From Anaerolineae bacterium (lineage in GTDB: Bacteria; Chloroflexota; Anaerolineae; Aggregatilineales; J027), in the NCBI GenBank assembly GCA_034437655.1, contig DAOTTU010000044.1, positions 265,584 to 329,583 on the forward strand: a stretch of DNA of 64,000 nucleotides. The letters run 5' to 3'. The notes below the pieces were generated by a model. The model worked only from the letters and a program-made list of their open reading frames with translations. It searched no databases and was not told the origin of the DNA. Position numbers and translations under genes: made by a program. Shown here piece by piece: positions 1-64,000 of this stretch. Each line of letters begins with the position of its first letter. The stretch's first letter is position 1.

Positions 1-583
1 GCTGTACCTGATTGCTGTCATAGATAAACGTGGTGCCAAAGTCTTGCTCTTCAACCCGGTCGTCGAAGTCAGCGAGCAGCGCATTGATACTTGACACATA
101 GCTGTTGTAGACCAGAAAACTACTGATGAGTACCATCACTAACATTACCCCGACGATACCAAAACACCCGATCAGGCAACTCGGTCCAATGGCACAACCA
201 CGTCGTCTCGTTTTGCGAACTCGGCGCGGACGTTGTGCTGGTTGCTGCGGCAGGCGCGGCGGATGGGCAGGCGGTGGCGCAGACTGTACAGCAGGCACAG
301 CCGGCCGCTGGCGTTCTTGTGTGCGTTCGCTATCTGGTCGCATATAGCGCTTGTGTTCATCGGGTGCTTGAGCCAACGGTTGCGGGGCGGGCGGCGTTAC
401 GGCTGGTGAAAGCGGTGTATAGTCACCAGTCTGCTCGGCATCTGGTGGTTTCGAAACCTGACGCGCCGGGGTCTGCTGGCTACGACCTGTATCGTCACTC
501 TGTACCTCAAAATTAGTCAGGTCGTTGTGATTATCTGGTGGAAGCTCAGGTAAATCTGGTGGGTATTGTTGATCGTCGCTCAT
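1..583 (-). CDS. Partial CDS (N-terminal part, continues past window start). It has a Pro-rich cytoplasmic head, a basic patch, one TM helix and the start of an extracytoplasmic domain. Possibly a class A PBP / peptidoglycan glycosyltransferase.
   Basis: This ORF is absent from the ORF track because it stays open to position 1. My own minus-strand translation from the ATG at 583-581 reads MSDDQQYPPDLPELPP...RRVRKTRRRGCAIGPSCLIGCFGIVGVMLVMVLISSFLVYNSY...DFGTTFIYDSNQVQ, with no stop. The function guess rests only on the typical PBP1A-like N-terminal layout. Confidence 0.55.
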   Translation of the reverse strand, partial: MSDDQQYPPDLPELPPDNHNDLTNFEVQSDDTGRSQQTPARQVSKPPDAEQTGDYTPLSPAVTPPAPQPLAQAPDEHKRYMRPDSERTQERQRPAVPAVQSAPPPAHPPRLPQQPAQRPRRVRKTRRRGCAIGPSCLIGCFGIVGVMLVMVLISSFLVYNSYVSSINALLADFDDRVEEQDFGTTFIYDSNQVQ

Positions 584-714
584 GGTTTCCGCATCCGCTG
601 ATTGGCTGTTCAATAAATATGGGTTAAACCGCTGTCTATACACATGCTAGCACACTCCGCCACAGTTGCCAGATGAACACCCTACGCCCGAGAGTTGGTG
701 TCATGACGACTCTG

Positions 715-1050
715 CTACTGTTGTTCTTGCTCACGTTTTTTGCGTTCTTGTAGCATCGCTTCGTAGGCCCGAAGGCTTTCGGGCTGGTTGTTAAGAAAGT
801 AAGCGGCCATCGTGACCATCATGCCGCTGAATGTTAGCCCTACGATCAAGCCCCCTGTCACGGCCAACCCATCGTCAATGTTATCATCAAGAATCCCAAA
901 GGCTACCAATGTAACACTGCTGATCACTGCACAGAGGATGCCACCGGCAATGGTTGAGAGCAGCTTACGGCGAATAGCGACATAAAACCCAACCAAACTC
1001 AAGAAAAAGATCGCGAGAAAAACTGCACCAATTGTGCTGACTTCTGCCAA
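715..1050 (-). CDS. Small integral membrane protein (3 predicted helices, K/E/Q-rich tail), function unknown
   Basis: The ORF track gives 715..1125, but that start overlaps kynB. An in-frame TTG at 1050-1048 lies 6 nt after GAGGAG on the minus strand. Hydrophobic segments include AVFLAIFFLSLVGFYV, GGILCAVISSVTLVAFGIL and GGLIVGLTFSGMMVTMAAYF. Confidence 0.6.
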   Translation of the reverse strand: MAEVSTIGAVFLAIFFLSLVGFYVAIRRKLLSTIAGGILCAVISSVTLVAFGILDDNIDDGLAVTGGLIVGLTFSGMMVTMAAYFLNNQPESLRAYEAMLQERKKREQEQQ

Positions 1051-1084
1051 GTTGCACTCCTCACAATTGTGTTTTGCTGATGAT

Positions 1085-1714
1085 TTAAGCAGTGGTTCGC
1101 AGAATGGCCCGCACCGGGCTACCACAGACCGCCGCTAGTTTTAAGGGTAAAGCAATTAATTCGTAGATGCCATCGGGGACATGTTGGAGGTACAACGATT
1201 CGAGATTGACGATACCATGATGATACAACGCATGGTGTCCGTCGAGGGTTTGGCTGTCGAATGCATCAACAGACGGCATATCAACACCCAATAGTACGAC
1301 ATTTTGGGCTGCTAACCACTCAATGAGTTCTACAGTGGGATATGGAAAATTTTCTGGCCAGTGTTCGGCCGGTAAATCGCTGCACCAGGTATGCAGCAGC
1401 AAGCGTGGCACCTTTCCAACTTCAACATCAGCAAAATCAGTCGGAACAATGCCCCCTGACTGACGGCTGAGGCTTACCACCTGTGCAGGGCCGATATATT
1501 TTTCAAGCGGCATATCGGCCGGGTGTTCGCCGTTATCGTCGTAATGGAACGGAGCGTCGGCGTGGCTGCCGGTGTGAGCGCTCAGGGTAAGCGTGGTCAA
1601 ATTGACACTGTGCCCGTCCTGCTTGCTGAGTACCGCTTCATAAGAGAACGGTGCGTCTCCCGGCCAAACGGCAAGTTGGGGTGAAATCGGTCGGCTGATG
1701 TCATAGATGGTCAT
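1085..1714 (-). CDS. kynB: Kynurenine formamidase / cyclase-family protein
   Basis: 209 aa. It carries the HxGxHxDxPxH motif (SAHTGSHADAPFHY). Its start shares base 1714 with the stop of the upstream kynureninase-like gene. Confidence 0.75.
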   Translation of the reverse strand: MTIYDISRPISPQLAVWPGDAPFSYEAVLSKQDGHSVNLTTLTLSAHTGSHADAPFHYDDNGEHPADMPLEKYIGPAQVVSLSRQSGGIVPTDFADVEVGKVPRLLLHTWCSDLPAEHWPENFPYPTVELIEWLAAQNVVLLGVDMPSVDAFDSQTLDGHHALYHHGIVNLESLYLQHVPDGIYELIALPLKLAAVCGSPVRAILRTTA

Positions 1715-2913
1715 CAGGTAACAAAGGTCCTTTGCTGCGCATGCTGCTGCCAGTCGCCAGATTCTAGAATTTCGCCGATAGCACTGAGAGCGTGCTGCAC
1801 TTCGTCGTCGCTGTTGTAGAAATGCGGTGCAATGCGAATTCCAGCGTTTTCGCGGTAATCAACGATGATGTTGCGGGTGATCATCGCGCGTGAGACTTCG
1901 TAGGCATGCGGTGGCTGCACCGTGACTGTTCCGGCGCGTTGTGCAGCGTCACGTGGGCTTAAAACGTCGTAACCGGCCGCGTCTGCTAGCTCAATGATAC
2001 GTGTCGTCTGTTGCATCGACTTTTTGCGAATGGCATCTATACCGACTTGATTCAGAATATCAACCCCCGGCTGAATGGCATATAACGAGGCAACCCCCGG
2101 TGTGCCGTTCAGCAGACGATAAGCGTCTTCGCGCAGCGTGAAGTTTTCAACGTCGAACGCAAACGGCGCCTGATGCGCGAACCAGCCCGTCACTTTTGGT
2201 TCCAGTGTCGTCAGCAGGTCTGGACGCACATACATAAATACGCCGCCGGGCCCACCGCACACCCACTTCAACACCCCACCGATATAGAAATCCACATTCA
2301 GTGCGGACACATCAACCGGAATAATGCCAACACTATGATAGCCATTCAACACCACCTGTGCCCCAACGCGGTGTGCTTTTTCAATGATGGCTTGTGCAGG
2401 CATGATGTAGGCGCTGCGGAACAACACATGGCTGATTGAAACGAGGCGTGTTTGCTCGTCGATGGCGTCCAGTATGGCGTCGGTGTCGATGGTGATATTG
2501 TCATCCGTTTTGACCATATGCAGTTGCATGTATGGCGGCAACCATTGGCGCAACACATAAATGTCTGACGGAAAATCCATATCAGTGATGACAACCTTAT
2601 TACGGCGTGTGTCGTCAAAGTCGAGAGCGCTAAATAGAATGCTGTTGGCAATGCTGGCGTTCTGGTGTATCAACACGCTGCCAGCAGGCGCACCCATCAA
2701 CGGCGCGATGCGGTCACCGACCTGACCGTTGAGTTCCCACCATGCTTTACCCCATGCTGTGACGCCGTGCGTGGCCCACATATCGGCGTATTGGTGCAAA
2801 CTGTCGTAAACACCACGCGGCATGGCTCCGAGTGAGTTGTTAATTAAATAGTTGCGTGTGGTGAGGATTGGAAACTCATCGCGCCACTGCAACAGCGGAT
2901 CGTGGTCAGTCAT
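1714..2913 (-). CDS. kynU: Kynureninase-like PLP enzyme (class V aminotransferase fold)
   Basis: 399 aa. The N-terminus reads FPI...YLINNSLGAMP. A PLP-lysine context is present (GGVLKWVCGGPGG). The gene is coupled to kynB. Confidence 0.65.
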   Translation of the reverse strand: MTDHDPLLQWRDEFPILTTRNYLINNSLGAMPRGVYDSLHQYADMWATHGVTAWGKAWWELNGQVGDRIAPLMGAPAGSVLIHQNASIANSILFSALDFDDTRRNKVVITDMDFPSDIYVLRQWLPPYMQLHMVKTDDNITIDTDAILDAIDEQTRLVSISHVLFRSAYIMPAQAIIEKAHRVGAQVVLNGYHSVGIIPVDVSALNVDFYIGGVLKWVCGGPGGVFMYVRPDLLTTLEPKVTGWFAHQAPFAFDVENFTLREDAYRLLNGTPGVASLYAIQPGVDILNQVGIDAIRKKSMQQTTRIIELADAAGYDVLSPRDAAQRAGTVTVQPPHAYEVSRAMITRNIIVDYRENAGIRIAPHFYNSDDEVQHALSAIGEILESGDWQQHAQQRTFVT

Positions 2914-2992
2914 TGTTAAATTTCGCTTTTCAAAATGCTAAACTTGCATCATACACGCCAACTATAATTCAAGTTGCAAGGAAAAACTACCA

Positions 2993-3886
2993 GTGACCAC
3001 CAACTTTACGCTTGCCCTTGCCCAGATGCAGCCCAAACTCGCTGATATTTCTGCTAATTTACAAATGCACCTCGACACCATACGTCAGGCCGCTGATGCA
3101 GGTGTTGAATTGGTGATTTTTCCGGAACTGTCGCTGACCGGGTACTATCTGCGTGATCTGGTGCCAGAAGTCGGCATGACGCTTAACGACGCGCCCTTAC
3201 AGCAGATTATGGCACTCAGCGCGGAACTGGGTGTTGATGTTATCGTCGGGTTTGTGGAAGAAACAACGCGCAAAAATTACTACATCGCGGCTGCATACAT
3301 CGAATGTGGCGAGGTGCGCCATGTGCATCACAAAGTTTATTTGCCGACCTATGGCCAGTTTGACGACGGGCGTTTCTTCAAAGCAGGCGAACACATTCGC
3401 GCTTTTGACACCCGTTTCGGCCGCGTTGGAATGCTCATCTGCGAGGATTTCTGGCACATTTCTGCAAGTTATCTGCTATGGATGGATGGTGCAGAGTTGA
3501 TGTACTTCCACAGTGCCAGCCCCGGTCGTGGTCTGGATCAGCACGACAGCCTTGGCACCCAACGCAATGTGAACAGCTATATGCAGGTCTATAGCCGTCT
3601 CTACACGACTTATGTTGCACACTGCAACCGCGTTGGCTTCGAGGCTGGCGAGGTCTTCTGGGGAGGAAGTTCTGTTTTTGACCCCAGCGGCGAACAGGTG
3701 AAGGCTGCCCCTGCTTTTGACGAAGCACTCGTCCTTGAAAATATTGATCTGCGAGCTTTGCGGCGTTCGCGTTCTATCACCGAGACACTGCGTGACGAAC
3801 GGCTAGACCTCACCCTGCGTGAGCTGTCGCGTATTCAACAGCGTAGCTTGCAAACGACTTTTGATGCACTTCCAACGGAAAACTAA
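2993..3886 (+). CDS. Carbon-nitrogen hydrolase (nitrilase superfamily) with an intact Glu-Lys-Cys triad
   Basis: 297 aa. The triad contexts are VIFPELSLTGY (Glu), HHKVYLP (Lys) and VGMLICEDFWH (Cys). Confidence 0.75.
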   Translation: MTTNFTLALAQMQPKLADISANLQMHLDTIRQAADAGVELVIFPELSLTGYYLRDLVPEVGMTLNDAPLQQIMALSAELGVDVIVGFVEETTRKNYYIAAAYIECGEVRHVHHKVYLPTYGQFDDGRFFKAGEHIRAFDTRFGRVGMLICEDFWHISASYLLWMDGAELMYFHSASPGRGLDQHDSLGTQRNVNSYMQVYSRLYTTYVAHCNRVGFEAGEVFWGGSSVFDPSGEQVKAAPAFDEALVLENIDLRALRRSRSITETLRDERLDLTLRELSRIQQRSLQTTFDALPTEN

Positions 3887-3893
3887 GCGTGCG

Positions 3894-5120
3894 CTAGTCC
3901 GTCATTAGTTCTTCGGCGGCGTCTAACAAACGTTGTTTGCGTTCTGCTGAGACATCGCGCGAATCGAGGTAACGGTCGAGCAGTTCCAGCGGTGAAAGTC
4001 CTTCGGGGGTGTCGCCAAGCCGCACACGGTCTGGCTGTTCGACCTGACGCTGAATAGCTGCAATCGCACTCACACCTTTTTCCCGCAGGGTGCGTTCAAT
4101 CTCGCCTACATTAAGAAGTGCATTCGCTTCAAGGTCGGCTTTGATAATGACACGGACCACCGCACCACGTACATGATGACGGTCAATGGCCGCAAGGACA
4201 TGCTCGGTTGGCCGCGTCTTGCTGGTGATGTCCAGTCGAAGGGTAAGAAATGACCGGGCAGGCAGCTTGACAAACTCATAGCGCGTGGTGCCACGTTCAA
4301 TTTCTGCCCACACAAAGCCTTTGTCGTCAGCTTCTTCGCCAAAGTCAATGCGTTCCATGCTGCCACTGTAGACGATGGGCGGAAGATCGTCGCGGTCAGC
4401 GGTCATGTCTTGAAATTTATGGATGTGTCCCATTGCGATATAGTCCCACGTCGGGTCTGCCAGATTGGCAAGTGTTGTAGCGACGTCGCGCCCAAGCATG
4501 ACCTGACGTTCGCTGCCATGCAATGCGCCATGCACGCTGAAATGCCCGGTCAGGATGCGTGGGGCATCGTACTTGCTAGCTTGCAAAGCGAGGTCGCGCA
4601 GAATGAGTTCGAGCTTTTGCTGCATCAGTGCGTCAATGTCTGCAATGGTCCGTCGCCCACCAGAAAGGTCGTCGTCCTCAAGTAAACGTTGCCGAATCGG
4701 GTACGGTGCCGTGCCAATGACAGCCAACCCGGCGTTTGTTTCGACTTCTAGCAATTCGTAATTGCGCCCGACGAAGACATTTGGCACATTCAGCGTCTCA
4801 TAGATTTCCACGCTCGATGCTTTACGGCTGTTGATAGGAAGATCATGGTTACCGACCAATAGAACTACCGGGCAATGTTGGGCTAAATCCAGCACACGCC
4901 AGGCAAATTCACGCTGAAATGTGGGGTTAGGATTGCGATTTTTGAACGCATCCCCGGCGAAGATAGCCAGATCAGCGTTGTGGGTCTGTGCATACTCAAC
5001 CATGTCGTCCAATCGTTCTAAAAAGTCGTTGACACGGCTAGAAAGCCCGGTGTTGGGGTCGGTGCGCCCATAGTTTTCCATACCAATATGGATGTCTGCG
5101 AAATGTAGAAGTTTGAGCAT
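3894..5120 (-). CDS. sbcD: Exonuclease SbcD / Mre11-family nuclease
   Basis: 408 aa. Calcineurin-like phosphoesterase motifs are present: LHFADIHIG, AGDAFKNRNP, LLVGNHD, TGHFSVHG and MGHIH. Confidence 0.8.
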   Translation of the reverse strand: MLKLLHFADIHIGMENYGRTDPNTGLSSRVNDFLERLDDMVEYAQTHNADLAIFAGDAFKNRNPNPTFQREFAWRVLDLAQHCPVVLLVGNHDLPINSRKASSVEIYETLNVPNVFVGRNYELLEVETNAGLAVIGTAPYPIRQRLLEDDDLSGGRRTIADIDALMQQKLELILRDLALQASKYDAPRILTGHFSVHGALHGSERQVMLGRDVATTLANLADPTWDYIAMGHIHKFQDMTADRDDLPPIVYSGSMERIDFGEEADDKGFVWAEIERGTTRYEFVKLPARSFLTLRLDITSKTRPTEHVLAAIDRHHVRGAVVRVIIKADLEANALLNVGEIERTLREKGVSAIAAIQRQVEQPDRVRLGDTPEGLSPLELLDRYLDSRDVSAERKQRLLDAAEELMTD

Positions 5121-5221
5121 TCTCAGGCTTTCTCAGGTTGAAGTAGATACGTTAAGATGAAAACTGTGGATATTTATTTTCACACAATACTGTGCAAAAC
5201 AACTCAAGGAGTTCGGCACTC

Positions 5222-5911
5222 ATGACAACTATGATTACATGGCTCGGACATTCAGGCTTTAAGATTGAAACTTCTAGCCACACTATTCTAATTGACCCCT
5301 TCATCACGAACAACCCCATGGCCGCTGCGGATGCAGCAACAATTGCGGCTGACTTCATCCTGCTAACACACGGTCATGGTGACCACGTTGGCGATACGGT
5401 AGACATTGCCAAGCGCACTGGTGCGACTGTGCTGGGTAATTTTGAAGTCGGCAATTGGATTAAGGAGCAGGGTGTTGAAAGCGTGCTAACGCCGAACCAC
5501 GGCGGCACAGCGTCGCTAGAATTTGGCACGGTGCAGCTCACTATCGCGTTTCACAGTTCTTCAATGCCTGATGGTAGCTATGGGGGCGAACCGGCCGGCC
5601 TGTACATTACGCTCAAAAACGGGCGACGTATCTTCCATGCTGGCGACACAGCCCTGTTTAGCGACATGCAACTCATTGGGGAAAAAGGAATAGACCTCGC
5701 TATTCTGCCCATTGGCGACTTTTTTACGATGGGGCCAGAAGATAGCCTGCAAGCGGTCCGCTGGCTGCGCCCACGCTTTGCGATGCCCTGCCACTACAAC
5801 ACATTTCCTCCCATCACGCAGGACGCTGCAAAATGGGCCTCAGAAGTCAATTCACAGACGTTATCGAATGCAATCGTACTTGATCCAGGTGGTACGTACG
5901 AATTGGTCTAA
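5222..5911 (+). CDS. UPF0173-family metallo-beta-lactamase-fold hydrolase
   Basis: The ORF track gives 5192..5911. The ATG at 5222 lies 10 nt after AAGGAG. Motifs MITWLGHSGF and LLTHGHGDHVGD are present. Confidence 0.75.
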   Translation: MTTMITWLGHSGFKIETSSHTILIDPFITNNPMAAADAATIAADFILLTHGHGDHVGDTVDIAKRTGATVLGNFEVGNWIKEQGVESVLTPNHGGTASLEFGTVQLTIAFHSSSMPDGSYGGEPAGLYITLKNGRRIFHAGDTALFSDMQLIGEKGIDLAILPIGDFFTMGPEDSLQAVRWLRPRFAMPCHYNTFPPITQDAAKWASEVNSQTLSNAIVLDPGGTYELV

Positions 5912-5945
5912 AGGCAGGCGATAAGGTGTAAAGTCCACATTAAAA

Positions 5946-5986
5946 AGAACCCGTTGCCGATGAGTTATTGGCAGGGGTTCTTTTTA
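5946..5986. terminator. Probable bidirectional intrinsic terminator between convergent genes
   Basis: The sequence is AAAAA-GAACCCgtTGCC-loop-GGCAgGGGTTC-TTTTT. The stem is imperfect, with an A-run on one side and a T-run on the other. Confidence 0.55.
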
Positions 5987-6041
5987 GCACCATTTGAGAA
6001 TGATGTGGTGAGATATTGCAAAAAACGTCGGGTAAACCCGA

Positions 6042-6332
6042 TTAGCTCTCCGTTTCAAGTGCTGCTTCAACAGCGACTGGCGTTGCTTCGTCTTCTTCGC
6101 TATAAGCGGTCAGCATTTTGCCAACAACACGTTGAATAGCCATGGTATGGCTGCAAAAACCACGTGCAGCGAAGAAACTGCATGTGCAGTCCCAATTGCC
6201 TTCGTTAAAGCTCACGGTGTGCGGGTTGTTTTCACCATCAAATCGTACTGAAAACGAGATGAACTGCATACGTTCGGGCTGTTCAGCATATTCTTTAGCT
6301 TTTTGAATTTTACCGATCACTGCTGAATCCAT
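6042..6332 (-). CDS. Small stand-alone SWIM zinc-finger protein
   Basis: The ORF track gives 6042..6398. The internal ATG at 6332 is preceded by GGAGAAG. A CxCx9CxH motif is present (WDCTCSFFAARGFCSH). Confidence 0.65.
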   Translation of the reverse strand: MDSAVIGKIQKAKEYAEQPERMQFISFSVRFDGENNPHTVSFNEGNWDCTCSFFAARGFCSHTMAIQRVVGKMLTAYSEEDEATPVAVEAALETES

Positions 6333-6565
6333 TGTGGGCTTCTCCTTGTTTATATAGATTGAGTGTGTGTTAAGCCAAACAAAAAAGGCACACAGCATAG
6401 TATGGCCGGTGCCCTTACAACCTTGTAAATTGTATAATGGATACTTTTAGCGGCAGATAAATCATGCCTAGTTTATCCCGTGAGTTTAAAACTCTTAGTT
6501 TTCAATAAGTATAAGCATCTTTTACCTTCAAGTCAAATAGATGTCTGGTGAATGTCGGTTGAACG

Positions 6566-7513
6566 TCAGGTCAGTAATTGATGAATATCTGCGCTTTTTT
6601 CGATGGCTATCGCATTCGCTTGCCGATCAACGCGCTTTACCAGACCACTCAACACACGTTTAGAGCCAATTTCAAGGAAGGTTGTCACGCCGTGGGCCTG
6701 CATTTTGCGAATCGTTTCTGTCCAGCGCACAGTTGAGGTAATTTGTACGCTTAGTTCGTGCCGAATGTCATCAACAGTGCGTAAGAAATCAGCATTGGCA
6801 TTACCAATAATCGGCTGTTGTGGCGGTTGGAGTGGTGTATTTGCGAGGATGGTCTTGGTAAATTGCGTCGCAGAGTCTTGCATCAATGGTGAATGCGCGG
6901 CCACGCTTACCGCCAGCGGTAGGACGCGCTTAGCACCCGCCGTTTTGGCCAACGGAAGTGCTGTTTCAAGTGCTGCACGGTCCCCCGAAATAACGATTTG
7001 CCCCGGACAGTTGTCATTAGCGACAACAACCGGGCGGCCAACCATGCGGCTGGCGTTGTCACAAACAGCACGCAGCGTATCAATATCAAGGCCGATGATC
7101 GCTGCCATTGCCCCCGGGAACTTTTCACCCGACGCATTCATCAGCCGTGCGCGTTCACGTACTAGCCGCAATCCATCTTCATAATCAAGGGCTCCCACAG
7201 CTACCAGACCCGTGATTTCGCCCAGGCTATGCCCTGCAACTATCGCTGGCTTGAAGCCACCCAGCACAGTCTGCATAGCCGCCAGTACAGCCAGACTGGT
7301 TACAAACATTGATGGCTGCGTGTTGTAGGTTTGGTTTAAGTCTGCTTCAGGACCATACCAGAGCAAATGACTGAAAGCTGTCCTAAAAACCCTGTCAGCG
7401 GTTTCAAAAATGCTTTGTGCAGCCGGGAAGTGTTCAGCAACATCAGCTCCCATCCCCACCTGTTGAGAACCTTGCCCGGGGAAGAGTAGTGCTGTCGTTG
7501 ACCAGTCAATCAT
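6566..7513 (-). CDS. fabD: Malonyl-CoA:ACP transacylase
   Basis: 315 aa. Motifs LFPGQGSQQVGMG and the GHSLGE nucleophile elbow are present. Confidence 0.9.
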   Translation of the reverse strand: MIDWSTTALLFPGQGSQQVGMGADVAEHFPAAQSIFETADRVFRTAFSHLLWYGPEADLNQTYNTQPSMFVTSLAVLAAMQTVLGGFKPAIVAGHSLGEITGLVAVGALDYEDGLRLVRERARLMNASGEKFPGAMAAIIGLDIDTLRAVCDNASRMVGRPVVVANDNCPGQIVISGDRAALETALPLAKTAGAKRVLPLAVSVAAHSPLMQDSATQFTKTILANTPLQPPQQPIIGNANADFLRTVDDIRHELSVQITSTVRWTETIRKMQAHGVTTFLEIGSKRVLSGLVKRVDRQANAIAIEKSADIHQLLT

Positions 7514-7610
7514 GGTGCAGTGTTCCTGTCTAATAGCAATATCCGCTACCTAACTCACTCTAAGCCAGATAGCGGATTGTCTCTACGTATCAACTCATGC
7601 TTGTGTATTG

Positions 7611-9278
7611 CTAAAGGTTGAAATCACCAGTATCACCGAATGGTGAATCATCTTGCTGGCGACGTTGTTGCGGTGGCATTGGTGGCCGCTGCCCACCGCC
7701 CTGTTGCTGCTGAAGCGGGGGGCGTTGTGGTGGTTGTTGTGCTGGGAATTGTGGACGCGGCCCGCCTTGTTGCGGGGGCATAGCTGGACGTCCGCCCTGT
7801 TGCGGTGGCGGGCCGGGTTGGCGTGTCCCTTGCTGGGGTGGGGCCTGTGGTGGCCGCTGTTGTGGTGGTTGCTGCTGTGGCGGCATTTGCTGTGGTCGTG
7901 GTTGGGGCGGTTGTTGTTGCGGTGGTGGGCCGGGTTGGCGTGCCCCTTGCTGGGGTGGGGCCTGTGGCGGCCGTTGCGCTGGCGGTTGTTGCTGTGGTGG
8001 CATCTGCTGTGGTCGTGGTTGGGGCGGTTGTTGTTGCGGTGGCGCGGGCTGCTGTGGCATTGGTGAAGGTGCGCTTGCTTCAGCTTGCTTCTGTCGTTCT
8101 CGTTCTGCAACCATTGCATCTACATCAATCACTGGGGCTGGCAAGCCGTCGTCATTACCAAGATCAACGCCATCCTTTAACCAAACAGCCAGTTCAACGG
8201 TCAGTTTCTCAAAGGCTTGATTCGGTTGCTGGTCTTCGCCATAGGCTAAACTGACGACTGTCGCCTGCATTTTCAGTGTTTGTGTTTCAAAAATCAGGCG
8301 TTCGCCTTCACCGGCGACAATGAGGTCACCACGTGGCGCGAGCTTGGCACGGGTATCGGGATCGTTGTAGGCGGCTTCTGAGACGAGAATTTTGGTAATG
8401 GTACTGATGTCGTTTTTGTCAAAAATCCAGACTTCAGTGGCGATGACGTGTTTGTTACCTGAAACCGTAATGCTTTCGGAAATTCCAGAGCCACATTCCC
8501 CGAGGAAGGTCTTGTTCTCGTCGTCAAGCTCAATCGCAAAAGAGTCGTCGTAGTAGTTGTCACCTTCAAGGAAAGTGGTCATGAATTGCGAAACGGGGGG
8601 GCGGTCAAACTGGCTACGAAGACCAGCAGCTTGTTCACGCGCAGCTTTGCGTGCTTTGGCTGCGATCATACTGGGGTCTTCTTCTTTAGGATTAATCAGA
8701 TTTTTGATTTGTTTGAGGAATGGAATATCAAACAGCTTGAAGACAAGCGTGATGATGGCTCCCAAAATCCCAAACAATATAAAAATTCCGATTGTTGTCA
8801 AGATGCGCGTGAATGTACCCGGAATTTGCGCACTATCCTGTTGTGCAGCGGCATCACTTTCGACTTCAACAGCCAGCGGGCGAATCGCAGCCAGGCTCTG
8901 TTGTAGATAAACTTGATTTTCGTTTTCGGCAAGCAACGTATCAATTTCAGTCGGTGTAGCGCCGACTGCCGTCAACTTAGAACGGACCTCGTCTTCGGCA
9001 CTCGCACGCAATTGATCAGGATTCGCTACGAGCCCACTGTCAGCAAAATCTGTCACGAACTGGAAACCATTGGCCGTGTCTTTGATCCACTGGTCACGGT
9101 AGGTTTCTTCCATCTTGACGGGTTCTGCGTTGGGGCGGAAATAAACGGGCACCACCAATACACCGATGAGCATACCCAGTGCAATCCCCAGCAGCACCAG
9201 GTAATAGCGATTCATCGCGGGTTTGACGGCCCCGTATATCACTAAACCTTGCTTTAGTAAGTTTTGTATTCTGTCCAT
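7611..9278 (-). CDS. Two-TM membrane protein of unknown function with a roughly 160-aa Pro/Gln-rich C-terminal tail
   Basis: 555 aa. TM helices are LVLLGIALGMLIGVLVVPVYF and ILTTIGIFILFGILGAIITLVF. The tail reads PQQPAPPQQQPPQPRPQQMPPQQQ... and contains a tandem repeat. Confidence 0.75.
   Translation of the reverse strand: MDRIQNLLKQGLVIYGAVKPAMNRYYLVLLGIALGMLIGVLVVPVYFRPNAEPVKMEETYRDQWIKDTANGFQFVTDFADSGLVANPDQLRASAEDEVRSKLTAVGATPTEIDTLLAENENQVYLQQSLAAIRPLAVEVESDAAAQQDSAQIPGTFTRILTTIGIFILFGILGAIITLVFKLFDIPFLKQIKNLINPKEEDPSMIAAKARKAAREQAAGLRSQFDRPPVSQFMTTFLEGDNYYDDSFAIELDDENKTFLGECGSGISESITVSGNKHVIATEVWIFDKNDISTITKILVSEAAYNDPDTRAKLAPRGDLIVAGEGERLIFETQTLKMQATVVSLAYGEDQQPNQAFEKLTVELAVWLKDGVDLGNDDGLPAPVIDVDAMVAERERQKQAEASAPSPMPQQPAPPQQQPPQPRPQQMPPQQQPPAQRPPQAPPQQGARQPGPPPQQQPPQPRPQQMPPQQQPPQQRPPQAPPQQGTRQPGPPPQQGGRPAMPPQQGGPRPQFPAQQPPQRPPLQQQQGGGQRPPMPPQQRRQQDDSPFGDTGDFNL
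7811..8044. repeat. Tandem duplication, 2 x 117 bp (39 codons), inside the P/Q tail of the 7611..9278 CDS
   Basis: Copy 1 (7811-7927) and copy 2 (7928-8044) align base for base, with about a dozen mismatches by eye. The period is a multiple of 3. Confidence 0.85.
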
Positions 9279-9427
9279 AGGTTAAGCCTCTTTTCCAAAT
9301 CGGCTACTCTCCGCAGGGGGGCTTAGTACAGACGCTAATTGTATACGAATTAGGAACTGAGGACAAATGAATATGCCAGCGAAACTGAATCCCGTCTCAC
9401 GCCAACGCTTTATCTCGCCTCGTTGGC

Positions 9428-11950
9428 CTATTGTGGTGGGTGATTGCGCCGCAGTTTACGGCGTATAAAAACACCCCGTGCAACCCGCCATGCCGACCGC
9501 GCTACACCAGCAGTTTGGTTTTGTGCTGGTTCTGGCAAGGGTGGCCCGAAACGATCCTGCGTATACAAATCTGTGATTGTATTAATGGACTCCTGGCCTT
9601 CGGGGACTGCTTCAACCAGAACACCACGCCGTTCATGCGGGGTTTGCTTGTCCGATAATGAAATGCCTAACCACCGCCCATAAATTGCCAGACGTGCATA
9701 GGCTTTCTGGACCGGATTCAAGCCACCGAGCCCACGATGTTCTACCCACCAGATTGCAAAGAGTACCCCCAAAATTCCGAGTGTGATAATGACAATAATC
9801 GCCAACAGAATCATCAGCAGTGTTTCAAAGAGTCCACCACCTTCATTGTCGTCAACAGAGACCACCATCGGTGCCGGGTTCAACGTTGGCGTGGGGGAAG
9901 GCATCATCGTTTGGGTAGGGCCAAACTCGGGCGTGCTGGTAATCGCCGGGGCAAGCTGGCTGGGGTCCGGGCTTGGTGTCGGTGTAACGGTAGGCGTCAG
10001 GGTTGGTTGTGGCGTGGCGACCGGGTTGGTGGCGTCCTGGGTTGGGTTTGTGGGCGGCGTCGGTGATGGTGTTGGTTCTGGTGTTTCCAGGTCAAAGTCA
10101 TCGAATTGTGGATCACCGGGGCGGTCGACGGGTGACTCGTCCGCAGTCGGCTCAAAATTCACCCACCCATATCCGGGGAAGAAGACTTCAACCCACGTGT
10201 GAGCATCATTCTCTTTGACCAGATACTGGCTCCCGCCTTGAAATTCCCCTTCCGCAAATCCAGACGCCATCCGTGCAGGGATCCCCTGTGCGCGTAACAT
10301 CATTACCATCGTGGTTGCATAGTAGGTGCAATATCCGCGTTGGATGTCAAACAAGAAGTAGTCGATAGGGTCTTGCCCGAAGCCGGGAGCAGGAATGGTT
10401 TCATCATAGTCGATGGTGCGCAGATAACTTTCAAGAGCTTTGGCGGTGTCGTAAGGATTGTTGACACCTGTGCTGGTGATCACACTTTCTGCAATTGCAC
10501 GGGCTCTGTCAGAGAGGAAATTGCTGCCTTGCAGGTAGCTGTCGGTGACCCAGGTCGGGTAATTGGTGCCAGCAGTGCGCAATTGCTCGGCGGTTGCAAT
10601 GCTGATTGATGACACTGCCGTATACGCATCGCCATTACGGAGTGGGGTGCGGCTGCGGATAATCGCAAGATCAACCTGTTGCCCTTGATTGACGCAGTTG
10701 GTGGTGTTGGCATCAATGCAGTTGAGTTCAGCCTGTACAACAATATCCTCAATTTCACGAGGTTCAGCGGCGGCATGTACTAAAGACGTTGCCCGCATGA
10801 GTACTTCGAATTGTTGCGTGATGTTCTGGCGGGCTGTGTAGTCGCCCGGGTTAAAGCGCATTCCCTCGTCATTCTTTGAGGCTTGCAAACGGCGCTGGTG
10901 TTCCCATCCTCGGCCGTCATAGGTGTCGAAGGCTGTACTGCGCCAGTAGAGCCGGGTGCCGGCCGGGTTAACGCCCGCCACACTGATCTGCATAACAGGG
11001 TCGTCGCTAAGCTGCACAGCGCCGGTAAGGTCGAGGCGGTCGCCACCATAATAGTCTGCGGTGGCCAGACCACGCCCGTCGAGGTCTGCAAAAAGCCGAC
11101 TCCAAAGATCAGTAATTGCCGCGATGGGGTCACTACCTAGAAACTCCTCAAACTGTTCCCAGTCATCTTCACCGTCGCTTACGGGAAGGGCCTGTGTAAT
11201 CAGTAGCACGGTGATGGCGATAATTGTGCCCATATAGATAAAGCTGCGGTGAATTCGCTTGGAATAGCGGAGGCGCTGGTACCGCCATTCATATTCACGT
11301 GTACGTGTATAGTTGTGAACAACAAGCAGCAGAGCAAAAAATAGGAACCCCAGCATATAAATCTCCAGGTTGTCGTCACCAACATAAGCCAGATTGACGA
11401 TGACCAGCAAAAAACCGGGTGGAATAATCGCTCGCCACACACGGTCCAAGCGAATGACATGCCAGATGATGTTGTGGGCCAGCACCCAGAACAAAATCGA
11501 CAACGCCATTGCAAAGACAAGATTTTCACTGCCGGGTTGGCCAACTTGTAGGTCTTCGCTCCATAGGCGAACACGTTGGGTCATCTCGGTCAAGCGCTCT
11601 GCTGGCGACAAGTCACCCGGTAACGCGATGAGATGGATTGTGATGACACTTGCAAAGCCATAGAGCAACGCCAACACCAGAGCATACCCCTCACTGAAAC
11701 CACTCCGCGCCAGCAGATGGCTAACCAGCAAAGCAATCGCTGAAATGGGGAGCAAGATCAACAGGCCATCGGTCCACCCGGCAGTATTAAGCGCAAGAAT
11801 CGGGAACACGAGCATTCCGAAAGCAATCCCGAGTGCTTCAAAATCACCCCGGCGAAAGGTCTGACGATAGAGGGTCATAAGCCAGGTACGAAACCCTCGC
11901 CATAAGCGGGTTGGTAGCGGTTGTGGCTGTTGGCGTGTTTGCGTTGACAT
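9428..11950 (-). CDS. TgpA-like transglutaminase-domain membrane protein (N-terminal polytopic domain, TGase core, P/T linker, TM, DUF4129-like tail)
   Basis: 840 aa. The Cys-His-Asp core context reads RGYCTYYATTMVMMLRAQGIPARMASGF...NDAHTWVEVFFPGYGWVNFEPT. A P/T-rich linker precedes the last TM helix. Confidence 0.8.
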   Translation of the reverse strand: MSTQTRQQPQPLPTRLWRGFRTWLMTLYRQTFRRGDFEALGIAFGMLVFPILALNTAGWTDGLLILLPISAIALLVSHLLARSGFSEGYALVLALLYGFASVITIHLIALPGDLSPAERLTEMTQRVRLWSEDLQVGQPGSENLVFAMALSILFWVLAHNIIWHVIRLDRVWRAIIPPGFLLVIVNLAYVGDDNLEIYMLGFLFFALLLVVHNYTRTREYEWRYQRLRYSKRIHRSFIYMGTIIAITVLLITQALPVSDGEDDWEQFEEFLGSDPIAAITDLWSRLFADLDGRGLATADYYGGDRLDLTGAVQLSDDPVMQISVAGVNPAGTRLYWRSTAFDTYDGRGWEHQRRLQASKNDEGMRFNPGDYTARQNITQQFEVLMRATSLVHAAAEPREIEDIVVQAELNCIDANTTNCVNQGQQVDLAIIRSRTPLRNGDAYTAVSSISIATAEQLRTAGTNYPTWVTDSYLQGSNFLSDRARAIAESVITSTGVNNPYDTAKALESYLRTIDYDETIPAPGFGQDPIDYFLFDIQRGYCTYYATTMVMMLRAQGIPARMASGFAEGEFQGGSQYLVKENDAHTWVEVFFPGYGWVNFEPTADESPVDRPGDPQFDDFDLETPEPTPSPTPPTNPTQDATNPVATPQPTLTPTVTPTPSPDPSQLAPAITSTPEFGPTQTMMPSPTPTLNPAPMVVSVDDNEGGGLFETLLMILLAIIVIITLGILGVLFAIWWVEHRGLGGLNPVQKAYARLAIYGRWLGISLSDKQTPHERRGVLVEAVPEGQESINTITDLYTQDRFGPPLPEPAQNQTAGVARSAWRVARGVFIRRKLRRNHPPQ

Positions 11951-11959
11951 GAAAGATTA

Positions 11960-13300
11960 TTAGCCCCAGACTCGGTATTCAGAAAGTTGATCACGCTGGA
12001 AGCGCAAGAGGTTCAACGCCAGGTCTAGAAACGGTGCCTGGGTCATCAGCACATCATCGCCAACGCTTGCTTTGCAAATGCTGCGTTCAGCACCCTGCCA
12101 GCATTGCGTATCGTCTGCATACTGCTCACCTGCGACATTTAACCACACACTGATAAACTCGCCATATCTCAGATTAAAGTCGGCAAAGTCTGCGGTCGTG
12201 TCCCAACTGATGCGCCAGACCATGATGCTATTGCGCTGATTGTCGGTGTAGAGCATAAAACGATCCCCACCCCAACCGCTTGCTAAAGGTGCTACGATGT
12301 CCGTTTCAAAGACAAGTCCCAGATGTTGTCGCAAATAGAATTCGCCAAGTGTTTGTTCATGGCTGAGCGCCCATTCATCTGGATCAACGTCCGTTTGAGT
12401 TGTCCAGAAGTCATCCAGCGGTGCGATGTTAACCTCGTGCGGCGCTTCGTAAAGCAAGTACAACGTTGGATGCAAAATCTGTTCAGTGCTGAGCGGTAAG
12501 CGTTCATAGAGCAGATCAACTAGCCGCCAACTGCTAGTCTCATCATACAGCGCCCGCACGAAGTCAAAGCCTGTTTCAGTTGCAAAGCGATTTTCAGCAT
12601 TTAAGATGGTCGGCGTGTCTTCAGGGAGTGTTTCAGGGCGGTTATTGGATTCACGAATGACAGTTTCAAGCGTAATCTGCCCGGATTCGATCAATTCAGC
12701 AATATAGAATTGTAACGTCAAACGGGCGTCACCATGGATCACGGCATTGATGGCAAGCGCCTGATCGATGTTGTTTGCGCTAATAGCCGCATCACGCGCA
12801 GCATAGATGTCATGGGAACGGTCCTGACGTAGTTGCGTGTACCCATAGATATAAGGCAACGAATCCAGTGCAGAAAGTGGCGTGTCATTATTTGAACGCA
12901 CGTTCATACTCTGGCTTTGCGCATCGTAGTGGCTACGTGGTTCTACAGTCGTATTTTGCACATTGGCGTAGAGGTCAAAGTCGGCTGGCATAAAACCAAA
13001 TGCATCATAGAACAGCAGATCACGTGCAGCTATCGTTGGTGTGTAAGCCGTTTGTTGTCGTTCAGCGGCTAGCAGGGTTAGTTCCTGCGTAGTATAGAGC
13101 GTGCGGTCAATGGGAACAGGCCCTTCAAAGCCACGAATCGCATTGACTCGTGCTTCAGCCTGTTCGAGCCCTGCCAACAGCACCGGGCCGATGCCGGGTG
13201 GTGGGGTTCCGGGCTCTTGCGCAGTCACGGGCCGACCCAGCCCAGAAAGTAGCAGGACACCACACAAACACCCTAACGCCAACGCCGTTGCGATACGCAT
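11960..13300 (-). CDS. Secreted protein of unknown function (signal peptide)
   Basis: 446 aa. The N-terminus MRIATALALGCLCGVLLLSGLGRPVTAQE looks like a signal peptide. The stop lies 9 nt before the transglutaminase start. Confidence 0.6.
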   Translation of the reverse strand: MRIATALALGCLCGVLLLSGLGRPVTAQEPGTPPPGIGPVLLAGLEQAEARVNAIRGFEGPVPIDRTLYTTQELTLLAAERQQTAYTPTIAARDLLFYDAFGFMPADFDLYANVQNTTVEPRSHYDAQSQSMNVRSNNDTPLSALDSLPYIYGYTQLRQDRSHDIYAARDAAISANNIDQALAINAVIHGDARLTLQFYIAELIESGQITLETVIRESNNRPETLPEDTPTILNAENRFATETGFDFVRALYDETSSWRLVDLLYERLPLSTEQILHPTLYLLYEAPHEVNIAPLDDFWTTQTDVDPDEWALSHEQTLGEFYLRQHLGLVFETDIVAPLASGWGGDRFMLYTDNQRNSIMVWRISWDTTADFADFNLRYGEFISVWLNVAGEQYADDTQCWQGAERSICKASVGDDVLMTQAPFLDLALNLLRFQRDQLSEYRVWG

Positions 13301-13488
13301 TCTTTTCTGACCTTTCTTCGCTATTGTTGTAGGCTAGCAGGCTTTTGCCAAGCATGCTCAATGATAATACGACGCCATCCCTACGCATCAAGGGTTAACC
13401 ATGCATTTATCGAAAACCATTATGATTAAAATCAAGTGCATGACATAACATTGACGAAACAAAACCCGAACTGGAGTAAACCCTACCT

Positions 13489-14418
13489 ATGAAATTTCCG
13501 GACTTCTATGCGCCCAGCAAAGTCGGAACGCTCTATGTACCACGTGTACAAGAAGCAGTCTCTGCCGGGCTAAGTAGCGATATTCCCCATGCCGTTGAAG
13601 ACAAACAGCGCACGCTCTTGCTCCTGGTAGACATGCAAGTTGACTTTATCCACACAGATGGAGCCTTGAGTGTTCCGGGGGCCGTTGACGATACACGGCG
13701 CACCATTGAATGGATGTTCACAAACATCACGCACATTACAACCATCGCCGCATCGTTGGATAGCCATTTGCCAGTGCAAATTTTTTACGGCGCCTGGTGG
13801 GTAGATTCACACGGAAACAACCCGCAGCCTTACACCGAAATCACGGCTGAAGATGTCGAATCTGGTCGCTGGCAGCCGCTCTTTGACCCGGCATGGTCAC
13901 ACGAATACGTCCAGCGTCTACAATCTCAAGCCAAGAAAAACCTGATGATCTGGCCCTATCATACGATGATCGGCACACCCGGTCACAACCTGACGCCAGC
14001 GCTCTATGAAGCAGTTGCTTATCATGCTGCCGCTCGCCAGACTGAGCCCATCTTCCTCTCTAAGGGCTCTATCCCCAAGACAGAGCATTATTCAATGCTG
14101 GAACCCGAAGTCAAAGTTCCCGACCAACCACAAGGGACGCTTAACACCGACTTTCTGGACATGATCGCTGGATATGACGAGGTATACATCGTCGGACAGG
14201 CGAAAAGCCATTGTGTGCTGGAAACGGTGCAGTCTATGATGACCTACTTTAGCGACAGCAAAGAAATCATCGGCAAAATGCACGTGTTGTTCGATGCGAT
14301 GTCCTCCGTCGCGCACCCTGAAATTGACTTTGAAGGCATTGCGAACGAGGCCTTCGACCGTTTTGCCAGGCAGGGGCTTTCTATCATGACAACGGACACC
14401 ACTTCCCTCGCTGAGTAA
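13489..14418 (+). CDS. Isochorismatase-family cysteine hydrolase, probable long-form nicotinamidase
   Basis: 309 aa. Motifs are LLLLVDMQVDF (Asp), LSKGS (Lys) and VGQAKSHCVLETV (Cys). The gene is convergent with pncB. Confidence 0.6.
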   Translation: MKFPDFYAPSKVGTLYVPRVQEAVSAGLSSDIPHAVEDKQRTLLLLVDMQVDFIHTDGALSVPGAVDDTRRTIEWMFTNITHITTIAASLDSHLPVQIFYGAWWVDSHGNNPQPYTEITAEDVESGRWQPLFDPAWSHEYVQRLQSQAKKNLMIWPYHTMIGTPGHNLTPALYEAVAYHAAARQTEPIFLSKGSIPKTEHYSMLEPEVKVPDQPQGTLNTDFLDMIAGYDEVYIVGQAKSHCVLETVQSMMTYFSDSKEIIGKMHVLFDAMSSVAHPEIDFEGIANEAFDRFARQGLSIMTTDTTSLAE

Positions 14419-14426
14419 TTGACTAT

Positions 14427-15758
14427 TTAGCCCAGAATCGGCTTGAGGTCGGGGTTGTCACAGGCACGGCGGCCGACCTTAGCCATATCAATCCAGTTGC
14501 CATGCTGTTTGATGCGAACCACATCCATCGTGAAGTCGGTGGTGGTGCCGCTGTCATTGCTAAAAAACTTTGAACCAACGCCATAAACGTCCACTGGCAC
14601 CTTGAGCTGCTCGAACAACTTAATCTTCTCCACTGAAAAACCACCTGTCGCTACGATCGCAATATCACGACAGTAATCAGCCGCAGCTTGATGTCCTTCT
14701 GTGGGAACATTCCACTGGTGCCAGGCATTGTCGAGGGCATCGCGCACTGTTTGCACCAAACGTGGAGTGACGCCCATATCAAGCGACCTGTCACCCAACG
14801 CTGGCACAGACACGTCCCGCATGGAACTAGCCGTGTCGAGGCGAACGCCGGTGAGCTTGAATTTTTGCGCGGCTGCGTCGTCACCATTGGCAAGGTGCGA
14901 CTGATAACGCTCAAACATCGCCTGCGCGACGGCCACTGACGTACCTACGCAATCATTATGAAAATCTACCAGTGCGATGCGTGGTACTTCCGGTGGCAAA
15001 ATATCAGCAAATTGCAACATTGAAGCCGGGGTGTCGCCCTGGAAAGTCGCGACAAATGCATGTGGCACTGTGCCGCCACCACTGCCAGACCACCACGCGC
15101 CCTGTGCATCCGTGCTGATTGCTGCTGAAACTTGCGTGCCGTGGTCATGGTTATAGCGCTGCACCCCGAGGTGATAGGCATAGCCATCTGCCGCCTGAGT
15201 TTGATGCAGGTCATACCGCGCCGGGAAAAACAGCACCCGTTTACCATTTGCCGCTGCCATGAGGTTGTACGTGTTCGTTGCAATGCGGCTGATACGTGTC
15301 AGTATTCCTAATGTCGGAGTTTCCAGCACGCCGAAATGTCGATACTTGCCGCGCACTTTCAACACAGGCTGCACCTTGAGCGGGTCGCCACCATACGACG
15401 TAAAGACGCCATCTTCGACCGCCTGCACTTCGAGCTGGTCAAAGGTGTTGGTGAAATTGCCATCAGCGTCGTATTCGCCCGTGCATTCACGCAAAATGGC
15501 AAGCGCAGCGTCCACCCCGCCAATCAGGGCACGCGGGCGGCGGCGTGTGAACCATTGCGCTTCAACTTCAATATCGCCAATGGCAACGCCCTGATGCGTA
15601 TAGTTGCGTTCGTGAAGGGTGTTCAGGATTTGGCGGACATTTTCAAAGTATTGGTCGGTGTAGTAGCCACGTCGCAAGCCCTCAACATCCAGTTGAAAAA
15701 TCGCAGCTGGCAAGCGTTGGCCGTCAAAAATGCTCATGAAATCGATGATTCCTTTCAA
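14427..15758 (-). CDS. pncB: Nicotinate phosphoribosyltransferase
   Basis: 443 aa. The N-terminus reads FDGQRLPAAIFQLDVEGLRRGYYTDQYF, typical of NAPRTase-subfamily proteins. The true start may be the internal Met (MSIFDG). Confidence 0.7.
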   Translation of the reverse strand: MKGIIDFMSIFDGQRLPAAIFQLDVEGLRRGYYTDQYFENVRQILNTLHERNYTHQGVAIGDIEVEAQWFTRRRPRALIGGVDAALAILRECTGEYDADGNFTNTFDQLEVQAVEDGVFTSYGGDPLKVQPVLKVRGKYRHFGVLETPTLGILTRISRIATNTYNLMAAANGKRVLFFPARYDLHQTQAADGYAYHLGVQRYNHDHGTQVSAAISTDAQGAWWSGSGGGTVPHAFVATFQGDTPASMLQFADILPPEVPRIALVDFHNDCVGTSVAVAQAMFERYQSHLANGDDAAAQKFKLTGVRLDTASSMRDVSVPALGDRSLDMGVTPRLVQTVRDALDNAWHQWNVPTEGHQAAADYCRDIAIVATGGFSVEKIKLFEQLKVPVDVYGVGSKFFSNDSGTTTDFTMDVVRIKQHGNWIDMAKVGRRACDNPDLKPILG

Positions 15759-15765
15759 GAAATGG

Positions 15766-16512
15766 CTAAACGTACAGCAATGACGAGTTCTCGTTGAGCC
15801 ATTGCCGCCAGTACTGATAATCCGGGAACATGCGCTCGACCAACTGCCAGAAGCGTGTCGAATGGTTCATTTGTCGTAAGTGAGCAAGTTCATGCAAGAT
15901 GAGATAGTCAATTGCAAGCGGTGGTGCCATCATCAGGCGTAGGTTAAAGTTCAAATTGCCAGATGCCGAGCAACTCCCCCAGCGTGTTTTCTGGGCGCGG
16001 ATGGTAATTCTTCCGTACTCAAACCCATGTTGCTGTGCAAGTTCACGAACACGGGCAGCCATATATTGTTTGGCTTCGCGCCGCAACCATTTTTCCAGTG
16101 CGTTACGGGTTACGGTTGGTTGTTCGTCGGGTGTAAGTCCTTGTGGCAACTTGACGATGAGTTTGTCGCCGTCACGTTTAACGCTGCTTTGAGACTTATT
16201 CGCACCGGGCCGCACATCAAGCACGTAATCTTGCCCCAGAAATGGGAATTTTTCGCCAGACTGGTATTTGCGCGGCGGCGGGAGCTTCTCCATACGTTTG
16301 AGGTGCTTGATAATCCACCTGGCACGGCTGTGGATAATTTCCTCGTGGTCTTCCAACACATAGCCAGTGGGAATCACGATTTCAATACCTTCAGCGAAAT
16401 GCATCGTGAGCTTGACGTACTTGACACGATTACTTTCACGTATGCGATAGTGAATGGTGCGGTCGCCAAGTTGCGTTTCATAGATCGGTTGTGGTTGCAT
16501 CGGTACTGACAA
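15766..16512 (-). CDS. DUF45/YgjP-like (M48/SprT-like) zinc metallohydrolase
   Basis: 248 aa. An HExxH motif sits in LILHELAHLRQMNHSTRFW. Confidence 0.7.
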   Translation of the reverse strand: MSVPMQPQPIYETQLGDRTIHYRIRESNRVKYVKLTMHFAEGIEIVIPTGYVLEDHEEIIHSRARWIIKHLKRMEKLPPPRKYQSGEKFPFLGQDYVLDVRPGANKSQSSVKRDGDKLIVKLPQGLTPDEQPTVTRNALEKWLRREAKQYMAARVRELAQQHGFEYGRITIRAQKTRWGSCSASGNLNFNLRLMMAPPLAIDYLILHELAHLRQMNHSTRFWQLVERMFPDYQYWRQWLNENSSLLYV

Positions 16513-16535
16513 TTCTACAATCTATCTATTCGGAA

Positions 16536-17756
16536 TCAGAATCCAGGCCGGCGAGGCGGCGTGGGGTTGAAGACCTGCCACATAATGATCAGAATGCCAC
16601 CGATTACCCCAAGCCCAACAATAACTACTCCAACAGCCAGCGCGACAACACCGCCACTCAATGCATCATCGTCCTCATCTGGTGCTGTTGCCGCGAGGAG
16701 TATGCTGTCGCTTGTCACCGGTGGCTGGTCAGCGGCAGCGATGACAGTGGGTGCAATGGGTCGTGTGGCTGTCGTCGTTGGTGTGGGCGAGAGTGCAATC
16801 GTTGTAACTGTGCGGGTTGGTGTTGGGGGGATGGGGGTTGAAGTCGGCGCGGCGCGCCCGGCTTGCACAACGATTTCTTGCCCGCTGAAAATAGTATCGG
16901 TGTTGATAAGGTCGTTCAGTTCGCGCAGGGTGTTGAGCGGGACATCGTACGCCCGAGAGATAGCCCATAGGCTCTGTCCGGGCTGCACAATATGCACCAG
17001 CGCACCATCTGCACGTGTAACGGGGTCTGCAAGCACGGGAACTGCTGTTGCGGCTGGTGGCACATTATCACCGGGGCTATCGTTGGGTGGTGGGTTATTG
17101 TTGCCGGGTGGGGTGACTAACGTTAGCGCTGCATCGTCCCAGAACACATCTTGAAAGCGCATTCCCTGACTAGAGGTAAAGTAGGTGAACACTGTCATGC
17201 GGTTGCTGGTGGCCGTTGCATTCACGCTCAGGTATTCAAAGCTGCCCCAGTTGAACGGCGCACGAAAGCCACTCCATTGCACAGTGCCCGCAAAGGGGCT
17301 TGTCCCGCCCGCCGGGTCAATGCCGACACGCACCCGCCCACCAGATTCAGTGTCGCTGTAGGTCGAGTTTTCGGTGCGGCAGGCAAACTCAGCGTCGTCA
17401 CAGGTCCAGATGAGCGCAAAAATCCCAAATTGATAGGTTGCACCCGGCTGCACATCGACCGTCTGGTACCCACCCGCTGTAAATGAGGCGTAGTCACGGC
17501 GCAACCGCCACGAGTAAGGCGCTGAGCGGGTCAAGGCTCCCAGGCTTTCTTTGTCACTGTCGTCCGCATTGCCCCACAGCCCCCAACCAGACGGCACAGC
17601 CCCAACCCCCACTGGTGTCATCGCACCGTCAAAGCCGGGATTGGTGAGCAGGTTCGCACCCTGCGCTTGCACCACGTTGGGCGATGGCAATGGTGCCAGC
17701 GCAACTGCAAATGCACTCAGCGTCAACAAGATTATGATCGTACGAGGGGTGGTCAT
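16536..17756 (-). CDS. Secreted LysM-domain protein with a C-terminal TM anchor
   Basis: The ORF track start (GTG at 17777) lies inside the rpoB terminator U-tract. The ATG at 17756 gives the signal peptide MTTPRTIIILLTLSAFAVALAP. The LysM domain reads HIVQPGQSLWAISRAYDVPLNTLRELNDL. The C-terminus has a hydrophobic helix followed by RR. Confidence 0.7.
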   Translation of the reverse strand: MTTPRTIIILLTLSAFAVALAPLPSPNVVQAQGANLLTNPGFDGAMTPVGVGAVPSGWGLWGNADDSDKESLGALTRSAPYSWRLRRDYASFTAGGYQTVDVQPGATYQFGIFALIWTCDDAEFACRTENSTYSDTESGGRVRVGIDPAGGTSPFAGTVQWSGFRAPFNWGSFEYLSVNATATSNRMTVFTYFTSSQGMRFQDVFWDDAALTLVTPPGNNNPPPNDSPGDNVPPAATAVPVLADPVTRADGALVHIVQPGQSLWAISRAYDVPLNTLRELNDLINTDTIFSGQEIVVQAGRAAPTSTPIPPTPTRTVTTIALSPTPTTTATRPIAPTVIAAADQPPVTSDSILLAATAPDEDDDALSGGVVALAVGVVIVGLGVIGGILIIMWQVFNPTPPRRPGF

Positions 17757-17770
17757 CGTTTCAGCCCTAT

Positions 17771-17809
17771 CAAACACAAAGCGTGATCTACATTATTATA
17801 GACCACGCT
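17771..17809 (-). terminator. Intrinsic terminator directly after rpoB
   Basis: The minus-strand RNA reads AGCGUGGUCUA-UAAUAAUG-UAGAUCACGCU, an 11-bp stem with one G-U pair. It is followed by UUGUGUUUG. Confidence 0.65.
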
Positions 17810-17843
17810 CTGCGGCTTATCGTTCCCCGAAAGTTTTGGGCGA

Positions 17844-20800
17844 TTAGCTGTCGTTGTTGTTGCCGCTGTTGTTGTTCAGGCTCAAAAGGCCGGTTTCAAC
17901 CTGTGGCGGTTTGTTGCGATCTTCATCACGCCCGAAGCGGATGATTTCATTATTCTCAGTGATAGCTTCTACGGCCAACCCGAGGCTTTGCAGCTCTTTC
18001 ACCAGCACACGGAAGCTCGCGGGAATGCCCGGTTCTTCGATGGCTTCGTCTTTGACGATGGCTTCGTAGGTCTTAACACGCCCCTGCACATCGTCGGACT
18101 TGACGGTGAGCATTTCTTGCAGGGTGTAAGCAGCACCATAGGCTTCCAACGCCCAGACTTCCATTTCCCCAAAGCGCTGGCCACCAAACTGTGCCTTACC
18201 ACCAAGCGGCTGCTGTGTGACGAGGCTGTAGGGGCCAGTCGAGCGGGCATGAACCTTGTCTTCAACGAGGTGAGCCAGCTTCAGCATGTGGATGATGCCA
18301 ACCGTTACCGACTGCTCAAAAGCACGGCCTGATTTGCCATCGTGGAGCTTCATCTTGCCATAGATCGGAACAGGATTACCCGTGCGGATTTCGATGCGGT
18401 CAGCCAGGTCACGGAGTTGGTCAAGGTCAAGCCCTGCGACTTCAACTTCTTCTTCAGTCTTGTCCTGAATCCACAGGCTAAGGCACGCGACCATAGCGTT
18501 ATAATCACGTTCTGCGCGTTCTTCAACGCTGAGTTCGCTAACGTCAAACGCCAGCAGTTTTTCAGGGTTGAAGCCTTCTTCGCGCAGCCATTCCGCCAGT
18601 ACTGCGCGGCGAGCGAAGTTTCTATTGAGCGCCAGCAATTCTTCGTCGTACTTGTCACCGATCCATTCTGCGATGTACAAGCCACGGACTTCGTTGTCGT
18701 CACGCAGGGTTTCGGTTGGGTAGTCTTCAGACTTCAGCCATTCCCATGCGCGATCACTGACGACGTCCCAGGCTTTGTCAACTAGCCAGGCGCGGCCAAG
18801 TTCTGCTTCAATTTCCGCTTCTTTCGCACCATCAAACACTGGCGTGATAGCGCGGAAGCCGAGGCGGTCCGCAGCCCAGCCAAGATGCGTTTCCAACACC
18901 TGCCCAACGTTCATACGACCGGGCACACCCGTCGGATTAAGCACGATTTCAACCGGGCGGCCATCTTCAAGGAAGGGCATGTCTTCAATCGGCACGATCA
19001 TCGAAATCACGCCTTTATTCCCGTGACGGCCGGCCATCTTGTCACCCTGAGTCAGCTTGCGTTTCTGTGCAACTGTGACGCGGACCATGCGTTCAACGCC
19101 GGCCGGTAGGTCGCGATGTTCTTCACGGTTGAAGACTTTCACATCAATGACCTTGCCCCGGTCGCCGTGTGGCAGCCGCAATGACGTATCTTTCACTTCG
19201 CGGGCTTTTTCACCAAAGATGGCACGCAGCAGTTTTTCTTCGGGGCTGAGTTCACGTTCACCTTTAGGGGTGATCTTCCCGACCAGAATGTCATTGGGTT
19301 TGACATCAGCACCGATGCGGATGATACCGAACTCATCCAGGTCTTTCACTGCGTCGCCAACGTTGGGAATGTCATAGGTGATTTCTTCAGGCCCCAGCTT
19401 GGTGTCGCGGGCTTCGACTTCATGTTTTTCAATGTGAATAGAGGTGAAGCGGTCTTCACGCACCAGCGCTTCGCTCAGCACAATCGCGTCTTCGTAGTTG
19501 CCACCTTCCCACGAGAGAAACGCTACCATCACGTCATGCCCCAGCGCCAGGTTGCCGTGTTGCGTACTGCTGCTGTCGGCAATGACCATGCCTTTTTCGA
19601 CACGCTGCCCCTTAGAAACCACCGGGCGCTGGTCGATGCATGTACTCTGGTTGGAACGGTTGTACTTGCGCAACTTGTAGATGTGGTCGCCATCGTCGTT
19701 GGTGATAACAATACGATCACCGACAACACTGGTCACCTCGCCAGACTGTTCAGAAACCATGATCTGCCCGGAGTCGTAAGCCGCATGGCCTTCCATACCC
19801 GTACTGACAATCGGCGTGTCTGGATTAAGCAGCGGCACCGCCTGACGCTGCATGTTCGAACCCATCAGCGCACGGTTGGCGTCATCATGTTCAAGGAACG
19901 GAATCAGCGACGCGGAAATACCGACAATCTGACGTGGGGCAATGTCCATCAGGTCGATGCGATCCACTCGTTCGATCAGGAATTTCTGGTAGTAGCGTGA
20001 GGACACACGGTCATCAACGAACTGACCACGCTCGTCCAGCTTGGCGTTGGCCTGGCTGATTCGAAAACGGTCTTCAGAGTCGGCCGACATATATTTGATG
20101 TCTGGTGTCACATAGGGTCGCACCGGAACAGTATCAATGCCCGCATCGCGGAAAGTGTTGAGCATGTCGTCGGTGATGATCTCGTTCTTCTCGTAGATCA
20201 CATCACCGTCGTCAGTTTCGTAGTCCTCGCCCAGCTTACGCCCCAACAAATCGGGATCATCAATGGGCAGTTCACGGTGGACAATGCGGTATGGTGTCTC
20301 GATAAACCCATAGGCATTCACGCGCCCATACGTCGCCAAACGCCCGATCAAACCAATGTTTGGGCCTTCTGGTGTTTCAATGGGGCAAATACGGCCATAG
20401 TGGCTGTGGTGGACGTCACGCACGTCAAAGCCAGCACGTTCACGCCGCAAACCGCCCGGCCCGAGTGCCGAAAGGGTGCGCTTGTGGGTCAGTTCGGCCA
20501 GCGGGTTCGTCTGTTCCATAAATTGGGAAAGCTGGCTGCTGCCAAAGAACTCGCGTACTGACGCCACAATCGGGCGAATATTCACCAGCGAGGTCGGCGT
20601 CAGGTTGTCACTTTCACGGATGGACATACGTTCCTTGACAACCCGTTCCATGCGGCGCAGACCGATGCGTAGCTTGTTCTGGATAAGTTCGCCTACTGTT
20701 TTGACACGGCGATTACCCAGATGGTCAACGTCATCGGGCTTTTCCACACGATTGTTAATGTGGATCATGCGCTCGACCAGCTTAACAATATCGTATTTGC

Positions 20801-21791
20801 TGATTGTGCGATGTTGCAGCGTGATAACGTCGTCCAGGCGTAGCCGCTGATTGAGCTTGTAGCGGCCAACACGCTCCAGGTCGTAGCGTCGCTGGTCAAA
20901 CAGTTGGCTTTCAAGATACTCACGAGCGTTTTCTAGCGTAGGGGGGTCGCCGGGGCGCATCTTTTTGTAAAACTCAAGGAGCGCAGCTTCAGCAACGGTT
21001 AGCTTGCCATCTTTGAGGTCAAACTGTGGCTCTTGTTTGATCGAACTCATAATATACGGATGATCATCGTCAGTATCAGATGTGCCATAGAGTTCAATCA
21101 ATTCTTCGTCGGTGCCGAGACGCGGAATCGGCAGATCGTCGGGGTACTCCATCCCATCTTCAACGGCCGCCAGCGCACGTAACAGCACCGTAACCGGGAC
21201 AGTGCGCTTGCGGTTGAACTTCAGGGTGATATAGTCGCTTTTGCGTGTTTCGAACTCCATCCACGCACCACGGTCAGGAATCATCTTCGCGGTGGCGAGG
21301 CTGCGGCCGGTGGTATGGTCTTCGTTGACGGCGAAGTAAACACCGGGGGAACGGATCAACTGACTGACGACAACACGTTCGGTTCCGTTGATGATGAAGG
21401 TGCCGTTTTCCGTCATCAGCGGGAAGTTGCCCAGGAAGATTTCGGACTCAATCACCTGGTCGCCGGCGTCGTGGTTGACCAGCGCAACACGGACATGCAG
21501 CGGGGCGGCATAGTCGATGTCGCGTTCCAGGCAAGTTTCTTCGTCATATTTGGCTTCTTCGAACCAGTAGTTGAGGTTGGTAAAGCCAGCAGCTTCGGCG
21601 TTCTTTCCAGGGAAGTAAAGTTTCAGGTTGCCGTTGAAACTTTCGATGGGGCTGATTTCATTAAATAGTTCAGACATGCCCTCGCGCAGGAACCAGTCGA
21701 AGGCGTCAAGCTGAATATCAATGAGCGATGGCAGACTCGTGATTTCACGAGTTCTAGCGTAACTTTTAGTTTCTCGCGTACGCTGCATCAT
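17844..21791 (-). CDS. rpoB: DNA-directed RNA polymerase subunit beta
   Basis: 1315 aa. Universal beta motifs are present, including [21 protein letters not shown]-like and [37 protein letters not shown]. Confidence 0.97.
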
Positions 21792-21865
21792 AACTCCTCG
21801 TGAGGTATGCTTACGTTGTCGGCGCGGTATTTAATGGGGAATTACCATTCTTTGATGAATCTTGC

Positions 21866-21894
21866 ATTATAAATGGAAAGTTTGAGCCTGTCAA
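21866..21894 (-). promoter_or_regulatory. Perfect consensus sigma-70-type promoter for rpoB
   Basis: The minus strand reads TTGACA (21894-21889), a 17-nt spacer, then TATAAT (21871-21866). This lies about 75 nt upstream of the rpoB ATG. Confidence 0.7.
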
Positions 21895-22017
21895 CAATTT
21901 TCTGGATGAATTGAGGTACGGTACAATCAATGCGAGGTTTGAACCCTGAGCAACATCTGAAAAACGGTATGCTGAAACGCCTTTTGACGACCACCAACCG
22001 CCTGGATTGTTAGATAT

Positions 22018-23586
22018 ATGCGAATGTCTGGACCACTTTCAAAAATCCGACGCACGCTCCTGCATCGTCCGTGGCGTTTATTGCGTCTGCTGCTGATACC
22101 GTTGCTTGGCTTCCTACTGTTGTCTGCTGCAACGGTTGGGGTTGTTGAAGCGACCGATGGTATGCAGGGCAACCGCTGCGTTGTTGAAAAAGACGAATAC
22201 ATTGAACATGATTTCTATTTCTATTGTTGGACTGTGGTGATCCGCGGCACGGTAGACGGCGACTTAATAGGTTTAGCCTCAGAAGTAGTCATTACGCAGG
22301 ACGCAACGGTTACTGGCGATGTCTGGATGGTAGGCGGGCAACTTTCTGTACGGGGTACGCTCGGTGATGATGTACGCTTTGCCGGGGCCGACCTCGACTT
22401 CATTGAATCCACAGTGTTTACCAATCCGCGCAGCAGTGTGACTACGCTGGCACTGAGTATGGAAATGAGCGAGGGTGTATGGCTGCCCAGTGACCTATCC
22501 ATGGTCGGGTACCAGGCGCTGATGTATGGTGACATGGGCGGCAATATTGACTTTCAGGGGCAACGGCTCGACATTCGTGGGCGGGTTAACGGTCAGGTGG
22601 ATGCTATCGTCGGTGATGCCCGTCAGGAAGTGAACCTGCGCACGATTCCTTTTGTGCCCTATTCGCTTCAGTTGCGCGACTATGGGCTCTATCTGGGTGA
22701 TGAATCACAAATTGACGGCGACCTGCGCTACGAAGCTGCCCAACCCACCAATGTTCCACGCGGCGCGGTGAACGGCACCATTAGCTATACACAAGTGCTT
22801 TCGCAGCAAGATATCACATTGGCCCGCCAACCACGGACGTTTTTTAGCATCCTGCGGACCTACGTCATTGAAGTGCTGCGTGACTTCATCCCGCTGGCGC
22901 TTGTTGGGGTGTTAGTGTTGCAGTTTGCCCCGACACTGATGACCGAAAGCGGACGCCGTATCCGTGAAAAAGCGCTGCCAGCGGTCAGTTGGGGGTTCAT
23001 GCTCTCTATTTTGTTTTTCCCGGTCGCGTTGCTGACTATTCTCGTGAGTATTGTGCTTGTTTTTCTGGTGACAGTCATCACGTTGAGTTCGCTGACGTTG
23101 CTGGTTGCTATGCTGTTGACTATTCTGAACCTGATTATGGTTTTCGGGTTTGGGTTTTTATTGATTTATCTGGGGCGAGTGGTGGCCTGCTATCTGGCGG
23201 GTGTGATGCTGATTCGTTGGCTGCGGTATTATATCGCCATGCGGAACCATGACCCCGACGACCCCCCCATCTACATCCCACCGATTCCTCCTGAATATCG
23301 TTGGACACTGCTTGCGCTGGGGACTGTACTTTATAGTTTGGTGGTAAACTTACCATTGCCACCGCCTGTGCCGACGATTGAACTCTTGATTGAAGCGCTG
23401 GCCGCTTTCGCAGGGTTGGGCGCGCTGTTTATGGTTGGGCGTGACATATGGCATCGTTACGAGTTACGCCAGGGCCGCTTGCAGCCACGCCGCCGCCTAC
23501 AATTTGAAAATGATATGTTTGACGAAGGCGAACGCACACTGGGGATGCAAAATCTTCCAGAAGGGTTTAAAGGCTTTGACGACTAA
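22018..23586 (+). CDS. Membrane protein with an N-terminal signal/anchor, a repetitive beta-helix-like (bactofilin/polymer-forming-like) extracytoplasmic region and a C-terminal polytopic domain
   Basis: 522 aa. Repetitive segments read VVIRGTVDGDLIGLASEVVITQDATVTGDVWMVGGQLSVRGTLGDDVRFAG. Several hydrophobic helices occupy the C-terminal half. Confidence 0.5.
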   Translation: MRMSGPLSKIRRTLLHRPWRLLRLLLIPLLGFLLLSAATVGVVEATDGMQGNRCVVEKDEYIEHDFYFYCWTVVIRGTVDGDLIGLASEVVITQDATVTGDVWMVGGQLSVRGTLGDDVRFAGADLDFIESTVFTNPRSSVTTLALSMEMSEGVWLPSDLSMVGYQALMYGDMGGNIDFQGQRLDIRGRVNGQVDAIVGDARQEVNLRTIPFVPYSLQLRDYGLYLGDESQIDGDLRYEAAQPTNVPRGAVNGTISYTQVLSQQDITLARQPRTFFSILRTYVIEVLRDFIPLALVGVLVLQFAPTLMTESGRRIREKALPAVSWGFMLSILFFPVALLTILVSIVLVFLVTVITLSSLTLLVAMLLTILNLIMVFGFGFLLIYLGRVVACYLAGVMLIRWLRYYIAMRNHDPDDPPIYIPPIPPEYRWTLLALGTVLYSLVVNLPLPPPVPTIELLIEALAAFAGLGALFMVGRDIWHRYELRQGRLQPRRRLQFENDMFDEGERTLGMQNLPEGFKGFDD

Positions 23587-23598
23587 GGAAATGCAACG

Positions 23599-24576
23599 GT
23601 GAATACATCTGCCCTGTCGCGCCGCTGGGTATCGCGGGCTGGGTTGCTGGCATTGACAGTCATTTTTGTTGAGATCATCGGCTGGTATCAGGCGGGTACC
23701 TATGATGGGCTGGATTGGCTGGTAGTGGTCATTGTGGATGGCGCATTGGTGCTGATGGTTGTGGACTTCATAGTGCGGTGGCACACAGGCAACTGGCTCA
23801 CTATATTGATTGCCAGCGGTATTTTCGGCGTTGGTCATGGTGCATTTGTGTCGCTTGGTTTGCAGGTTGACTTGCCGTTGAGCCTTGTGCTTTTTGGCAC
23901 AGCCATGCCGACGCTGATGTTTCTGGGTGCCTATTTCAGCTTCCAATTGCTGTATGTTGGGCATGAAGCCTGGGCGCGGTGGTGGCTGGTGGTGCCTTTG
24001 ATAGGCTTAGGACATGGCCTCTGGGTGCGGTGGCTGCCAGCGCTTGACGCGGTGCAATTAACTCCCCCACAACTGGCGACGATCTTGCCGCTGAGTGTTG
24101 TGTTGCTGGCTGGTGTAGCTGTGATAGCGTTGGTGTTGCCAGTACCTGCGCGAGTTGAACGCGAAGACTGGTTGCTGACACCGATTGAATGGGTGATGCT
24201 AGTGCTGGTGCCGCTGCTGGTGACGACTATGCTACGTGTACAAAACGATGAGTTGGTGCTGTTTCCGTTTCTACTGGCGTTGCTGATAATAGCCATCCTC
24301 AGCGCTTTACTATGGTTCTATCATCAACTGGCACTCCGTCCAGCATTTCAACTGGTGTTTCGCCCTCAGAATGTGCTGACGATTCGTTGGCTGATTGCAT
24401 TGGTACCTTTTGCCATCACCATCTGGTTCGGCTACGAACTCCCCGGCGAAGGGTCACCGCTACAGTTCACGATGCTACTGGGCACTCTGATTGCGTTTGG
24501 GATTGCCTGGCCACCGCTGGTGTCTGTATTTGTCAGCGTGCAAGCCTTTATTGAGCTTAGTCGTGAGGAGTATTGA
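23599..24576 (+). CDS. Polytopic membrane protein, function unknown
   Basis: 325 aa with a GTG start, beginning 12 nt after the previous stop. It is hydrophobic throughout. Confidence 0.6.
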   Translation: MNTSALSRRWVSRAGLLALTVIFVEIIGWYQAGTYDGLDWLVVVIVDGALVLMVVDFIVRWHTGNWLTILIASGIFGVGHGAFVSLGLQVDLPLSLVLFGTAMPTLMFLGAYFSFQLLYVGHEAWARWWLVVPLIGLGHGLWVRWLPALDAVQLTPPQLATILPLSVVLLAGVAVIALVLPVPARVEREDWLLTPIEWVMLVLVPLLVTTMLRVQNDELVLFPFLLALLIIAILSALLWFYHQLALRPAFQLVFRPQNVLTIRWLIALVPFAITIWFGYELPGEGSPLQFTMLLGTLIAFGIAWPPLVSVFVSVQAFIELSREEY

Positions 24577-25217
24577 TGTCCCATTCCGATGACTACTATC
24601 TTGCGATGCAACGCAACACTGGCTGGCAGCAGATTCTGGCGAGCTTTGCCCGTTTTGTAGAGCCGGCCCCGGCTGGAACGCTGCTGGATGTTGGCACCGG
24701 GCCGGGCGCACTGGTCGCTATATTTCAGCGTGATTTTGGTGTGCATGGTATCGGTGTAGACGCCAGTTTCGCATTGGCGCACGCTGCGCAGCAACATTAT
24801 GCTGAAAGTGGTGCCACGTTTATTACCGCAGCATTGCCGCGCCTTCCGTTTGCAGATAACACATTTGACGTCCTAACGGCAACCAATATCCTCTATTTGC
24901 TGGATAATCCTGCAACAGCCTTGCAAGAAATGGAACGTGTTTTGCGCCCGGGTGGAACTTTCGCAATGTTGAACCCGTCCATTAAGATGAATGTGGCGAC
25001 TGCAACAGCACTTGCCACCGAACGCGGTTTGGTCGGCTTTGCACACCAAAACTTTCTTGAGTGGGGACGTATTGCCGAGCGAAATCACCGCTGGACCCTT
25101 GCTGATGTGGATGCACTATTTACGGCGGCTGGCCTAACGTTGCAAACACACCGTGAACGGATCGGGGCAGGGCTGGCACTGTATGTCAAAGGGTTTAAAC
25201 GCAATACGCTAAGTTGA
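24573..25217 (+). CDS. Class I SAM-dependent methyltransferase
   Basis: 214 aa. Motif I is LLDVGTGPGAL, followed by LRPGGTFAM. The start overlaps the upstream gene by 4 nt. Confidence 0.7.
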   Translation: MMSHSDDYYLAMQRNTGWQQILASFARFVEPAPAGTLLDVGTGPGALVAIFQRDFGVHGIGVDASFALAHAAQQHYAESGATFITAALPRLPFADNTFDVLTATNILYLLDNPATALQEMERVLRPGGTFAMLNPSIKMNVATATALATERGLVGFAHQNFLEWGRIAERNHRWTLADVDALFTAAGLTLQTHRERIGAGLALYVKGFKRNTLS

Positions 25218-25235
25218 GATCAAAATGGAGACATA

Positions 25236-25835
25236 ATGACCAATCCAGACGCGCAGTTTGCAGAAGTCGAACGTTTAATGAACGAAATTCGTGACGCTTT
25301 ATCCTGGACAGATGAAGCACGTGAAGTCAATGAGCTAAAAGCATTGCAATTATTGCTGGACCTGACACGCAAAATCCATGAAACGCGCAACCTGCACGAA
25401 CTCATCGCCTTGATTCTTGATAGCGCGATTGCCTTTGCAGATGCCAACCGTGCCTTTGTGATTATGCTGGAAGCGGATGGCGGCCTGCGGTTCAAAATGG
25501 GGCGTGACCACGAGAAGAACCACCTCAGCGCTGAGCAATGCACCCCTTCAACGGGCGTTATTGCCCGCACGCTCGAACGTGGCCGTACATTGCTGGTACC
25601 TGATGCACTTGCCGACCACGAGCTAAGCAAGCGAGAAAGTGTCCAGGAACTGAACTTGCGGACTGTGATGTGTTCACCGTTGCGCTTCAAGCAAAACACC
25701 TTTGGCGTACTTTATGTTGATAGTCAGCACTCGTTGGGGCGCTATTCAAGCTCACACGTGAACGTTATCGCTAGCCTTGCAGACCAGGCTGCTGTCGCGA
25801 TTCGCAATGCGCAAAAATTTGAAACACATGAGTAA
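25236..25835 (+). CDS. Stand-alone GAF-domain protein
   Basis: 199 aa. A GAF-like core is present (ILDSAIAFADANRAFVIMLEADGGLRFKMGRD...MCSPLRFKQNTFGVLYVDS). Confidence 0.6.
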   Translation: MTNPDAQFAEVERLMNEIRDALSWTDEAREVNELKALQLLLDLTRKIHETRNLHELIALILDSAIAFADANRAFVIMLEADGGLRFKMGRDHEKNHLSAEQCTPSTGVIARTLERGRTLLVPDALADHELSKRESVQELNLRTVMCSPLRFKQNTFGVLYVDSQHSLGRYSSSHVNVIASLADQAAVAIRNAQKFETHE

Positions 25836-25854
25836 TTCGGCGTGTGATCAATGG

Positions 25855-25884
25855 TTGCCAAGACAGCTACTCTTTCGTTATAGT
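25855..25884 (+). promoter_or_regulatory. Candidate promoter for the kinase-receiver-HTH gene
   Basis: TTGCCA, an 18-nt spacer, then TATAGT. It ends 34 nt before the GTG at 25918. Confidence 0.4.
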
Positions 25885-25917
25885 CTTCGCATGATTACAA
25901 GCGGTGTGTGAGGATCC

Positions 25918-27453
25918 GTGATGATCGGCCAAACATTGAGTGGACGCTATAGAATAGAAGAATTGATTGGCGAAGGGGCCACGGCGATTGTTTACCGGGC
26001 TACCGACCTGCGCCTACAGCGTCAGATAGCGGTAAAAGTGTTGCTGCCGCACGTAAATGACACAACTCGTAAGCGCTTCGAGCGTGAAGCCCACGCAGCG
26101 GCGCGGTTGAATCACCCGAACATCATGGCGATTTATGACTTTGCGGTGGATGGCAACTCCGAATATCTGGCGGTTGAACTGATTGAAGGCCGTGCCCTGT
26201 ACGAGTTCATCCCGGCGGAGCCTGAACTGGTCATTGAAGTAGGGTATCAAATTTGTGTGGCGCTGGAATATGCTCATCAGATTGGATTAATCCACCGTGA
26301 CATCAAGCCGGCGAACATCAACCTGACCAGCGCGAGCCAGATTAAGCTCATGGACTTTGGGCTGGCGATTCCGAAAACGGGTGATCAGAAGCGCCTGACT
26401 GCCAGCGGTACTATAATTGGCACGCCGGCCTATCTTTCCCCTGAACAGGCACAGGGGTTGCCGCTCGACCCGCGCACCGATATTTATTCAACAGGGATCG
26501 TGCTTTACGAAATGTTGACGGGTGTCTTGCCGTTTGATGCTGATGACATTGGCACCATCTTGCTGCAACAGGTCAAAAAGAAGGCCGAACCACCTTCTAA
26601 ACACAAGTCCAACATTCCAAAAGCGTTGGAAGATATCATCCTCAAAGCACTGGAAAAACGCCCTTCAGCACGTTTCCAAACCGCACACGAAATGGGCGAG
26701 GCATTGTATGACCTAAAGCGCAAGACCTCGGTGTCTGGGTTGGGTGAAGCGATTCAAGCCTCAGAAGAAAAGCAAGACAACACACCAGCACAAAGTGGTG
26801 GCGGTGATGATTTACGACTCGTCCTTGCAGATGACCATGTGCTGACACGCACCAGCCTCGCGTATTTCCTGAGCGACATTGACGGGATTGATGTTGTGGG
26901 TGAGGCGTCAAATGGTGAAGAGGCCTTCAAACTCATCGGCGAGCAAAATCCCGACGTGCTACTTCTGGACTTGAACATGCCGGGCACAAATGGTCTGGTG
27001 ATTTTGCCACAAATCCGTAAGGCCTACCCCAACGTCAAGGTTCTGGTTCTGACGGGCCGTGAAGAAAACTCAATGATTATGCGGGCACTGCGGGCTGGCG
27101 CACATGGCTACGTTTTAAAGACCAGTTCTGAAGACGACCTCGAAAAGTCTGTGCGTGAAGTTGCCACCGGGCGTCTGGTGCTTGGGTTTGGCGTGGCAGA
27201 GAAGCTGGTTGGTGGCTTGATTGATGATGAAGCTGCAAACCCACTGGATGCTGTACAGCGAGACATCTTGACGTTGGTTGCATCTGGGATGAAAGACGCA
27301 GATGTTGCACACCAGATGGGGATGCCAGAAGATGAAATGGTTGAAACACTCATGACAGCTATTGATGCGCTAGGCGTGACCTCGCGTACTGATGCCGCCC
27401 TGATGGCGTTGCGGGCCGGGTGGATTCGCCTTGAAGATGTGCAGCGGCTTTAA
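25918..27453 (+). CDS. Fusion protein: Hanks-type Ser/Thr kinase, then a receiver (REC) domain, then a LuxR/FixJ-type HTH
   Basis: 511 aa.
- Kinase motifs: GEGATAIVY, IAVKVL, HRDIKPANI, MDFGLA, AYLSPE.
- REC motifs: LADDH, LLLDLNMPG (Asp codon 26968-26970), VLVLTG, GYVLK.
- HTH segment: RDILTLVASGMKDADVAHQMGM...GVTSRTDAALMALRAGWI. Confidence 0.8.
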   Translation: MMIGQTLSGRYRIEELIGEGATAIVYRATDLRLQRQIAVKVLLPHVNDTTRKRFEREAHAAARLNHPNIMAIYDFAVDGNSEYLAVELIEGRALYEFIPAEPELVIEVGYQICVALEYAHQIGLIHRDIKPANINLTSASQIKLMDFGLAIPKTGDQKRLTASGTIIGTPAYLSPEQAQGLPLDPRTDIYSTGIVLYEMLTGVLPFDADDIGTILLQQVKKKAEPPSKHKSNIPKALEDIILKALEKRPSARFQTAHEMGEALYDLKRKTSVSGLGEAIQASEEKQDNTPAQSGGGDDLRLVLADDHVLTRTSLAYFLSDIDGIDVVGEASNGEEAFKLIGEQNPDVLLLDLNMPGTNGLVILPQIRKAYPNVKVLVLTGREENSMIMRALRAGAHGYVLKTSSEDDLEKSVREVATGRLVLGFGVAEKLVGGLIDDEAANPLDAVQRDILTLVASGMKDADVAHQMGMPEDEMVETLMTAIDALGVTSRTDAALMALRAGWIRLEDVQRL

Positions 27454-27481
27454 ACCTACGTTCGCTGGCGACAGGTGGCTC

Positions 27482-28621
27482 ATGACGTCGGTGTTCCTGC
27501 TGGTGGCACTGGTCACTGCAACGTCTGTGCCGCCACGCGACCACATTATCGCCCAACCGGGTGCGCCCTATCTACTGGCCACCACGACCGTTACCGATGA
27601 TGGATTTTTGCTCATTGATGTGGCAACGGGGGCAGTCCAAGCGCTGTCATTCGGCAATATAACGCATGTTTTTGGTGATTTTTCGCCAGATGGCTGCCAG
27701 ATTGTATTCAGCCTCGAACAACGTCCCAACAGTTACGATCTTTTTGTTGCCAATATTGACGGCTCTGGCTTACGACAGGTGATGTTTCCGGGTCGGTTGG
27801 CGGCCATAAACTACCGGGCCTTTGAGCCTGACTGGTCTCCCGATGGCACACGCATCGCCTTCACATTCATGCGCTATTATGACCCGCCCGACGAAGACCC
27901 TTACCGCCGTACCCATATTGCAACAGTACCAGCCACAGGTGGCGCACCAGATTTGTATTCCACCTCTGGATATGAGTTTAATCCGCGTTGGTCACCGGAT
28001 GGCAGTCAACTGGCTTATGTCTCTGAACAGCCGATTCTATTTGATACTGATGGTTCGCCTGTTGTCGTTGAAGAGGGTGATGAAGATGAGGTGCCGCGCT
28101 ACCCCGAAATATGGCTTGGCAACATCGCCGGGACTGAAAAACGTCGCCTCACCAACCTGGGCGAAATCGGTGCATTTAACCCGCGCTGGTCACCAGACGG
28201 CCGCTGGCTGGCGTATGTTATTCAACCCTACGAAAACAGTCATCGTCTACTGGTCAATAACCTTGAAACCGGCAGCATTCTGGCATTAAATCGCGATCTG
28301 GTTACGGTACTCGACTATGATTGGCGGCAGGACAGCGCACGTATTGCGGCGTCTATGCAAGGTATGCAAGATGTCCCACAAAATCGACTGTGGCAACTGA
28401 ATATTGTCCATCATGACGATACGAATGCGCGTCCGCTAGCGACAACAGAAGCCTATATGGACTATCCACGCTACTCGCCCGACGGCCGCTGGCTGGCATT
28501 GCGTAGCCAATATGAACTGACTGTGTTGCAAACGGGCAGCGACTCTATCCAGCATATGGGAATGCAGACCCGTCATAATAGTCCCCCGGCATGGTCTCCT
28601 GCATCATGTAACCATCCCTGA
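27482..28621 (+). CDS. TolB-like beta-propeller protein (PD40/WD40-like repeats), N-terminally anchored
   Basis: The ORF track start at 27431 overlaps the kinase gene. The ATG at 27482 gives MTSVFLLVALVTA. Repeats are FSPDGCQIVF, WSPDGTRIAF, WSPDGSQLAYVS, WSPDGRWLAYV and YSPDGRWLAL. Confidence 0.75.
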   Translation: MTSVFLLVALVTATSVPPRDHIIAQPGAPYLLATTTVTDDGFLLIDVATGAVQALSFGNITHVFGDFSPDGCQIVFSLEQRPNSYDLFVANIDGSGLRQVMFPGRLAAINYRAFEPDWSPDGTRIAFTFMRYYDPPDEDPYRRTHIATVPATGGAPDLYSTSGYEFNPRWSPDGSQLAYVSEQPILFDTDGSPVVVEEGDEDEVPRYPEIWLGNIAGTEKRRLTNLGEIGAFNPRWSPDGRWLAYVIQPYENSHRLLVNNLETGSILALNRDLVTVLDYDWRQDSARIAASMQGMQDVPQNRLWQLNIVHHDDTNARPLATTEAYMDYPRYSPDGRWLALRSQYELTVLQTGSDSIQHMGMQTRHNSPPAWSPASCNHP

Positions 28622-28729
28622 TAATCAATAATTGAAAAGCTATTTCGTCATTTGTCTACTGTTGGTTATAATGTAGATTGATTATTTATGAACCCATGAC
28701 ATCCAGTAGCCGCAGGAAAGGTCCAGGTC

Positions 28730-29731
28730 GTGCTTGACCGTCGCCCCAATATCTGGAAGCTACAAGCTAAAAAAGATACAAAAGGACTGATACAGGCCCT
28801 TCTGTACAGTGATCCCGACATTCGGAAGCGTGCAGCAGCAGCACTGCGGGTTCTTGGTGCGGTGGATGCCGTCTCCGCATTGCGTGAAGCTCTCAAAAGT
28901 GAGCGCCAACCTGATGTACGTGACCACCTGACGGCTGCCCTTGAACATCTGGACGCCTCTTTCGCTAAAACAGCCAGTAAAGACCGCAGCCGCGACGAAC
29001 TTGTCCGTGTTTTGCTGAGCAGTGACGATGCGAAAACACTCATTGAAACATCACACAAGTTAGGTGAATTGGGCGATCAATTGTCTACGGAAGCGTTAGT
29101 GACAGTCTTCCGCGATCAGCTTAAGCCAGACGAGGTGCGTCTGGCGGCTGCGTATGCGCTCATCAAGCTGAAAAGTGCGCCTTCAGTTGTCACATTGTTG
29201 GCAGGTTTGAAGAAGCAAAACTGGCGTGTGCGGCACAACTCGGCCGCTGTGCTTGGGCAATTGCGGGCGACATGGGCCACAGACGCGCTGATTGAAACGC
29301 TCAAAGATGAACACCCCAATGTTCGTTTAGCAGCAGCAGCAGCACTACATCGCTTTCAAACCAAGCGTGCCATGCAAGCTCTGGTTGCCTACCAAAAACG
29401 GCGCACTGGAAAAACCAAACCACTCCCACGTCGCCCCGAAGTTGTTCAGCGCCAGAAAAGTTCTAACAATGATAGTAAACGATTGCCAGAACCCCCGATC
29501 AAGCGCACACAGGTGTCAGAAGCTGGCAAACCCGATACAAATGTGGCGCCACCTTCTGAGCGCACCCCAACTCAGCAAAAACAAGCGGCCCAAACACAGC
29601 AAATACAACGCCCGGTTCGTGAATTGCGGGACGAAAAACGCACTACGCAGCAACTCAAGCCGCGCCTGCCGATTCCGCCCCAACTCAATGACAGTTCGAA
29701 CCCGGACGACAACCCATCACCCGATCAGTAA
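28730..29731 (+). CDS. HEAT-repeat (PBS-lyase-like) protein with a basic disordered C-terminal tail
   Basis: 333 aa with a GTG start. Repeats include DPDIRKRAAAALRVLG, NWRVRHNSAAVLGQL and HPNVRLAAAAALHRF. Confidence 0.65.
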   Translation: MLDRRPNIWKLQAKKDTKGLIQALLYSDPDIRKRAAAALRVLGAVDAVSALREALKSERQPDVRDHLTAALEHLDASFAKTASKDRSRDELVRVLLSSDDAKTLIETSHKLGELGDQLSTEALVTVFRDQLKPDEVRLAAAYALIKLKSAPSVVTLLAGLKKQNWRVRHNSAAVLGQLRATWATDALIETLKDEHPNVRLAAAAALHRFQTKRAMQALVAYQKRRTGKTKPLPRRPEVVQRQKSSNNDSKRLPEPPIKRTQVSEAGKPDTNVAPPSERTPTQQKQAAQTQQIQRPVRELRDEKRTTQQLKPRLPIPPQLNDSSNPDDNPSPDQ

Positions 29732-29756
29732 TCAGCCTACCGGGTAAAATTGCAAG

Positions 29757-29795
29757 AAAAAACCGACTCTGCTTGGAGACAGCGTCGGCGTTTTA
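29757..29795. terminator. Possible bidirectional terminator between the convergent HEAT and SPFH genes
   Basis: The sequence is AAAAAA-CCGACtCTG-loop-CAGcGTCGG-cgTTTT. The stem is short and imperfect. Confidence 0.4.
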
Positions 29796-29817
29796 GGTTG
29801 TGAATTGGCGTATGGTA

Positions 29818-30600
29818 TTAGCTGTTTTGCTGCGCAGCAGTCACCGCGCGTCCGGTATTGATCATGGTTTCGACCAGTTCCAGCGGTAACGGGAAGATAA
29901 TCGTAGAGTTGTTCTCAGCAGCGATTTCTGTCAGGGTTTGCAGGTACCGTAGCTGGAGCGCAATCGGTTCGTGTGACATCTGCGCGGCGGCTTCACGAAG
30001 CTGCATTGCGGCTTGCAACTCACCTTCAGCGTGGATGATCTTCGCACGGCGTTCGCGGTCAGCTTCTGCCTGGCGAGCCATCACACGTTGCATCACGGCC
30101 GGCAACTCAACGTCCTTGACCTCCACCAGCGTTACCTTCACGCCCCACGGGTCAGTCGCTTCGTCAATGATGTTTTGCAGTTCGTTATTGATGCGCTCAC
30201 GTTCCGACAGCAGGTCGTCCAGTTCAACCTGACCGACGACACTACGCATCGTGGTTTGGGCAATCTGTGCGGTACCGAGGTTATAGTTCTTGATTTGTAC
30301 CACGGCTTTGATGGGGTCCATCACGCGGTAGTAGACAATAGCATTCACGCGGATGGTCACATTGTCACGGGTAATGCAGTCCTGTGGCGGCACGTCGAGG
30401 GTGATGGTACGCAAGTCAACAACCTGCATCCGTTCCAGCCCGGGGATGATGAAAAACAGACCCGGTCCACGAGCCCCAACAACACGTCCTAAACGGAAGA
30501 TGACGCCTTTTTCATACTCAGAGACAATCCGTAGCCCGCTGAGCAGAATCAGGAACCCGAGAAATAAGAACGACCCACCACATACGAGTAAAACTTCCAC
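29818..30600 (-). CDS. SPFH/Band-7 (stomatin/slipin-like) membrane protein
   Basis: 260 aa. An N-terminal TM helix is followed by VSEYEKGVIFRLGR...TRDNVTIRVNAIVYYRV, typical of SPFH. Confidence 0.85.
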   Translation of the reverse strand: MEVLLVCGGSFLFLGFLILLSGLRIVSEYEKGVIFRLGRVVGARGPGLFFIIPGLERMQVVDLRTITLDVPPQDCITRDNVTIRVNAIVYYRVMDPIKAVVQIKNYNLGTAQIAQTTMRSVVGQVELDDLLSERERINNELQNIIDEATDPWGVKVTLVEVKDVELPAVMQRVMARQAEADRERRAKIIHAEGELQAAMQLREAAAQMSHEPIALQLRYLQTLTEIAAENNSTIIFPLPLELVETMINTGRAVTAAQQNS

Positions 30601-30806
30601 GGTCGTTTGTCCTTTCCTTCAATGATTAGCTGCTTTTATCTTATGTCGAAATTCAAGCCGACCGACACCCTAAACTTTAGAGTACTCACCACGGCGGCGA
30701 TACTTTCCTATTGTACCTTACCTGTGGCTACTTCGGGGCTGAAAAAGGGGCCGATTTCTGGCACAATGAACGCTGCAAAAAGTGTAAGACAGAGGATAGG
30801 GTTGTT

Positions 30807-32636
30807 ATGTCGCAGCAACGGTCTGCCCGCAGAGGGAAAATCTTCAGCGGTGATCTGGCGCGGGGGGTGCGTCTGCTCGCCTCACAAAAATGGTTCGCAA
30901 TAGGTGCCTACCTGAGCTTGATTGTTTCCAGTGCCAGCACAATTGTGATTCCGCTTTTGATCCGTACGATTATTGACGATGGTCTAAACCCGGATAATCC
31001 CACGCAAAGTGACGAAAGCCTTGTGGTGACGCTTGGTGTGGCGATGATCATTATTGCAGCGATTGGCGGCGTGTTCACGTTTTTGCAGGGTTATCTTGCA
31101 GAGCGGGCCAGCCAGTGGGTTGCCTTCGATTTACGCAATACCCTTTACGAAAAAATACAGACGCTCTCTTTCAGTTATCATGACCGCGCCCAAACCGGCC
31201 AGTTGATGACGCGCGCCACCAGTGACGTTGAGTTATTGCGAAATTTCATCGGGCAGGGTCTGCTGTTGCTCATTAACTCAATCTTGTTGCTGGTAGGTAT
31301 CACGGTGGTGTTGTTGCTGCTCAACTGGCAATTGACGTTGATCGTCATACCCGCCCTGTTGCTGATGGCGGGGGTGTTCGCAATTTTCGCCAAGCGAGTG
31401 CGGCCACTGTTCCGCGAAATTCAAGAGCGACTGGGTATCTTCAACACAATTCTGCAAGAAAACCTGACAGGGATTCGGGTAGTGAAAGCCTTCAGCCGCG
31501 AACCTTATGAACGTGAACGCTTCACGTCGGCCAACGTCAACCTCCGTGACGCCAGCCTGAAGTCGAGCAAGGTGCTTGGCTCGGTGTTTCCGATGGCTTT
31601 TGCGATTGCTGAAGTCGCACTGGTCATTGTGGTCTGGGTTGGTGGGTTGCTGGTGATTGATGGTAACTTACGACTTGGTGAATTGACCGCATTCACAACC
31701 TATCTGGCGCTGTTGCTGATTCCCGTCGCACAGCTTGGCTTCATCATCGCCTCAGCCAGCCAGGCCGCGGCCAGCGCAACCCGTATCTTTAGCATTGTAG
31801 ATACCCAGAACGACATCATAGACAAGCCCGGTGCAGTTACGCTGGACGATGCACGCGGTCAGGTGGCTTTTGAAAACGTCTCGTTTCGTTATTTCAGTAG
31901 CGGGGAGGACGTACTCTCTGAACTGAGTTTCACGGCGGAACCCGGGGAGACGGTCGCCTTGCTGGGTGAAACCGGGAGCGGCAAGAGTACGGTGATCAAT
32001 CTCATCCCACGCTTCTATGACCCGACAGCCGGCGCGGTGACGTTGGATGACCACGACCTGCGCGACATTAAGCTCGAAAGTCTGCGCAAGCAAATCGGTA
32101 TCGTGTTGCAAGAAACACGCCTGTTTACAGGTACCGTTCGCGACAATATCGCTTACGGCAAGCCTGATGCCACCGACGAGGAGATTATCGCTGCTGCTGA
32201 GGCGGCTGCTGCCCATGATTTCATTATGGGCTTTCCTAACGGTTACGATACCAAAGTCGGGGAACGTGGTGTAACGCTTTCTGGTGGCCAAAAGCAACGT
32301 ATCGCCATCGCCCGTGCTTTGATTCTCAGCCCTAAAGTGTTGATTCTAGACGACAGTACCAGCAGTGTTGACGTTCAAACGGAATATCATATTCAGCAGG
32401 CACTCGATCGTCTGATGGAAGGGCGTACCAGCTTTGTGATTGCGCAGCGGATCAGCACTGTGCTTAACGCGGACAAAATTATCGTGCTGGATAAAGGCAA
32501 ACTCGTGGCGCAGGGTACACACGCCCAATTGCTGGAAACCAACCCCATTTACGCTGAAATCTATCACTCACAACTGGTCGAAGATGTTACCGAAACCAGC
32601 ACCACTACCGCACCTAGTTTGCAGCCACAGGAGTAA
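30807..32636 (+). CDS. ABC exporter, fused permease-ATPase (half transporter 1 of a probable heterodimer)
   Basis: The ORF track gives 30711..32636. The ATG at 30807 follows a GAGGA-like RBS. Walker A is GETGSGKST, the signature is LSGGQKQR and Walker B is LILDD. Confidence 0.85.
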   Translation: MSQQRSARRGKIFSGDLARGVRLLASQKWFAIGAYLSLIVSSASTIVIPLLIRTIIDDGLNPDNPTQSDESLVVTLGVAMIIIAAIGGVFTFLQGYLAERASQWVAFDLRNTLYEKIQTLSFSYHDRAQTGQLMTRATSDVELLRNFIGQGLLLLINSILLLVGITVVLLLLNWQLTLIVIPALLLMAGVFAIFAKRVRPLFREIQERLGIFNTILQENLTGIRVVKAFSREPYERERFTSANVNLRDASLKSSKVLGSVFPMAFAIAEVALVIVVWVGGLLVIDGNLRLGELTAFTTYLALLLIPVAQLGFIIASASQAAASATRIFSIVDTQNDIIDKPGAVTLDDARGQVAFENVSFRYFSSGEDVLSELSFTAEPGETVALLGETGSGKSTVINLIPRFYDPTAGAVTLDDHDLRDIKLESLRKQIGIVLQETRLFTGTVRDNIAYGKPDATDEEIIAAAEAAAAHDFIMGFPNGYDTKVGERGVTLSGGQKQRIAIARALILSPKVLILDDSTSSVDVQTEYHIQQALDRLMEGRTSFVIAQRISTVLNADKIIVLDKGKLVAQGTHAQLLETNPIYAEIYHSQLVEDVTETSTTTAPSLQPQE

Positions 32637-32642
32637 ACCCCT

Positions 32643-34529
32643 ATGATGCGTCGTGACATCTTAGAACGTGAAGTCCGTAAAGCTGAATTTGCGCAGCAGT
32701 CACTTCAGCGACTTGGACGCTATTTTGCGCCGTATAAAACCACGCTGTATTTTGTTGGTGCGTTGATTTTGCTGACAACCGGCTTGCAACTGTTCGTGCC
32801 ATACCTCATCGGCCAGACCATTGACTGTTTTGTCACACCGGGGATTGGCGACGCTGATTCAAGTTGCCAGTTAGTGTCTGACCCACAAGAACCTGACACA
32901 GGAGCGCTTAGTGTCATGGCGGTGGTGATGGTGGGAATGAATATCATTGCTGCTGTTGGTAATGGTTTTCTGTTGTATTTAATGGCCTATGCCGGGCAAC
33001 AGGTGCTGACCCAACTGCGTAGTGATGTCTTTGACCGCATTCACAGCCTCAACCTCGGCTATTACGACAAAAACCCGGCTGGTGATATTATGAGCCGCCT
33101 GACCAATGACGCCGACCAGATTGCCACTGCTGTGAATTTCGGACTGGTGCGCGTGGGGAGTCAGATACTGACACTATTCGGTAGTCTGGTGGTCATGTTC
33201 ATCATTCACCCACCACTGGCGATATTCTCAACCTTCGTGGTGCCGATCATGCTGGCGACAACCTTCCTGTTTGCACGCTGGGCCCGGGCAGCTTTCCGGA
33301 AGACGCGCCTCGAAATGGGTGAAGTCAACGCCGACTTGCAAGAAAGTATTTCTGGTGTGCGCGAGGCTCAGGCATTCGGCCGCGAAGGCGAAAACATTCA
33401 ACGCTTCCGAGAGCGCAACGCTGCCAACCGTGACGCCAACATTCGCGCTGTGACGATTACCAGTGGGCTGCAACCGATGCTCAATCTGCTCGGCGTCATT
33501 GGGCAAGCGATGATTATCGGGCTTGGTAGTCTGTGGGCCATTCGCGGCGACGCGGTGCTTGGCTACCCGGTGACAATTGGGGTGCTGATCGCGTTTTTGG
33601 TCTATTTACAACGTCTGTATCAACCCGTGCGCATCATTGGTCAGTTATGGGCGCAGATTCAATCGGCACTTGCCGGGGCAGAGCGTATGTTTATGTTAAT
33701 CGATGAGCATCCAGAACTCGAAGACAAACCTGCTGCCACCGCACTGCCAGACATTAAAGGGCATATCCGCTATGAGAATGTTCATTTTCACTATATCCCC
33801 GACGAACCCGTGTTGCGCGGCGTGGACTTTGAGATTCAACCCGGGCAAACTATCGCCATTGTAGGGCCAACCGGGGCGGGTAAAACCAGCATCGTCAGTT
33901 TGTTGGGGCGGTTCTATGATGTCAATGAAGGGCGTATCTTGATTGACGGGCATGATCTGCGCGATGTGACGCAGTCTAGCCTGCGCAAGCAAGTTGGTAT
34001 CGTATTGCAAGACAACTTTCTATGGTCGGATACAATTGCGAATAATATTCGCTACGGTAATCTGAACGCTAGCGAGGAAGACGTGATTAATGCGGCAAAA
34101 CTCGCCCGTGCGCACGATTTTATTGAACGTATGGCGGAGGGTTACGAAACAGTCCTGGGTGAACGTGGCGCTGGCTTGAGCCTCGGTCAACGTCAATTAA
34201 TTGCAATTGCCCGTGCTGCGCTCAGTGATCCGCGTATTCTGATTCTAGACGAAGCAACTTCTAACGTCGATACGCGCACTGAAAAGCTGATTCAGTCGGC
34301 ACTGGATGATCTAATGGCTAATCGCACCAGTCTGGTGATTGCGCACCGCCTGAGTACCATCCGTAACGCTGACCGGGTGCTGGTTGTGGTTGCCGGGCAG
34401 GTGGTTGAGTCTGGTAAGCATGAAGAGCTGCTCGAAAAACAGGGCACATACTACGACCTCTACATGAGCCAATTCCGCTATGAAGAACAACCCACCACAG
34501 AGCAACCTGCATCGGTTGGCGCAGACTAG
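32643..34529 (+). CDS. ABC exporter, fused permease-ATPase (half transporter 2)
   Basis: 628 aa. Motifs are GPTGAGKTS, LSLGQRQL and LILDEATS. It starts 6 nt after the previous stop. Confidence 0.85.
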   Translation: MMRRDILEREVRKAEFAQQSLQRLGRYFAPYKTTLYFVGALILLTTGLQLFVPYLIGQTIDCFVTPGIGDADSSCQLVSDPQEPDTGALSVMAVVMVGMNIIAAVGNGFLLYLMAYAGQQVLTQLRSDVFDRIHSLNLGYYDKNPAGDIMSRLTNDADQIATAVNFGLVRVGSQILTLFGSLVVMFIIHPPLAIFSTFVVPIMLATTFLFARWARAAFRKTRLEMGEVNADLQESISGVREAQAFGREGENIQRFRERNAANRDANIRAVTITSGLQPMLNLLGVIGQAMIIGLGSLWAIRGDAVLGYPVTIGVLIAFLVYLQRLYQPVRIIGQLWAQIQSALAGAERMFMLIDEHPELEDKPAATALPDIKGHIRYENVHFHYIPDEPVLRGVDFEIQPGQTIAIVGPTGAGKTSIVSLLGRFYDVNEGRILIDGHDLRDVTQSSLRKQVGIVLQDNFLWSDTIANNIRYGNLNASEEDVINAAKLARAHDFIERMAEGYETVLGERGAGLSLGQRQLIAIARAALSDPRILILDEATSNVDTRTEKLIQSALDDLMANRTSLVIAHRLSTIRNADRVLVVVAGQVVESGKHEELLEKQGTYYDLYMSQFRYEEQPTTEQPASVGAD

Positions 34530-34614
34530 CCGGGCCTATGAGTTGCTGGATAAGGTGCATCCAGGTATGATGACAATAACACATCACAGTGAAATGATAT
34601 AAAAGGCGCGGCAC

Positions 34615-35736
34615 TTGAGAGACAAACGCCCCGTTGATGAACTTTCAATTGAAGAACTAGAGCGCATTCTTGCCGTCAAGAAGCGTGAGCAACGCATTGC
34701 CCGCTCTGAACGTTACCGCAACCGTGGGCGGGTACTGGAAACGCCACCACAGGCCGCCTCTACTCTTGAGGAAGCATCAGCAACACAACATGTGTCCGAG
34801 GCTGATGCTGTAGAAGCGCAGGTGCCCGAACAATTGCCCGCGACCGTTGCTAACAACGGGGAAAATAACCTGCCGCAGCCTTATGGCAATACCGATGTGG
34901 CACCCCTTCAAACAGACGAAGACTTTGCCACGGTAGGATTTGTGGATGATATGCCGCGCCATACTGACCCGTCAGAGTTTTGGAAACGAGTGGCAAGTTG
35001 GGGGCTGCTGGCTTTGGAAATTGTAGCTGTGCTTGCACTGGGATATGTCTTGTTCCGTGGGTTCACCGGGCTAGAAGAAATCCGCGACAACACCGACCAG
35101 ACACAGCAAGAACTCTCAGCAGCGCAGTCTGCTCGATCATCGACCTCAACGCCTGTTCCCGACATTTCGCCCTACCAGCTTGTTATTCCGGGGGGGCATG
35201 TCTACGATCCCAGCAACCCGTCATTCAATCGCGATGAACTTGAGCAAGTCTTGAATCAGAATAATATCCCCCGCAATCAGCGGTCGGCTCTTGTTCAACG
35301 TGCGCAGGTGCGCAATATTTCCTATGATACGCCACCACGACCATCTGACCCGGTGTTGATTGATATACCCAGCATTGGTCTTAATCGCAGCACCATTGAT
35401 AAAGGCGCAGATTGGGCAACATTGCAAGCTGGACTGGGCTGGTTTCAGAACGGTGCAGACCTGTCGTCTGGCGGTAATATCGTTATTATTGGGCACAACG
35501 ATATCTATGGTGAGCTTTTCCGCGAGTTACCCTCGTTGGAACCGGGAGACGAAATTACACTTCAAGATAGCAGTGGCCGCGAGTATACTTACCGCGTGAC
35601 ATTTGAACAGCAGGTTGAACCCGACGCAGTGCAAGTGCTAGATCGTAACTCTGGTGCAGACCTGACTCTGATTACCTGTTATCCGTATCGGGTCAACACA
35701 CATCGCTGGATTGTATACGCAGAACAAGTGAGATAA
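34615..35736 (+). CDS. Sortase-family transpeptidase with a roughly 125-aa cytoplasmic N-terminal extension
   Basis: 373 aa with a TTG start. The TM helix is WGLLALEIVAVLALGYVLF. Catalytic contexts are IIGHND (His), LTLITCYP (Cys) and HRWIVYA (Arg). Confidence 0.8.
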   Translation: MRDKRPVDELSIEELERILAVKKREQRIARSERYRNRGRVLETPPQAASTLEEASATQHVSEADAVEAQVPEQLPATVANNGENNLPQPYGNTDVAPLQTDEDFATVGFVDDMPRHTDPSEFWKRVASWGLLALEIVAVLALGYVLFRGFTGLEEIRDNTDQTQQELSAAQSARSSTSTPVPDISPYQLVIPGGHVYDPSNPSFNRDELEQVLNQNNIPRNQRSALVQRAQVRNISYDTPPRPSDPVLIDIPSIGLNRSTIDKGADWATLQAGLGWFQNGADLSSGGNIVIIGHNDIYGELFRELPSLEPGDEITLQDSSGREYTYRVTFEQQVEPDAVQVLDRNSGADLTLITCYPYRVNTHRWIVYAEQVR

Positions 35737-35743
35737 TCACCGT

Positions 35744-36139
35744 ATGGCGAAGAAAAAACGTAGAAAACCGAATCTTTCTGCCGAGGCGCTCGAACGTGCC
35801 CGCCGCGAACTCCGTGGCGAAACGGTAGAACAGCCTGAAACCAAACAGCCACAAAAACCAGCACGTAAGACTCCACAGCAAGCTGGTACAGCGCCGGACG
35901 AGCAACCAACCCCGGTGGCTACAGCGACACCAGCACCAACAACGGCACAACCGGCCGCCAAACCGCGTCCGGCAGCTCGTCAGGAACAGACGCTGGGCAC
36001 CAAGCGCACCATGTCTCGGCAGGAGTTAGCAGCCGAGTATGGCTATGTCATCAATGACCTGACCAGTATGGCCATTTTGGCGGTCATTCTATTTATTGCG
36101 ATGGTCGCAGTTTCATTGATGCTGGATCAGATTATCTAA
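35744..36139 (+). CDS. Small tail-anchored protein with a basic/Pro-rich N-terminal region, function unknown
   Basis: 131 aa. The N-terminus reads MAKKKRRKPN. A single C-terminal helix reads MAILAVILFIAMVAVSLML. It starts 7 nt after the sortase stop. Confidence 0.55.
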   Translation: MAKKKRRKPNLSAEALERARRELRGETVEQPETKQPQKPARKTPQQAGTAPDEQPTPVATATPAPTTAQPAAKPRPAARQEQTLGTKRTMSRQELAAEYGYVINDLTSMAILAVILFIAMVAVSLMLDQII

Positions 36140-36160
36140 GCAGGTATTTGGCCTGATCTG

Positions 36161-37219
36161 CTAGGGCTTGGCGAGGTTATCGGCAGGGCGTGCAAAGTAC
36201 ATCTTACCGCCCTGACTGATAATGTAACGAGTGATGACGACAGGAATGGTGCGGTCGCGGTATTCGCGTCCGTTTTCAACGACGACCATCGTACCGTCGA
36301 TCAAATAGCCGATCCCTTGTTTTTCCTCTTTCCCTTCCTGAATGATATGCAGATTAATCGTCTCTTCTGGAAGATAAATAGGACGCATCGCCAGTGCAAG
36401 CTCATTGACATTGAGTGTTTCAATACCGCGCAACCGTGCAATTTCTTGCAGGGGCTTGTCATTGGTCAGGATAGGCACATCGTCGCGATCTTTTGCCAGG
36501 GCGACAAGCATCTCATCCACACCTTCACCATCTTCTGGGATTTCGTCAATGATTTCGGTCACAAGCTGACTTTCCTGGCGTAGTTGATTCAAAATATCCA
36601 GCCCATGTCGTCCGCGCCGCCGGATCTGCATATCACTTGAATCTGCAAGTTGTTGTAACTCACGAATAACAAATTGCGGAATCAGTAGTTTGAAGCGCAG
36701 AAATCCGGTTTTAGCGATGTCAAGAATACGACCATCAATGATAACGCTGGTGTCAATAAGCACGTCGCCGGCGATGATGGCCGGGTTTAAGAGTTCGCCT
36801 CGGGCTAATGCACGTAATGTGCCAAACAGGTCTGCGGCACGGACACCAAACAAAGTGGCGCTGATGTAGGCTGAGAATATTGCGATCACGGCTGGTAGAT
36901 ATTGTCCGGCTGGACGCGGCAACAGTGATAATGGATAAGCAATGAGGGCGGCTGCTAATAGCCCTAAGACGAGCCCCAGCATAGACGTCAAAAGTTGATC
37001 GGGGCTACTTTCAAGTAGTAAGCGCTGAATACTTGCAGCCGGGCGGGTTGTGACCCACGGGGTAATAATAAGACCGCTGAGCGCGCCTGCAATGAAGAAT
37101 AACATCGTACTTGACGCACTGGGCAGGTTGATCGCGTCGGCAATGTCATTGCCAATAGTGGCTCCCACTGCTGCCAGCACGGTCATCCCCAACGTGCGAA
37201 AGAAAAATTCCAGTGACAT
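36161..37219 (-). CDS. PIN and TRAM domain membrane protein (YacL-like)
   Basis: The ORF track gives 36161..37336. The ATG at 37219 gives MSLEFFFRTLGMTVLAAV. The N-terminus has TM helices. The PIN core reads LIDTSVIIDGRILDI...LLIPQFVIRELQ, and a TRAM-like beta region closes the protein. Confidence 0.75.
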   Translation of the reverse strand: MSLEFFFRTLGMTVLAAVGATIGNDIADAINLPSASSTMLFFIAGALSGLIITPWVTTRPAASIQRLLLESSPDQLLTSMLGLVLGLLAAALIAYPLSLLPRPAGQYLPAVIAIFSAYISATLFGVRAADLFGTLRALARGELLNPAIIAGDVLIDTSVIIDGRILDIAKTGFLRFKLLIPQFVIRELQQLADSSDMQIRRRGRHGLDILNQLRQESQLVTEIIDEIPEDGEGVDEMLVALAKDRDDVPILTNDKPLQEIARLRGIETLNVNELALAMRPIYLPEETINLHIIQEGKEEKQGIGYLIDGTMVVVENGREYRDRTIPVVITRYIISQGGKMYFARPADNLAKP

Positions 37220-37547
37220 TATCGAATAGACCTCCTGAATGGTGGTGCTACCTGCACAATAAAAAGGTGCGGCAGGTGTAAACGCTGGGGCTATGCTGGA
37301 TGAACAGCAGATAAAGGTTGCTGCCTGGAAACTCATCAGTAAGCCTGTGTATCGTTTACGGCACCGTCTCTGGTATGTTATTTGGGTTGTTGATAAAGGA
37401 GATTTCGTTACCTAATGCCTTAGCAACAACTAATGAGCGCATATTTCTGTTAACTTTTGAGTATACTATTGAGCATCGCGAAAAAGCAAGAAATTCTCAA
37501 AGTGTGCTATACTCTACCTTAACCTCAAGAAACGGAAGGAAAGGCAC

Positions 37548-38225
37548 ATGGCTGAGCAAGTACTGGTTATAGAGGATGAAACAAACATCGCGCAGTTTTT
37601 AGAGCGTGGATTGATCTACGAAGGCTATCGTGTCGATGTCGCTTATGATGGACAAAGTGGTCTTAGTATGGCTCGCGATAACCCACCAGATATGGTCATC
37701 CTTGACTGGATGTTGCCGGGTATTGATGGTATAGAAGTCTGCCGACGTCTGCGGGCTGCCAGCGAAGTCCCCATTTTGATGTTGACCGCCAAAGACGCAG
37801 TGAACGACCGGGTGAGCGGGCTGGATGCTGGCGCGGATGATTATCTTGTCAAACCATTTTCGTTCGAAGAATTGCTGGCACGTGTGCGGGCATTACTACG
37901 ACGTAGCAACACCACCTCTCGCCCCGAAATTCTACGCTTTGCAGACCTGACGCTAGACACAGGCACCCACCGTGCCATGCGTGGTGAGCGGGCTATTGAC
38001 CTCACTGCGAAAGAATATGAACTACTAGAGCTGTTCATGCGTAACCCACGTCAGGTGTTAACCCGTGACGTTATCTTTGACCGCGTTTGGGGCTACGATT
38101 TTGGTGGTGAAAGTAACATCATCGAAGTGTATGTGCGTTACTTACGGCAGAAGACAGAGGCTGAAAACGAACCACGTTTGATTCATACAGTACGTGGCGT
38201 GGGATATGTATTGCGCGAAGACTGA
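37548..38225 (+). CDS. OmpR-family response regulator
   Basis: 225 aa. The receiver shows VILDWMLPG and the winged helix shows [11 protein letters not shown]. Confidence 0.9.
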
Positions 38226-38453
38226 TATTTCGTGGAGTGGCGTGCTAGCTACAAAGTTTAAATGCAGATTATAGGCACAAATTGAGGTAGCTTGTATATC
38301 CACACTGCAACGCGATGGTGACACTGGTAGAGTAGGTGAATATGGCGGTATAAAGCGGCTTAAAGCGATTGTTGTTCTCATCTATCGCTCAGGTACTCAT
38401 GCTATAGTCAACATAATTTGACGACCTTAAGTGTAGGTCTGTGGGGCTTCTGC

Positions 38454-39836
38454 ATGACCATCCGTTTACGCCTGACACTGTTGTATTCAGCATTGCTTAT
38501 TGCCACTATTGTACTCTTTGGGGCTGCTGTATATGGTGTCTTGGATCGTACGTTGCGCACCCAGGTTGATGAAGACCTGGAACAAGTTCTTGATGACACC
38601 GAAAGCGACATTCGCAACAACATCACTGATGAAGGCGAACTCACTGTCGCACCCTTGCCGCTCAACACCTTTCAGTCGGAAAATACCTATGTACAACTGT
38701 GGGTAGTTGAAGATGAATTGCTGGTCAACCTATCGCGCAGTCTGGGTACCTACAACCAACCGCTGGACGCCAGTGCTTTTGACCATGACGATGACACCGT
38801 CTCAAATGTAACCATCGAAGACAATGACTTGCGGGTGCGTACTCGTGCCATTGACGCCAATGGTGACACGATCGCGTACATACAGGCGGCGTCATCCCTT
38901 AAACCTGTTACAGACGCCACCGGACAGCTTTTTGTGATTATGGGAGCGCTTGGCGGTGGGCTCGTTGTGATTTCGGGTGTCGTAGGTTATTTTATGGCGC
39001 TCAATGCACTCAAACCAATCAGCAAAATCAATGAAACTGCGCGAGCCATTGTTGCGGCTGAAGACTTAAATCGGCGTGTCCCTTATGCCAATACGCACGA
39101 CGAACTTGGCGCAATGACTTCAACCATCAACAACATGTTGGAACGTCTCGAAAAGTTGTTCAATGCTCAGCAGCGGTTTGTAGCAGACATCTCACACGAG
39201 CTACGAACCCCCATCACCGCGATCCAGGGTCACGTTGAACTCATGCAACGCTTCGGCTATGACCAGGATTCAATGGATGCTGTGGCACGTTCTACCGTCC
39301 GCATGGTGCAACTTGTCGAAGACCTGATGTTGCTGGCTAATGCTGATATTGGACGTATGACCCCCCATAAGTCCACCGTCCACCTGGACACCCTGTTGCT
39401 GCATGCTTACGAAAAGGCGCATCAGCACAATAAAGAGGGCGTGCAGGTGCATCTGGGCAATGTCGAACAGGTGATGGTCGAAGGTGACCCCTCACTCCTT
39501 TCGCAACTACTCGAAAATCTAGTCAATAACGCCATCTGCTATACCGAGGCCGATGGGCGTGTTACGCTCAGCGTACATCGTAACCACAAGTGGGTTGAAA
39601 TCAGTGTACAGGATACGGGCGTCGGCATTGCTGAAAAAGACCTGCACCAGATTTTTGATCGGTTCTACCGTGTGGACACTGCCCGCGCCCGGCCGGGCGG
39701 TGGGTCGGGGTTGGGGCTGTCTATTGCAATGTGGATCGCCCAGGCGCATGATGGCGAATTGACCGTGCAAAGCAAAGTCGGTGAAGGTAGCACCTTCACA
39801 GTACGCTTGCCCTACCACACACCCTCTAGCAATTGA
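38454..39836 (+). CDS. Sensor histidine kinase (2 TM, HAMP, HisKA, HATPase_c)
   Basis: The ORF track gives 38418..39836. The ATG at 38454 gives MTIRLRLTLLYSALL. The H-box is SHELRTP. The N and G boxes are NLVNNAICYT, DTGVGI and GGSGLGLSI. Confidence 0.85.
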   Translation: MTIRLRLTLLYSALLIATIVLFGAAVYGVLDRTLRTQVDEDLEQVLDDTESDIRNNITDEGELTVAPLPLNTFQSENTYVQLWVVEDELLVNLSRSLGTYNQPLDASAFDHDDDTVSNVTIEDNDLRVRTRAIDANGDTIAYIQAASSLKPVTDATGQLFVIMGALGGGLVVISGVVGYFMALNALKPISKINETARAIVAAEDLNRRVPYANTHDELGAMTSTINNMLERLEKLFNAQQRFVADISHELRTPITAIQGHVELMQRFGYDQDSMDAVARSTVRMVQLVEDLMLLANADIGRMTPHKSTVHLDTLLLHAYEKAHQHNKEGVQVHLGNVEQVMVEGDPSLLSQLLENLVNNAICYTEADGRVTLSVHRNHKWVEISVQDTGVGIAEKDLHQIFDRFYRVDTARARPGGGSGLGLSIAMWIAQAHDGELTVQSKVGEGSTFTVRLPYHTPSSN

Positions 39837-39843
39837 TCGGCGC

Positions 39844-39872
39844 TTGACCCATACCCCACCACTGGCTAAAAT
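39844..39872 (+). promoter_or_regulatory. Candidate promoter for asnS
   Basis: TTGACC, a 17-nt spacer, then TAAAAT. It ends 49 nt before the asnS ATG. Confidence 0.5.
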
Positions 39873-39920
39873 CCCTGACGTTGTGCAGGTTTGTAGAAGG
39901 CAAACGATAAGGAAATTAGC

Positions 39921-41264
39921 ATGAGTTCAGCGCCCCTCATCACGATTGATCAGATCAAAGACTATGACGGTCAGACGGTTACATTACAAGGTTGGCTCTA
40001 CAATAAGACTGGCAAAGGTAAACTGCAATTCCTTAAGCTGCGCGACGGCACGGGTATTGTGCAATGTGTAGTCTTTAAGAAAGATGTGGACGAAGCGGTC
40101 TTCGAAGCGGCTCGTTCATTAACACAGGAATCATCCTTGCGCATTGTTGGTACAGTCCGCGCAGATGAGCGTGCGCCGGGCATTCCGGGCGGTTTTGAGG
40201 TCGGGGTGCAAACAGTTGAGCCTTTTCATGTTTCCGGCGAATACCCCATCGGCAACAAAGAACACGGCGTTGAATTCTTGATGGAAAACCGCCATCTCTG
40301 GCTCCGTTCAACACGCCAGTGGGCCATCCTGCGCATTCGTGCCACGATTGTGCGTACCATTCGCAACTGGTTAGACGATCATGGCTATCTCCTCGTTGAT
40401 ACGCCTATTCTTTCCAGTTCGGCGGGAGAAAACTCGACAGATTTATTTGAAGTCGATTATTTTGGGCAACCCGCCTATCTGGCGCAGACCGGACAACTCT
40501 ACAACGAAGCCAACATGGCGTCCTTTGGCAAGGTGTATTGCTTTGGCCCAACCTTCCGCGCTGAAAAGTCCAAAACACGCCGCCATCTGATTGAATTCTG
40601 GATGGTAGAGCCTGAAATGGCCTTCTTTTCCCTGGAAGACCTGATGGATATGGAAGAACAATTTGTTACAGCAATCATTCAGGCTGTGCTAGACAAACAC
40701 CGCGCTGAACTTGAAATCCTTGAACGGGATATTGCCGCTCTGGAAAAGATTACAGCACCGTTTGCCCGCATCACTTACGACGAAGCAGTTGAACGTCTGC
40801 AAAAACTGGTTGCTGACATGCCAGCGGGTGAAGAAAAAGACCTGCTCAACATTGAATGGGGTGAAGACTTCGGTAGCCCGCACGAAACAGCCATTGCTGA
40901 AATGTTCGACAAGCCTGTCTTCGTCTATCACTATCCCACAGCGGTTAAAGCCTTTTACATGCAACCCGTTGACGGCCGGCCAGAAGTCTGTCGTAGTGTG
41001 GACCTGCTTGCCCCCGAAGGCTACGGTGAAATTACAGGCGGTAGCGAACGCATCTATAACCTGGAATTGCTTGAACAGCGTGTCGAAGAAGTCGGTATCG
41101 ACCCATCGAACTACGCATGGTACCTCGATTTGAGGCGCTATGGTGGGGTGCCGCACGCTGGCTTCGGGCTTGGTGTAGAGCGCACAGTCGCATGGATTTG
41201 TGGCTTGCCGCATGTCCGTGAGACAATTCCTTATGCGCGTATGCTGACCCACCTTACGCCATAG
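39921..41264 (+). CDS. asnS: Asparagine--tRNA ligase
   Basis: 447 aa class IIb synthetase. It has an OB-fold N-terminus. Motif 2 reads [28 protein letters not shown], where EFWMVEPE favours AsnRS over AspRS. Motif 3 reads [10 protein letters not shown]. Confidence 0.85.
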
Positions 41265-41281
41265 GTGTTTGATCACAGACA

Positions 41282-42022
41282 ATGAAAATGTCTCTGACCG
41301 AACATCGGCGGCATGCCCGGCAAATTCTGGATGATACGAACCCCAAAGACGCGCCGACTGCTTACTATGTCCTGTTTCATGATCCAAAGCGCTCGGCAGT
41401 GTACACCACGCTGAATGCGGAAGGCAAAACGGAAGGGGTTGTCGGCGTGTTCCAGACCGGGCAAGACCTCTTTCGCCCTTTGTTAACAACGGTATGTCGT
41501 ACCACTGAAGCCATGCAAAGACTATTGCGTAAAGCGCTGACCGTTGGCCGACCTTATATTTTCTTTGCAAACCTGAATCAGCTACCCTTGATGCCGCCTG
41601 ACCTCCACATTGAAAATCAGCGTATTCTACAAGTGTTGCGACTGGATTCTACACGCTTCGAACCCCAGATTAATGTCCTTGTCGAGCGTAAACAAACCCC
41701 AGACGGACTGCCGCGTTGCGAAATCAACATGAGCCATTATCAGTCAGTAGCCGGCGTTAACTGGCAAAGCCCCGGTTTTGCTGAAGTCTATGTGCGAACT
41801 GCGCCAGAGGTGCGCGGGCGTGGTTGGGGGCGGCATGTGCTTAACGCTGTAACAGATGAAGTGTTGCGGAGTGGCCGGCAGCCGATTTACCTTGTTGAGG
41901 CTGACAATACGGCCTCGTTGCGCCTCGCGGAAAGCGTCGGTTACAGTGACACAGGGTATCGGCAACTCTATGCTGATGCAGTGTATGTGGGGCCAAACGG
42001 TGCCGCTGATGCAAACCAGTAG
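41282..42022 (+). CDS. GNAT-family N-acetyltransferase with an extra N-terminal domain
   Basis: 246 aa. The acetyl-CoA-binding region reads VRGRGWGRHVLNAVTDEVL...ADNTASLRLAESVGY. Confidence 0.6.
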   Translation: MKMSLTEHRRHARQILDDTNPKDAPTAYYVLFHDPKRSAVYTTLNAEGKTEGVVGVFQTGQDLFRPLLTTVCRTTEAMQRLLRKALTVGRPYIFFANLNQLPLMPPDLHIENQRILQVLRLDSTRFEPQINVLVERKQTPDGLPRCEINMSHYQSVAGVNWQSPGFAEVYVRTAPEVRGRGWGRHVLNAVTDEVLRSGRQPIYLVEADNTASLRLAESVGYSDTGYRQLYADAVYVGPNGAADANQ

Positions 42023-42046
42023 TCAATAGGTGAGGAGTACGAGCAG

Positions 42047-43429
42047 ATGTCGATTCCGAAGGTGTATGTCATTTTTGGTGCGCTTATCACGCTCATTGTG
42101 GTGGGCATTGGTGGTGCATTCCTGTTACAACCATCCGGCGGATTAATAAGTGATGTTGGTTTCTCAGAGGCTGTGTTGACACCAAATGCTGACGGGGAAA
42201 GCGATATTGTCGTTTTTTCCTATTCGCTCAGTCGCACGGCCACTGTTTCGCTGGCTTTCGAAAATGAGCAAGGGCAGACCTTTGTTTTTCGTGACGAAGA
42301 ACGCCGTGCCCCCGGTGACTATAGCGTTAATTTCAGCGGCGTTGTAGATGGCTATCGGGTAGATGGTGAACCGGACATTGCTGGAGACATTGAACGTCGT
42401 TTGATCCCGGATGGCAACTACACCTGGACTTTCACTGCTACTAACGATGAGGATGGCACCGTCAGCGAATCTGGCACACTTCGTGTTCAAAGTGGCGACG
42501 CGCAATTGCCAGAAATTAGTGCATTTGATGTTTTTCCGATCGAGTTCTCACCAAATCAGGACGGCATTAACGACCGCATCAGTGTGAATGTCTTCCTCGA
42601 AAAAGCATCGGATTTGACGGTGTATCTCGAAGATGGTGTTGGCACCCGCATCTATCTTGCAGAACGTTTGTTGGACCGTGAACCGGGTGAACCGGGCAAT
42701 CATGAGTTTGACTATGATGGCGGCGTTGATGATGGTTTTGAACCGCCTGAAGACGGACGCTACATGCTTTATGCGGTCGCGCAAGATGAGGAAGGGCAGC
42801 GGGTGGCCCGCACTCGTGAGATCGAAATCGTTGGCGGTGGGTTGCCACAGGTCGAAATTGCACCACAGCCGACGGGCGCAAATGTATGCTTTTCGACGTT
42901 GCCGTGGGATGAGCGCTATCGTAATACAGAGGCGCTAGAAGGCGCTATTCTCGACCTCCCCGAAAGTAATTGCTCCGATTTGCGTACCATCGAGATGTTA
43001 CAGGGCGATTTACTGGTCTTCCGCCTAACGGTTCGCAACTATGGACGCACTGCTGTTCGCACGCACGGCCCCTTCGCCGGGACAGTCTATCAGTATGAGC
43101 AACTTCCACCAGCATTGAGCCAGCCAGAAAGTGATGGTGCGGTGCGCGTTGGGATTCACTGCCAGGCCAGCACAGTCGATAACCCGTGGCGGTGGGGGCT
43201 GGGCCGCCCCGACGACCTGACCGCCCGTGACGTTGGCGGCCGTACTTTCTACTACCTCGAAGCAGGTGAAATTGTGCAGGTGTGGGGTGCCATCCGCATG
43301 ACGGAAATTGTTGAAGAACGCAATCCGCAGAATTGCAACGCTTCATTGATTCATGAAGGGGTGCGCGTCTTTAACCGCAATGTTGGCAACCGTCAGATTG
43401 AGCTTTTCCCGCGTGAACTGGACGAATGA
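42047..43429 (+). CDS. N-terminally anchored extracytoplasmic protein with two FlgD-Ig-like beta-sandwich signatures, function unknown
   Basis: 460 aa. The TM helix is VYVIFGALITLIVVGIGGAFLL. The Ig-like signatures are LTPNADGESD and FSPNQDGINDR. Confidence 0.5.
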   Translation: MSIPKVYVIFGALITLIVVGIGGAFLLQPSGGLISDVGFSEAVLTPNADGESDIVVFSYSLSRTATVSLAFENEQGQTFVFRDEERRAPGDYSVNFSGVVDGYRVDGEPDIAGDIERRLIPDGNYTWTFTATNDEDGTVSESGTLRVQSGDAQLPEISAFDVFPIEFSPNQDGINDRISVNVFLEKASDLTVYLEDGVGTRIYLAERLLDREPGEPGNHEFDYDGGVDDGFEPPEDGRYMLYAVAQDEEGQRVARTREIEIVGGGLPQVEIAPQPTGANVCFSTLPWDERYRNTEALEGAILDLPESNCSDLRTIEMLQGDLLVFRLTVRNYGRTAVRTHGPFAGTVYQYEQLPPALSQPESDGAVRVGIHCQASTVDNPWRWGLGRPDDLTARDVGGRTFYYLEAGEIVQVWGAIRMTEIVEERNPQNCNASLIHEGVRVFNRNVGNRQIELFPRELDE

Positions 43430-43598
43430 ACGGGTTTCTACAGAGGCTCAACAACATGCTGATCTGCATGGTCATCTGCCAATGCGTGGGATATCCGCAC
43501 ACCTGAATGTATCCGTCGTAGCCACTGCCATTGCACGCTCTGAAATCACGAGTCAACGTGCGGCCGTGGTATCAACCGCGAAAAAGCCATGAGCCGCG

Positions 43599-44360
43599 TT
43601 AGAAGCGAATACAGTCACGGACGCGAGCTTCGAGGGCGACAAATTCCCCGTCTGTGAGCAGGCTCATCTTACGTGGACGGTCGAAGGTGACGTCAATATC
43701 ACCAATGATGCGCCCCGGCCGTGTACTCAGCACGACCACACGGTCAGCGAGGAAGACTGCTTCGCGAATATCATGTGTCACCATCAGCACAGCGGCTTGG
43801 GTACGCCCCCACAAGCGCAGCAATTCATGCCACATCTGTTCACGGGTGATAGCGTCCAGTGCCCCGAAGGGCTCGTCCAGCAGCAAAATATCGGGCTCCG
43901 TGACGATACCACGTGCAATGCTGACTCGTTGCGCCATTCCACCGGAAAGCTCCGCGGGGAAGACGTTTTCGAAGTCTGCCAACCCGGTGACTTCAAGCAT
44001 GTGGCGGGCACGTTCCACTCGTTCGGCCCGGTTGACGCCGGCCAGTTGCAAGGGTAGCAGCACATTATCCAACACAGAGCGCCACGGCATCAGGTTCTCT
44101 TTCTGCGCAACGACGCTCATTGAACGGCGCGGACCACGTAAAGGTGTTCCCTTTACCGTCACTTGACCTTGTTTTGGGCGTATCAGTCCGGCCAGAATGC
44201 GTAGCAGAGTGGTCTTACCGCTGCCACTGGGGCCAATCAAACAGGTGAAGGTATTCGGCGCAACTGCTAGCGACACGTTATTGACCGCCAGCACATTTCC
44301 GCCATCAGAGGTGCGAAATGAATGTGTAATGTTACTGGCGCTGAGGATGGGTTCTGTCAT
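43599..44360 (-). CDS. ABC transporter ATPase of the nitrate/sulfonate/taurine (SsuB/TauB-like) type, with no adjacent permease or binding protein
   Basis: 253 aa. Motifs are GPSGSGKTT, LSGGMAQR and LLLDEPFGALD. Confidence 0.8.
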   Translation of the reverse strand: MTEPILSASNITHSFRTSDGGNVLAVNNVSLAVAPNTFTCLIGPSGSGKTTLLRILAGLIRPKQGQVTVKGTPLRGPRRSMSVVAQKENLMPWRSVLDNVLLPLQLAGVNRAERVERARHMLEVTGLADFENVFPAELSGGMAQRVSIARGIVTEPDILLLDEPFGALDAITREQMWHELLRLWGRTQAAVLMVTHDIREAVFLADRVVVLSTRPGRIIGDIDVTFDRPRKMSLLTDGEFVALEARVRDCIRF

Positions 44361-44408
44361 AAGGTGTTTAGTGCCTGAATTGAGCCTGCATAATGCATTT
44401 GGGCACGA

Positions 44409-45689
44409 CTATTCTGGACGTAATCCGAGCGTCACGGGCACAGCGATGGTCTGCTCATCTCGGATAACAGTGAGTACAACTTCCTCACCGGGCGAAGTGC
44501 GTTCTACCAGATAAGTCAACAGATCATCCAGATCACTAATGTCCTCGCCGTTAATGGCAACGATAATGTCACCGCCCAGCGTAAATTCACGCCCTCGGAA
44601 CAGCGTCACTTCGTCGCCACCCTGTAGCCCGGCTACAAAAGCTGGTGAGTCTGGAATAACCCTTGTAATTAACACGCCACGGTTCGCTGCTAGCCCATAT
44701 TCGGCGGCCAGGACAGGCATACTCAACCCGGCTTCATCGGTCGGGGCGGCCTGAACCCCCAACCAGGGATAAACCGCGTTGCCGTTGTCAATCAATTGTG
44801 GAATGACACGCAACACCGTGTTGACTGGTACTGCATACGCAACCCCCTGGAACACACCTGTATCAGAACGAATCGCCGTGGCAATGCCAATGACCTCGCC
44901 ATTCAGGTTAAGAATCGGCCCGCCAGAGTTGCCGGGGTTAACAGCCGCGTCAATCTGAATGATTGAAGGGTTGTTATAAACCTGTTCGGTGAGAGGGTTT
45001 ATCAAGCGTTGAGAGCTGAGTGAGCGTCCGGTCGCACTGATGATGCCTGTGGTCATACTGTTTTCAAGGCCGAAGGGACTGCCGATGGCGACGATATATT
45101 CACCAACGCGAATCTGCTGGCTGTCTCCAAAGGTGACGGGCAATAATACGTTCGGTTCAACACTAACACGGATTACGGCAAGATCACTGAACTCATCTGT
45201 ACCAACGATTTCAGCATCTGCGACGGCACCATTGGGGAATGTAACCAGAATTTCACGTGAACCGAGTACAACGTGTGCATTGGTGATAATGTGCCCGTCA
45301 AAGTCGTACACAAACCCGGACCCGCTGCTGTCGATTACATCTGTAGAAGAACGCGCATCAACGACTTCAATGTTGACCACTGATGGGCTGACCCGTTCGT
45401 AAATATTGACAAAAACATCTTCTACAGCGAGTGCCTGTGTCACAACATCGGGCGCAAGTGGCGTAGCGGTTGGGGAAAATTGGGCGATCCCCGCAACGTT
45501 AGGCGACACTGAATTGCTGATCACCTGAATGTTGTCATTGATTGGGGCAGCATGCGCCGCTGGAGAATCTTCGGTGGCCGGTTCAGGGGCATAAAGTCCA
45601 CTACACGCCGCCAGTCCAACGACGCCTATCATGGTCAGCAACATAATCAAGAATCGAGGCTGTGTCATAATTCGGTTTCTCTCGTCCAA
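44409..45689 (-). CDS. HtrA/DegP-family serine protease with a PDZ domain
   Basis: 426 aa with an N-terminal anchor. Catalytic contexts are TNAHVV and GNSGGP. A C-terminal PDZ-like region is present. Confidence 0.85.
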   Translation of the reverse strand: MDERNRIMTQPRFLIMLLTMIGVVGLAACSGLYAPEPATEDSPAAHAAPINDNIQVISNSVSPNVAGIAQFSPTATPLAPDVVTQALAVEDVFVNIYERVSPSVVNIEVVDARSSTDVIDSSGSGFVYDFDGHIITNAHVVLGSREILVTFPNGAVADAEIVGTDEFSDLAVIRVSVEPNVLLPVTFGDSQQIRVGEYIVAIGSPFGLENSMTTGIISATGRSLSSQRLINPLTEQVYNNPSIIQIDAAVNPGNSGGPILNLNGEVIGIATAIRSDTGVFQGVAYAVPVNTVLRVIPQLIDNGNAVYPWLGVQAAPTDEAGLSMPVLAAEYGLAANRGVLITRVIPDSPAFVAGLQGGDEVTLFRGREFTLGGDIIVAINGEDISDLDDLLTYLVERTSPGEEVVLTVIRDEQTIAVPVTLGLRPE

Positions 45690-45692
45690 TAC

Positions 45693-46580
45693 CTAGCGCA
45701 AACTACGCAAATGCTCGAACAGCTCTTGCTCGGTTTCACTTAACTTAGTTGGGATTTGAATGAGCGGTCTTACAAACAGATCACCATATTCTTTTGGGTT
45801 TTTTAGACGGGGCATCCCTTTACCCAATAGACGAATGCGCTGACCAGACTGGGTGCCGGGCGGGATTTTGAGTTTGACATCGCCTGTCATGGTCGGGATA
45901 CGCGCCTCTCCGCCTAAGACAGCAGTGTACAACCCAATTCTAAGCTCGACATGAAGATCATCACCGTCGCGGTCGAAGGTATCATGCTGTTGCACCTCAA
46001 CAACCACATACAGGTCGCCCGGTTCGCCGCCTGCAAAGCCACGCTTGCCATGCCCGGCAAAGCGCACTTTGGTTCCTGTCCGTGAACCTGCCGGTATTTG
46101 TGCATTAAACTGCTGGCCGCCGGGTTTGGTGACCCTGCAAACAGTTCCTGCGTAGGCTTCTTCGAGCGTGATGGAAGCCTGAATATCAATGTCAAAGCCA
46201 CGGATAGGGGTCTTGTTCGACTCTGTTTCACTGCGTGCAGTGTTTTCTCCGAATAATGAACTGAGGAAGTCAGAGAACATGCCCCCCGAGCGAGATCGTG
46301 ATGACGAATCCCGTGCCCGGGCACGGCGCCATTCCCCTGTTGCAGTCCGCTGGCTTTGCTGCCAGTTACTACCAAAACGGTCATAACGGGCCCGTTTGTC
46401 GGCATCGCTTAGCACGGCATAGGCTTCGTTGATTTCTTTGAACCGATTTTCTGCTTCTTTGTTGTTCGGGTTCAGGTCTGGGTGGTAGCGCCGCGCCAGT
46501 TCTCGATAGGCGCGTTTGATTTCTTGCTCAGTTGCGCTGGCTGATACCCCGAGAATAGCGTAATAGTCGTACTCTAGCAT
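45693..46580 (-). CDS. J-domain co-chaperone of the CbpA type (J domain plus DnaJ C-terminal domains, no zinc finger)
   Basis: 295 aa. The J domain reads YYAILGV...YHPD. DnaJ CTD-like segments include GDLYVVVEV and [22 protein letters not shown]. Confidence 0.8.
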
Positions 46581-46849
46581 CAGGTCAAATCTCGTCCGTG
46601 CCTCACTACGATATTAAAAACGATATTAAAACTTAGTTCAATTGTAACACAGTGCAATTTAGGCTTTAATTCTACTTTCACGCCTTGTATAATTCCCCGA
46701 CATAACCAAGGACTGTATGTGTTCCTCATTCATACCATAGCAACGTTGTTGAAATTGCTGTTTCCAAAATGTTCTGCTTGCAAAAGCATGTTTTGTTCAA
46801 AATAACTGAATATCATATACGTTTTTAACGGGATTGCATCTGGTGCGTA

Positions 46850-46858
46850 TGGTACAAT
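46850..46858 (+). promoter_or_regulatory. Candidate extended -10 promoter element for rpsA
   Basis: TGgTACAAT, with no convincing -35. It lies in the AT-rich divergent intergenic region about 90 nt upstream of the start. Confidence 0.35.
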
Positions 46859-46948
46859 GAGAGGGCTTAGTCAAGTCCCTGTTTTTCGCGTTTCCGTTTG
46901 CTGTTGCATAACCAGCAGCGCCTATTGAACTCGACAAGAGGAGGCCGA

Positions 46949-48445
46949 GTGAATCCTGTGGCTGAAAATAATACACCACCCAACAACCTTTCTGATGCTG
47001 AATCACCAGAAAATCAGGACACTGTTAGCGGTGCTGCGGGGGCAGCCGAAGAGTCAACACCAGTGGCTGAAACCACACCGCCAGTACCTGAGTCATTGCA
47101 AACTGATGCAGCAACAAGTGATGAAAGTGAAGGCGAAGATGCGCCGTCGGCACCACCCGTTGCTACCGTGACAACGCCGGCACCGTCTGAAGATGGCGAA
47201 GCTAGTAGCCACGAGGCATCAGCAGAACCCCAGACCAATACAGATGATGACGACGATGAAGACGATCCGTCCTCTGATGTTATGGGTGACGATGATGGCG
47301 ATGATGCAACAGACTCAGATGACGACGACGACGATGACGGCCCAGATGAAAGTGCTACCGGCCTCAAACGTGGAACATTGATTGAAGGGACTGTTCAAGC
47401 CACGTCTCCCACCGAAATTCTGGTTGAACTTGGTGAACATGGTGAAGGCGTCATCAATAGTCGTGAACTCGAACGCCTGACCAGTGCGACGTTAGAATCT
47501 CTTCATGAAGGGGCAACAGTACTGACTTTTGTGTTGTCTGCCTCAAACCAGGACGGACGTGCTGTGTTGTCAATCAGCCGTGCCCTCGAAGAAAGTGACT
47601 GGCGTGATGCTGAAGCCTATCTGAACAACGGTGATATCTATGACGGTAAAGTCAGTGGATATAACAAGGGCGGCTTGATCGTTCGCTTTGGCCGTCTACG
47701 CGGGTTTGTGCCAGCTAGCCAGATTGCGAATGAGCGCCGTGACCGCGCAAAAGGTGGTAGCCCCGAAGAACGTTGGGGTGAAATGCTTGGTGAGCCGATT
47801 TATGTGAAGGTCGTTGAACTCAAGCGGTCCCGTAATCGGTTGATCCTTTCCGAACAAGCTGCCTCGCGTGAGGTACGTGAGAAAAAGAAGACCGAGTTGC
47901 TAGAAGAACTCAGTGTTGGCCAGGTTCGTCAGGGACGTGTTACCAGCCTGACCGAATTTGGCGCTTTCGTAGATCTCGGTGGTGCAGACGGGCTCGTACA
48001 CCTCACCGAACTCTCATGGACACATGTGACTCACCCCGGCGAGGTTGTGCAAGTGGGGCAAGAAGTCGAAGTTGAAGTTATCAGTGTTGATGTTTCTGAC
48101 CGCCGCATCGGTCTGAGTATGCGCCGCCTTGGGGATGACCCGTGGGACGATATTGCAGACCAGTATGAACGCGGGCAATTGATCCAGGCAACCGTGACAA
48201 AACTCACCAAATTTGGGGCGTTTGCACGACTTGTAGAACACCCCGAAATTGAGGGATTGATCCATGTGAGCGAGCTTTCTGAACATCGTGTCCGTCATCC
48301 GCGTGAAGTCGTTAGTAAGGGAGATGTACTCACCCTGCGTATAATAAAGATAGAGAAAGAACAACGTCGGCTGGGCTTGAGCCTTAAGCAAGTTGATTCT
48401 CCAGAATTTATGGATTTCGACTGGCGTATGACGGACGATCAATAG
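46949..48445 (+). CDS. rpsA: 30S ribosomal protein S1 (four S1 domains) with a long acidic N-terminal extension
   Basis: The ORF track gives 46898..48445. The GTG at 46949 lies 5 nt after AAGAGGAGG. The four S1-domain segments include GTLIEGTV, GDIYDGKVSGY, GQVRQGRVTSLTEFGAFVDLGG and GQLIQATVTKLTKFGAFARL. Confidence 0.85.
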   Translation: MNPVAENNTPPNNLSDAESPENQDTVSGAAGAAEESTPVAETTPPVPESLQTDAATSDESEGEDAPSAPPVATVTTPAPSEDGEASSHEASAEPQTNTDDDDDEDDPSSDVMGDDDGDDATDSDDDDDDDGPDESATGLKRGTLIEGTVQATSPTEILVELGEHGEGVINSRELERLTSATLESLHEGATVLTFVLSASNQDGRAVLSISRALEESDWRDAEAYLNNGDIYDGKVSGYNKGGLIVRFGRLRGFVPASQIANERRDRAKGGSPEERWGEMLGEPIYVKVVELKRSRNRLILSEQAASREVREKKKTELLEELSVGQVRQGRVTSLTEFGAFVDLGGADGLVHLTELSWTHVTHPGEVVQVGQEVEVEVISVDVSDRRIGLSMRRLGDDPWDDIADQYERGQLIQATVTKLTKFGAFARLVEHPEIEGLIHVSELSEHRVRHPREVVSKGDVLTLRIIKIEKEQRRLGLSLKQVDSPEFMDFDWRMTDDQ

Positions 48446-48497
48446 GGTGTCTATGAACGGAACGCATGAACACTTTGTGAACAATCCAGATAAGCAG

Positions 48498-48527
48498 TTG
48501 CTCATGTTTTCCGGGCTCGCCTATAAT
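48498..48527 (+). promoter_or_regulatory. Candidate promoter for clpC (implies a roughly 235-nt leader)
   Basis: TTGCTC, an 18-nt spacer, then TATAAT. Confidence 0.45.
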
Positions 48528-48765
48528 TTATTAGATAGAGGTTTCGCAAAATAGAGGGAACTTCGTAATCTGATTAAGCAAGACACCAATTTGCATTAAC
48601 AGCGTAAGCACCATCGTGTTCATGAATCAGGACAACGCAGCGTGGGAAGTACAGCAATTATCGGGAATCACCGCAATTTACAGTTAAGGATACGACTCTA
48701 ATTCGACCTCCAACACCAGAACCTGGATGCCTAAGTTAGGTCGATGTCTTAGGAGGACAATAACC

Positions 48766-51405
48766 ATGCCAGAGCAGCGTAATCAAGGCCAGGGTGGCAA
48801 CAAAATGGAACGTTTCACCCAACGCGCACGGCGTGTGCTGAGTTTGGCGCAAGAAGAAGCCGAACGGATGCAGCACAGCTACATTGGAACCGAACACCTT
48901 CTACTTGGACTGATGCGTGAAGAAGGGGGTGTGGCTGGTCGCGTGTTGAGCGAACTAGGGTTGGACCAACGCCGGGTCGAAGAACTTGTCGAACGGATGA
49001 CAAGCTCTAAACGGACTTCCGGCCCAGCTCAAATGGATTTGTCACCGAGTACGAAAAAAGTGCTGGAACTGGCTGTTGACGAAGCGCGTCGTCTTGGTCA
49101 TCACTATATCGGAACCGAACACCTCTTGCTGGGGTTGGTGCGGCAAACTGATGGCGTTGCAATTGAAGTGCTTAAGCGCCTCAATATCAATCCAGAAGAC
49201 ATCCGTCGTCAAACCCGCCGCATTCTTCAAGAAGACCCAGAGCGCAACCGCCGTGACATCCGTCGCCGCGAGTCTAGCTCAACAAGTGAGAGCAGTATGT
49301 CTACACGTTCATCCCGGTCTACGTCCCGTTCAGACAAGAAAAGCTCAACACCGCTCATTGATCAACTCGCCACTGACCTGACGCAACTTGCCGAAGAAAA
49401 TCGGCTGGACCCCGTCATCGGGCGTGAGCTTGAAATTGAGCGCGTAATCCAGATTTTGAGCCGCCGTACCAAGAATAACCCCGCGCTTATCGGTGAACCG
49501 GGCGTTGGTAAGACTGCCATCATTGAAGGGCTTGCCCAGCGCATCGTTGACCGCGACGCCCCGCGCCCATTGCTGAACAAGCGTGTTTTGCAGCTTGACG
49601 TGGGTAGCCTTGTGGCTGGCACCATGTACCGTGGGCAATTTGAAGAACGCCTGAAGCGTGTTGTCGAAGAATTGAAATCTTCTGACAGCATTTTGTTCAT
49701 TGACGAAGTTCACATGCTTGTCGGGGCTGGTTCTGCTGGCAGCAGCGTAGATGCCGCCAACATCCTCAAGCCTGCACTGGCACGTGGGGAACTGCAATGC
49801 ATCGGTGCAACGACGCTTGATGAGTATCGTAAGAACATTGAAAACGATGCCGCACTGGAACGTCGTTTCCAGAAGGTATTGGTCGAAGAACCAACGATTG
49901 AGCAGACTATCGAAATTCTGCACGGTATCAAGAACGCTTACGAAGAGCATCACGACCTCGAAATTTCGAATGATGCGATTGATTCGGCGGCAAACCTCTC
50001 GGCACGTTACCTGCCAGACCGGTTCTTGCCGGACAAGGCGATTGACCTCATTGACGAGGCGTCGAGCCGTGTACGCATGTACAAGAGCCCTGACAGCACA
50101 CGCTATCGCCAGATTGACTCTGAGCGGCTGAACCTCCTCGACGAAATCGAAGAGATGGACCTTCAGCGCGAAGAAGAAGAATTCGAAGCGGATGCTGAAT
50201 TTGATAAGCGCTACGAAGAGCTGAAGACGCGCCTGGAAGAAGTTAACCTCCAGCTTAGCGACTTCAAAGCAAGCTGGAATCAGGAAACTGAAAAGCCGCG
50301 CCTCATCGCAGAAGACGTTGCCGAAGTGCTTGGTATGCTGACGGGTATCCCGGTGACCACCATCGCTGAAGAAGAATCACAGCGCCTGCTGCGTATGGAA
50401 GGCGAACTGCACAAGCGGATTGTTGGCCAGGATGAAGCCATCGTCGCTATCAGTAAGGCTGTGCGCCGTTCACGGGCCGGCCTCAAAGACCCACGCCGCC
50501 CCATTGGTTCGTTCTTGTTCCTCGGACCGACAGGTGTTGGTAAGACTGAACTCTCGAAGGCACTTGCTGAATTCTTGTTCGGTAGCGAAGAAGCCCTCAT
50601 TCAGCTAGACATGAGTGAGTTCATGGAACGTCACACGGTTGCCCGTCTGACTGGTGCGCCTCCCGGGTATGTCGGTTACGAAGATGCTGGTCAGTTGACC
50701 GAAGCGATTCGCCGCCGCCCATACAGCATTGTCGTCTTTGACGAGGTTGAAAAAGCACACCCCGAAGCGCTTAACATGCTGCTGCAAATCATGGAAGAAG
50801 GGCACCTTTCCGACGCACGTGGCCGCCAGGTTGACTTCCGCAATGCAATCATCGTCATGACCAGTAACGTTGGCGCAGACATGATCAAGCGCGGCACATC
50901 CATTGGCTTCGAAGTGCCGAAGGACGAAAACGCATCTGTTCAAGAAGAATATGATGCGATGAAGAAGCGCGTGATGGAAGAACTGCGGCGCAACTTCCGC
51001 CCCGAATTCCTCAATCGCCTTGATGGTACGGTCGTCTTCCGCGCGTTGACCAAGGAAGAAATCAACGACATCGTTGAAATCCGTCTGGAAGAAGTTCGTG
51101 AGTTAGTGGTCGAACATCAACTTGAACTTGAGGTCAGCGAAAGCGCGCGCAGCTACCTTGGCCGTGAAGGGTACGACCCAGACTACGGTGCCCGTCCGTT
51201 ACGGCGTGTGATTACCAACCTGATGGAAGATCGCCTCTCTGACGGTATCCTCGGTGGTGAGTTTGTGCCGGGTTCAACAGTCTATATTGATCTGGAAACC
51301 GACGAAGACGGTAAGGAAAAGCTGATCTTCACAGCCACACCGCCTGAAGAAAGAGCAGAAGCGGCTGAAGAAACTGCGCAGGAAACGCCAGAACCCACCA
51401 GCTAG
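48766..51405 (+). CDS. clpC: ATP-dependent Clp protease ATP-binding subunit ClpC (Clp_N repeats, two AAA+ modules, middle coiled coil)
   Basis: The ORF track gives 48727..51405. The ATG at 48766 lies 9 nt after AGGAGG, and an alternative start is the Met at 48805 ([12 protein letters not shown]). Walker A motifs are GEPGVGKT and GPTGVGKT. A Ser/Arg-rich linker follows the N-domain. Confidence 0.92.
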
Positions 51406-51438
51406 GACAACAACTGTGTCCTGCTAACGTACGACGAT

Positions 51439-51487
51439 AGAACGTTCGGTGGCTGCTGATAGTTGCCGAACGTTTTTCATTTTTGCG
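51439..51487 (+). terminator. Intrinsic terminator after clpC
   Basis: Perfect 9-bp stem AACGTTCGG...CCGAACGTT (51441-51449 / 51466-51474), followed by TTTTCATTTTT. Confidence 0.8.
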
Positions 51488-51519
51488 CATGTTGTCAGCG
51501 TACATAAATTGAGTTTACG

Positions 51520-51549
51520 TTGACAGCAAGCATCACTTCGCGGTAAATT
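51520..51549 (+). promoter_or_regulatory. Candidate promoter of the TPP-riboswitch operon
   Basis: TTGACA (51520-51525), an 18-nt spacer, then TAAATT (51544-51549). It ends about 25 nt upstream of the aptamer. Confidence 0.5.
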
Positions 51550-51573
51550 GGAATTAACTTGTCCATTAAGAAT

Positions 51574-51718
51574 TTCGCACAGGGGAGCTTGGGCACACCA
51601 GGCTGAGAGGGTGCAAGTAGCGCAGCACCGACCCTTTACCTGAACCGGATAATGCCGGCGGAGGGAGATGGCACTGTATGAAACGCAGACACCCCAACTC
51701 CCCCATAGGGAGTTTTTT
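51574..51718 (+). promoter_or_regulatory. TPP (THI-box) riboswitch: aptamer about 51574-51670, plus an expression platform hairpin with a U-run at 51696-51718
   Basis: Conserved THI-box elements appear in order: AGGGGAGC, CTGAGA, ACCCTTTACCTGAACCGGATAATGCCGGCGGAGGGAG. P3 (AGCTTGG/CCAGGCT), an extra stem (GGTGC/GCACC) and P5 (CCGG/CCGG) can be drawn. I could not assign P1 confidently. Thiamine genes lie downstream. Confidence 0.85.
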
Positions 51719-52372
51719 ATGCAAACAGTCATTGTGGCAAATGGTAGCCTTATCCACGGCCCAGCGGTGGACAAAGCGCTACGGCTTGCTATCAAAGGTG
51801 CGTTTACCATTGCTGTAGACGGTGGTGGCAACCACACGCGGCAGCTTGGCATCCTCCCCTCACTGGTCATTGGTGACCTCGACTCTATCACACCTGCCAA
51901 CCTGAACGCCTACGAAGAGCAAGGCATTGAGGTCTTACGATTTCGCCCTGACAAGGATGAAACTGACCTTGAACTGGCATTGATAGAAGCTGTCGAACGC
52001 GGTGCAACCTGGATTCGTGTGCTGGCGGCTGTTGGTGATCGCTTGGACCAGACAATAGCGAACATCTATCTACTGGCCTTGCCACAACTCTCTGGCCTTG
52101 ATGTGCGCATTGTGGACGGTTGGCAAACGATGTGGTTATGGTCGCCGGGCGAACACTACATTTTTGGTAACGCTGGCGACACGGTTTCGTTGATTCCGTT
52201 CGACGGTAACGTGACAGACATCCACACCGAGGGCCTCACATATCCCCTGAAAGGCGAAACATTGTACATTGGCCCGGCACGTGGTATCAGCAACGTATTA
52301 GAGCAAGTATCGGCGACGGTACGCTTTGCAACTGGTAAATTGCTGGTCATCCACACGGTCGGCCGTGCCTAG
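51719..52372 (+). CDS. thiN: Thiamine pyrophosphokinase
   Basis: The ORF track gives 51668..52372. The ATG at 51719 follows the SD GGGAG. Motifs are VIGDLDS and DKDETDLELA. Confidence 0.8.
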   Translation: MQTVIVANGSLIHGPAVDKALRLAIKGAFTIAVDGGGNHTRQLGILPSLVIGDLDSITPANLNAYEEQGIEVLRFRPDKDETDLELALIEAVERGATWIRVLAAVGDRLDQTIANIYLLALPQLSGLDVRIVDGWQTMWLWSPGEHYIFGNAGDTVSLIPFDGNVTDIHTEGLTYPLKGETLYIGPARGISNVLEQVSATVRFATGKLLVIHTVGRA

Positions 52373-52385
52373 AAAGGAAATCTAC

Positions 52386-52679
52386 ATGAACCAAGAACGG
52401 ACGATCACCATGAGTGTGCAAGTGTTGCCACTCACTGACCAGAACACATATGCTGTTGTGGACCAAGCGATTGCTGCGATTCAGGCAACAGGGATCAAGT
52501 ACATTGTCACTCCGATGGAGACTGTGCTTGAAGGTACCTGGGACGAGTGTATGTCAGCAGCCAAAGCTGCCCACGATAGCTGTTTTGCGCAGGGTGTGCG
52601 GCAAGCGGTGACCTACATCAAAATCTCAGATGCGGTGGACGGGTCAACTATTGATGACAAGCTCGCCAATTACCGTTGA
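52386..52679 (+). CDS. MTH1187/YkoF-family (thiamine-binding, DUF77-like) small protein
   Basis: The ORF track gives 52326..52679. The ATG at 52386 follows AGGAAA. About 97 aa, reading MSVQVLPL...AIAAIQATGIKYIVTPMETVLEG, typical of the family. Confidence 0.6.
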   Translation: MNQERTITMSVQVLPLTDQNTYAVVDQAIAAIQATGIKYIVTPMETVLEGTWDECMSAAKAAHDSCFAQGVRQAVTYIKISDAVDGSTIDDKLANYR

Positions 52680-53601
52680 GGGTAAATCAGCGGACGCTAC
52701 GCAGCACCACCACCACAACACAGCTTCACCACGCGGTCGGTTTCCCCTGCACCAGTTGATAGACGTCCTGCGCTCTGTCGCCATCCTTGTGACGGTCGGT
52801 CTGGTTGTAGTGATGTTCATCGGCGGGGTAGCACAGCTCTACATTGACATCAACGCCACCACAGGGGGGGAAGTCGAAGGGTTGCTGCCCAGCGTCGATG
52901 CGTTGCAGGCATCCTGGGCAGAGCATCGTACCCTGTTAATGGAAGAACACATCCCTGCAACACTGTGGGTCACCGTGACGGGGCTTTCCATCGCGATTGG
53001 TTTTGGGGTATTTCTCGCCGCAATTATGGACCTTTTTGCGCCGTTGCGGTGGATTTTGTACCCCATTATTGTCATCTCGCAGACAATACCGATCTTTGCG
53101 ATTGCGGTGCTGCTGATTATCCTGTTCGGCTTTGATTTCGGGCCGAAAATCGTGGTTGTGACGCTGTTCTGCTTTTTCCCTATCACGATTAACACCCTCA
53201 GCGGACTCCAGAGCGCCGACCCGGTCCATATCAAGCTACTGCGTTCAATGGGAGCCAATCGGCTGCAAACGTGGTGGAAAGTGCGCTTACCGGCAGCGAT
53301 GCCCTCATTTTTCAGTGGGTTGCGTATTGCCGCCACGTACAGCGTTGTTGGTGCAGTCATTGGGGAGTATGTCGGTAGTGGAGATGGGCTGGGGCGTTTT
53401 TTGCAACGCTCCTATCGTAGCTTCGACACCGACCAGGCCTATCTTGCTATCGTCGTGATTGCTGCTTTAAGCGTGATGCTGGTGGTCTTCTCAATGCTAG
53501 TCGAGGTGCTTGTCCTACGGTGGCGCTATGCAGGCGTCATCAACACCAGGCGACGTATGCAGGCCCTTTTGCAACGTTTCAAATTATCTAACTCGCAATA
53601 G
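52630..53601 (+). CDS. thiX: ABC permease of the NitT/TauT (SsuC-like) family, probable thiamine-precursor transporter permease; start uncertain
   Basis: 323 aa as given in the track, overlapping the previous gene by 50 nt. Alternative starts are the ATG at 54 and the TTG at 52756. Six hydrophobic helices and an EAA-like loop are present (LSGLQSADPVHIKLLRSMGA). Confidence 0.65.
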   Translation: MRWTGQLLMTSSPITVEGKSADATQHHHHNTASPRGRFPLHQLIDVLRSVAILVTVGLVVVMFIGGVAQLYIDINATTGGEVEGLLPSVDALQASWAEHRTLLMEEHIPATLWVTVTGLSIAIGFGVFLAAIMDLFAPLRWILYPIIVISQTIPIFAIAVLLIILFGFDFGPKIVVVTLFCFFPITINTLSGLQSADPVHIKLLRSMGANRLQTWWKVRLPAAMPSFFSGLRIAATYSVVGAVIGEYVGSGDGLGRFLQRSYRSFDTDQAYLAIVVIAALSVMLVVFSMLVEVLVLRWRYAGVINTRRRMQALLQRFKLSNSQ

Positions 53602-53625
53602 AACAAACAAGGAGTACAACACCTG

Positions 53626-54723
53626 ATGTCTTATTTTCGTAAGTGCTTTACACTCGCCGCGCTCGTTATGCTCAGCCTTGCGTTGAGTGTCCCGGCTTTT
53701 GCACAGGGCGATGGTGATAGTGACGATACACCACCCGACCCTCTCGGCGGCGCGACTGAGTTCGCTACGCTGGACGAACCTACCGACGTGCGGCTCATGC
53801 TGGACTGGACACCGAATACTAACCACACTGGCTTCTACGTGGCGCAAGAACAGGGTTACTTTGCCGAAGCCAACCTCAACGTCGACATCATTGAACCCAC
53901 CGATATTTTCCCCGAAAACGCGCTGGATGCAGGCATTGTAGACTTCGGTGTCGGCTTTCAAGATTTCAGCACCCCGGCGATGGCTGGTGATGCCGACATT
54001 GTGTCCATTGCGGCAATGATACAGAACAACACCTCTGGTTTCGTGACGCTGGCGGATGACCACACCCTTGACACCCCCGCAGACCTGGCCGGTCTGGATT
54101 ATGGTGGCTTTGGCTTCATTGACCTTGAAAATGCCATCCTCGACACCTTCCTCGCCTGTGACAACGCTGAATGGAACGACGCCAATTACATTGAAGCCCC
54201 GCAGGATGTCATTGAACTCATGGCACGCGACCGTGTAGACTTTGGCTGGATTTTCTATGGCTGGCAGGGCATCAACGCTGAACTTGACGGGCGTGACCTT
54301 AGCCGTCTGATGCTGATGGACTATCCCGACTGCATCCCCAACTACTACACCCCTATTCTGTTGACCAGCGGCACCATGATTGTCGAGAATCCAGACGTTG
54401 TACGGGCTTTTGTACATGCGACAGCGCGTGGCTTTGCGTTTGCTATTGAAAATCCATCTGAGGCGGCCGATATTTTGATTGACGCTGTGCCCGAACTTGA
54501 CGACGAACTGGTCCGTGCTAGCGCCGAATATCTGGCCGCTGAATATCAGGCTGATGCGCCGCGTTGGGGCCAACAAACTGCCGAAACGTGGGAAACCTTC
54601 ACGGCTTTTCTCGTGGACAATGGCATCGTTGAGAGCTTTGATCCAGCCGACTTCTGGACGAACGACTTTTTACCCGGCGAGGTTGCGAATATGGATGCCA
54701 ACATGAATGAGGACACCGAGTAA
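53626..54723 (+). CDS. thiY: NMT1/THI5-like periplasmic substrate-binding protein (ThiY-type pyrimidine-precursor binder)
   Basis: 365 aa with a signal peptide. It carries LMLDWTPNTNHTGFYVAQEQGYF, the hallmark of the NMT1/THI5-like fold. Confidence 0.7.
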   Translation: MSYFRKCFTLAALVMLSLALSVPAFAQGDGDSDDTPPDPLGGATEFATLDEPTDVRLMLDWTPNTNHTGFYVAQEQGYFAEANLNVDIIEPTDIFPENALDAGIVDFGVGFQDFSTPAMAGDADIVSIAAMIQNNTSGFVTLADDHTLDTPADLAGLDYGGFGFIDLENAILDTFLACDNAEWNDANYIEAPQDVIELMARDRVDFGWIFYGWQGINAELDGRDLSRLMLMDYPDCIPNYYTPILLTSGTMIVENPDVVRAFVHATARGFAFAIENPSEAADILIDAVPELDDELVRASAEYLAAEYQADAPRWGQQTAETWETFTAFLVDNGIVESFDPADFWTNDFLPGEVANMDANMNEDTE

Positions 54724-54731
54724 CCCAACCC

Positions 54732-55508
54732 ATGATCAGCACAGGCAACCCACGCCTCGCCCTACGTGATATCTCGCACACCTATCAGCGCAACGGCCAA
54801 CATGTTCAGGCGCTGGATGATGTCAGCTTACACGCTGCGCCCGGTGAGTTTTTAACGCTCATCGGGCCCAGTGGGTCCGGTAAAAGCACGCTCTTGCAGA
54901 TCATCGCTGGCTTGCTACAACCGGACACCGGGACGGTTTATCTCAATGATAAGCCTCACCACAAGCGTCTGGGCGCAACTGCTTACATGCCACAACAGGA
55001 CGCGCTGTTACCGTGGCGCACCGTTTTAGACAATGTAATCGTCGGTCCTGAAGTTAGCGGGAGCAACCGCCGCGCCGCCAAAAAACGGGCCCATGAGCTA
55101 TTGCCACTGTTCGGGCTCGAAGGCTTCGCAGACAGCTTTCCGGCTGAACTTTCTGGCGGGATGCGTCAACGGGCGGCCTTATTGCGTACCTTCCTGACCG
55201 GGCGCGATATTCTCTTGCTAGATGAACCATTCGGCGCGCTGGATGCATTGACCCGACGCGATTTACAGGCGTGGCTTTTGGACGTCTGGCAACATTTCGA
55301 CTACACTATCATTTTTATTACCCATGACGTGGAAGAAGCCGTTTTCCTCAGCGACCGCGTGCTGGTTCTGAGTCCACGGCCGGGCAAGGTAGTCTTTGAA
55401 ACCAAGATAGCGCTACAACGTCCACGGCACGAGCATTATGGCCCGTTTGACCAGGCAATGGTCAAGCACCAGTCTGAACTTTTTCATGCACTTAAAGGAA
55501 GCCCATGA
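54732..55508 (+). CDS. thiZ: ABC ATPase of the thiXYZ-type transporter
   Basis: 258 aa. Motifs are GPSGSGKST, LSGGMRQR and LLLDEPFGALD. Confidence 0.7.
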   Translation: MISTGNPRLALRDISHTYQRNGQHVQALDDVSLHAAPGEFLTLIGPSGSGKSTLLQIIAGLLQPDTGTVYLNDKPHHKRLGATAYMPQQDALLPWRTVLDNVIVGPEVSGSNRRAAKKRAHELLPLFGLEGFADSFPAELSGGMRQRAALLRTFLTGRDILLLDEPFGALDALTRRDLQAWLLDVWQHFDYTIIFITHDVEEAVFLSDRVLVLSPRPGKVVFETKIALQRPRHEHYGPFDQAMVKHQSELFHALKGSP

Positions 55509-55981
55509 TCACGCAAACAATTACCGTCAACAAATTGAACCATCGCCGCCAACCTGTGATCACCTATGAAGGTACTGTTCTTGAACGTACTGAGACGTTG
55601 GTTGTGCTTGAAGCGCGCTTTCAACTGAACGTCAAAGCTGCTTTTCATCATTTCAAGCCCGGCGACCGTCTCATTGAGTGGTTTTTCACCGACCGCTGGT
55701 ACAATATTTTCGAATTGCATCACCACGAAACCGACGAGCTAGAAGGCTGGTATTGTAACATCACGCATCCGGCGCGTGTTACTGAAGACACCGTTGAAGC
55801 CGATGACCTGGGGCTAGACTTGATGGTGTATCCTGATGGCAAGATGGTTGTGCTGGATGAGGAAGAGTTTAACGCTATGGAGCTAGATGAACAGACCCGC
55901 CGCAGCGCTCTGGCTGGTCTTGCTGACTTGCAACAGCTTGCAAAGTTACGTCTGGCACCATTTGACAAAATTCAGGACTAA
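55505..55981 (+). CDS. DUF402-family protein (nucleoside di/triphosphatase-like fold)
   Basis: 158 aa. It reads FTDRWYNIFELHH...EGWYCNITHPA...DLGLDLMVYPDG, typical of DUF402. The start overlaps the thiZ stop by 4 nt. Confidence 0.65.
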   Translation: MITQTITVNKLNHRRQPVITYEGTVLERTETLVVLEARFQLNVKAAFHHFKPGDRLIEWFFTDRWYNIFELHHHETDELEGWYCNITHPARVTEDTVEADDLGLDLMVYPDGKMVVLDEEEFNAMELDEQTRRSALAGLADLQQLAKLRLAPFDKIQD

Positions 55982-55999
55982 CAAGCATGGGATAGGTGG

Positions 56000-56028
56000 T
56001 TGCTGGAATCTTGGGCGGCCGTTACAAT
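56000..56028 (+). promoter_or_regulatory. Candidate internal promoter for the NTF2-like / MPE-like / NIF3-like genes
   Basis: TTGCTG, a 17-nt spacer, then TACAAT. It sits in the 92-nt gap after DUF402. Confidence 0.45.
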
Positions 56029-56073
56029 TTTAGCGTCTTTGTCATGCTTGAGGGTTTAGGAGTACGAATAAGA

Positions 56074-56472
56074 ATGGAATCCCGCCCTGAAACACTGCTC
56101 AGCACATTGGAAGCATACATGGGTGCGCTGCGGAATAAAGATCGCCAGCAAGCACTGGAGCTTTTCGCAGGTAGCGGTATTATTCGCGACCCAGTAGGGC
56201 AGAGTGAATATGCTGGCAAAGAAGCCGTTGGCCAATACCTCGACGTGTTGTTTGCAACATGGTTTTACTACGAAATCCGTATCGACAATTACTTTCCCGG
56301 TAGCGACGACCGTATGGCGGTACGCTGGTCAGTAAGCGGTACGGCCGTGAACAATAAAACCGCCGACTTTAGCGGTATCAGTATTTTTGTGTTCGACGCC
56401 AATTTGCGCATTGTCAGTATTGAAAGCTACTGGCACTATGAGCGTATTCTCGCCCAAATCAAAGACGACTAA
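56074..56472 (+). CDS. NTF2-like / SnoaL-like (ketosteroid-isomerase-fold) protein
   Basis: The ORF track gives 55996..56472. The ATG at 56074 follows GGAGTA. The sequence reads LEAYMGALRNKD...FAGSGIIRDPVG...MAVRWSVSG. Confidence 0.55.
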   Translation: MESRPETLLSTLEAYMGALRNKDRQQALELFAGSGIIRDPVGQSEYAGKEAVGQYLDVLFATWFYYEIRIDNYFPGSDDRMAVRWSVSGTAVNNKTADFSGISIFVFDANLRIVSIESYWHYERILAQIKDD

Positions 56473-56475
56473 CCC

Positions 56476-57102
56476 GTGCCTACCGAATTGGTCATCCTCT
56501 ACACCGCCAACTTACACGCCGACTTCGCACGTATGGCGCGGTTTGCCACCCAAATCCAGGCGATACGCGGACAATACGGTCCAGAGCCACACCCCATCCT
56601 ACTGCTAGACATTGGCCAAGCCTGGTCAACGGATGTATGGGTATCACGAGTCACAGAACACCGTGCCCCATACCTGGTGCTGGATGCCATGGCCTATCAT
56701 GTCGCACACGCTGATGGTCTGAATGTGGGTGCAATTCTGGGCTTACAAGGCGTTGTACAGTTACAGTTGATGGATCACACTATTGTGCGGCGCTGGCAAT
56801 GGCGTGATATAGTGGTCAATATCGGACCGCGTGCGGTTGAGCCGTGCGTACGCTGGAACTGGGAAAGCTCCTCGTCGGGCGAAGACTGGTATCAGGGCGG
56901 CCGCGGCTGCTTGACTTTGTTTCCGGTTGATGGCATCGGACATCTGGAAGTCAGTTATCCAGACATGACGGTGCAGCAAGCCACATTGCACGCTGTACTG
57001 TCTGGCACACGCCCCGACCCGACTATTGTGGCGACGACCGAATATGTAGAGCGCGAAGCCCGATTTTATGAGTCCAAGCAGAAAGGCAACTCCGCTGACT
57101 GA
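56476..57102 (+). CDS. Hypothetical protein resembling the N-terminal half of a 5'-nucleotidase-type metallophosphoesterase, with metal ligands substituted
   Basis: 208 aa with a GTG start, beginning 3 nt after the previous stop. By-eye comparisons: ILYTANLHA versus the canonical ILHTNDxHG, LLLDIGQ versus LxLDAGD, and no GNHEFD. Confidence 0.35.
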   Translation: MPTELVILYTANLHADFARMARFATQIQAIRGQYGPEPHPILLLDIGQAWSTDVWVSRVTEHRAPYLVLDAMAYHVAHADGLNVGAILGLQGVVQLQLMDHTIVRRWQWRDIVVNIGPRAVEPCVRWNWESSSSGEDWYQGGRGCLTLFPVDGIGHLEVSYPDMTVQQATLHAVLSGTRPDPTIVATTEYVEREARFYESKQKGNSAD

Positions 57103-58007
57103 TGCGACTAGAAAAGCTGTGTGATGCATTGGATGAATATTTCAACGTCAGTGCTTTCGATGAGAAAGACTGGCAAGACCTGATCTCTGAAGCTGAGCGA
57201 GGCGCGTTTTTGCGGTTTCTGCGTCCAGAATACGTCAACGGTAGCTGGAACGGGCTCATGCTCAACAACACCCCGGCTGATGATGATATTGAACGGGTGT
57301 ATCTCCTGGTGTATCCCAATCAGGAAGTGCTTGATACGATTATTGCACGTGAGGTCGAGCGTGGTGCCCCCGGGGCGATGATCTTCAGCTATCAACCGAT
57401 TGCCTATCATGAAGACGATGCTGACTATAAGGTCATTGCGACCGAACAGCTCGAAGAGCTTCAAGAACACAATATCAGTCTCTATGTATGCCATGCCCCA
57501 CTGGACTGTCACCCGGAAACCAATACGGCTGGTGCAATTGCCGACGCGCTGGGTCTGGAAGATCAAGCACGCTTCGGTGAGCATTATGGTGGTCTGGGCT
57601 GCGTGCAAGGGCGCATTGGGGCGACAACCTTTGAAAACCTCACTACACGCATTGCAGAGATCAGTGAACTGCCTTATCTGCGCTATGACCAGATTCGCCA
57701 CAACGGCAAACCCATTCAACAAGTGGCAATCGCCCCCGGTGGCGTAAATACCGCCTTTATGGATGAAGCCGCCCGTCGTGGTGCAGACACGTTCATTACT
57801 GGCCATTGGTGGCTATATGGCAGCAGCGGGTTTGCGACCAACAGCCGCGAACGTATGCGTGAGTATGTTGCCAAAAACGGCATGAACCTGGTCGGCACCT
57901 CACGGTATAGCAATGCGCTGATCGTGATGCGAGATTATGTGCCAGATGTCTTTCGGCCACACAACATCGAGACCATTCTCATTCGCCAGGAGAATCACTG
58001 GCAATAG
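57102..58007 (+). CDS. NIF3-like (DUF34 / GTP cyclohydrolase 1 type 2 homologue) protein, divergent
   Basis: 301 aa with a TGATG stop/start overlap. LYVCHAPLDCHPETNTAGAIADALGL resembles the NIF3 HTNxD...N..LA..LGL block. Other metal-site blocks look substituted. Confidence 0.5.
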   Translation: MRLEKLCDALDEYFNVSAFDEKDWQDLISEAERGAFLRFLRPEYVNGSWNGLMLNNTPADDDIERVYLLVYPNQEVLDTIIAREVERGAPGAMIFSYQPIAYHEDDADYKVIATEQLEELQEHNISLYVCHAPLDCHPETNTAGAIADALGLEDQARFGEHYGGLGCVQGRIGATTFENLTTRIAEISELPYLRYDQIRHNGKPIQQVAIAPGGVNTAFMDEAARRGADTFITGHWWLYGSSGFATNSRERMREYVAKNGMNLVGTSRYSNALIVMRDYVPDVFRPHNIETILIRQENHWQ

Positions 58008-59638
58008 AGCGGCGCAATTCCTGAGAGCTGTTCCAGATCAAAAGCGATAACCTGATCGGCTACTTGCATCCTTAACACTCTGGCCTGCAATGTATCTGTC
58101 TCTACCCACAAGCGGCTCCGGTTTTCTCCCCAGAGCTTGAGTTGTTGCGCCAATCGACCACTCCGACTATCGAACAACAATACTTTTCCGCGCGGTGAGA
58201 CAAGTGTTAACGTGCAGCTACTACTCGAATACAGCACAGCGCGGGTTAAGAGTGTGGTGTCTATACCCAGAACGTCAGTCTGCCAGCGCACCACGCCATC
58301 CAGACCCAATGCAGTCAAACGGGTCGGGCTACCAAGTCCCCACAAGATCAAGTGGTCGCCATCCACTATCATCTGGGCATCGGTGCGGTTCACGGTAACG
58401 CCTTCAAGCAGCAGGTCGCGTTCACTATCCTGCCACAGCCAGATATCGCCCTGATCACGAATAATTAGCCCTTCACCCGCCCCGGCGATAACATCCGAAT
58501 TGGGGCGCAATTCCCATTCATCCACCAGGCGGCCGCGTGTGTCAAAAACTTGCAGACGATGGTCGGACATGTACAGCGCCAAATGGGTTGTGGTCGCAAC
58601 AGATTTGCGGATGCCTGCGTCAAGTTCGATGGTTTCCAGCGGCTGGCGCAACCCATTGTAGAAATAGACACCCATGTCGTTCATCAATACGAGATTTTGC
58701 CCAACCTGCAATGGCCCGGCGGTCAGGGTATCGTGTTCCGTTTCCCAGACTTCCAGCAGCCCGTCAGCAATCGCAAAGACCAGCACACGCCCATCGTCTG
58801 TCGCCAATAGTTGTGTGTCTGGCAAGGCCAGCAAACCGACTGCGCTCACTGAGTCTGCGAGCCGAAACTGCTGGGCCACTTGCCCATTAAGTGTGAGATA
58901 GCGCAGGAAGTTGCCATCGACATAAGCCAGCAGCCCACTTTCCATCACGACAGGCGGCGGAAATACACCATCTGGGTTGCTGGTGACAATATGCCACTCG
59001 TAGGCTGGATGCATCCAGGCGCGGCGATTGTCAATGAACTGGCGTGGGTTCAGCCACCCGGCCAGCCCCGGGTCCACCGGCCAATAGCCCGGTCCGGGCG
59101 CTAATGGGTCGAAGGTGCGAATTTCAAAGTGTAGATGCGGTGCCGGGCGCGGATCAGCAATAACCCCGACGACATCACCTTGCTGCACACACGAACCTGC
59201 CGCTGGAAATTGGATCGTCTCGCTTTCTTCGATGTGTCCATACAACGAATAAACACGCACCCCATCGCTGAAGACATGCTCCACAATAACCACACCCCGG
59301 TCACGTCCCCAACCTGTCGGGTTGGAATAAGTGACACGCCCCGGGGCAAAGGCATACACGGGCGCACCCAGACTTTCGCCTTCAATACGAATGTAGTCGT
59401 CGCCAGCGTGAAGGCGGCCGTCAAAGCGCTGGTTTGGACGGCCAAAAGGATTGACCAGCATAAATTCACTACGGTCTACGGGATAGGCCAGTTGGTCTTC
59501 AGTGGAAATTACATCACAGGTTTGTGGTTGTTGTTTTTGCAGAGGCGTAGCTGCGGGTGCATCAGACATAGCAATCGCCGCTGCCCCTACATAGAGGAGC
59601 ATCAGCACAGTAGCAAAAATGAGGACGGAGCGCGGCAC
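57995..59638 (-). CDS. M23 (LytM-type) metallopeptidase fused to a C-terminal beta-propeller-like domain
   Basis: 547 aa with a signal/anchor. Motifs are HAGDDY (HxxxD), GHIEES and PHLHFEI (HxH). The long C-terminal region has a repetitive beta character. Confidence 0.75.
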   Translation of the reverse strand: MPRSVLIFATVLMLLYVGAAAIAMSDAPAATPLQKQQPQTCDVISTEDQLAYPVDRSEFMLVNPFGRPNQRFDGRLHAGDDYIRIEGESLGAPVYAFAPGRVTYSNPTGWGRDRGVVIVEHVFSDGVRVYSLYGHIEESETIQFPAAGSCVQQGDVVGVIADPRPAPHLHFEIRTFDPLAPGPGYWPVDPGLAGWLNPRQFIDNRRAWMHPAYEWHIVTSNPDGVFPPPVVMESGLLAYVDGNFLRYLTLNGQVAQQFRLADSVSAVGLLALPDTQLLATDDGRVLVFAIADGLLEVWETEHDTLTAGPLQVGQNLVLMNDMGVYFYNGLRQPLETIELDAGIRKSVATTTHLALYMSDHRLQVFDTRGRLVDEWELRPNSDVIAGAGEGLIIRDQGDIWLWQDSERDLLLEGVTVNRTDAQMIVDGDHLILWGLGSPTRLTALGLDGVVRWQTDVLGIDTTLLTRAVLYSSSSCTLTLVSPRGKVLLFDSRSGRLAQQLKLWGENRSRLWVETDTLQARVLRMQVADQVIAFDLEQLSGIAPLYCQ

Positions 59639-59650
59639 AGGCGTTCACCT

Positions 59651-60577
59651 TCACCCAAAAAGTAACCGAGGGAAAAACCAGATCAGGCTTCCACTGACGA
59701 CCTGACAAATCCATGCCGCCGAAAGCCCATTGCGAAGCCTGACATAACTATACAGGAAACTGAGGAATGCAAAAAAGGCGGCAATCATCACCGCAAGCGT
59801 TAAGAACCCGCCAATTTCCATATGTGGGAAAAACAACACGATAGACCAGATGGTTGCCAACAGCGCGGTTAGGGGTAGGCTGCGGAATTGTTGCATGGCA
59901 CCACGAAAAAAGAGCGATTCAGCCGTTGGTTGCACAAAAACAACAGCCATGAAGACCCACGTGTCCATAATGCTGCGTGGAATATCGCCTGCATCGAACA
60001 TGCGCCCTGAAATATCTGCCATCGGGCCACCAAGCGCAATCAAAATCGGCAAGCCTACCCCCATCCCAAAACCCACGCCGGCAACCAGATCATCCAGATC
60101 ATTGCGCATCGCTTCCTGTTGGGCACGTCCTAGCACATAAGCCAGCACCCCGGCAATACATAGCAATGCCCACAGGATAACGTAGCGCACCACGGCGTCC
60201 AGCGGTGTTGAGCCGATGCTAATTGCCCCCACAACCATCATCGCGATAATGGGGTCGGCTTCACGTTGGAGCTTGAACCGTTCCTGACGTTCTGCTTCCA
60301 GTGCCGCGAGGATTTCGGGGGCTATTTCACGTTCGGTTGCAGCCGGGGTGGTGGCGTCTTCATCATGATCTTCGTCGTCGTCATCGTCACCTGTAAGCGG
60401 ACGGGCATGCGGCGTTCGGTCGCGCAAGACCTGTTCAAGCTGCTGCGCTTCCTTCATACTTTCGGGGGCAGCGGTTTCTTGCTCATCCGCTGTTGTGTCT
60501 GTATCGGTATCTGGCGGCGTGGCACGCGGCCAGGCCATTTCATCGGCGTTATGATCCTCTGGGGGTGAGGATGTCAT
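59651..60577 (-). CDS. CPBP-family (CAAX/Abi-like) intramembrane protease with an acidic disordered N-terminus
   Basis: 308 aa, polytopic. A motif-1-like AESLFFRGAMQ is present. The start overlaps the ltaE stop by 4 nt. Confidence 0.55.
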   Translation of the reverse strand: MTSSPPEDHNADEMAWPRATPPDTDTDTTADEQETAAPESMKEAQQLEQVLRDRTPHARPLTGDDDDDEDHDEDATTPAATEREIAPEILAALEAERQERFKLQREADPIIAMMVVGAISIGSTPLDAVVRYVILWALLCIAGVLAYVLGRAQQEAMRNDLDDLVAGVGFGMGVGLPILIALGGPMADISGRMFDAGDIPRSIMDTWVFMAVVFVQPTAESLFFRGAMQQFRSLPLTALLATIWSIVLFFPHMEIGGFLTLAVMIAAFFAFLSFLYSYVRLRNGLSAAWICQVVSGSLIWFFPRLLFG

Positions 60578-61614
60578 GCCAGTAGGCTCCGCATACGCTG
60601 TAGCACCAGGTCAATATGTTCTTCAGTGACCCAGTAATGCGTTACAAAACGGAATGAGCGCTTATGATAGGCACCGCGCACCTGAATGTTGTCTTTAGCA
60701 AGCGCGTCGGCTAGCTCAGACGGGGACAACGGTGCGTCATCCCGTAGACTGAAAAAGATCATGTTGGTTTTGACCTGCGCGAGGTCAATGTCGATGGCGT
60801 CAATCTCGGCAAGTCCTTCAGCCAGCCGACAAGCGTTTTGATGGTCATCTTGCAGGCGTTCGGTCATATCTTCAAGCGCGACAATCCCCGCTGCGGCGAT
60901 CATTCCGGCCTGACGCATTCCCCCACCGAGGGCTTTACGGGCGCGACGTGCTTCGTGGATGAATGCCTCGCTGCCGACCACCACCGAACCGACAGGCGCA
61001 CACAGTCCTTTCGAAAGACAAAACGTCAGGCTATCCGCTGACCGGGTGAGCCGTGCTACATCGACGCCAACGGCCGCCGCCGCGTTGAAAATGCGGGCCC
61101 CGTCAATGTGCAATTTGATGTCGTGCGCACGTGCCAGCGTACCCACGGCGTCGATATAGTCCGTGTTGAGCGGTTGACCACCCCGGCTGCCCTGCGAGTT
61201 TTCAACAGAAATTAATTTTGTGCGCGGGAAATGCGGGTCGTCGTCACGAATGGCGTGTTTTATGTCAACCAGCGACATTTTGCCTTCAGCATCAACGGGA
61301 ACAGGCATCGAATGAACGCCGCCGAGTGTGGCCGGATTGCCGGCCTCATAGAGGAAGGTGTGGCTGGGGTTGCCCATAATCGCCTCCTCGCCGCGACCAC
61401 AATGGGCTAGCAGCGACACCATATTGCCCATAGTGCCGCTGGTGACGAGCAAACCTGCTTCCTTGCCAAACCGTTCGGCCGCCAGCGCTTCTAATTCGTT
61501 AACGGTCGGGTCTTCGCCATAGACGTCATCGCCAACCGCAGCCGACGCCATCGCCTGACGCATCTTTTCGGTTGGCCATGTGACAGTGTCGCTGCGGAGG
61601 TCGATTCTATCCAT
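60574..61614 (-). CDS. ltaE: Low-specificity L-threonine aldolase
   Basis: 346 aa. The N-terminus reads IDLRSDTVTWPTEKMRQAM...GDDVYGEDPTVNELE. The PLP-lysine context is FCLSKGLCAPVGS. Confidence 0.85.
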   Translation of the reverse strand: MDRIDLRSDTVTWPTEKMRQAMASAAVGDDVYGEDPTVNELEALAAERFGKEAGLLVTSGTMGNMVSLLAHCGRGEEAIMGNPSHTFLYEAGNPATLGGVHSMPVPVDAEGKMSLVDIKHAIRDDDPHFPRTKLISVENSQGSRGGQPLNTDYIDAVGTLARAHDIKLHIDGARIFNAAAAVGVDVARLTRSADSLTFCLSKGLCAPVGSVVVGSEAFIHEARRARKALGGGMRQAGMIAAAGIVALEDMTERLQDDHQNACRLAEGLAEIDAIDIDLAQVKTNMIFFSLRDDAPLSPSELADALAKDNIQVRGAYHKRSFRFVTHYWVTEEHIDLVLQRMRSLLA

Positions 61615-61616
61615 GC

Positions 61617-62609
61617 TTAGTACTTCTTCGAAATACGCTTATAGGCGTCGGGCTGGCGTTCTTGAATCATCTGGAATTGTTCGCGATTCTTGCGGACTTC
61701 TTCGAGGTCAACACGTGCCACAGCAAAGCCTTCTGGTTGTTTCTGTGGGGTGTCGTCTTCTTTGGCTTTCTTGCTATCTTTCTTTTCAGATTTCTTGTCG
61801 GCTTTTTCATCGCCAGACTGATCGTCGTCGCCCTTGCTGTCCTTATCGTCGGCTTTCTTATCTTTGTCAGATGCGGCGCTCGGTGCTTCTTCAGTGCGAA
61901 TAGCAGCATAGACCTCACCACGCGGCCCGACGATCATACTTTCGCCACCAAAATTGAGGGTGACATCTTCACCGACGCGGTTAGAGGCTACGACATACAC
62001 GGCGTTTTCGAGGGCGCGGCTTTTAATATAGGTGCGGTACTCGTCCATGTAGGCGGTTTCCCAGTTGGTGAGCCCACAGATGATTTCTGCACCATCAAGG
62101 GCCAGGCTGCGGCTCACTTCGGGGAAGGCTAAGTCCCAACCGAGCATCAAGCCAATGTTGCCGATTTCGGTTTCAAAGACAGGGAATTTATAGCCCTCAC
62201 GGAAAGCCATGCGTTCTTCGCCGCGCAGATGGACTTTATTGTAATTGCCAATGAGTTCGCCGTCGGGGCCAACCAGCACTGCCGAGTTAAAAATGACGCT
62301 TTCGACCTTTTCTTTCGTGACAAGCCCAAAGGCAATGTACACACCATATTCGGCAGCACGCTGCGCCATCAAATTAATTGAAGGGCCCGGCACACGCTGC
62401 GCAACCTCTGTAAACCGCACACCCAGTTCATAGCCACTGGTGACTAGCTCAGGGAAAACAATCAAGTCAACTTTCTGTTGTGATGCAATACGGGATACAA
62501 AGCCTGACATTTTGACTAGATTGTCTTCTGGCTCGCCGAGTTTGGGTTCAAATTGTACGGTCGCTATGGTTACTTCGCGCATAGGGTCTCCAGATTGAGT
62601 TGGGTTCAA
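61617..62609 (-). CDS. Nitrilase-superfamily (CN-hydrolase) homologue lacking the catalytic Cys and carrying a K/D/S-rich insertion
   Basis: 330 aa. The Glu context is LIVFPELVTSGY and the Lys context is YNKVHL. The Cys position reads IGLMLGWDLAFPE, with Gly codon GGT at 62139-62141. The insertion reads SDKDKKADDKDSKGDDDQSGDEKADKKSEKKDSKKAKEDD. Confidence 0.75.
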   Translation of the reverse strand: MNPTQSGDPMREVTIATVQFEPKLGEPEDNLVKMSGFVSRIASQQKVDLIVFPELVTSGYELGVRFTEVAQRVPGPSINLMAQRAAEYGVYIAFGLVTKEKVESVIFNSAVLVGPDGELIGNYNKVHLRGEERMAFREGYKFPVFETEIGNIGLMLGWDLAFPEVSRSLALDGAEIICGLTNWETAYMDEYRTYIKSRALENAVYVVASNRVGEDVTLNFGGESMIVGPRGEVYAAIRTEEAPSAASDKDKKADDKDSKGDDDQSGDEKADKKSEKKDSKKAKEDDTPQKQPEGFAVARVDLEEVRKNREQFQMIQERQPDAYKRISKKY

Positions 62610-62706
62610 TTGATCATATTAACAGCGCATTATTGTAGCGAACATTTGAGCAAGTCGTCAACGGATGAAATCGCTCAATTAGACCGTAAACGAAAAAGGT
62701 TGTCCT

Positions 62707-62734
62707 TTGCAAAAACTTCTGGCTACGCGATAAT
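62707..62734 (+). promoter_or_regulatory. Candidate promoter for the second sortase gene
   Basis: TTGCAA, a 16-nt spacer, then GATAAT. Confidence 0.45.
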
Positions 62735-62772
62735 GGCAGGCATCTTTGCTGTTGTAAAATCGTTATTGTAAA

Positions 62773-63585
62773 GTGGGGTTTTGTCTAATGGGTACCTATC
62801 ATCCAATGGGAAAATCTGACCGGGGGCGTGGTGGCGTTGGCTGCCTGCTCGTGTTGCTGATTGTTGGTCTGGTTGGTGGAAGTGTGTTTTTTGTGGCGAA
62901 TAGCGTGTTGAATACCAATGACGACCTGATTGACTCTGCCCTTAACGACTTTGCAACTACACAGGCGATTATGAACAGTTCAACAGCAACGCCAAACTCC
63001 GGTGAGAATGCTGCTACTGCTGCCACTGAAGCGACCCTCTTCCCAACGCCTGATCTTAGCACTCAAGCGGGGCAAGAACGCTTTATCTATTTTCCGCAAG
63101 CGGACACCGTCGGCCGGATTGTGACTGCGGTGCGCGTGCCCGGCGGTTGGGACATTACCTATCTACAGAACCTTGTCGGTCATCTGGAAGGTACATCATG
63201 GCTGGGTGAAAGCGGCAACACAGTGCTGGCCGGGCATTTTGAGGATCAAGTCGGGGTGCCGGGACCATTCCGCTATCTGTACGCAGCCGAAATTGGCGAT
63301 GAGATTATCATCGAAGACCGTGCCACTGACGAGATTCTTGTGTATGAAGTGATTGATGTTTTCACCACCTCGCCCGACGACCTTGAAGTGCTGCGCCACA
63401 CCGATTCACCACGCCTGACGCTGATTACCTGCGACAACTGGAACCCCGACCGCGAGACGTACACGGAACGGGTAGTGGTCATTGCAGCGCCCGTCGGTGA
63501 ACGCCAGGAAGCCCCTGACGACATAGGTGACAGCGACAACGACAGTCAAGCATCGACAGGTTCAATTACGTCCGGGGAGTCATAA
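62773..63585 (+). CDS. Sortase-family transpeptidase (second copy)
   Basis: 270 aa. The start is either the GTG at 62773 or the ATG at 62788. The TM helix is GCLLVLLIVGLVGGSVFFV. Catalytic contexts are VLAGHFE (His), LTLITCDNW (Cys) and ERVVVIA (Arg). Confidence 0.8.
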   Translation: MGFCLMGTYHPMGKSDRGRGGVGCLLVLLIVGLVGGSVFFVANSVLNTNDDLIDSALNDFATTQAIMNSSTATPNSGENAATAATEATLFPTPDLSTQAGQERFIYFPQADTVGRIVTAVRVPGGWDITYLQNLVGHLEGTSWLGESGNTVLAGHFEDQVGVPGPFRYLYAAEIGDEIIIEDRATDEILVYEVIDVFTTSPDDLEVLRHTDSPRLTLITCDNWNPDRETYTERVVVIAAPVGERQEAPDDIGDSDNDSQASTGSITSGES

Positions 63586-64000
63586 GCAGCGTTATTGACT
63601 TTGCGCGACACCGCATACGCGACCATCCTATCAGAAGGATAGGGTTGCAGCAGGTCTTGCAACACCGCTGTGTCTTGAATGTCGCGGCTCAGCCAGGTTT
63701 CGTAGTGTTCGGGTGGCAAAATCACGGCCATGCGATGATGCAACGGCTTAATGAGATCGTTCGGTGTCCCGGTGATGATCGTACAGGACACGATTTTCTC
63801 GTCGCTTTCTTTGTCGCGCCACTGCTCCCACAGACCCGCCAGCCCAAACAATGCGCCGTCTTTCATACGGATATACATCGGTGTTTTTGAACCGTCGTCG
63901 TTCTTACGCCATTCGTAAAAGCCATCTGCTACGATTAAACAGCGGCGCTTACGATATGCGGTACGAAAACTGGGCTTTTCCGCCAGGGTTTCGGCGCGGG
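63546..64000 (-). CDS. SOS-response-associated peptidase (SRAP/YedK, DUF159), partial; the N-terminus lies beyond the window end
   Basis: The ORF track lists 63546..63878 from an internal Met. My translation continues open to 64000: ...AETLAEKPSFRTAYRKRRCLIVADGFYEWRKNDDGSKTPMYIRMKDGALFGLAGLWE. This is typical of SRAP. Confidence 0.75.
   Translation of the reverse strand, partial: RAETLAEKPSFRTAYRKRRCLIVADGFYEWRKNDDGSKTPMYIRMKDGALFGLAGLWEQWRDKESDEKIVSCTIITGTPNDLIKPLHHRMAVILPPEHYETWLSRDIQDTAVLQDLLQPYPSDRMVAYAVSRKVNNAAYDSPDVIEPVDA

What the first reader, a model, noticed from the sequence alone, without database searches (positions are those of the whole stretch)
25918..27453. Single polypeptide fusing an apparently active Ser/Thr kinase to a complete NarL/FixJ-type response regulator
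One uninterrupted ORF encodes three parts in order.
- A Hanks-type kinase with all catalytic signatures: glycine loop GEGATAIVY, AVK lysine, HRDIKPAN, DFG, SPE.
- A receiver domain with a full acidic pocket: DD pair, the phospho-acceptor Asp in LLLDLNMPG, Thr in VLVLTG and Lys in YVLK.
- A LuxR-type HTH.

A roughly 35-aa linker joins the kinase to the receiver. Receiver-HTH regulators are normally free-standing partners of histidine kinases. Here one is tethered to a eukaryotic-like kinase, and no histidine kinase is adjacent. This would put His-Asp and Ser/Thr signalling into one DNA-binding protein, either as cis Ser/Thr phosphorylation of the regulator or as a receiver-gated kinase. I cannot say how rare this architecture is without a database search.
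Basis: partly seen in the sequence, partly recalled or inferred. Interest (0 to 1): 0.55.

Follow-up and report, generated by a model that had tools for sequence, protein, structure and literature searches.

The report
Kinase fused to a response regulator
This is a real, conserved Chloroflexota gene that joins an intact Ser/Thr kinase to an intact two-component receiver and a worn-down DNA-binding-like tail, so it most likely turns a His-Asp phosphorylation signal into Ser/Thr phosphorylation rather than acting as a transcription factor.

Summary
The ORF is real (25918/25921..27453, 510-511 aa). The identical protein occurs on at least 8 independently assembled contigs. At least 120 database clusters, 54-100% identical and about 500 aa long, share the architecture. 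All named ones are Chloroflexota, so it is not a frameshift artefact and not rare in that lineage.

The Hanks kinase is confirmed (Pfam 166 bits; TM-score 0.90 to PknB) and so is the receiver (96.6 bits). Every catalytic and acidic-pocket residue is invariant across the family.

The C-terminal domain has the NarL/FixJ fold. In this protein it misses Pfam's GerE cut-off (18.1 against 23.5 bits). Its recognition helix has no basic residue (net charge -5), and the NarL DNA-contact positions are V/E/M. That helix is the least conserved structured element of the family, whereas helix alpha10 is almost invariant. In a genuine OmpR-type regulator from the same window, the recognition helix is invariant.

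No histidine kinase lies next to the gene in any of the seven contexts examined.

Best reading (inferred): a receiver-gated Ser/Thr kinase, with the HTH remnant serving dimerisation. Phosphorylation of the regulator by its own kinase remains possible, because T402 aligns with VraR T106 and T491 with DosR T198.

I found no publication on this architecture. It is a new variant of known kinds, of moderate interest.

The parts
25921..27453 (+). Gene for the kinase-receiver-HTH-like protein. The ATG at 25921 gives 510 aa; the GTG at 25918 would give 511 aa. Residue numbers in this report count from 25918. Stop codon TAA at 27451-27453.
25910..25914 (+). GAGGA Shine-Dalgarno, 6 nt before the ATG at 25921
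   Evidence: read directly from the sequence
25939..26703 (+). Hanks-type Ser/Thr kinase domain (aa 8-262). Key residues: G-loop 18-23, K40 (26035-26037), E57, HRDIKPAN 126-133 (26293-26316), DFG 146-148 (26353-26361). R10/L33/D74 align with the PknB N-lobe dimer-interface residues R10/L33/D76.
   Evidence: Pfam 166.1 bits. PknB E=7e-58 with residue alignment. Foldseek TM-score 0.90. Residues invariant in the family.
26389..26445 (+). Activation loop through the SPE motif (aa 158-176, KRLTASGTIIGTPAYLSPE). T161 and S163 align with PknB T171 and T173. T161 and T169 are invariant.
   Evidence: low pLDDT over 156-165
26713..26808 (+). Flexible, unconserved kinase-receiver tether (aa 266-297)
   Evidence: pLDDT below 50 for 274-295; entropy 3.29 bits
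26812..27171 (+). CheY-like receiver domain (aa 299-418). Key residues: D305/D306 (26830-26835), phospho-acceptor D351 (26968-26970), T379, Y398, K401, all invariant or nearly so. T402 (116 of 120 sequences) aligns with VraR T106.
   Evidence: Pfam 96.6 bits
27172..27243 (+). Conserved alpha6-like linker between receiver and HTH-like domain (aa 419-442; L422, G423 and E428 invariant)
27244..27450 (+). LuxR/GerE-fold four-helix domain plus a short C-terminal helix (aa 443-511). It scores below the Pfam GerE cut-off in this protein.
27328..27372 (+). Degenerate 'recognition helix' alpha9 (aa 471-485, EDEMVETLMTAIDAL). It has no basic residue and net charge -5. NarL K188/V189/K192 correspond to V475/E476/M479. 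It is the least conserved structured element (2.11 bits).
27385..27414 (+). Helix alpha10 (aa 490-499, RTDAALMALR), nearly invariant at 0.72 bits. This is the dimerisation helix in NarL/DosR-type regulators. T491 aligns with DosR T198.
   Evidence: PMC4601284
25236..25835 (+). Upstream GAF-only protein (199 aa). It is syntenic with the kinase gene only in the close clade (69-76% identical relatives). It is a possible partner, not a family-wide one.
   Evidence: absent
27482..28621 (+). Downstream PD40/TolB-like beta-propeller protein (379 aa), starting 28 nt after the stop. It is syntenic in part of the close clade.
   Evidence: replaced

Best explanation
The gene encodes a cytoplasmic signalling protein that is conserved as one unit in Anaerolineae-type Chloroflexota. 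It has three parts: a catalytically competent PknB-like Ser/Thr kinase, a flexible tether of about 30 residues, and a phospho-accepting NarL/FixJ-type receiver. A LuxR-fold tail follows, and it has lost the features of a DNA reader.

Proposed mechanism:
1. An unlinked histidine kinase (or a small phosphodonor) phosphorylates D351.
2. The phosphorylated receiver dimerises, helped by the invariant alpha10 and C-terminal tail of the HTH remnant.
3. This brings two kinase domains together through the conserved PknB-type N-lobe interface (R10/L33/D74).
4. The kinases phosphorylate each other's activation loops at T161/S163.
5. The active kinase then phosphorylates targets on Ser/Thr.

In effect it is a response regulator whose output is a Hanks kinase, converting a His-Asp signal into a Ser/Thr signal.

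Shown here: the architecture, the intact motifs, the folds, the pattern of conservation, and the absence of an adjacent histidine kinase. Inferred: every step of the mechanism, the identity of the phosphodonor, and the substrates.
For: - Real and stable fusion. The identical protein is on at least 8 contigs. At least 120 full-length relatives exist. Pairwise identities of the kinase and the receiver correlate at r=0.83, and kinase with HTH at r=0.77.
- Active kinase. All catalytic residues are invariant. The alignment to PknB places T161/S163 on T171/T173 and R10/L33/D74 on R10/L33/D76. PDB entries for PknB L33D, L33E and D76A mutants appear among the structural matches.
- Phospho-accepting receiver. 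D305, D306, D351, T379 and K401 are invariant and Y398 nearly so. The fold matches DesR and VraR receivers at TM-score about 0.9.
- HTH not under DNA-reading constraint. alpha9 entropy is 2.11 bits, against 0.90 for the kinase, 1.08 for the receiver and 0.72 for alpha10. Exposed alpha9 positions reach 2.5-3.7 bits, close to the disordered linker at 3.29.
- alpha9 charge. It is -5 here and -2.2 to -3.0 on average in the family, against +3 in NarL, VraR and LiaR. GerE is below its cut-off here.
- Control. In the OmpR-type regulator of the same window, the DNA-binding domain (0.26 bits) is more conserved than the receiver (0.40), and the recognition helix is invariant.
Against: - There are no biochemical data.
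- The inter-domain geometry is not predicted with confidence (pTM 0.55), and no dimer model could be made.
- GerE is still detectable in 25 of 31 relatives, with a best E-value of 8e-11. Some relatives carry 2-3 basic residues in alpha9. DNA binding may therefore persist in parts of the family, or use atypical contacts.
- The R10/L33/D76-type residues are common among PknB-like kinases, so their conservation is weak evidence for regulation by dimerisation.
- No partner histidine kinase was identified.
- Having the output domain N-terminal to the receiver is unusual for response regulators.
- Conserved T402 and T491 sit at positions that kinases phosphorylate in VraR and DosR. That fits the rival cis-phosphorylation model as well.
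Confidence: 0.45

Rival explanations
1. Kinase-controlled transcription factor. The receiver-HTH is the output and binds DNA. The tethered kinase phosphorylates it on Ser/Thr in cis or in trans within a dimer, for example at T402 or T491, to tune dimerisation or DNA binding. D351 phosphorylation is a second input.
For: - Trans precedents exist in the same regulator family. Stk1 phosphorylates VraR at T106/T119/T175/T178, and PknH phosphorylates DosR at T198/T205 (PMC4601284).
- T402 is Thr in 116 of 120 sequences and aligns with VraR T106.
- T491 is Thr or Ser in 102 of 120 sequences and aligns with DosR T198.
- The NarL/FixJ fold is retained, and GerE is detectable in 25 of 31 relatives.
- The disordered tether of about 30 residues would let the kinase reach the regulator.
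Against: - The recognition helix lacks basic residues in this protein, and the DNA-contact positions are not conserved in the family.
- alpha9 evolves almost as fast as the disordered linker, whereas a genuine regulator in the same genome has an invariant recognition helix.
- The positions equivalent to VraR T175 and T178 are P/D and E/L/D, so they are not phosphorylatable here.
- A Thr after the conserved Lys, and the 'SRT' cap of alpha10, are common in NarL-family proteins that no kinase is known to target.
Confidence: 0.25
2. Mixed family. The ancestral protein was a DNA-binding, kinase-modulated regulator, and that function persists in clades with a good GerE match. In the query's clade (at least 68% identical) the HTH has decayed and only the kinase output remains.
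For: - GerE is hit in 25 of 31 relatives but not in the query or its closest relatives.
- Mean HTH net charge is -6.1 in the close clade and -2.4 elsewhere. Basic residues at positions 466, 484 and 488 are lost in the query.
Against: - Even outside the close clade, alpha9 is net acidic (mean -2.2) with about one basic residue.
- The NarL K188-equivalent position is never K or R among the six commonest residues (T39, A39, D10, M9, V7, S5 of 120).
Confidence: 0.2
3. Scaffold or pseudo-regulator. The receiver-HTH module is neither phosphorylated on Asp in vivo nor DNA-binding. It serves only as a constitutive dimerisation or localisation domain for a constitutively active kinase.
For: - No cognate histidine kinase lies nearby in seven contexts.
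- alpha10 and the C-terminal tail are nearly invariant.
Against: Strict invariance of the whole acidic pocket, T379, K401 and Y398 across 120 sequences is hard to explain without phosphoryl chemistry. Receivers that have given up Asp phosphorylation typically lose these residues (aspartate-less receivers, PMC4395418).
Confidence: 0.07
4. Artefact. Two adjacent genes, a kinase and a NarL-type regulator, were joined by an assembly or sequencing error.
For: None found. One long-read metagenome-assembled copy (L014) shows a local frame break near aa 417-424. That is the opposite kind of error.
Against: - The identical 510-aa product occurs on at least 8 contigs from NCBI, JGI and ENA samples.
- At least 120 clusters have the same length and full coverage.
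- The domains co-evolve.
Confidence: 0.01

Closest known systems
PknB/PrkC/Stk1-type bacterial Hanks Ser/Thr kinases (M. tuberculosis PknB catalytic domain, PDB 1MRU, 1O6Y, 3ORI)
   Same: About 40% identity over 256 residues, E=7e-58, TM-score 0.90. The numbering is the same for R10, L33 and K40. It is an RD kinase with two activation-loop Thr/Ser at the PknB T171/T173 positions and an N-lobe dimer-interface triad.
   Different: No transmembrane helix and no PASTA sensor. The NCBIfam PASTA-kinase model matches only its positions 1-275 of 563 and scores 324.6 against a cut-off of 450. A receiver plus HTH-like module takes the place of the sensor.
NarL/FixJ-family response regulators (NarL 1A04, VraR 4GVP, LiaR 5HEV, DesR 4LDZ, DosR 3C3W)
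   Same: Receiver plus alpha6 linker plus four-helix LuxR-fold domain. The NarL alignment covers 300-495 at E=3e-29. The Foldseek alignment covers the whole chains. The acidic pocket is complete.
   Different: It is not free-standing and has no cognate kinase gene beside it. The recognition helix is acidic and unconserved. GerE and all NCBIfam equivalog cut-offs are missed.
Trans cross-talk between Ser/Thr kinases and NarL-family regulators (Stk1-VraR, PknH-DosR; review PMC4601284)
   Same: The same two protein classes interact. The Thr positions hit in VraR (T106) and DosR (T198) are conserved here as T402 and T491.
   Different: In those systems the kinase and the regulator are separate proteins and the regulators bind DNA. 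Here they are one polypeptide and DNA binding is doubtful.
Response regulators with enzymatic outputs, and eukaryotic receiver-to-kinase relays (S. pombe Mcs4 regulator activating a MAPKKK, PMC3829895, abstract)
   Same: The logic of the favoured model: Asp phosphorylation of a receiver switches on an enzyme, in the eukaryotic case a Ser/Thr kinase cascade.
   Different: In yeast the receiver and the kinase are separate proteins and the kinase belongs to the MAPKKK class. Here the kinase is a fused bacterial PknB-like kinase lying N-terminal to the receiver. This is an analogy of function, not homology of the system.
Cyanobacterial dual kinases (HstK-type: Ser/Thr kinase + GAF + histidine kinase; PMC2176072)
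   Same: One polypeptide combines Hanks-type and two-component signalling modules.
   Different: Those proteins carry the transmitter (HisKA/HATPase), not the receiver. No HisKA or HATPase domain is present here.

Membership tests
Hanks-type (eukaryotic-like) Ser/Thr protein kinase | Pfam Pkinase (PF00069) above the gathering score | tested here: met
   166.1 bits against 31.7, residues 11-256
Hanks-type (eukaryotic-like) Ser/Thr protein kinase | Catalytic signature: G-loop, beta3 Lys, alphaC Glu, HRD Asp, catalytic-loop Asn, DFG, (A/S)PE | tested here: met
   G18-x-G20, K40, E57, H126-R-D128, N133, D146-F-G, S174-P-E. All are invariant in 31 and in 120 relatives. Aligned to PknB.
Hanks-type (eukaryotic-like) Ser/Thr protein kinase | Bilobal kinase fold | tested here: met
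   Foldseek against PknB 5U94 and 1O6Y: target-normalised TM-score 0.90, rmsd about 2 A
Hanks-type (eukaryotic-like) Ser/Thr protein kinase | Phosphotransfer activity on Ser/Thr | not testable with these tools
   Needs an autophosphorylation assay with a K40M control
Stk1/PknB family PASTA-domain kinase (NCBIfam NF033483) | Full-length match including the transmembrane helix and PASTA repeats, above the curated cut-off | tested here: not met
   324.6 bits against a cut-off of 450. Only profile positions 1-275 of 563 are matched.
CheY-like receiver (REC) domain | Pfam Response_reg above the gathering score | tested here: met
   96.6 bits against 30.2, residues 302-412
CheY-like receiver (REC) domain | Conserved quintet: two acidic residues after beta1, phospho-acceptor Asp at the end of beta3, Thr/Ser at the end of beta4, Lys at the end of beta5 | tested here: met
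   D305, D306, D351, T379 and K401 are invariant in the family
CheY-like receiver (REC) domain | Asp phosphorylation by a histidine kinase or small phosphodonor | not testable with these tools
   No histidine kinase gene is adjacent in seven contexts. The only one in the window is paired with an OmpR-type regulator.
NarL/FixJ (LuxR-type HTH) response-regulator transcription factor | Receiver followed by a four-helix LuxR/GerE-fold domain | tested here: met
   The AlphaFold model of residues 290-511 (pLDDT 88) aligns over about 205-210 columns with LiaR, VraR, ChrA, DesR, RcsB and NarL, with E-values down to 2e-17
NarL/FixJ (LuxR-type HTH) response-regulator transcription factor | Pfam GerE (PF00196) above the gathering score | tested here: not met
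   No hit at E<=0.01 on the full protein. 18.1 bits on the C-terminus alone and 15.4 bits on the receiver-HTH fragment, against a cut-off of 23.5. Hit at E<=1e-3 in 25 of 31 relatives.
NarL/FixJ (LuxR-type HTH) response-regulator transcription factor | NCBIfam equivalog cut-offs (NarL, UvrY/GacA, MctR, MadR and others) | tested here: not met
   The best is NarL at 120.4 bits against 250
NarL/FixJ (LuxR-type HTH) response-regulator transcription factor | Basic or polar DNA-contact residues in recognition helix alpha9 (NarL K188, V189, K192; that these contact bases is from memory of the NarL-DNA structure 1JE8) | tested here: not met
   They correspond to V475, E476 and M479. There are no basic residues in alpha9 and the net charge is -5, against +3 in NarL, VraR and LiaR.
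NarL/FixJ (LuxR-type HTH) response-regulator transcription factor | Recognition helix conserved among orthologues | tested here: not met
   alpha9 entropy is 2.11 bits, the highest of any structured element. In the control OmpR-type regulator from the same window the recognition helix is invariant.
NarL/FixJ (LuxR-type HTH) response-regulator transcription factor | Sequence-specific DNA binding | not testable with these tools
   Needs EMSA, DAP-seq or ChIP-seq
HstK-type dual Ser/Thr-histidine kinase | HisKA and HATPase_c domains in the same polypeptide | tested here: not met
   No such Pfam hit

The most novel reading that the evidence does not exclude
A natural, class-wide converter from His-Asp to Ser/Thr signalling: a response regulator whose output domain is a Hanks-type kinase. 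The ancestral LuxR-type HTH has been stripped of DNA reading and reused as a dimerisation device that switches the kinase on. If true, bacteria have a fused equivalent of the eukaryotic relay from receiver to Ser/Thr kinase.
Probability: 0.4. Interest if true: 0.65.

Novelty: new variant of a known kind. Interest (0 to 1): 0.5.

Why it matters
Cross-talk between two-component systems and Hanks-type kinases is known only between separate proteins. There it is hard to study, because the kinases have many targets.

A covalent fusion conserved across many Chloroflexota would be a simpler model. Both phosphorylation chemistries are intact, and the DNA-binding surface is visibly decaying. Such a protein could be used to test how Asp phosphorylation and Ser/Thr phosphorylation gate each other.

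It would also add a protein kinase to the list of response-regulator outputs. Finally, it shows that automatic labels such as 'DNA-binding CsgD/NarL family regulator' on these proteins are probably wrong about function.

Tried and rejected
- **Frameshift or assembly artefact.** Rejected. The identical product is on at least 8 contigs and there are at least 120 full-length relatives.
- **L073 as a distant member outside Chloroflexota** (32% identity over 2-499 by tblastn). Rejected. Its ORF is a 729-aa protein whose C-terminal two-thirds show no receiver or HTH similarity to the query (read from its translation, it looks like kinase + membrane segment + TPR-like region, but I did not run a domain scan on it).
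- **The search of protein representatives to size the family.** Uninformative. The top 150 are almost all multi-kinase proteins, and only P0124 has the kinase-receiver-HTH order.
- **A conserved partner gene or cognate histidine kinase.**
  - MTase-GAF-gene-(PD40)-HEAT-Band7-ABC is kept only in relatives at least 69% identical.
  - Other clades have a different conserved neighbourhood.
  - No histidine kinase is adjacent anywhere.
  - A hybrid histidine kinase plus a single receiver lies 3.5 kb away, on the opposite strand, in L004. It is only a lead.
- **Whole-domain net charge as a test for DNA binding.** Dropped. VraR and LiaR HTH domains are about 0 and -2. I used recognition-helix residues and conservation instead.
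- **Defence-system kinases** (MADS6, BREX PglW hits in NCBIfam). These match the kinase domain only and fall far below their cut-offs.
- **Literature.** Nine searches found no paper on a Pkinase + Response_reg + GerE protein. Galperin's 2006 and 2010 classifications of response regulators are not held in the library. I therefore cannot exclude a brief mention there.
- **Promoter and terminator scan of 21700-30000.** Counts are near shuffle expectation. The 10/12 promoter-like site at 25855-25884 is not evidence.
Full report
**1. Observation**

The ORF listing returns one ORF at 25918..27453 on the + strand, 511 aa, starting at GTG. A GAGGA Shine-Dalgarno sits at 25910-25914. It lies 6 nt before the ATG at 25921 and only 3 nt before the GTG. 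Public gene calls give a 510-aa product (P0001), so ATG 25921 is the likelier start.

Pfam gives Pkinase at residues 11-256 (E=1.3e-48, 166.1 bits, cut-off 31.7). It gives Response_reg at 302-412 (E=1.3e-27, 96.6 bits, cut-off 30.2).

- GerE is not reported at E<=0.01 on the full protein.
- It scores 18.1 bits on the isolated C-terminus and 15.4 bits on the receiver-HTH fragment, both under the 23.5-bit cut-off.
- The fold is nevertheless present. The NCBIfam NarL model aligns residues 299-497 to profile positions 7-210 of 216.
- PDB NarL 1A04 aligns 300-495.
- An AlphaFold2 model of residues 290-511 (pLDDT 88.2) matches full-length LiaR, VraR, ChrA, DesR, Spr1814, RcsB and NarL over about 205-210 columns, with E-values down to 2e-17.

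**2. Not an artefact, and not rare**

The identical protein is encoded on at least 8 contigs. They come from an NCBI metagenome-assembled genome (GCA_964490715.1), a JGI metagenome (3300012009) and an ENA microbial-mat metagenome.

The search for homologous proteins lists 120 clusters at 90% identity, which is the display limit. Of these, 119 are 497-555 aa long with 99-100% coverage; the exception is P0030 (665 aa, 51% coverage). All are 54-100% identical and carry Pkinase plus Response_reg, and many also carry GerE. All named sources are Chloroflexota: Anaerolineae, Anaerolineales, Aggregatilineales including the cultured Aggregatilinea lenta, and Phototrophicales.

Pairwise identities of the kinase part correlate with those of the receiver (r=0.83) and of the HTH part (r=0.77). 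The three parts have therefore evolved together as one gene.

The closest named relative of this gene (76%) and of a neighbouring regulator (96%) is a 'Phototrophicales bacterium' genome. The window thus probably comes from a related hot-spring or mat Chloroflexota organism.

**3. Anatomy**

AlphaFold2 on the full protein (pLDDT 83.7, pTM 0.55) gives three confident folded blocks. Low-confidence segments lie at 156-165 (activation loop), 274-295 (tether) and 425-438 (receiver-HTH linker).

*Kinase*
- The kinase block superposes on PknB at TM-score 0.90.
- The HMMER alignment to PknB is ungapped over 99-201 with an offset of 10. T161 and S163 therefore fall on PknB T171 and T173.
- In the N-lobe, R10, L33 and K40 have identical numbers, and D74 falls on D76.
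- From my own knowledge, T171/T173 are the PknB activation-loop phosphosites and R10/L33/D76 line its back-to-back N-lobe dimer. The PDB titles for L33D, L33E and D76A mutants are consistent with that.
- All of these residues are invariant in the family, as are K40, D128, N133, DFG and SPE.

*Receiver*
- D305, D306, D351, T379 and K401 are invariant, and Y398 is nearly so.

**4. The HTH-like domain does not look like a DNA reader**

In the alignment to NarL, the recognition helix TESTVKVHVKHMLKKM corresponds to PEDEMVETLMTAIDAL. NarL K188, V189 and K192 map to V475, E476 and M479. Their role as base contacts is from my memory of the NarL-DNA structure.

Across 120 relatives the residue counts are:

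| Position | Commonest residues (count) |
|---|---|
| 475 | T39, A39, D10, M9, V7, S5 |
| 476 | R28, A23, E22 |
| 479 | M51, I29, K19 |

Mean column entropy by element:

| Element | Entropy (bits) |
|---|---|
| alpha9 (recognition helix) | 2.11 |
| Kinase | 0.90 |
| Receiver | 1.08 |
| alpha10 | 0.72 |
| Disordered tether | 3.29 |

- alpha9 is the least conserved structured element.
- Its exposed positions (475, 476, 477, 480, 484) reach 2.5-3.7 bits, close to the disordered tether. Its buried positions (474, 478, 482, 485) stay conserved.
- alpha9 carries no basic residue here and has net charge -5. The family mean is -2.2 to -3.0. NarL, VraR and LiaR are each +3.
- alpha10 and the tail 'ALRAGWIxLDDL' are almost invariant.
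- GerE is still detected in 25 of 31 relatives (best E=8e-11), but not in the query's close clade.

*Control.* I ran the same analysis on the OmpR-type regulator at 37548..38225 and its 119 closest relatives. They span the same lineages, and some lie on the same contigs. There the DNA-binding domain (0.26 bits) is more conserved than the receiver (0.40 bits), and the recognition helix is invariant. The order of conservation is therefore reversed in the fusion family.

**5. Genomic context**

Within +/-10 kb there is no histidine kinase, PP2C phosphatase or FHA-domain gene.

The only histidine kinase in the 64-kb window is at 38418..39836 (HAMP-HisKA-HATPase). It sits beside its own OmpR-type regulator. 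I scanned 34 of the window's larger ORFs with Pfam and took the genes at 15920-37453 from the precomputed annotation; nothing else relevant turned up. Three ORFs near the right-hand end (60574..61614, 61617..62609 and 62773..63585) were not scanned.

Two different neighbourhoods are conserved.
- The order methyltransferase - GAF-only protein - this gene - (PD40 propeller) - HEAT - Band7 - two ABC genes is kept in relatives 69-76% identical.
- In A. lenta, L089 and L004-L006 the gene is instead followed by a conserved protein of about 207 aa with no Pfam match. A GNAT gene and a class A PBP lie nearby.
- In L004-L006, L088 and L089 (but not A. lenta, L086) it is preceded by a divergently transcribed, lipoprotein-like gene.

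No neighbour is family-wide, so the gene behaves as a self-contained 'orphan'.

In L004 a hybrid histidine kinase (PAS-GAF-HisKA-HATPase-REC) and a single receiver lie 3.5 kb upstream on the other strand. Receiver-like matches sit at the same place in L005 and L006. This is a lead, not evidence.

**6. Mechanism**

The facts to explain:
- an invariant, apparently active RD kinase with PknB-type activation-loop and dimer-interface residues;
- an invariant phospho-accepting receiver;
- a LuxR-fold tail whose DNA-facing surface drifts while its dimerisation helix is fixed;
- a floppy tether;
- no linked histidine kinase.

The simplest reading is a response regulator whose output is the kinase. D351 phosphorylation drives receiver and alpha10 dimerisation. 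That brings the kinase domains together for trans-autophosphorylation at T161/S163, much as ligand-driven dimerisation does in PknB-type receptor kinases. All steps are inferred. I put this at about 0.45.

The main rival (0.25) keeps the regulator as the output and has the kinase phosphorylate it.
- In its favour, T402 (116 of 120 sequences) aligns with VraR T106, and T491 (Thr or Ser in 102 of 120) aligns with DosR T198. Both are documented kinase target sites (PMC4601284; alignments).
- Against it is the state of the recognition helix.
- Also against it, the positions equivalent to VraR T175 and T178 are P/D and E/L/D.

A mixed-family scenario (0.2) and a pure scaffold role (0.07) are also listed. 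The scaffold role sits badly with the strictly conserved acidic pocket. The two phosphorylation routes are not mutually exclusive.

**7. Comparison with known systems, and novelty**

- The kinase is a member of the Hanks/PknB-like class, but not of the PASTA-kinase family: 324.6 bits against a cut-off of 450, with only the catalytic half matched.
- The receiver is a canonical REC domain.
- The receiver-HTH module has the NarL/FixJ fold. It fails the family's sequence cut-offs and its DNA-contact features, so I do not file the protein as a NarL/FixJ transcription factor.
- Functionally the nearest analogues are response regulators with enzymatic outputs, and the eukaryotic relay in which a receiver protein activates a MAPKKK (PMC3829895, abstract).
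- The nearest hybrid precedent is the cyanobacterial kinase-GAF-histidine-kinase class (PMC2176072). That class carries the transmitter, not the receiver.
- Other kinase-receiver combinations exist in the databases: P0149 (kinase-receiver-kinase) and P0169 (receiver-kinase-kinase).
- Nine full-text searches found no description of this architecture. Two classic classifications of response regulators were not available to me.

**Verdict**

This is a real, widespread but apparently unstudied family. It is a new variant built from two well-known kinds. Interest is moderate (0.5).

Noticed in passing
window 37548..38225 (+) and 38418..39836 (+): A canonical OmpR-type response regulator (JGI label 'MprA') next to a HAMP-HisKA-HATPase histidine kinase. 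The regulator is unusually conserved: 83-100% identity across its 120 closest clusters in the same Chloroflexota lineages, with an invariant recognition helix. It evolves much more slowly than the kinase fusion in the same genomes (96% against 76%, 89% against 72%, 89% against 69% on shared contigs).
   Followed up: partly
window 21894..21866 (-), upstream of rpoB at 17844..21791 (-): A perfect sigma-70 consensus (TTGACA, 17 nt, TATAAT; 12 of 12) sits about 75 nt upstream of the rpoB start. The gene downstream of rpoB is a LysM protein (16536..17756), not rpoC.
   Followed up: no
window 25236..25835 (+): A stand-alone 199-aa GAF protein with no output domain lies immediately upstream of the kinase gene. 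The order methyltransferase-GAF-kinase is kept in relatives 69-76% identical. It could be a small-molecule-binding partner or a substrate.
   Followed up: partly
L004 9611..10240; L086 7624..8244; L089 8578..9201; also L005 and L006: A conserved protein of about 207 aa with no Pfam match (47-56% identical between genomes) lies directly downstream of, and in the same direction as, the family gene in the Aggregatilineales/Anaerolineae clade. A GNAT gene and a class A PBP follow on the opposite strand. A divergently transcribed lipoprotein-like gene (about 285-324 aa) lies upstream in L004-L006, L088 and L089. None of these has a homologue in the window.
   Followed up: partly
L004 619..3993 (-) and 4079..4459 (-): A hybrid histidine kinase (PAS-GAF-HisKA-HATPase-REC, 1124 aa) and a single-domain receiver lie 3.5-7 kb upstream of the family gene on the other strand. 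Receiver-like matches occur at the same position in L005 and L006. This is a possible phosphorelay source for D351 in that clade.
   Followed up: partly
L014 9265..9287: The family gene in one genome assembly (MFD05442.bin.2.222) splits into two overlapping tblastn segments near aa 417-424. This suggests a local frameshift, probably a sequencing error.
   Followed up: no
P0149 (819 aa) and P0169 (1100 aa): Other kinase-receiver combinations exist in public data: kinase-receiver-kinase and receiver-kinase-kinase. Many proteins carry 2-6 tandem Hanks kinase domains.
   Followed up: no
window 1085..2913 (-) and 14427..15758 (-): A putative kynurenine-pathway pair: a 'Cyclase' family protein, the family that includes kynurenine formamidase, and a kynureninase-like aminotransferase. 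A weak quinolinate phosphoribosyltransferase-like ORF (26.6 bits, just under its 27-bit cut-off) lies further on. Together they hint at NAD synthesis from tryptophan.
   Followed up: no
window 27431..27481: The mechanical ORF for the PD40 propeller gene starts at TTG 27431 and would overlap the kinase gene by 23 nt. Public gene calls start it at ATG 27482, which leaves a 28-nt gap.
   Followed up: partly
window 22018..24576 (+): A 522-aa protein with faint bactofilin and DUF8173 matches, and a 325-aa protein with no Pfam match, precede the methyltransferase-GAF-kinase run. They are syntenic in close relatives.
   Followed up: no
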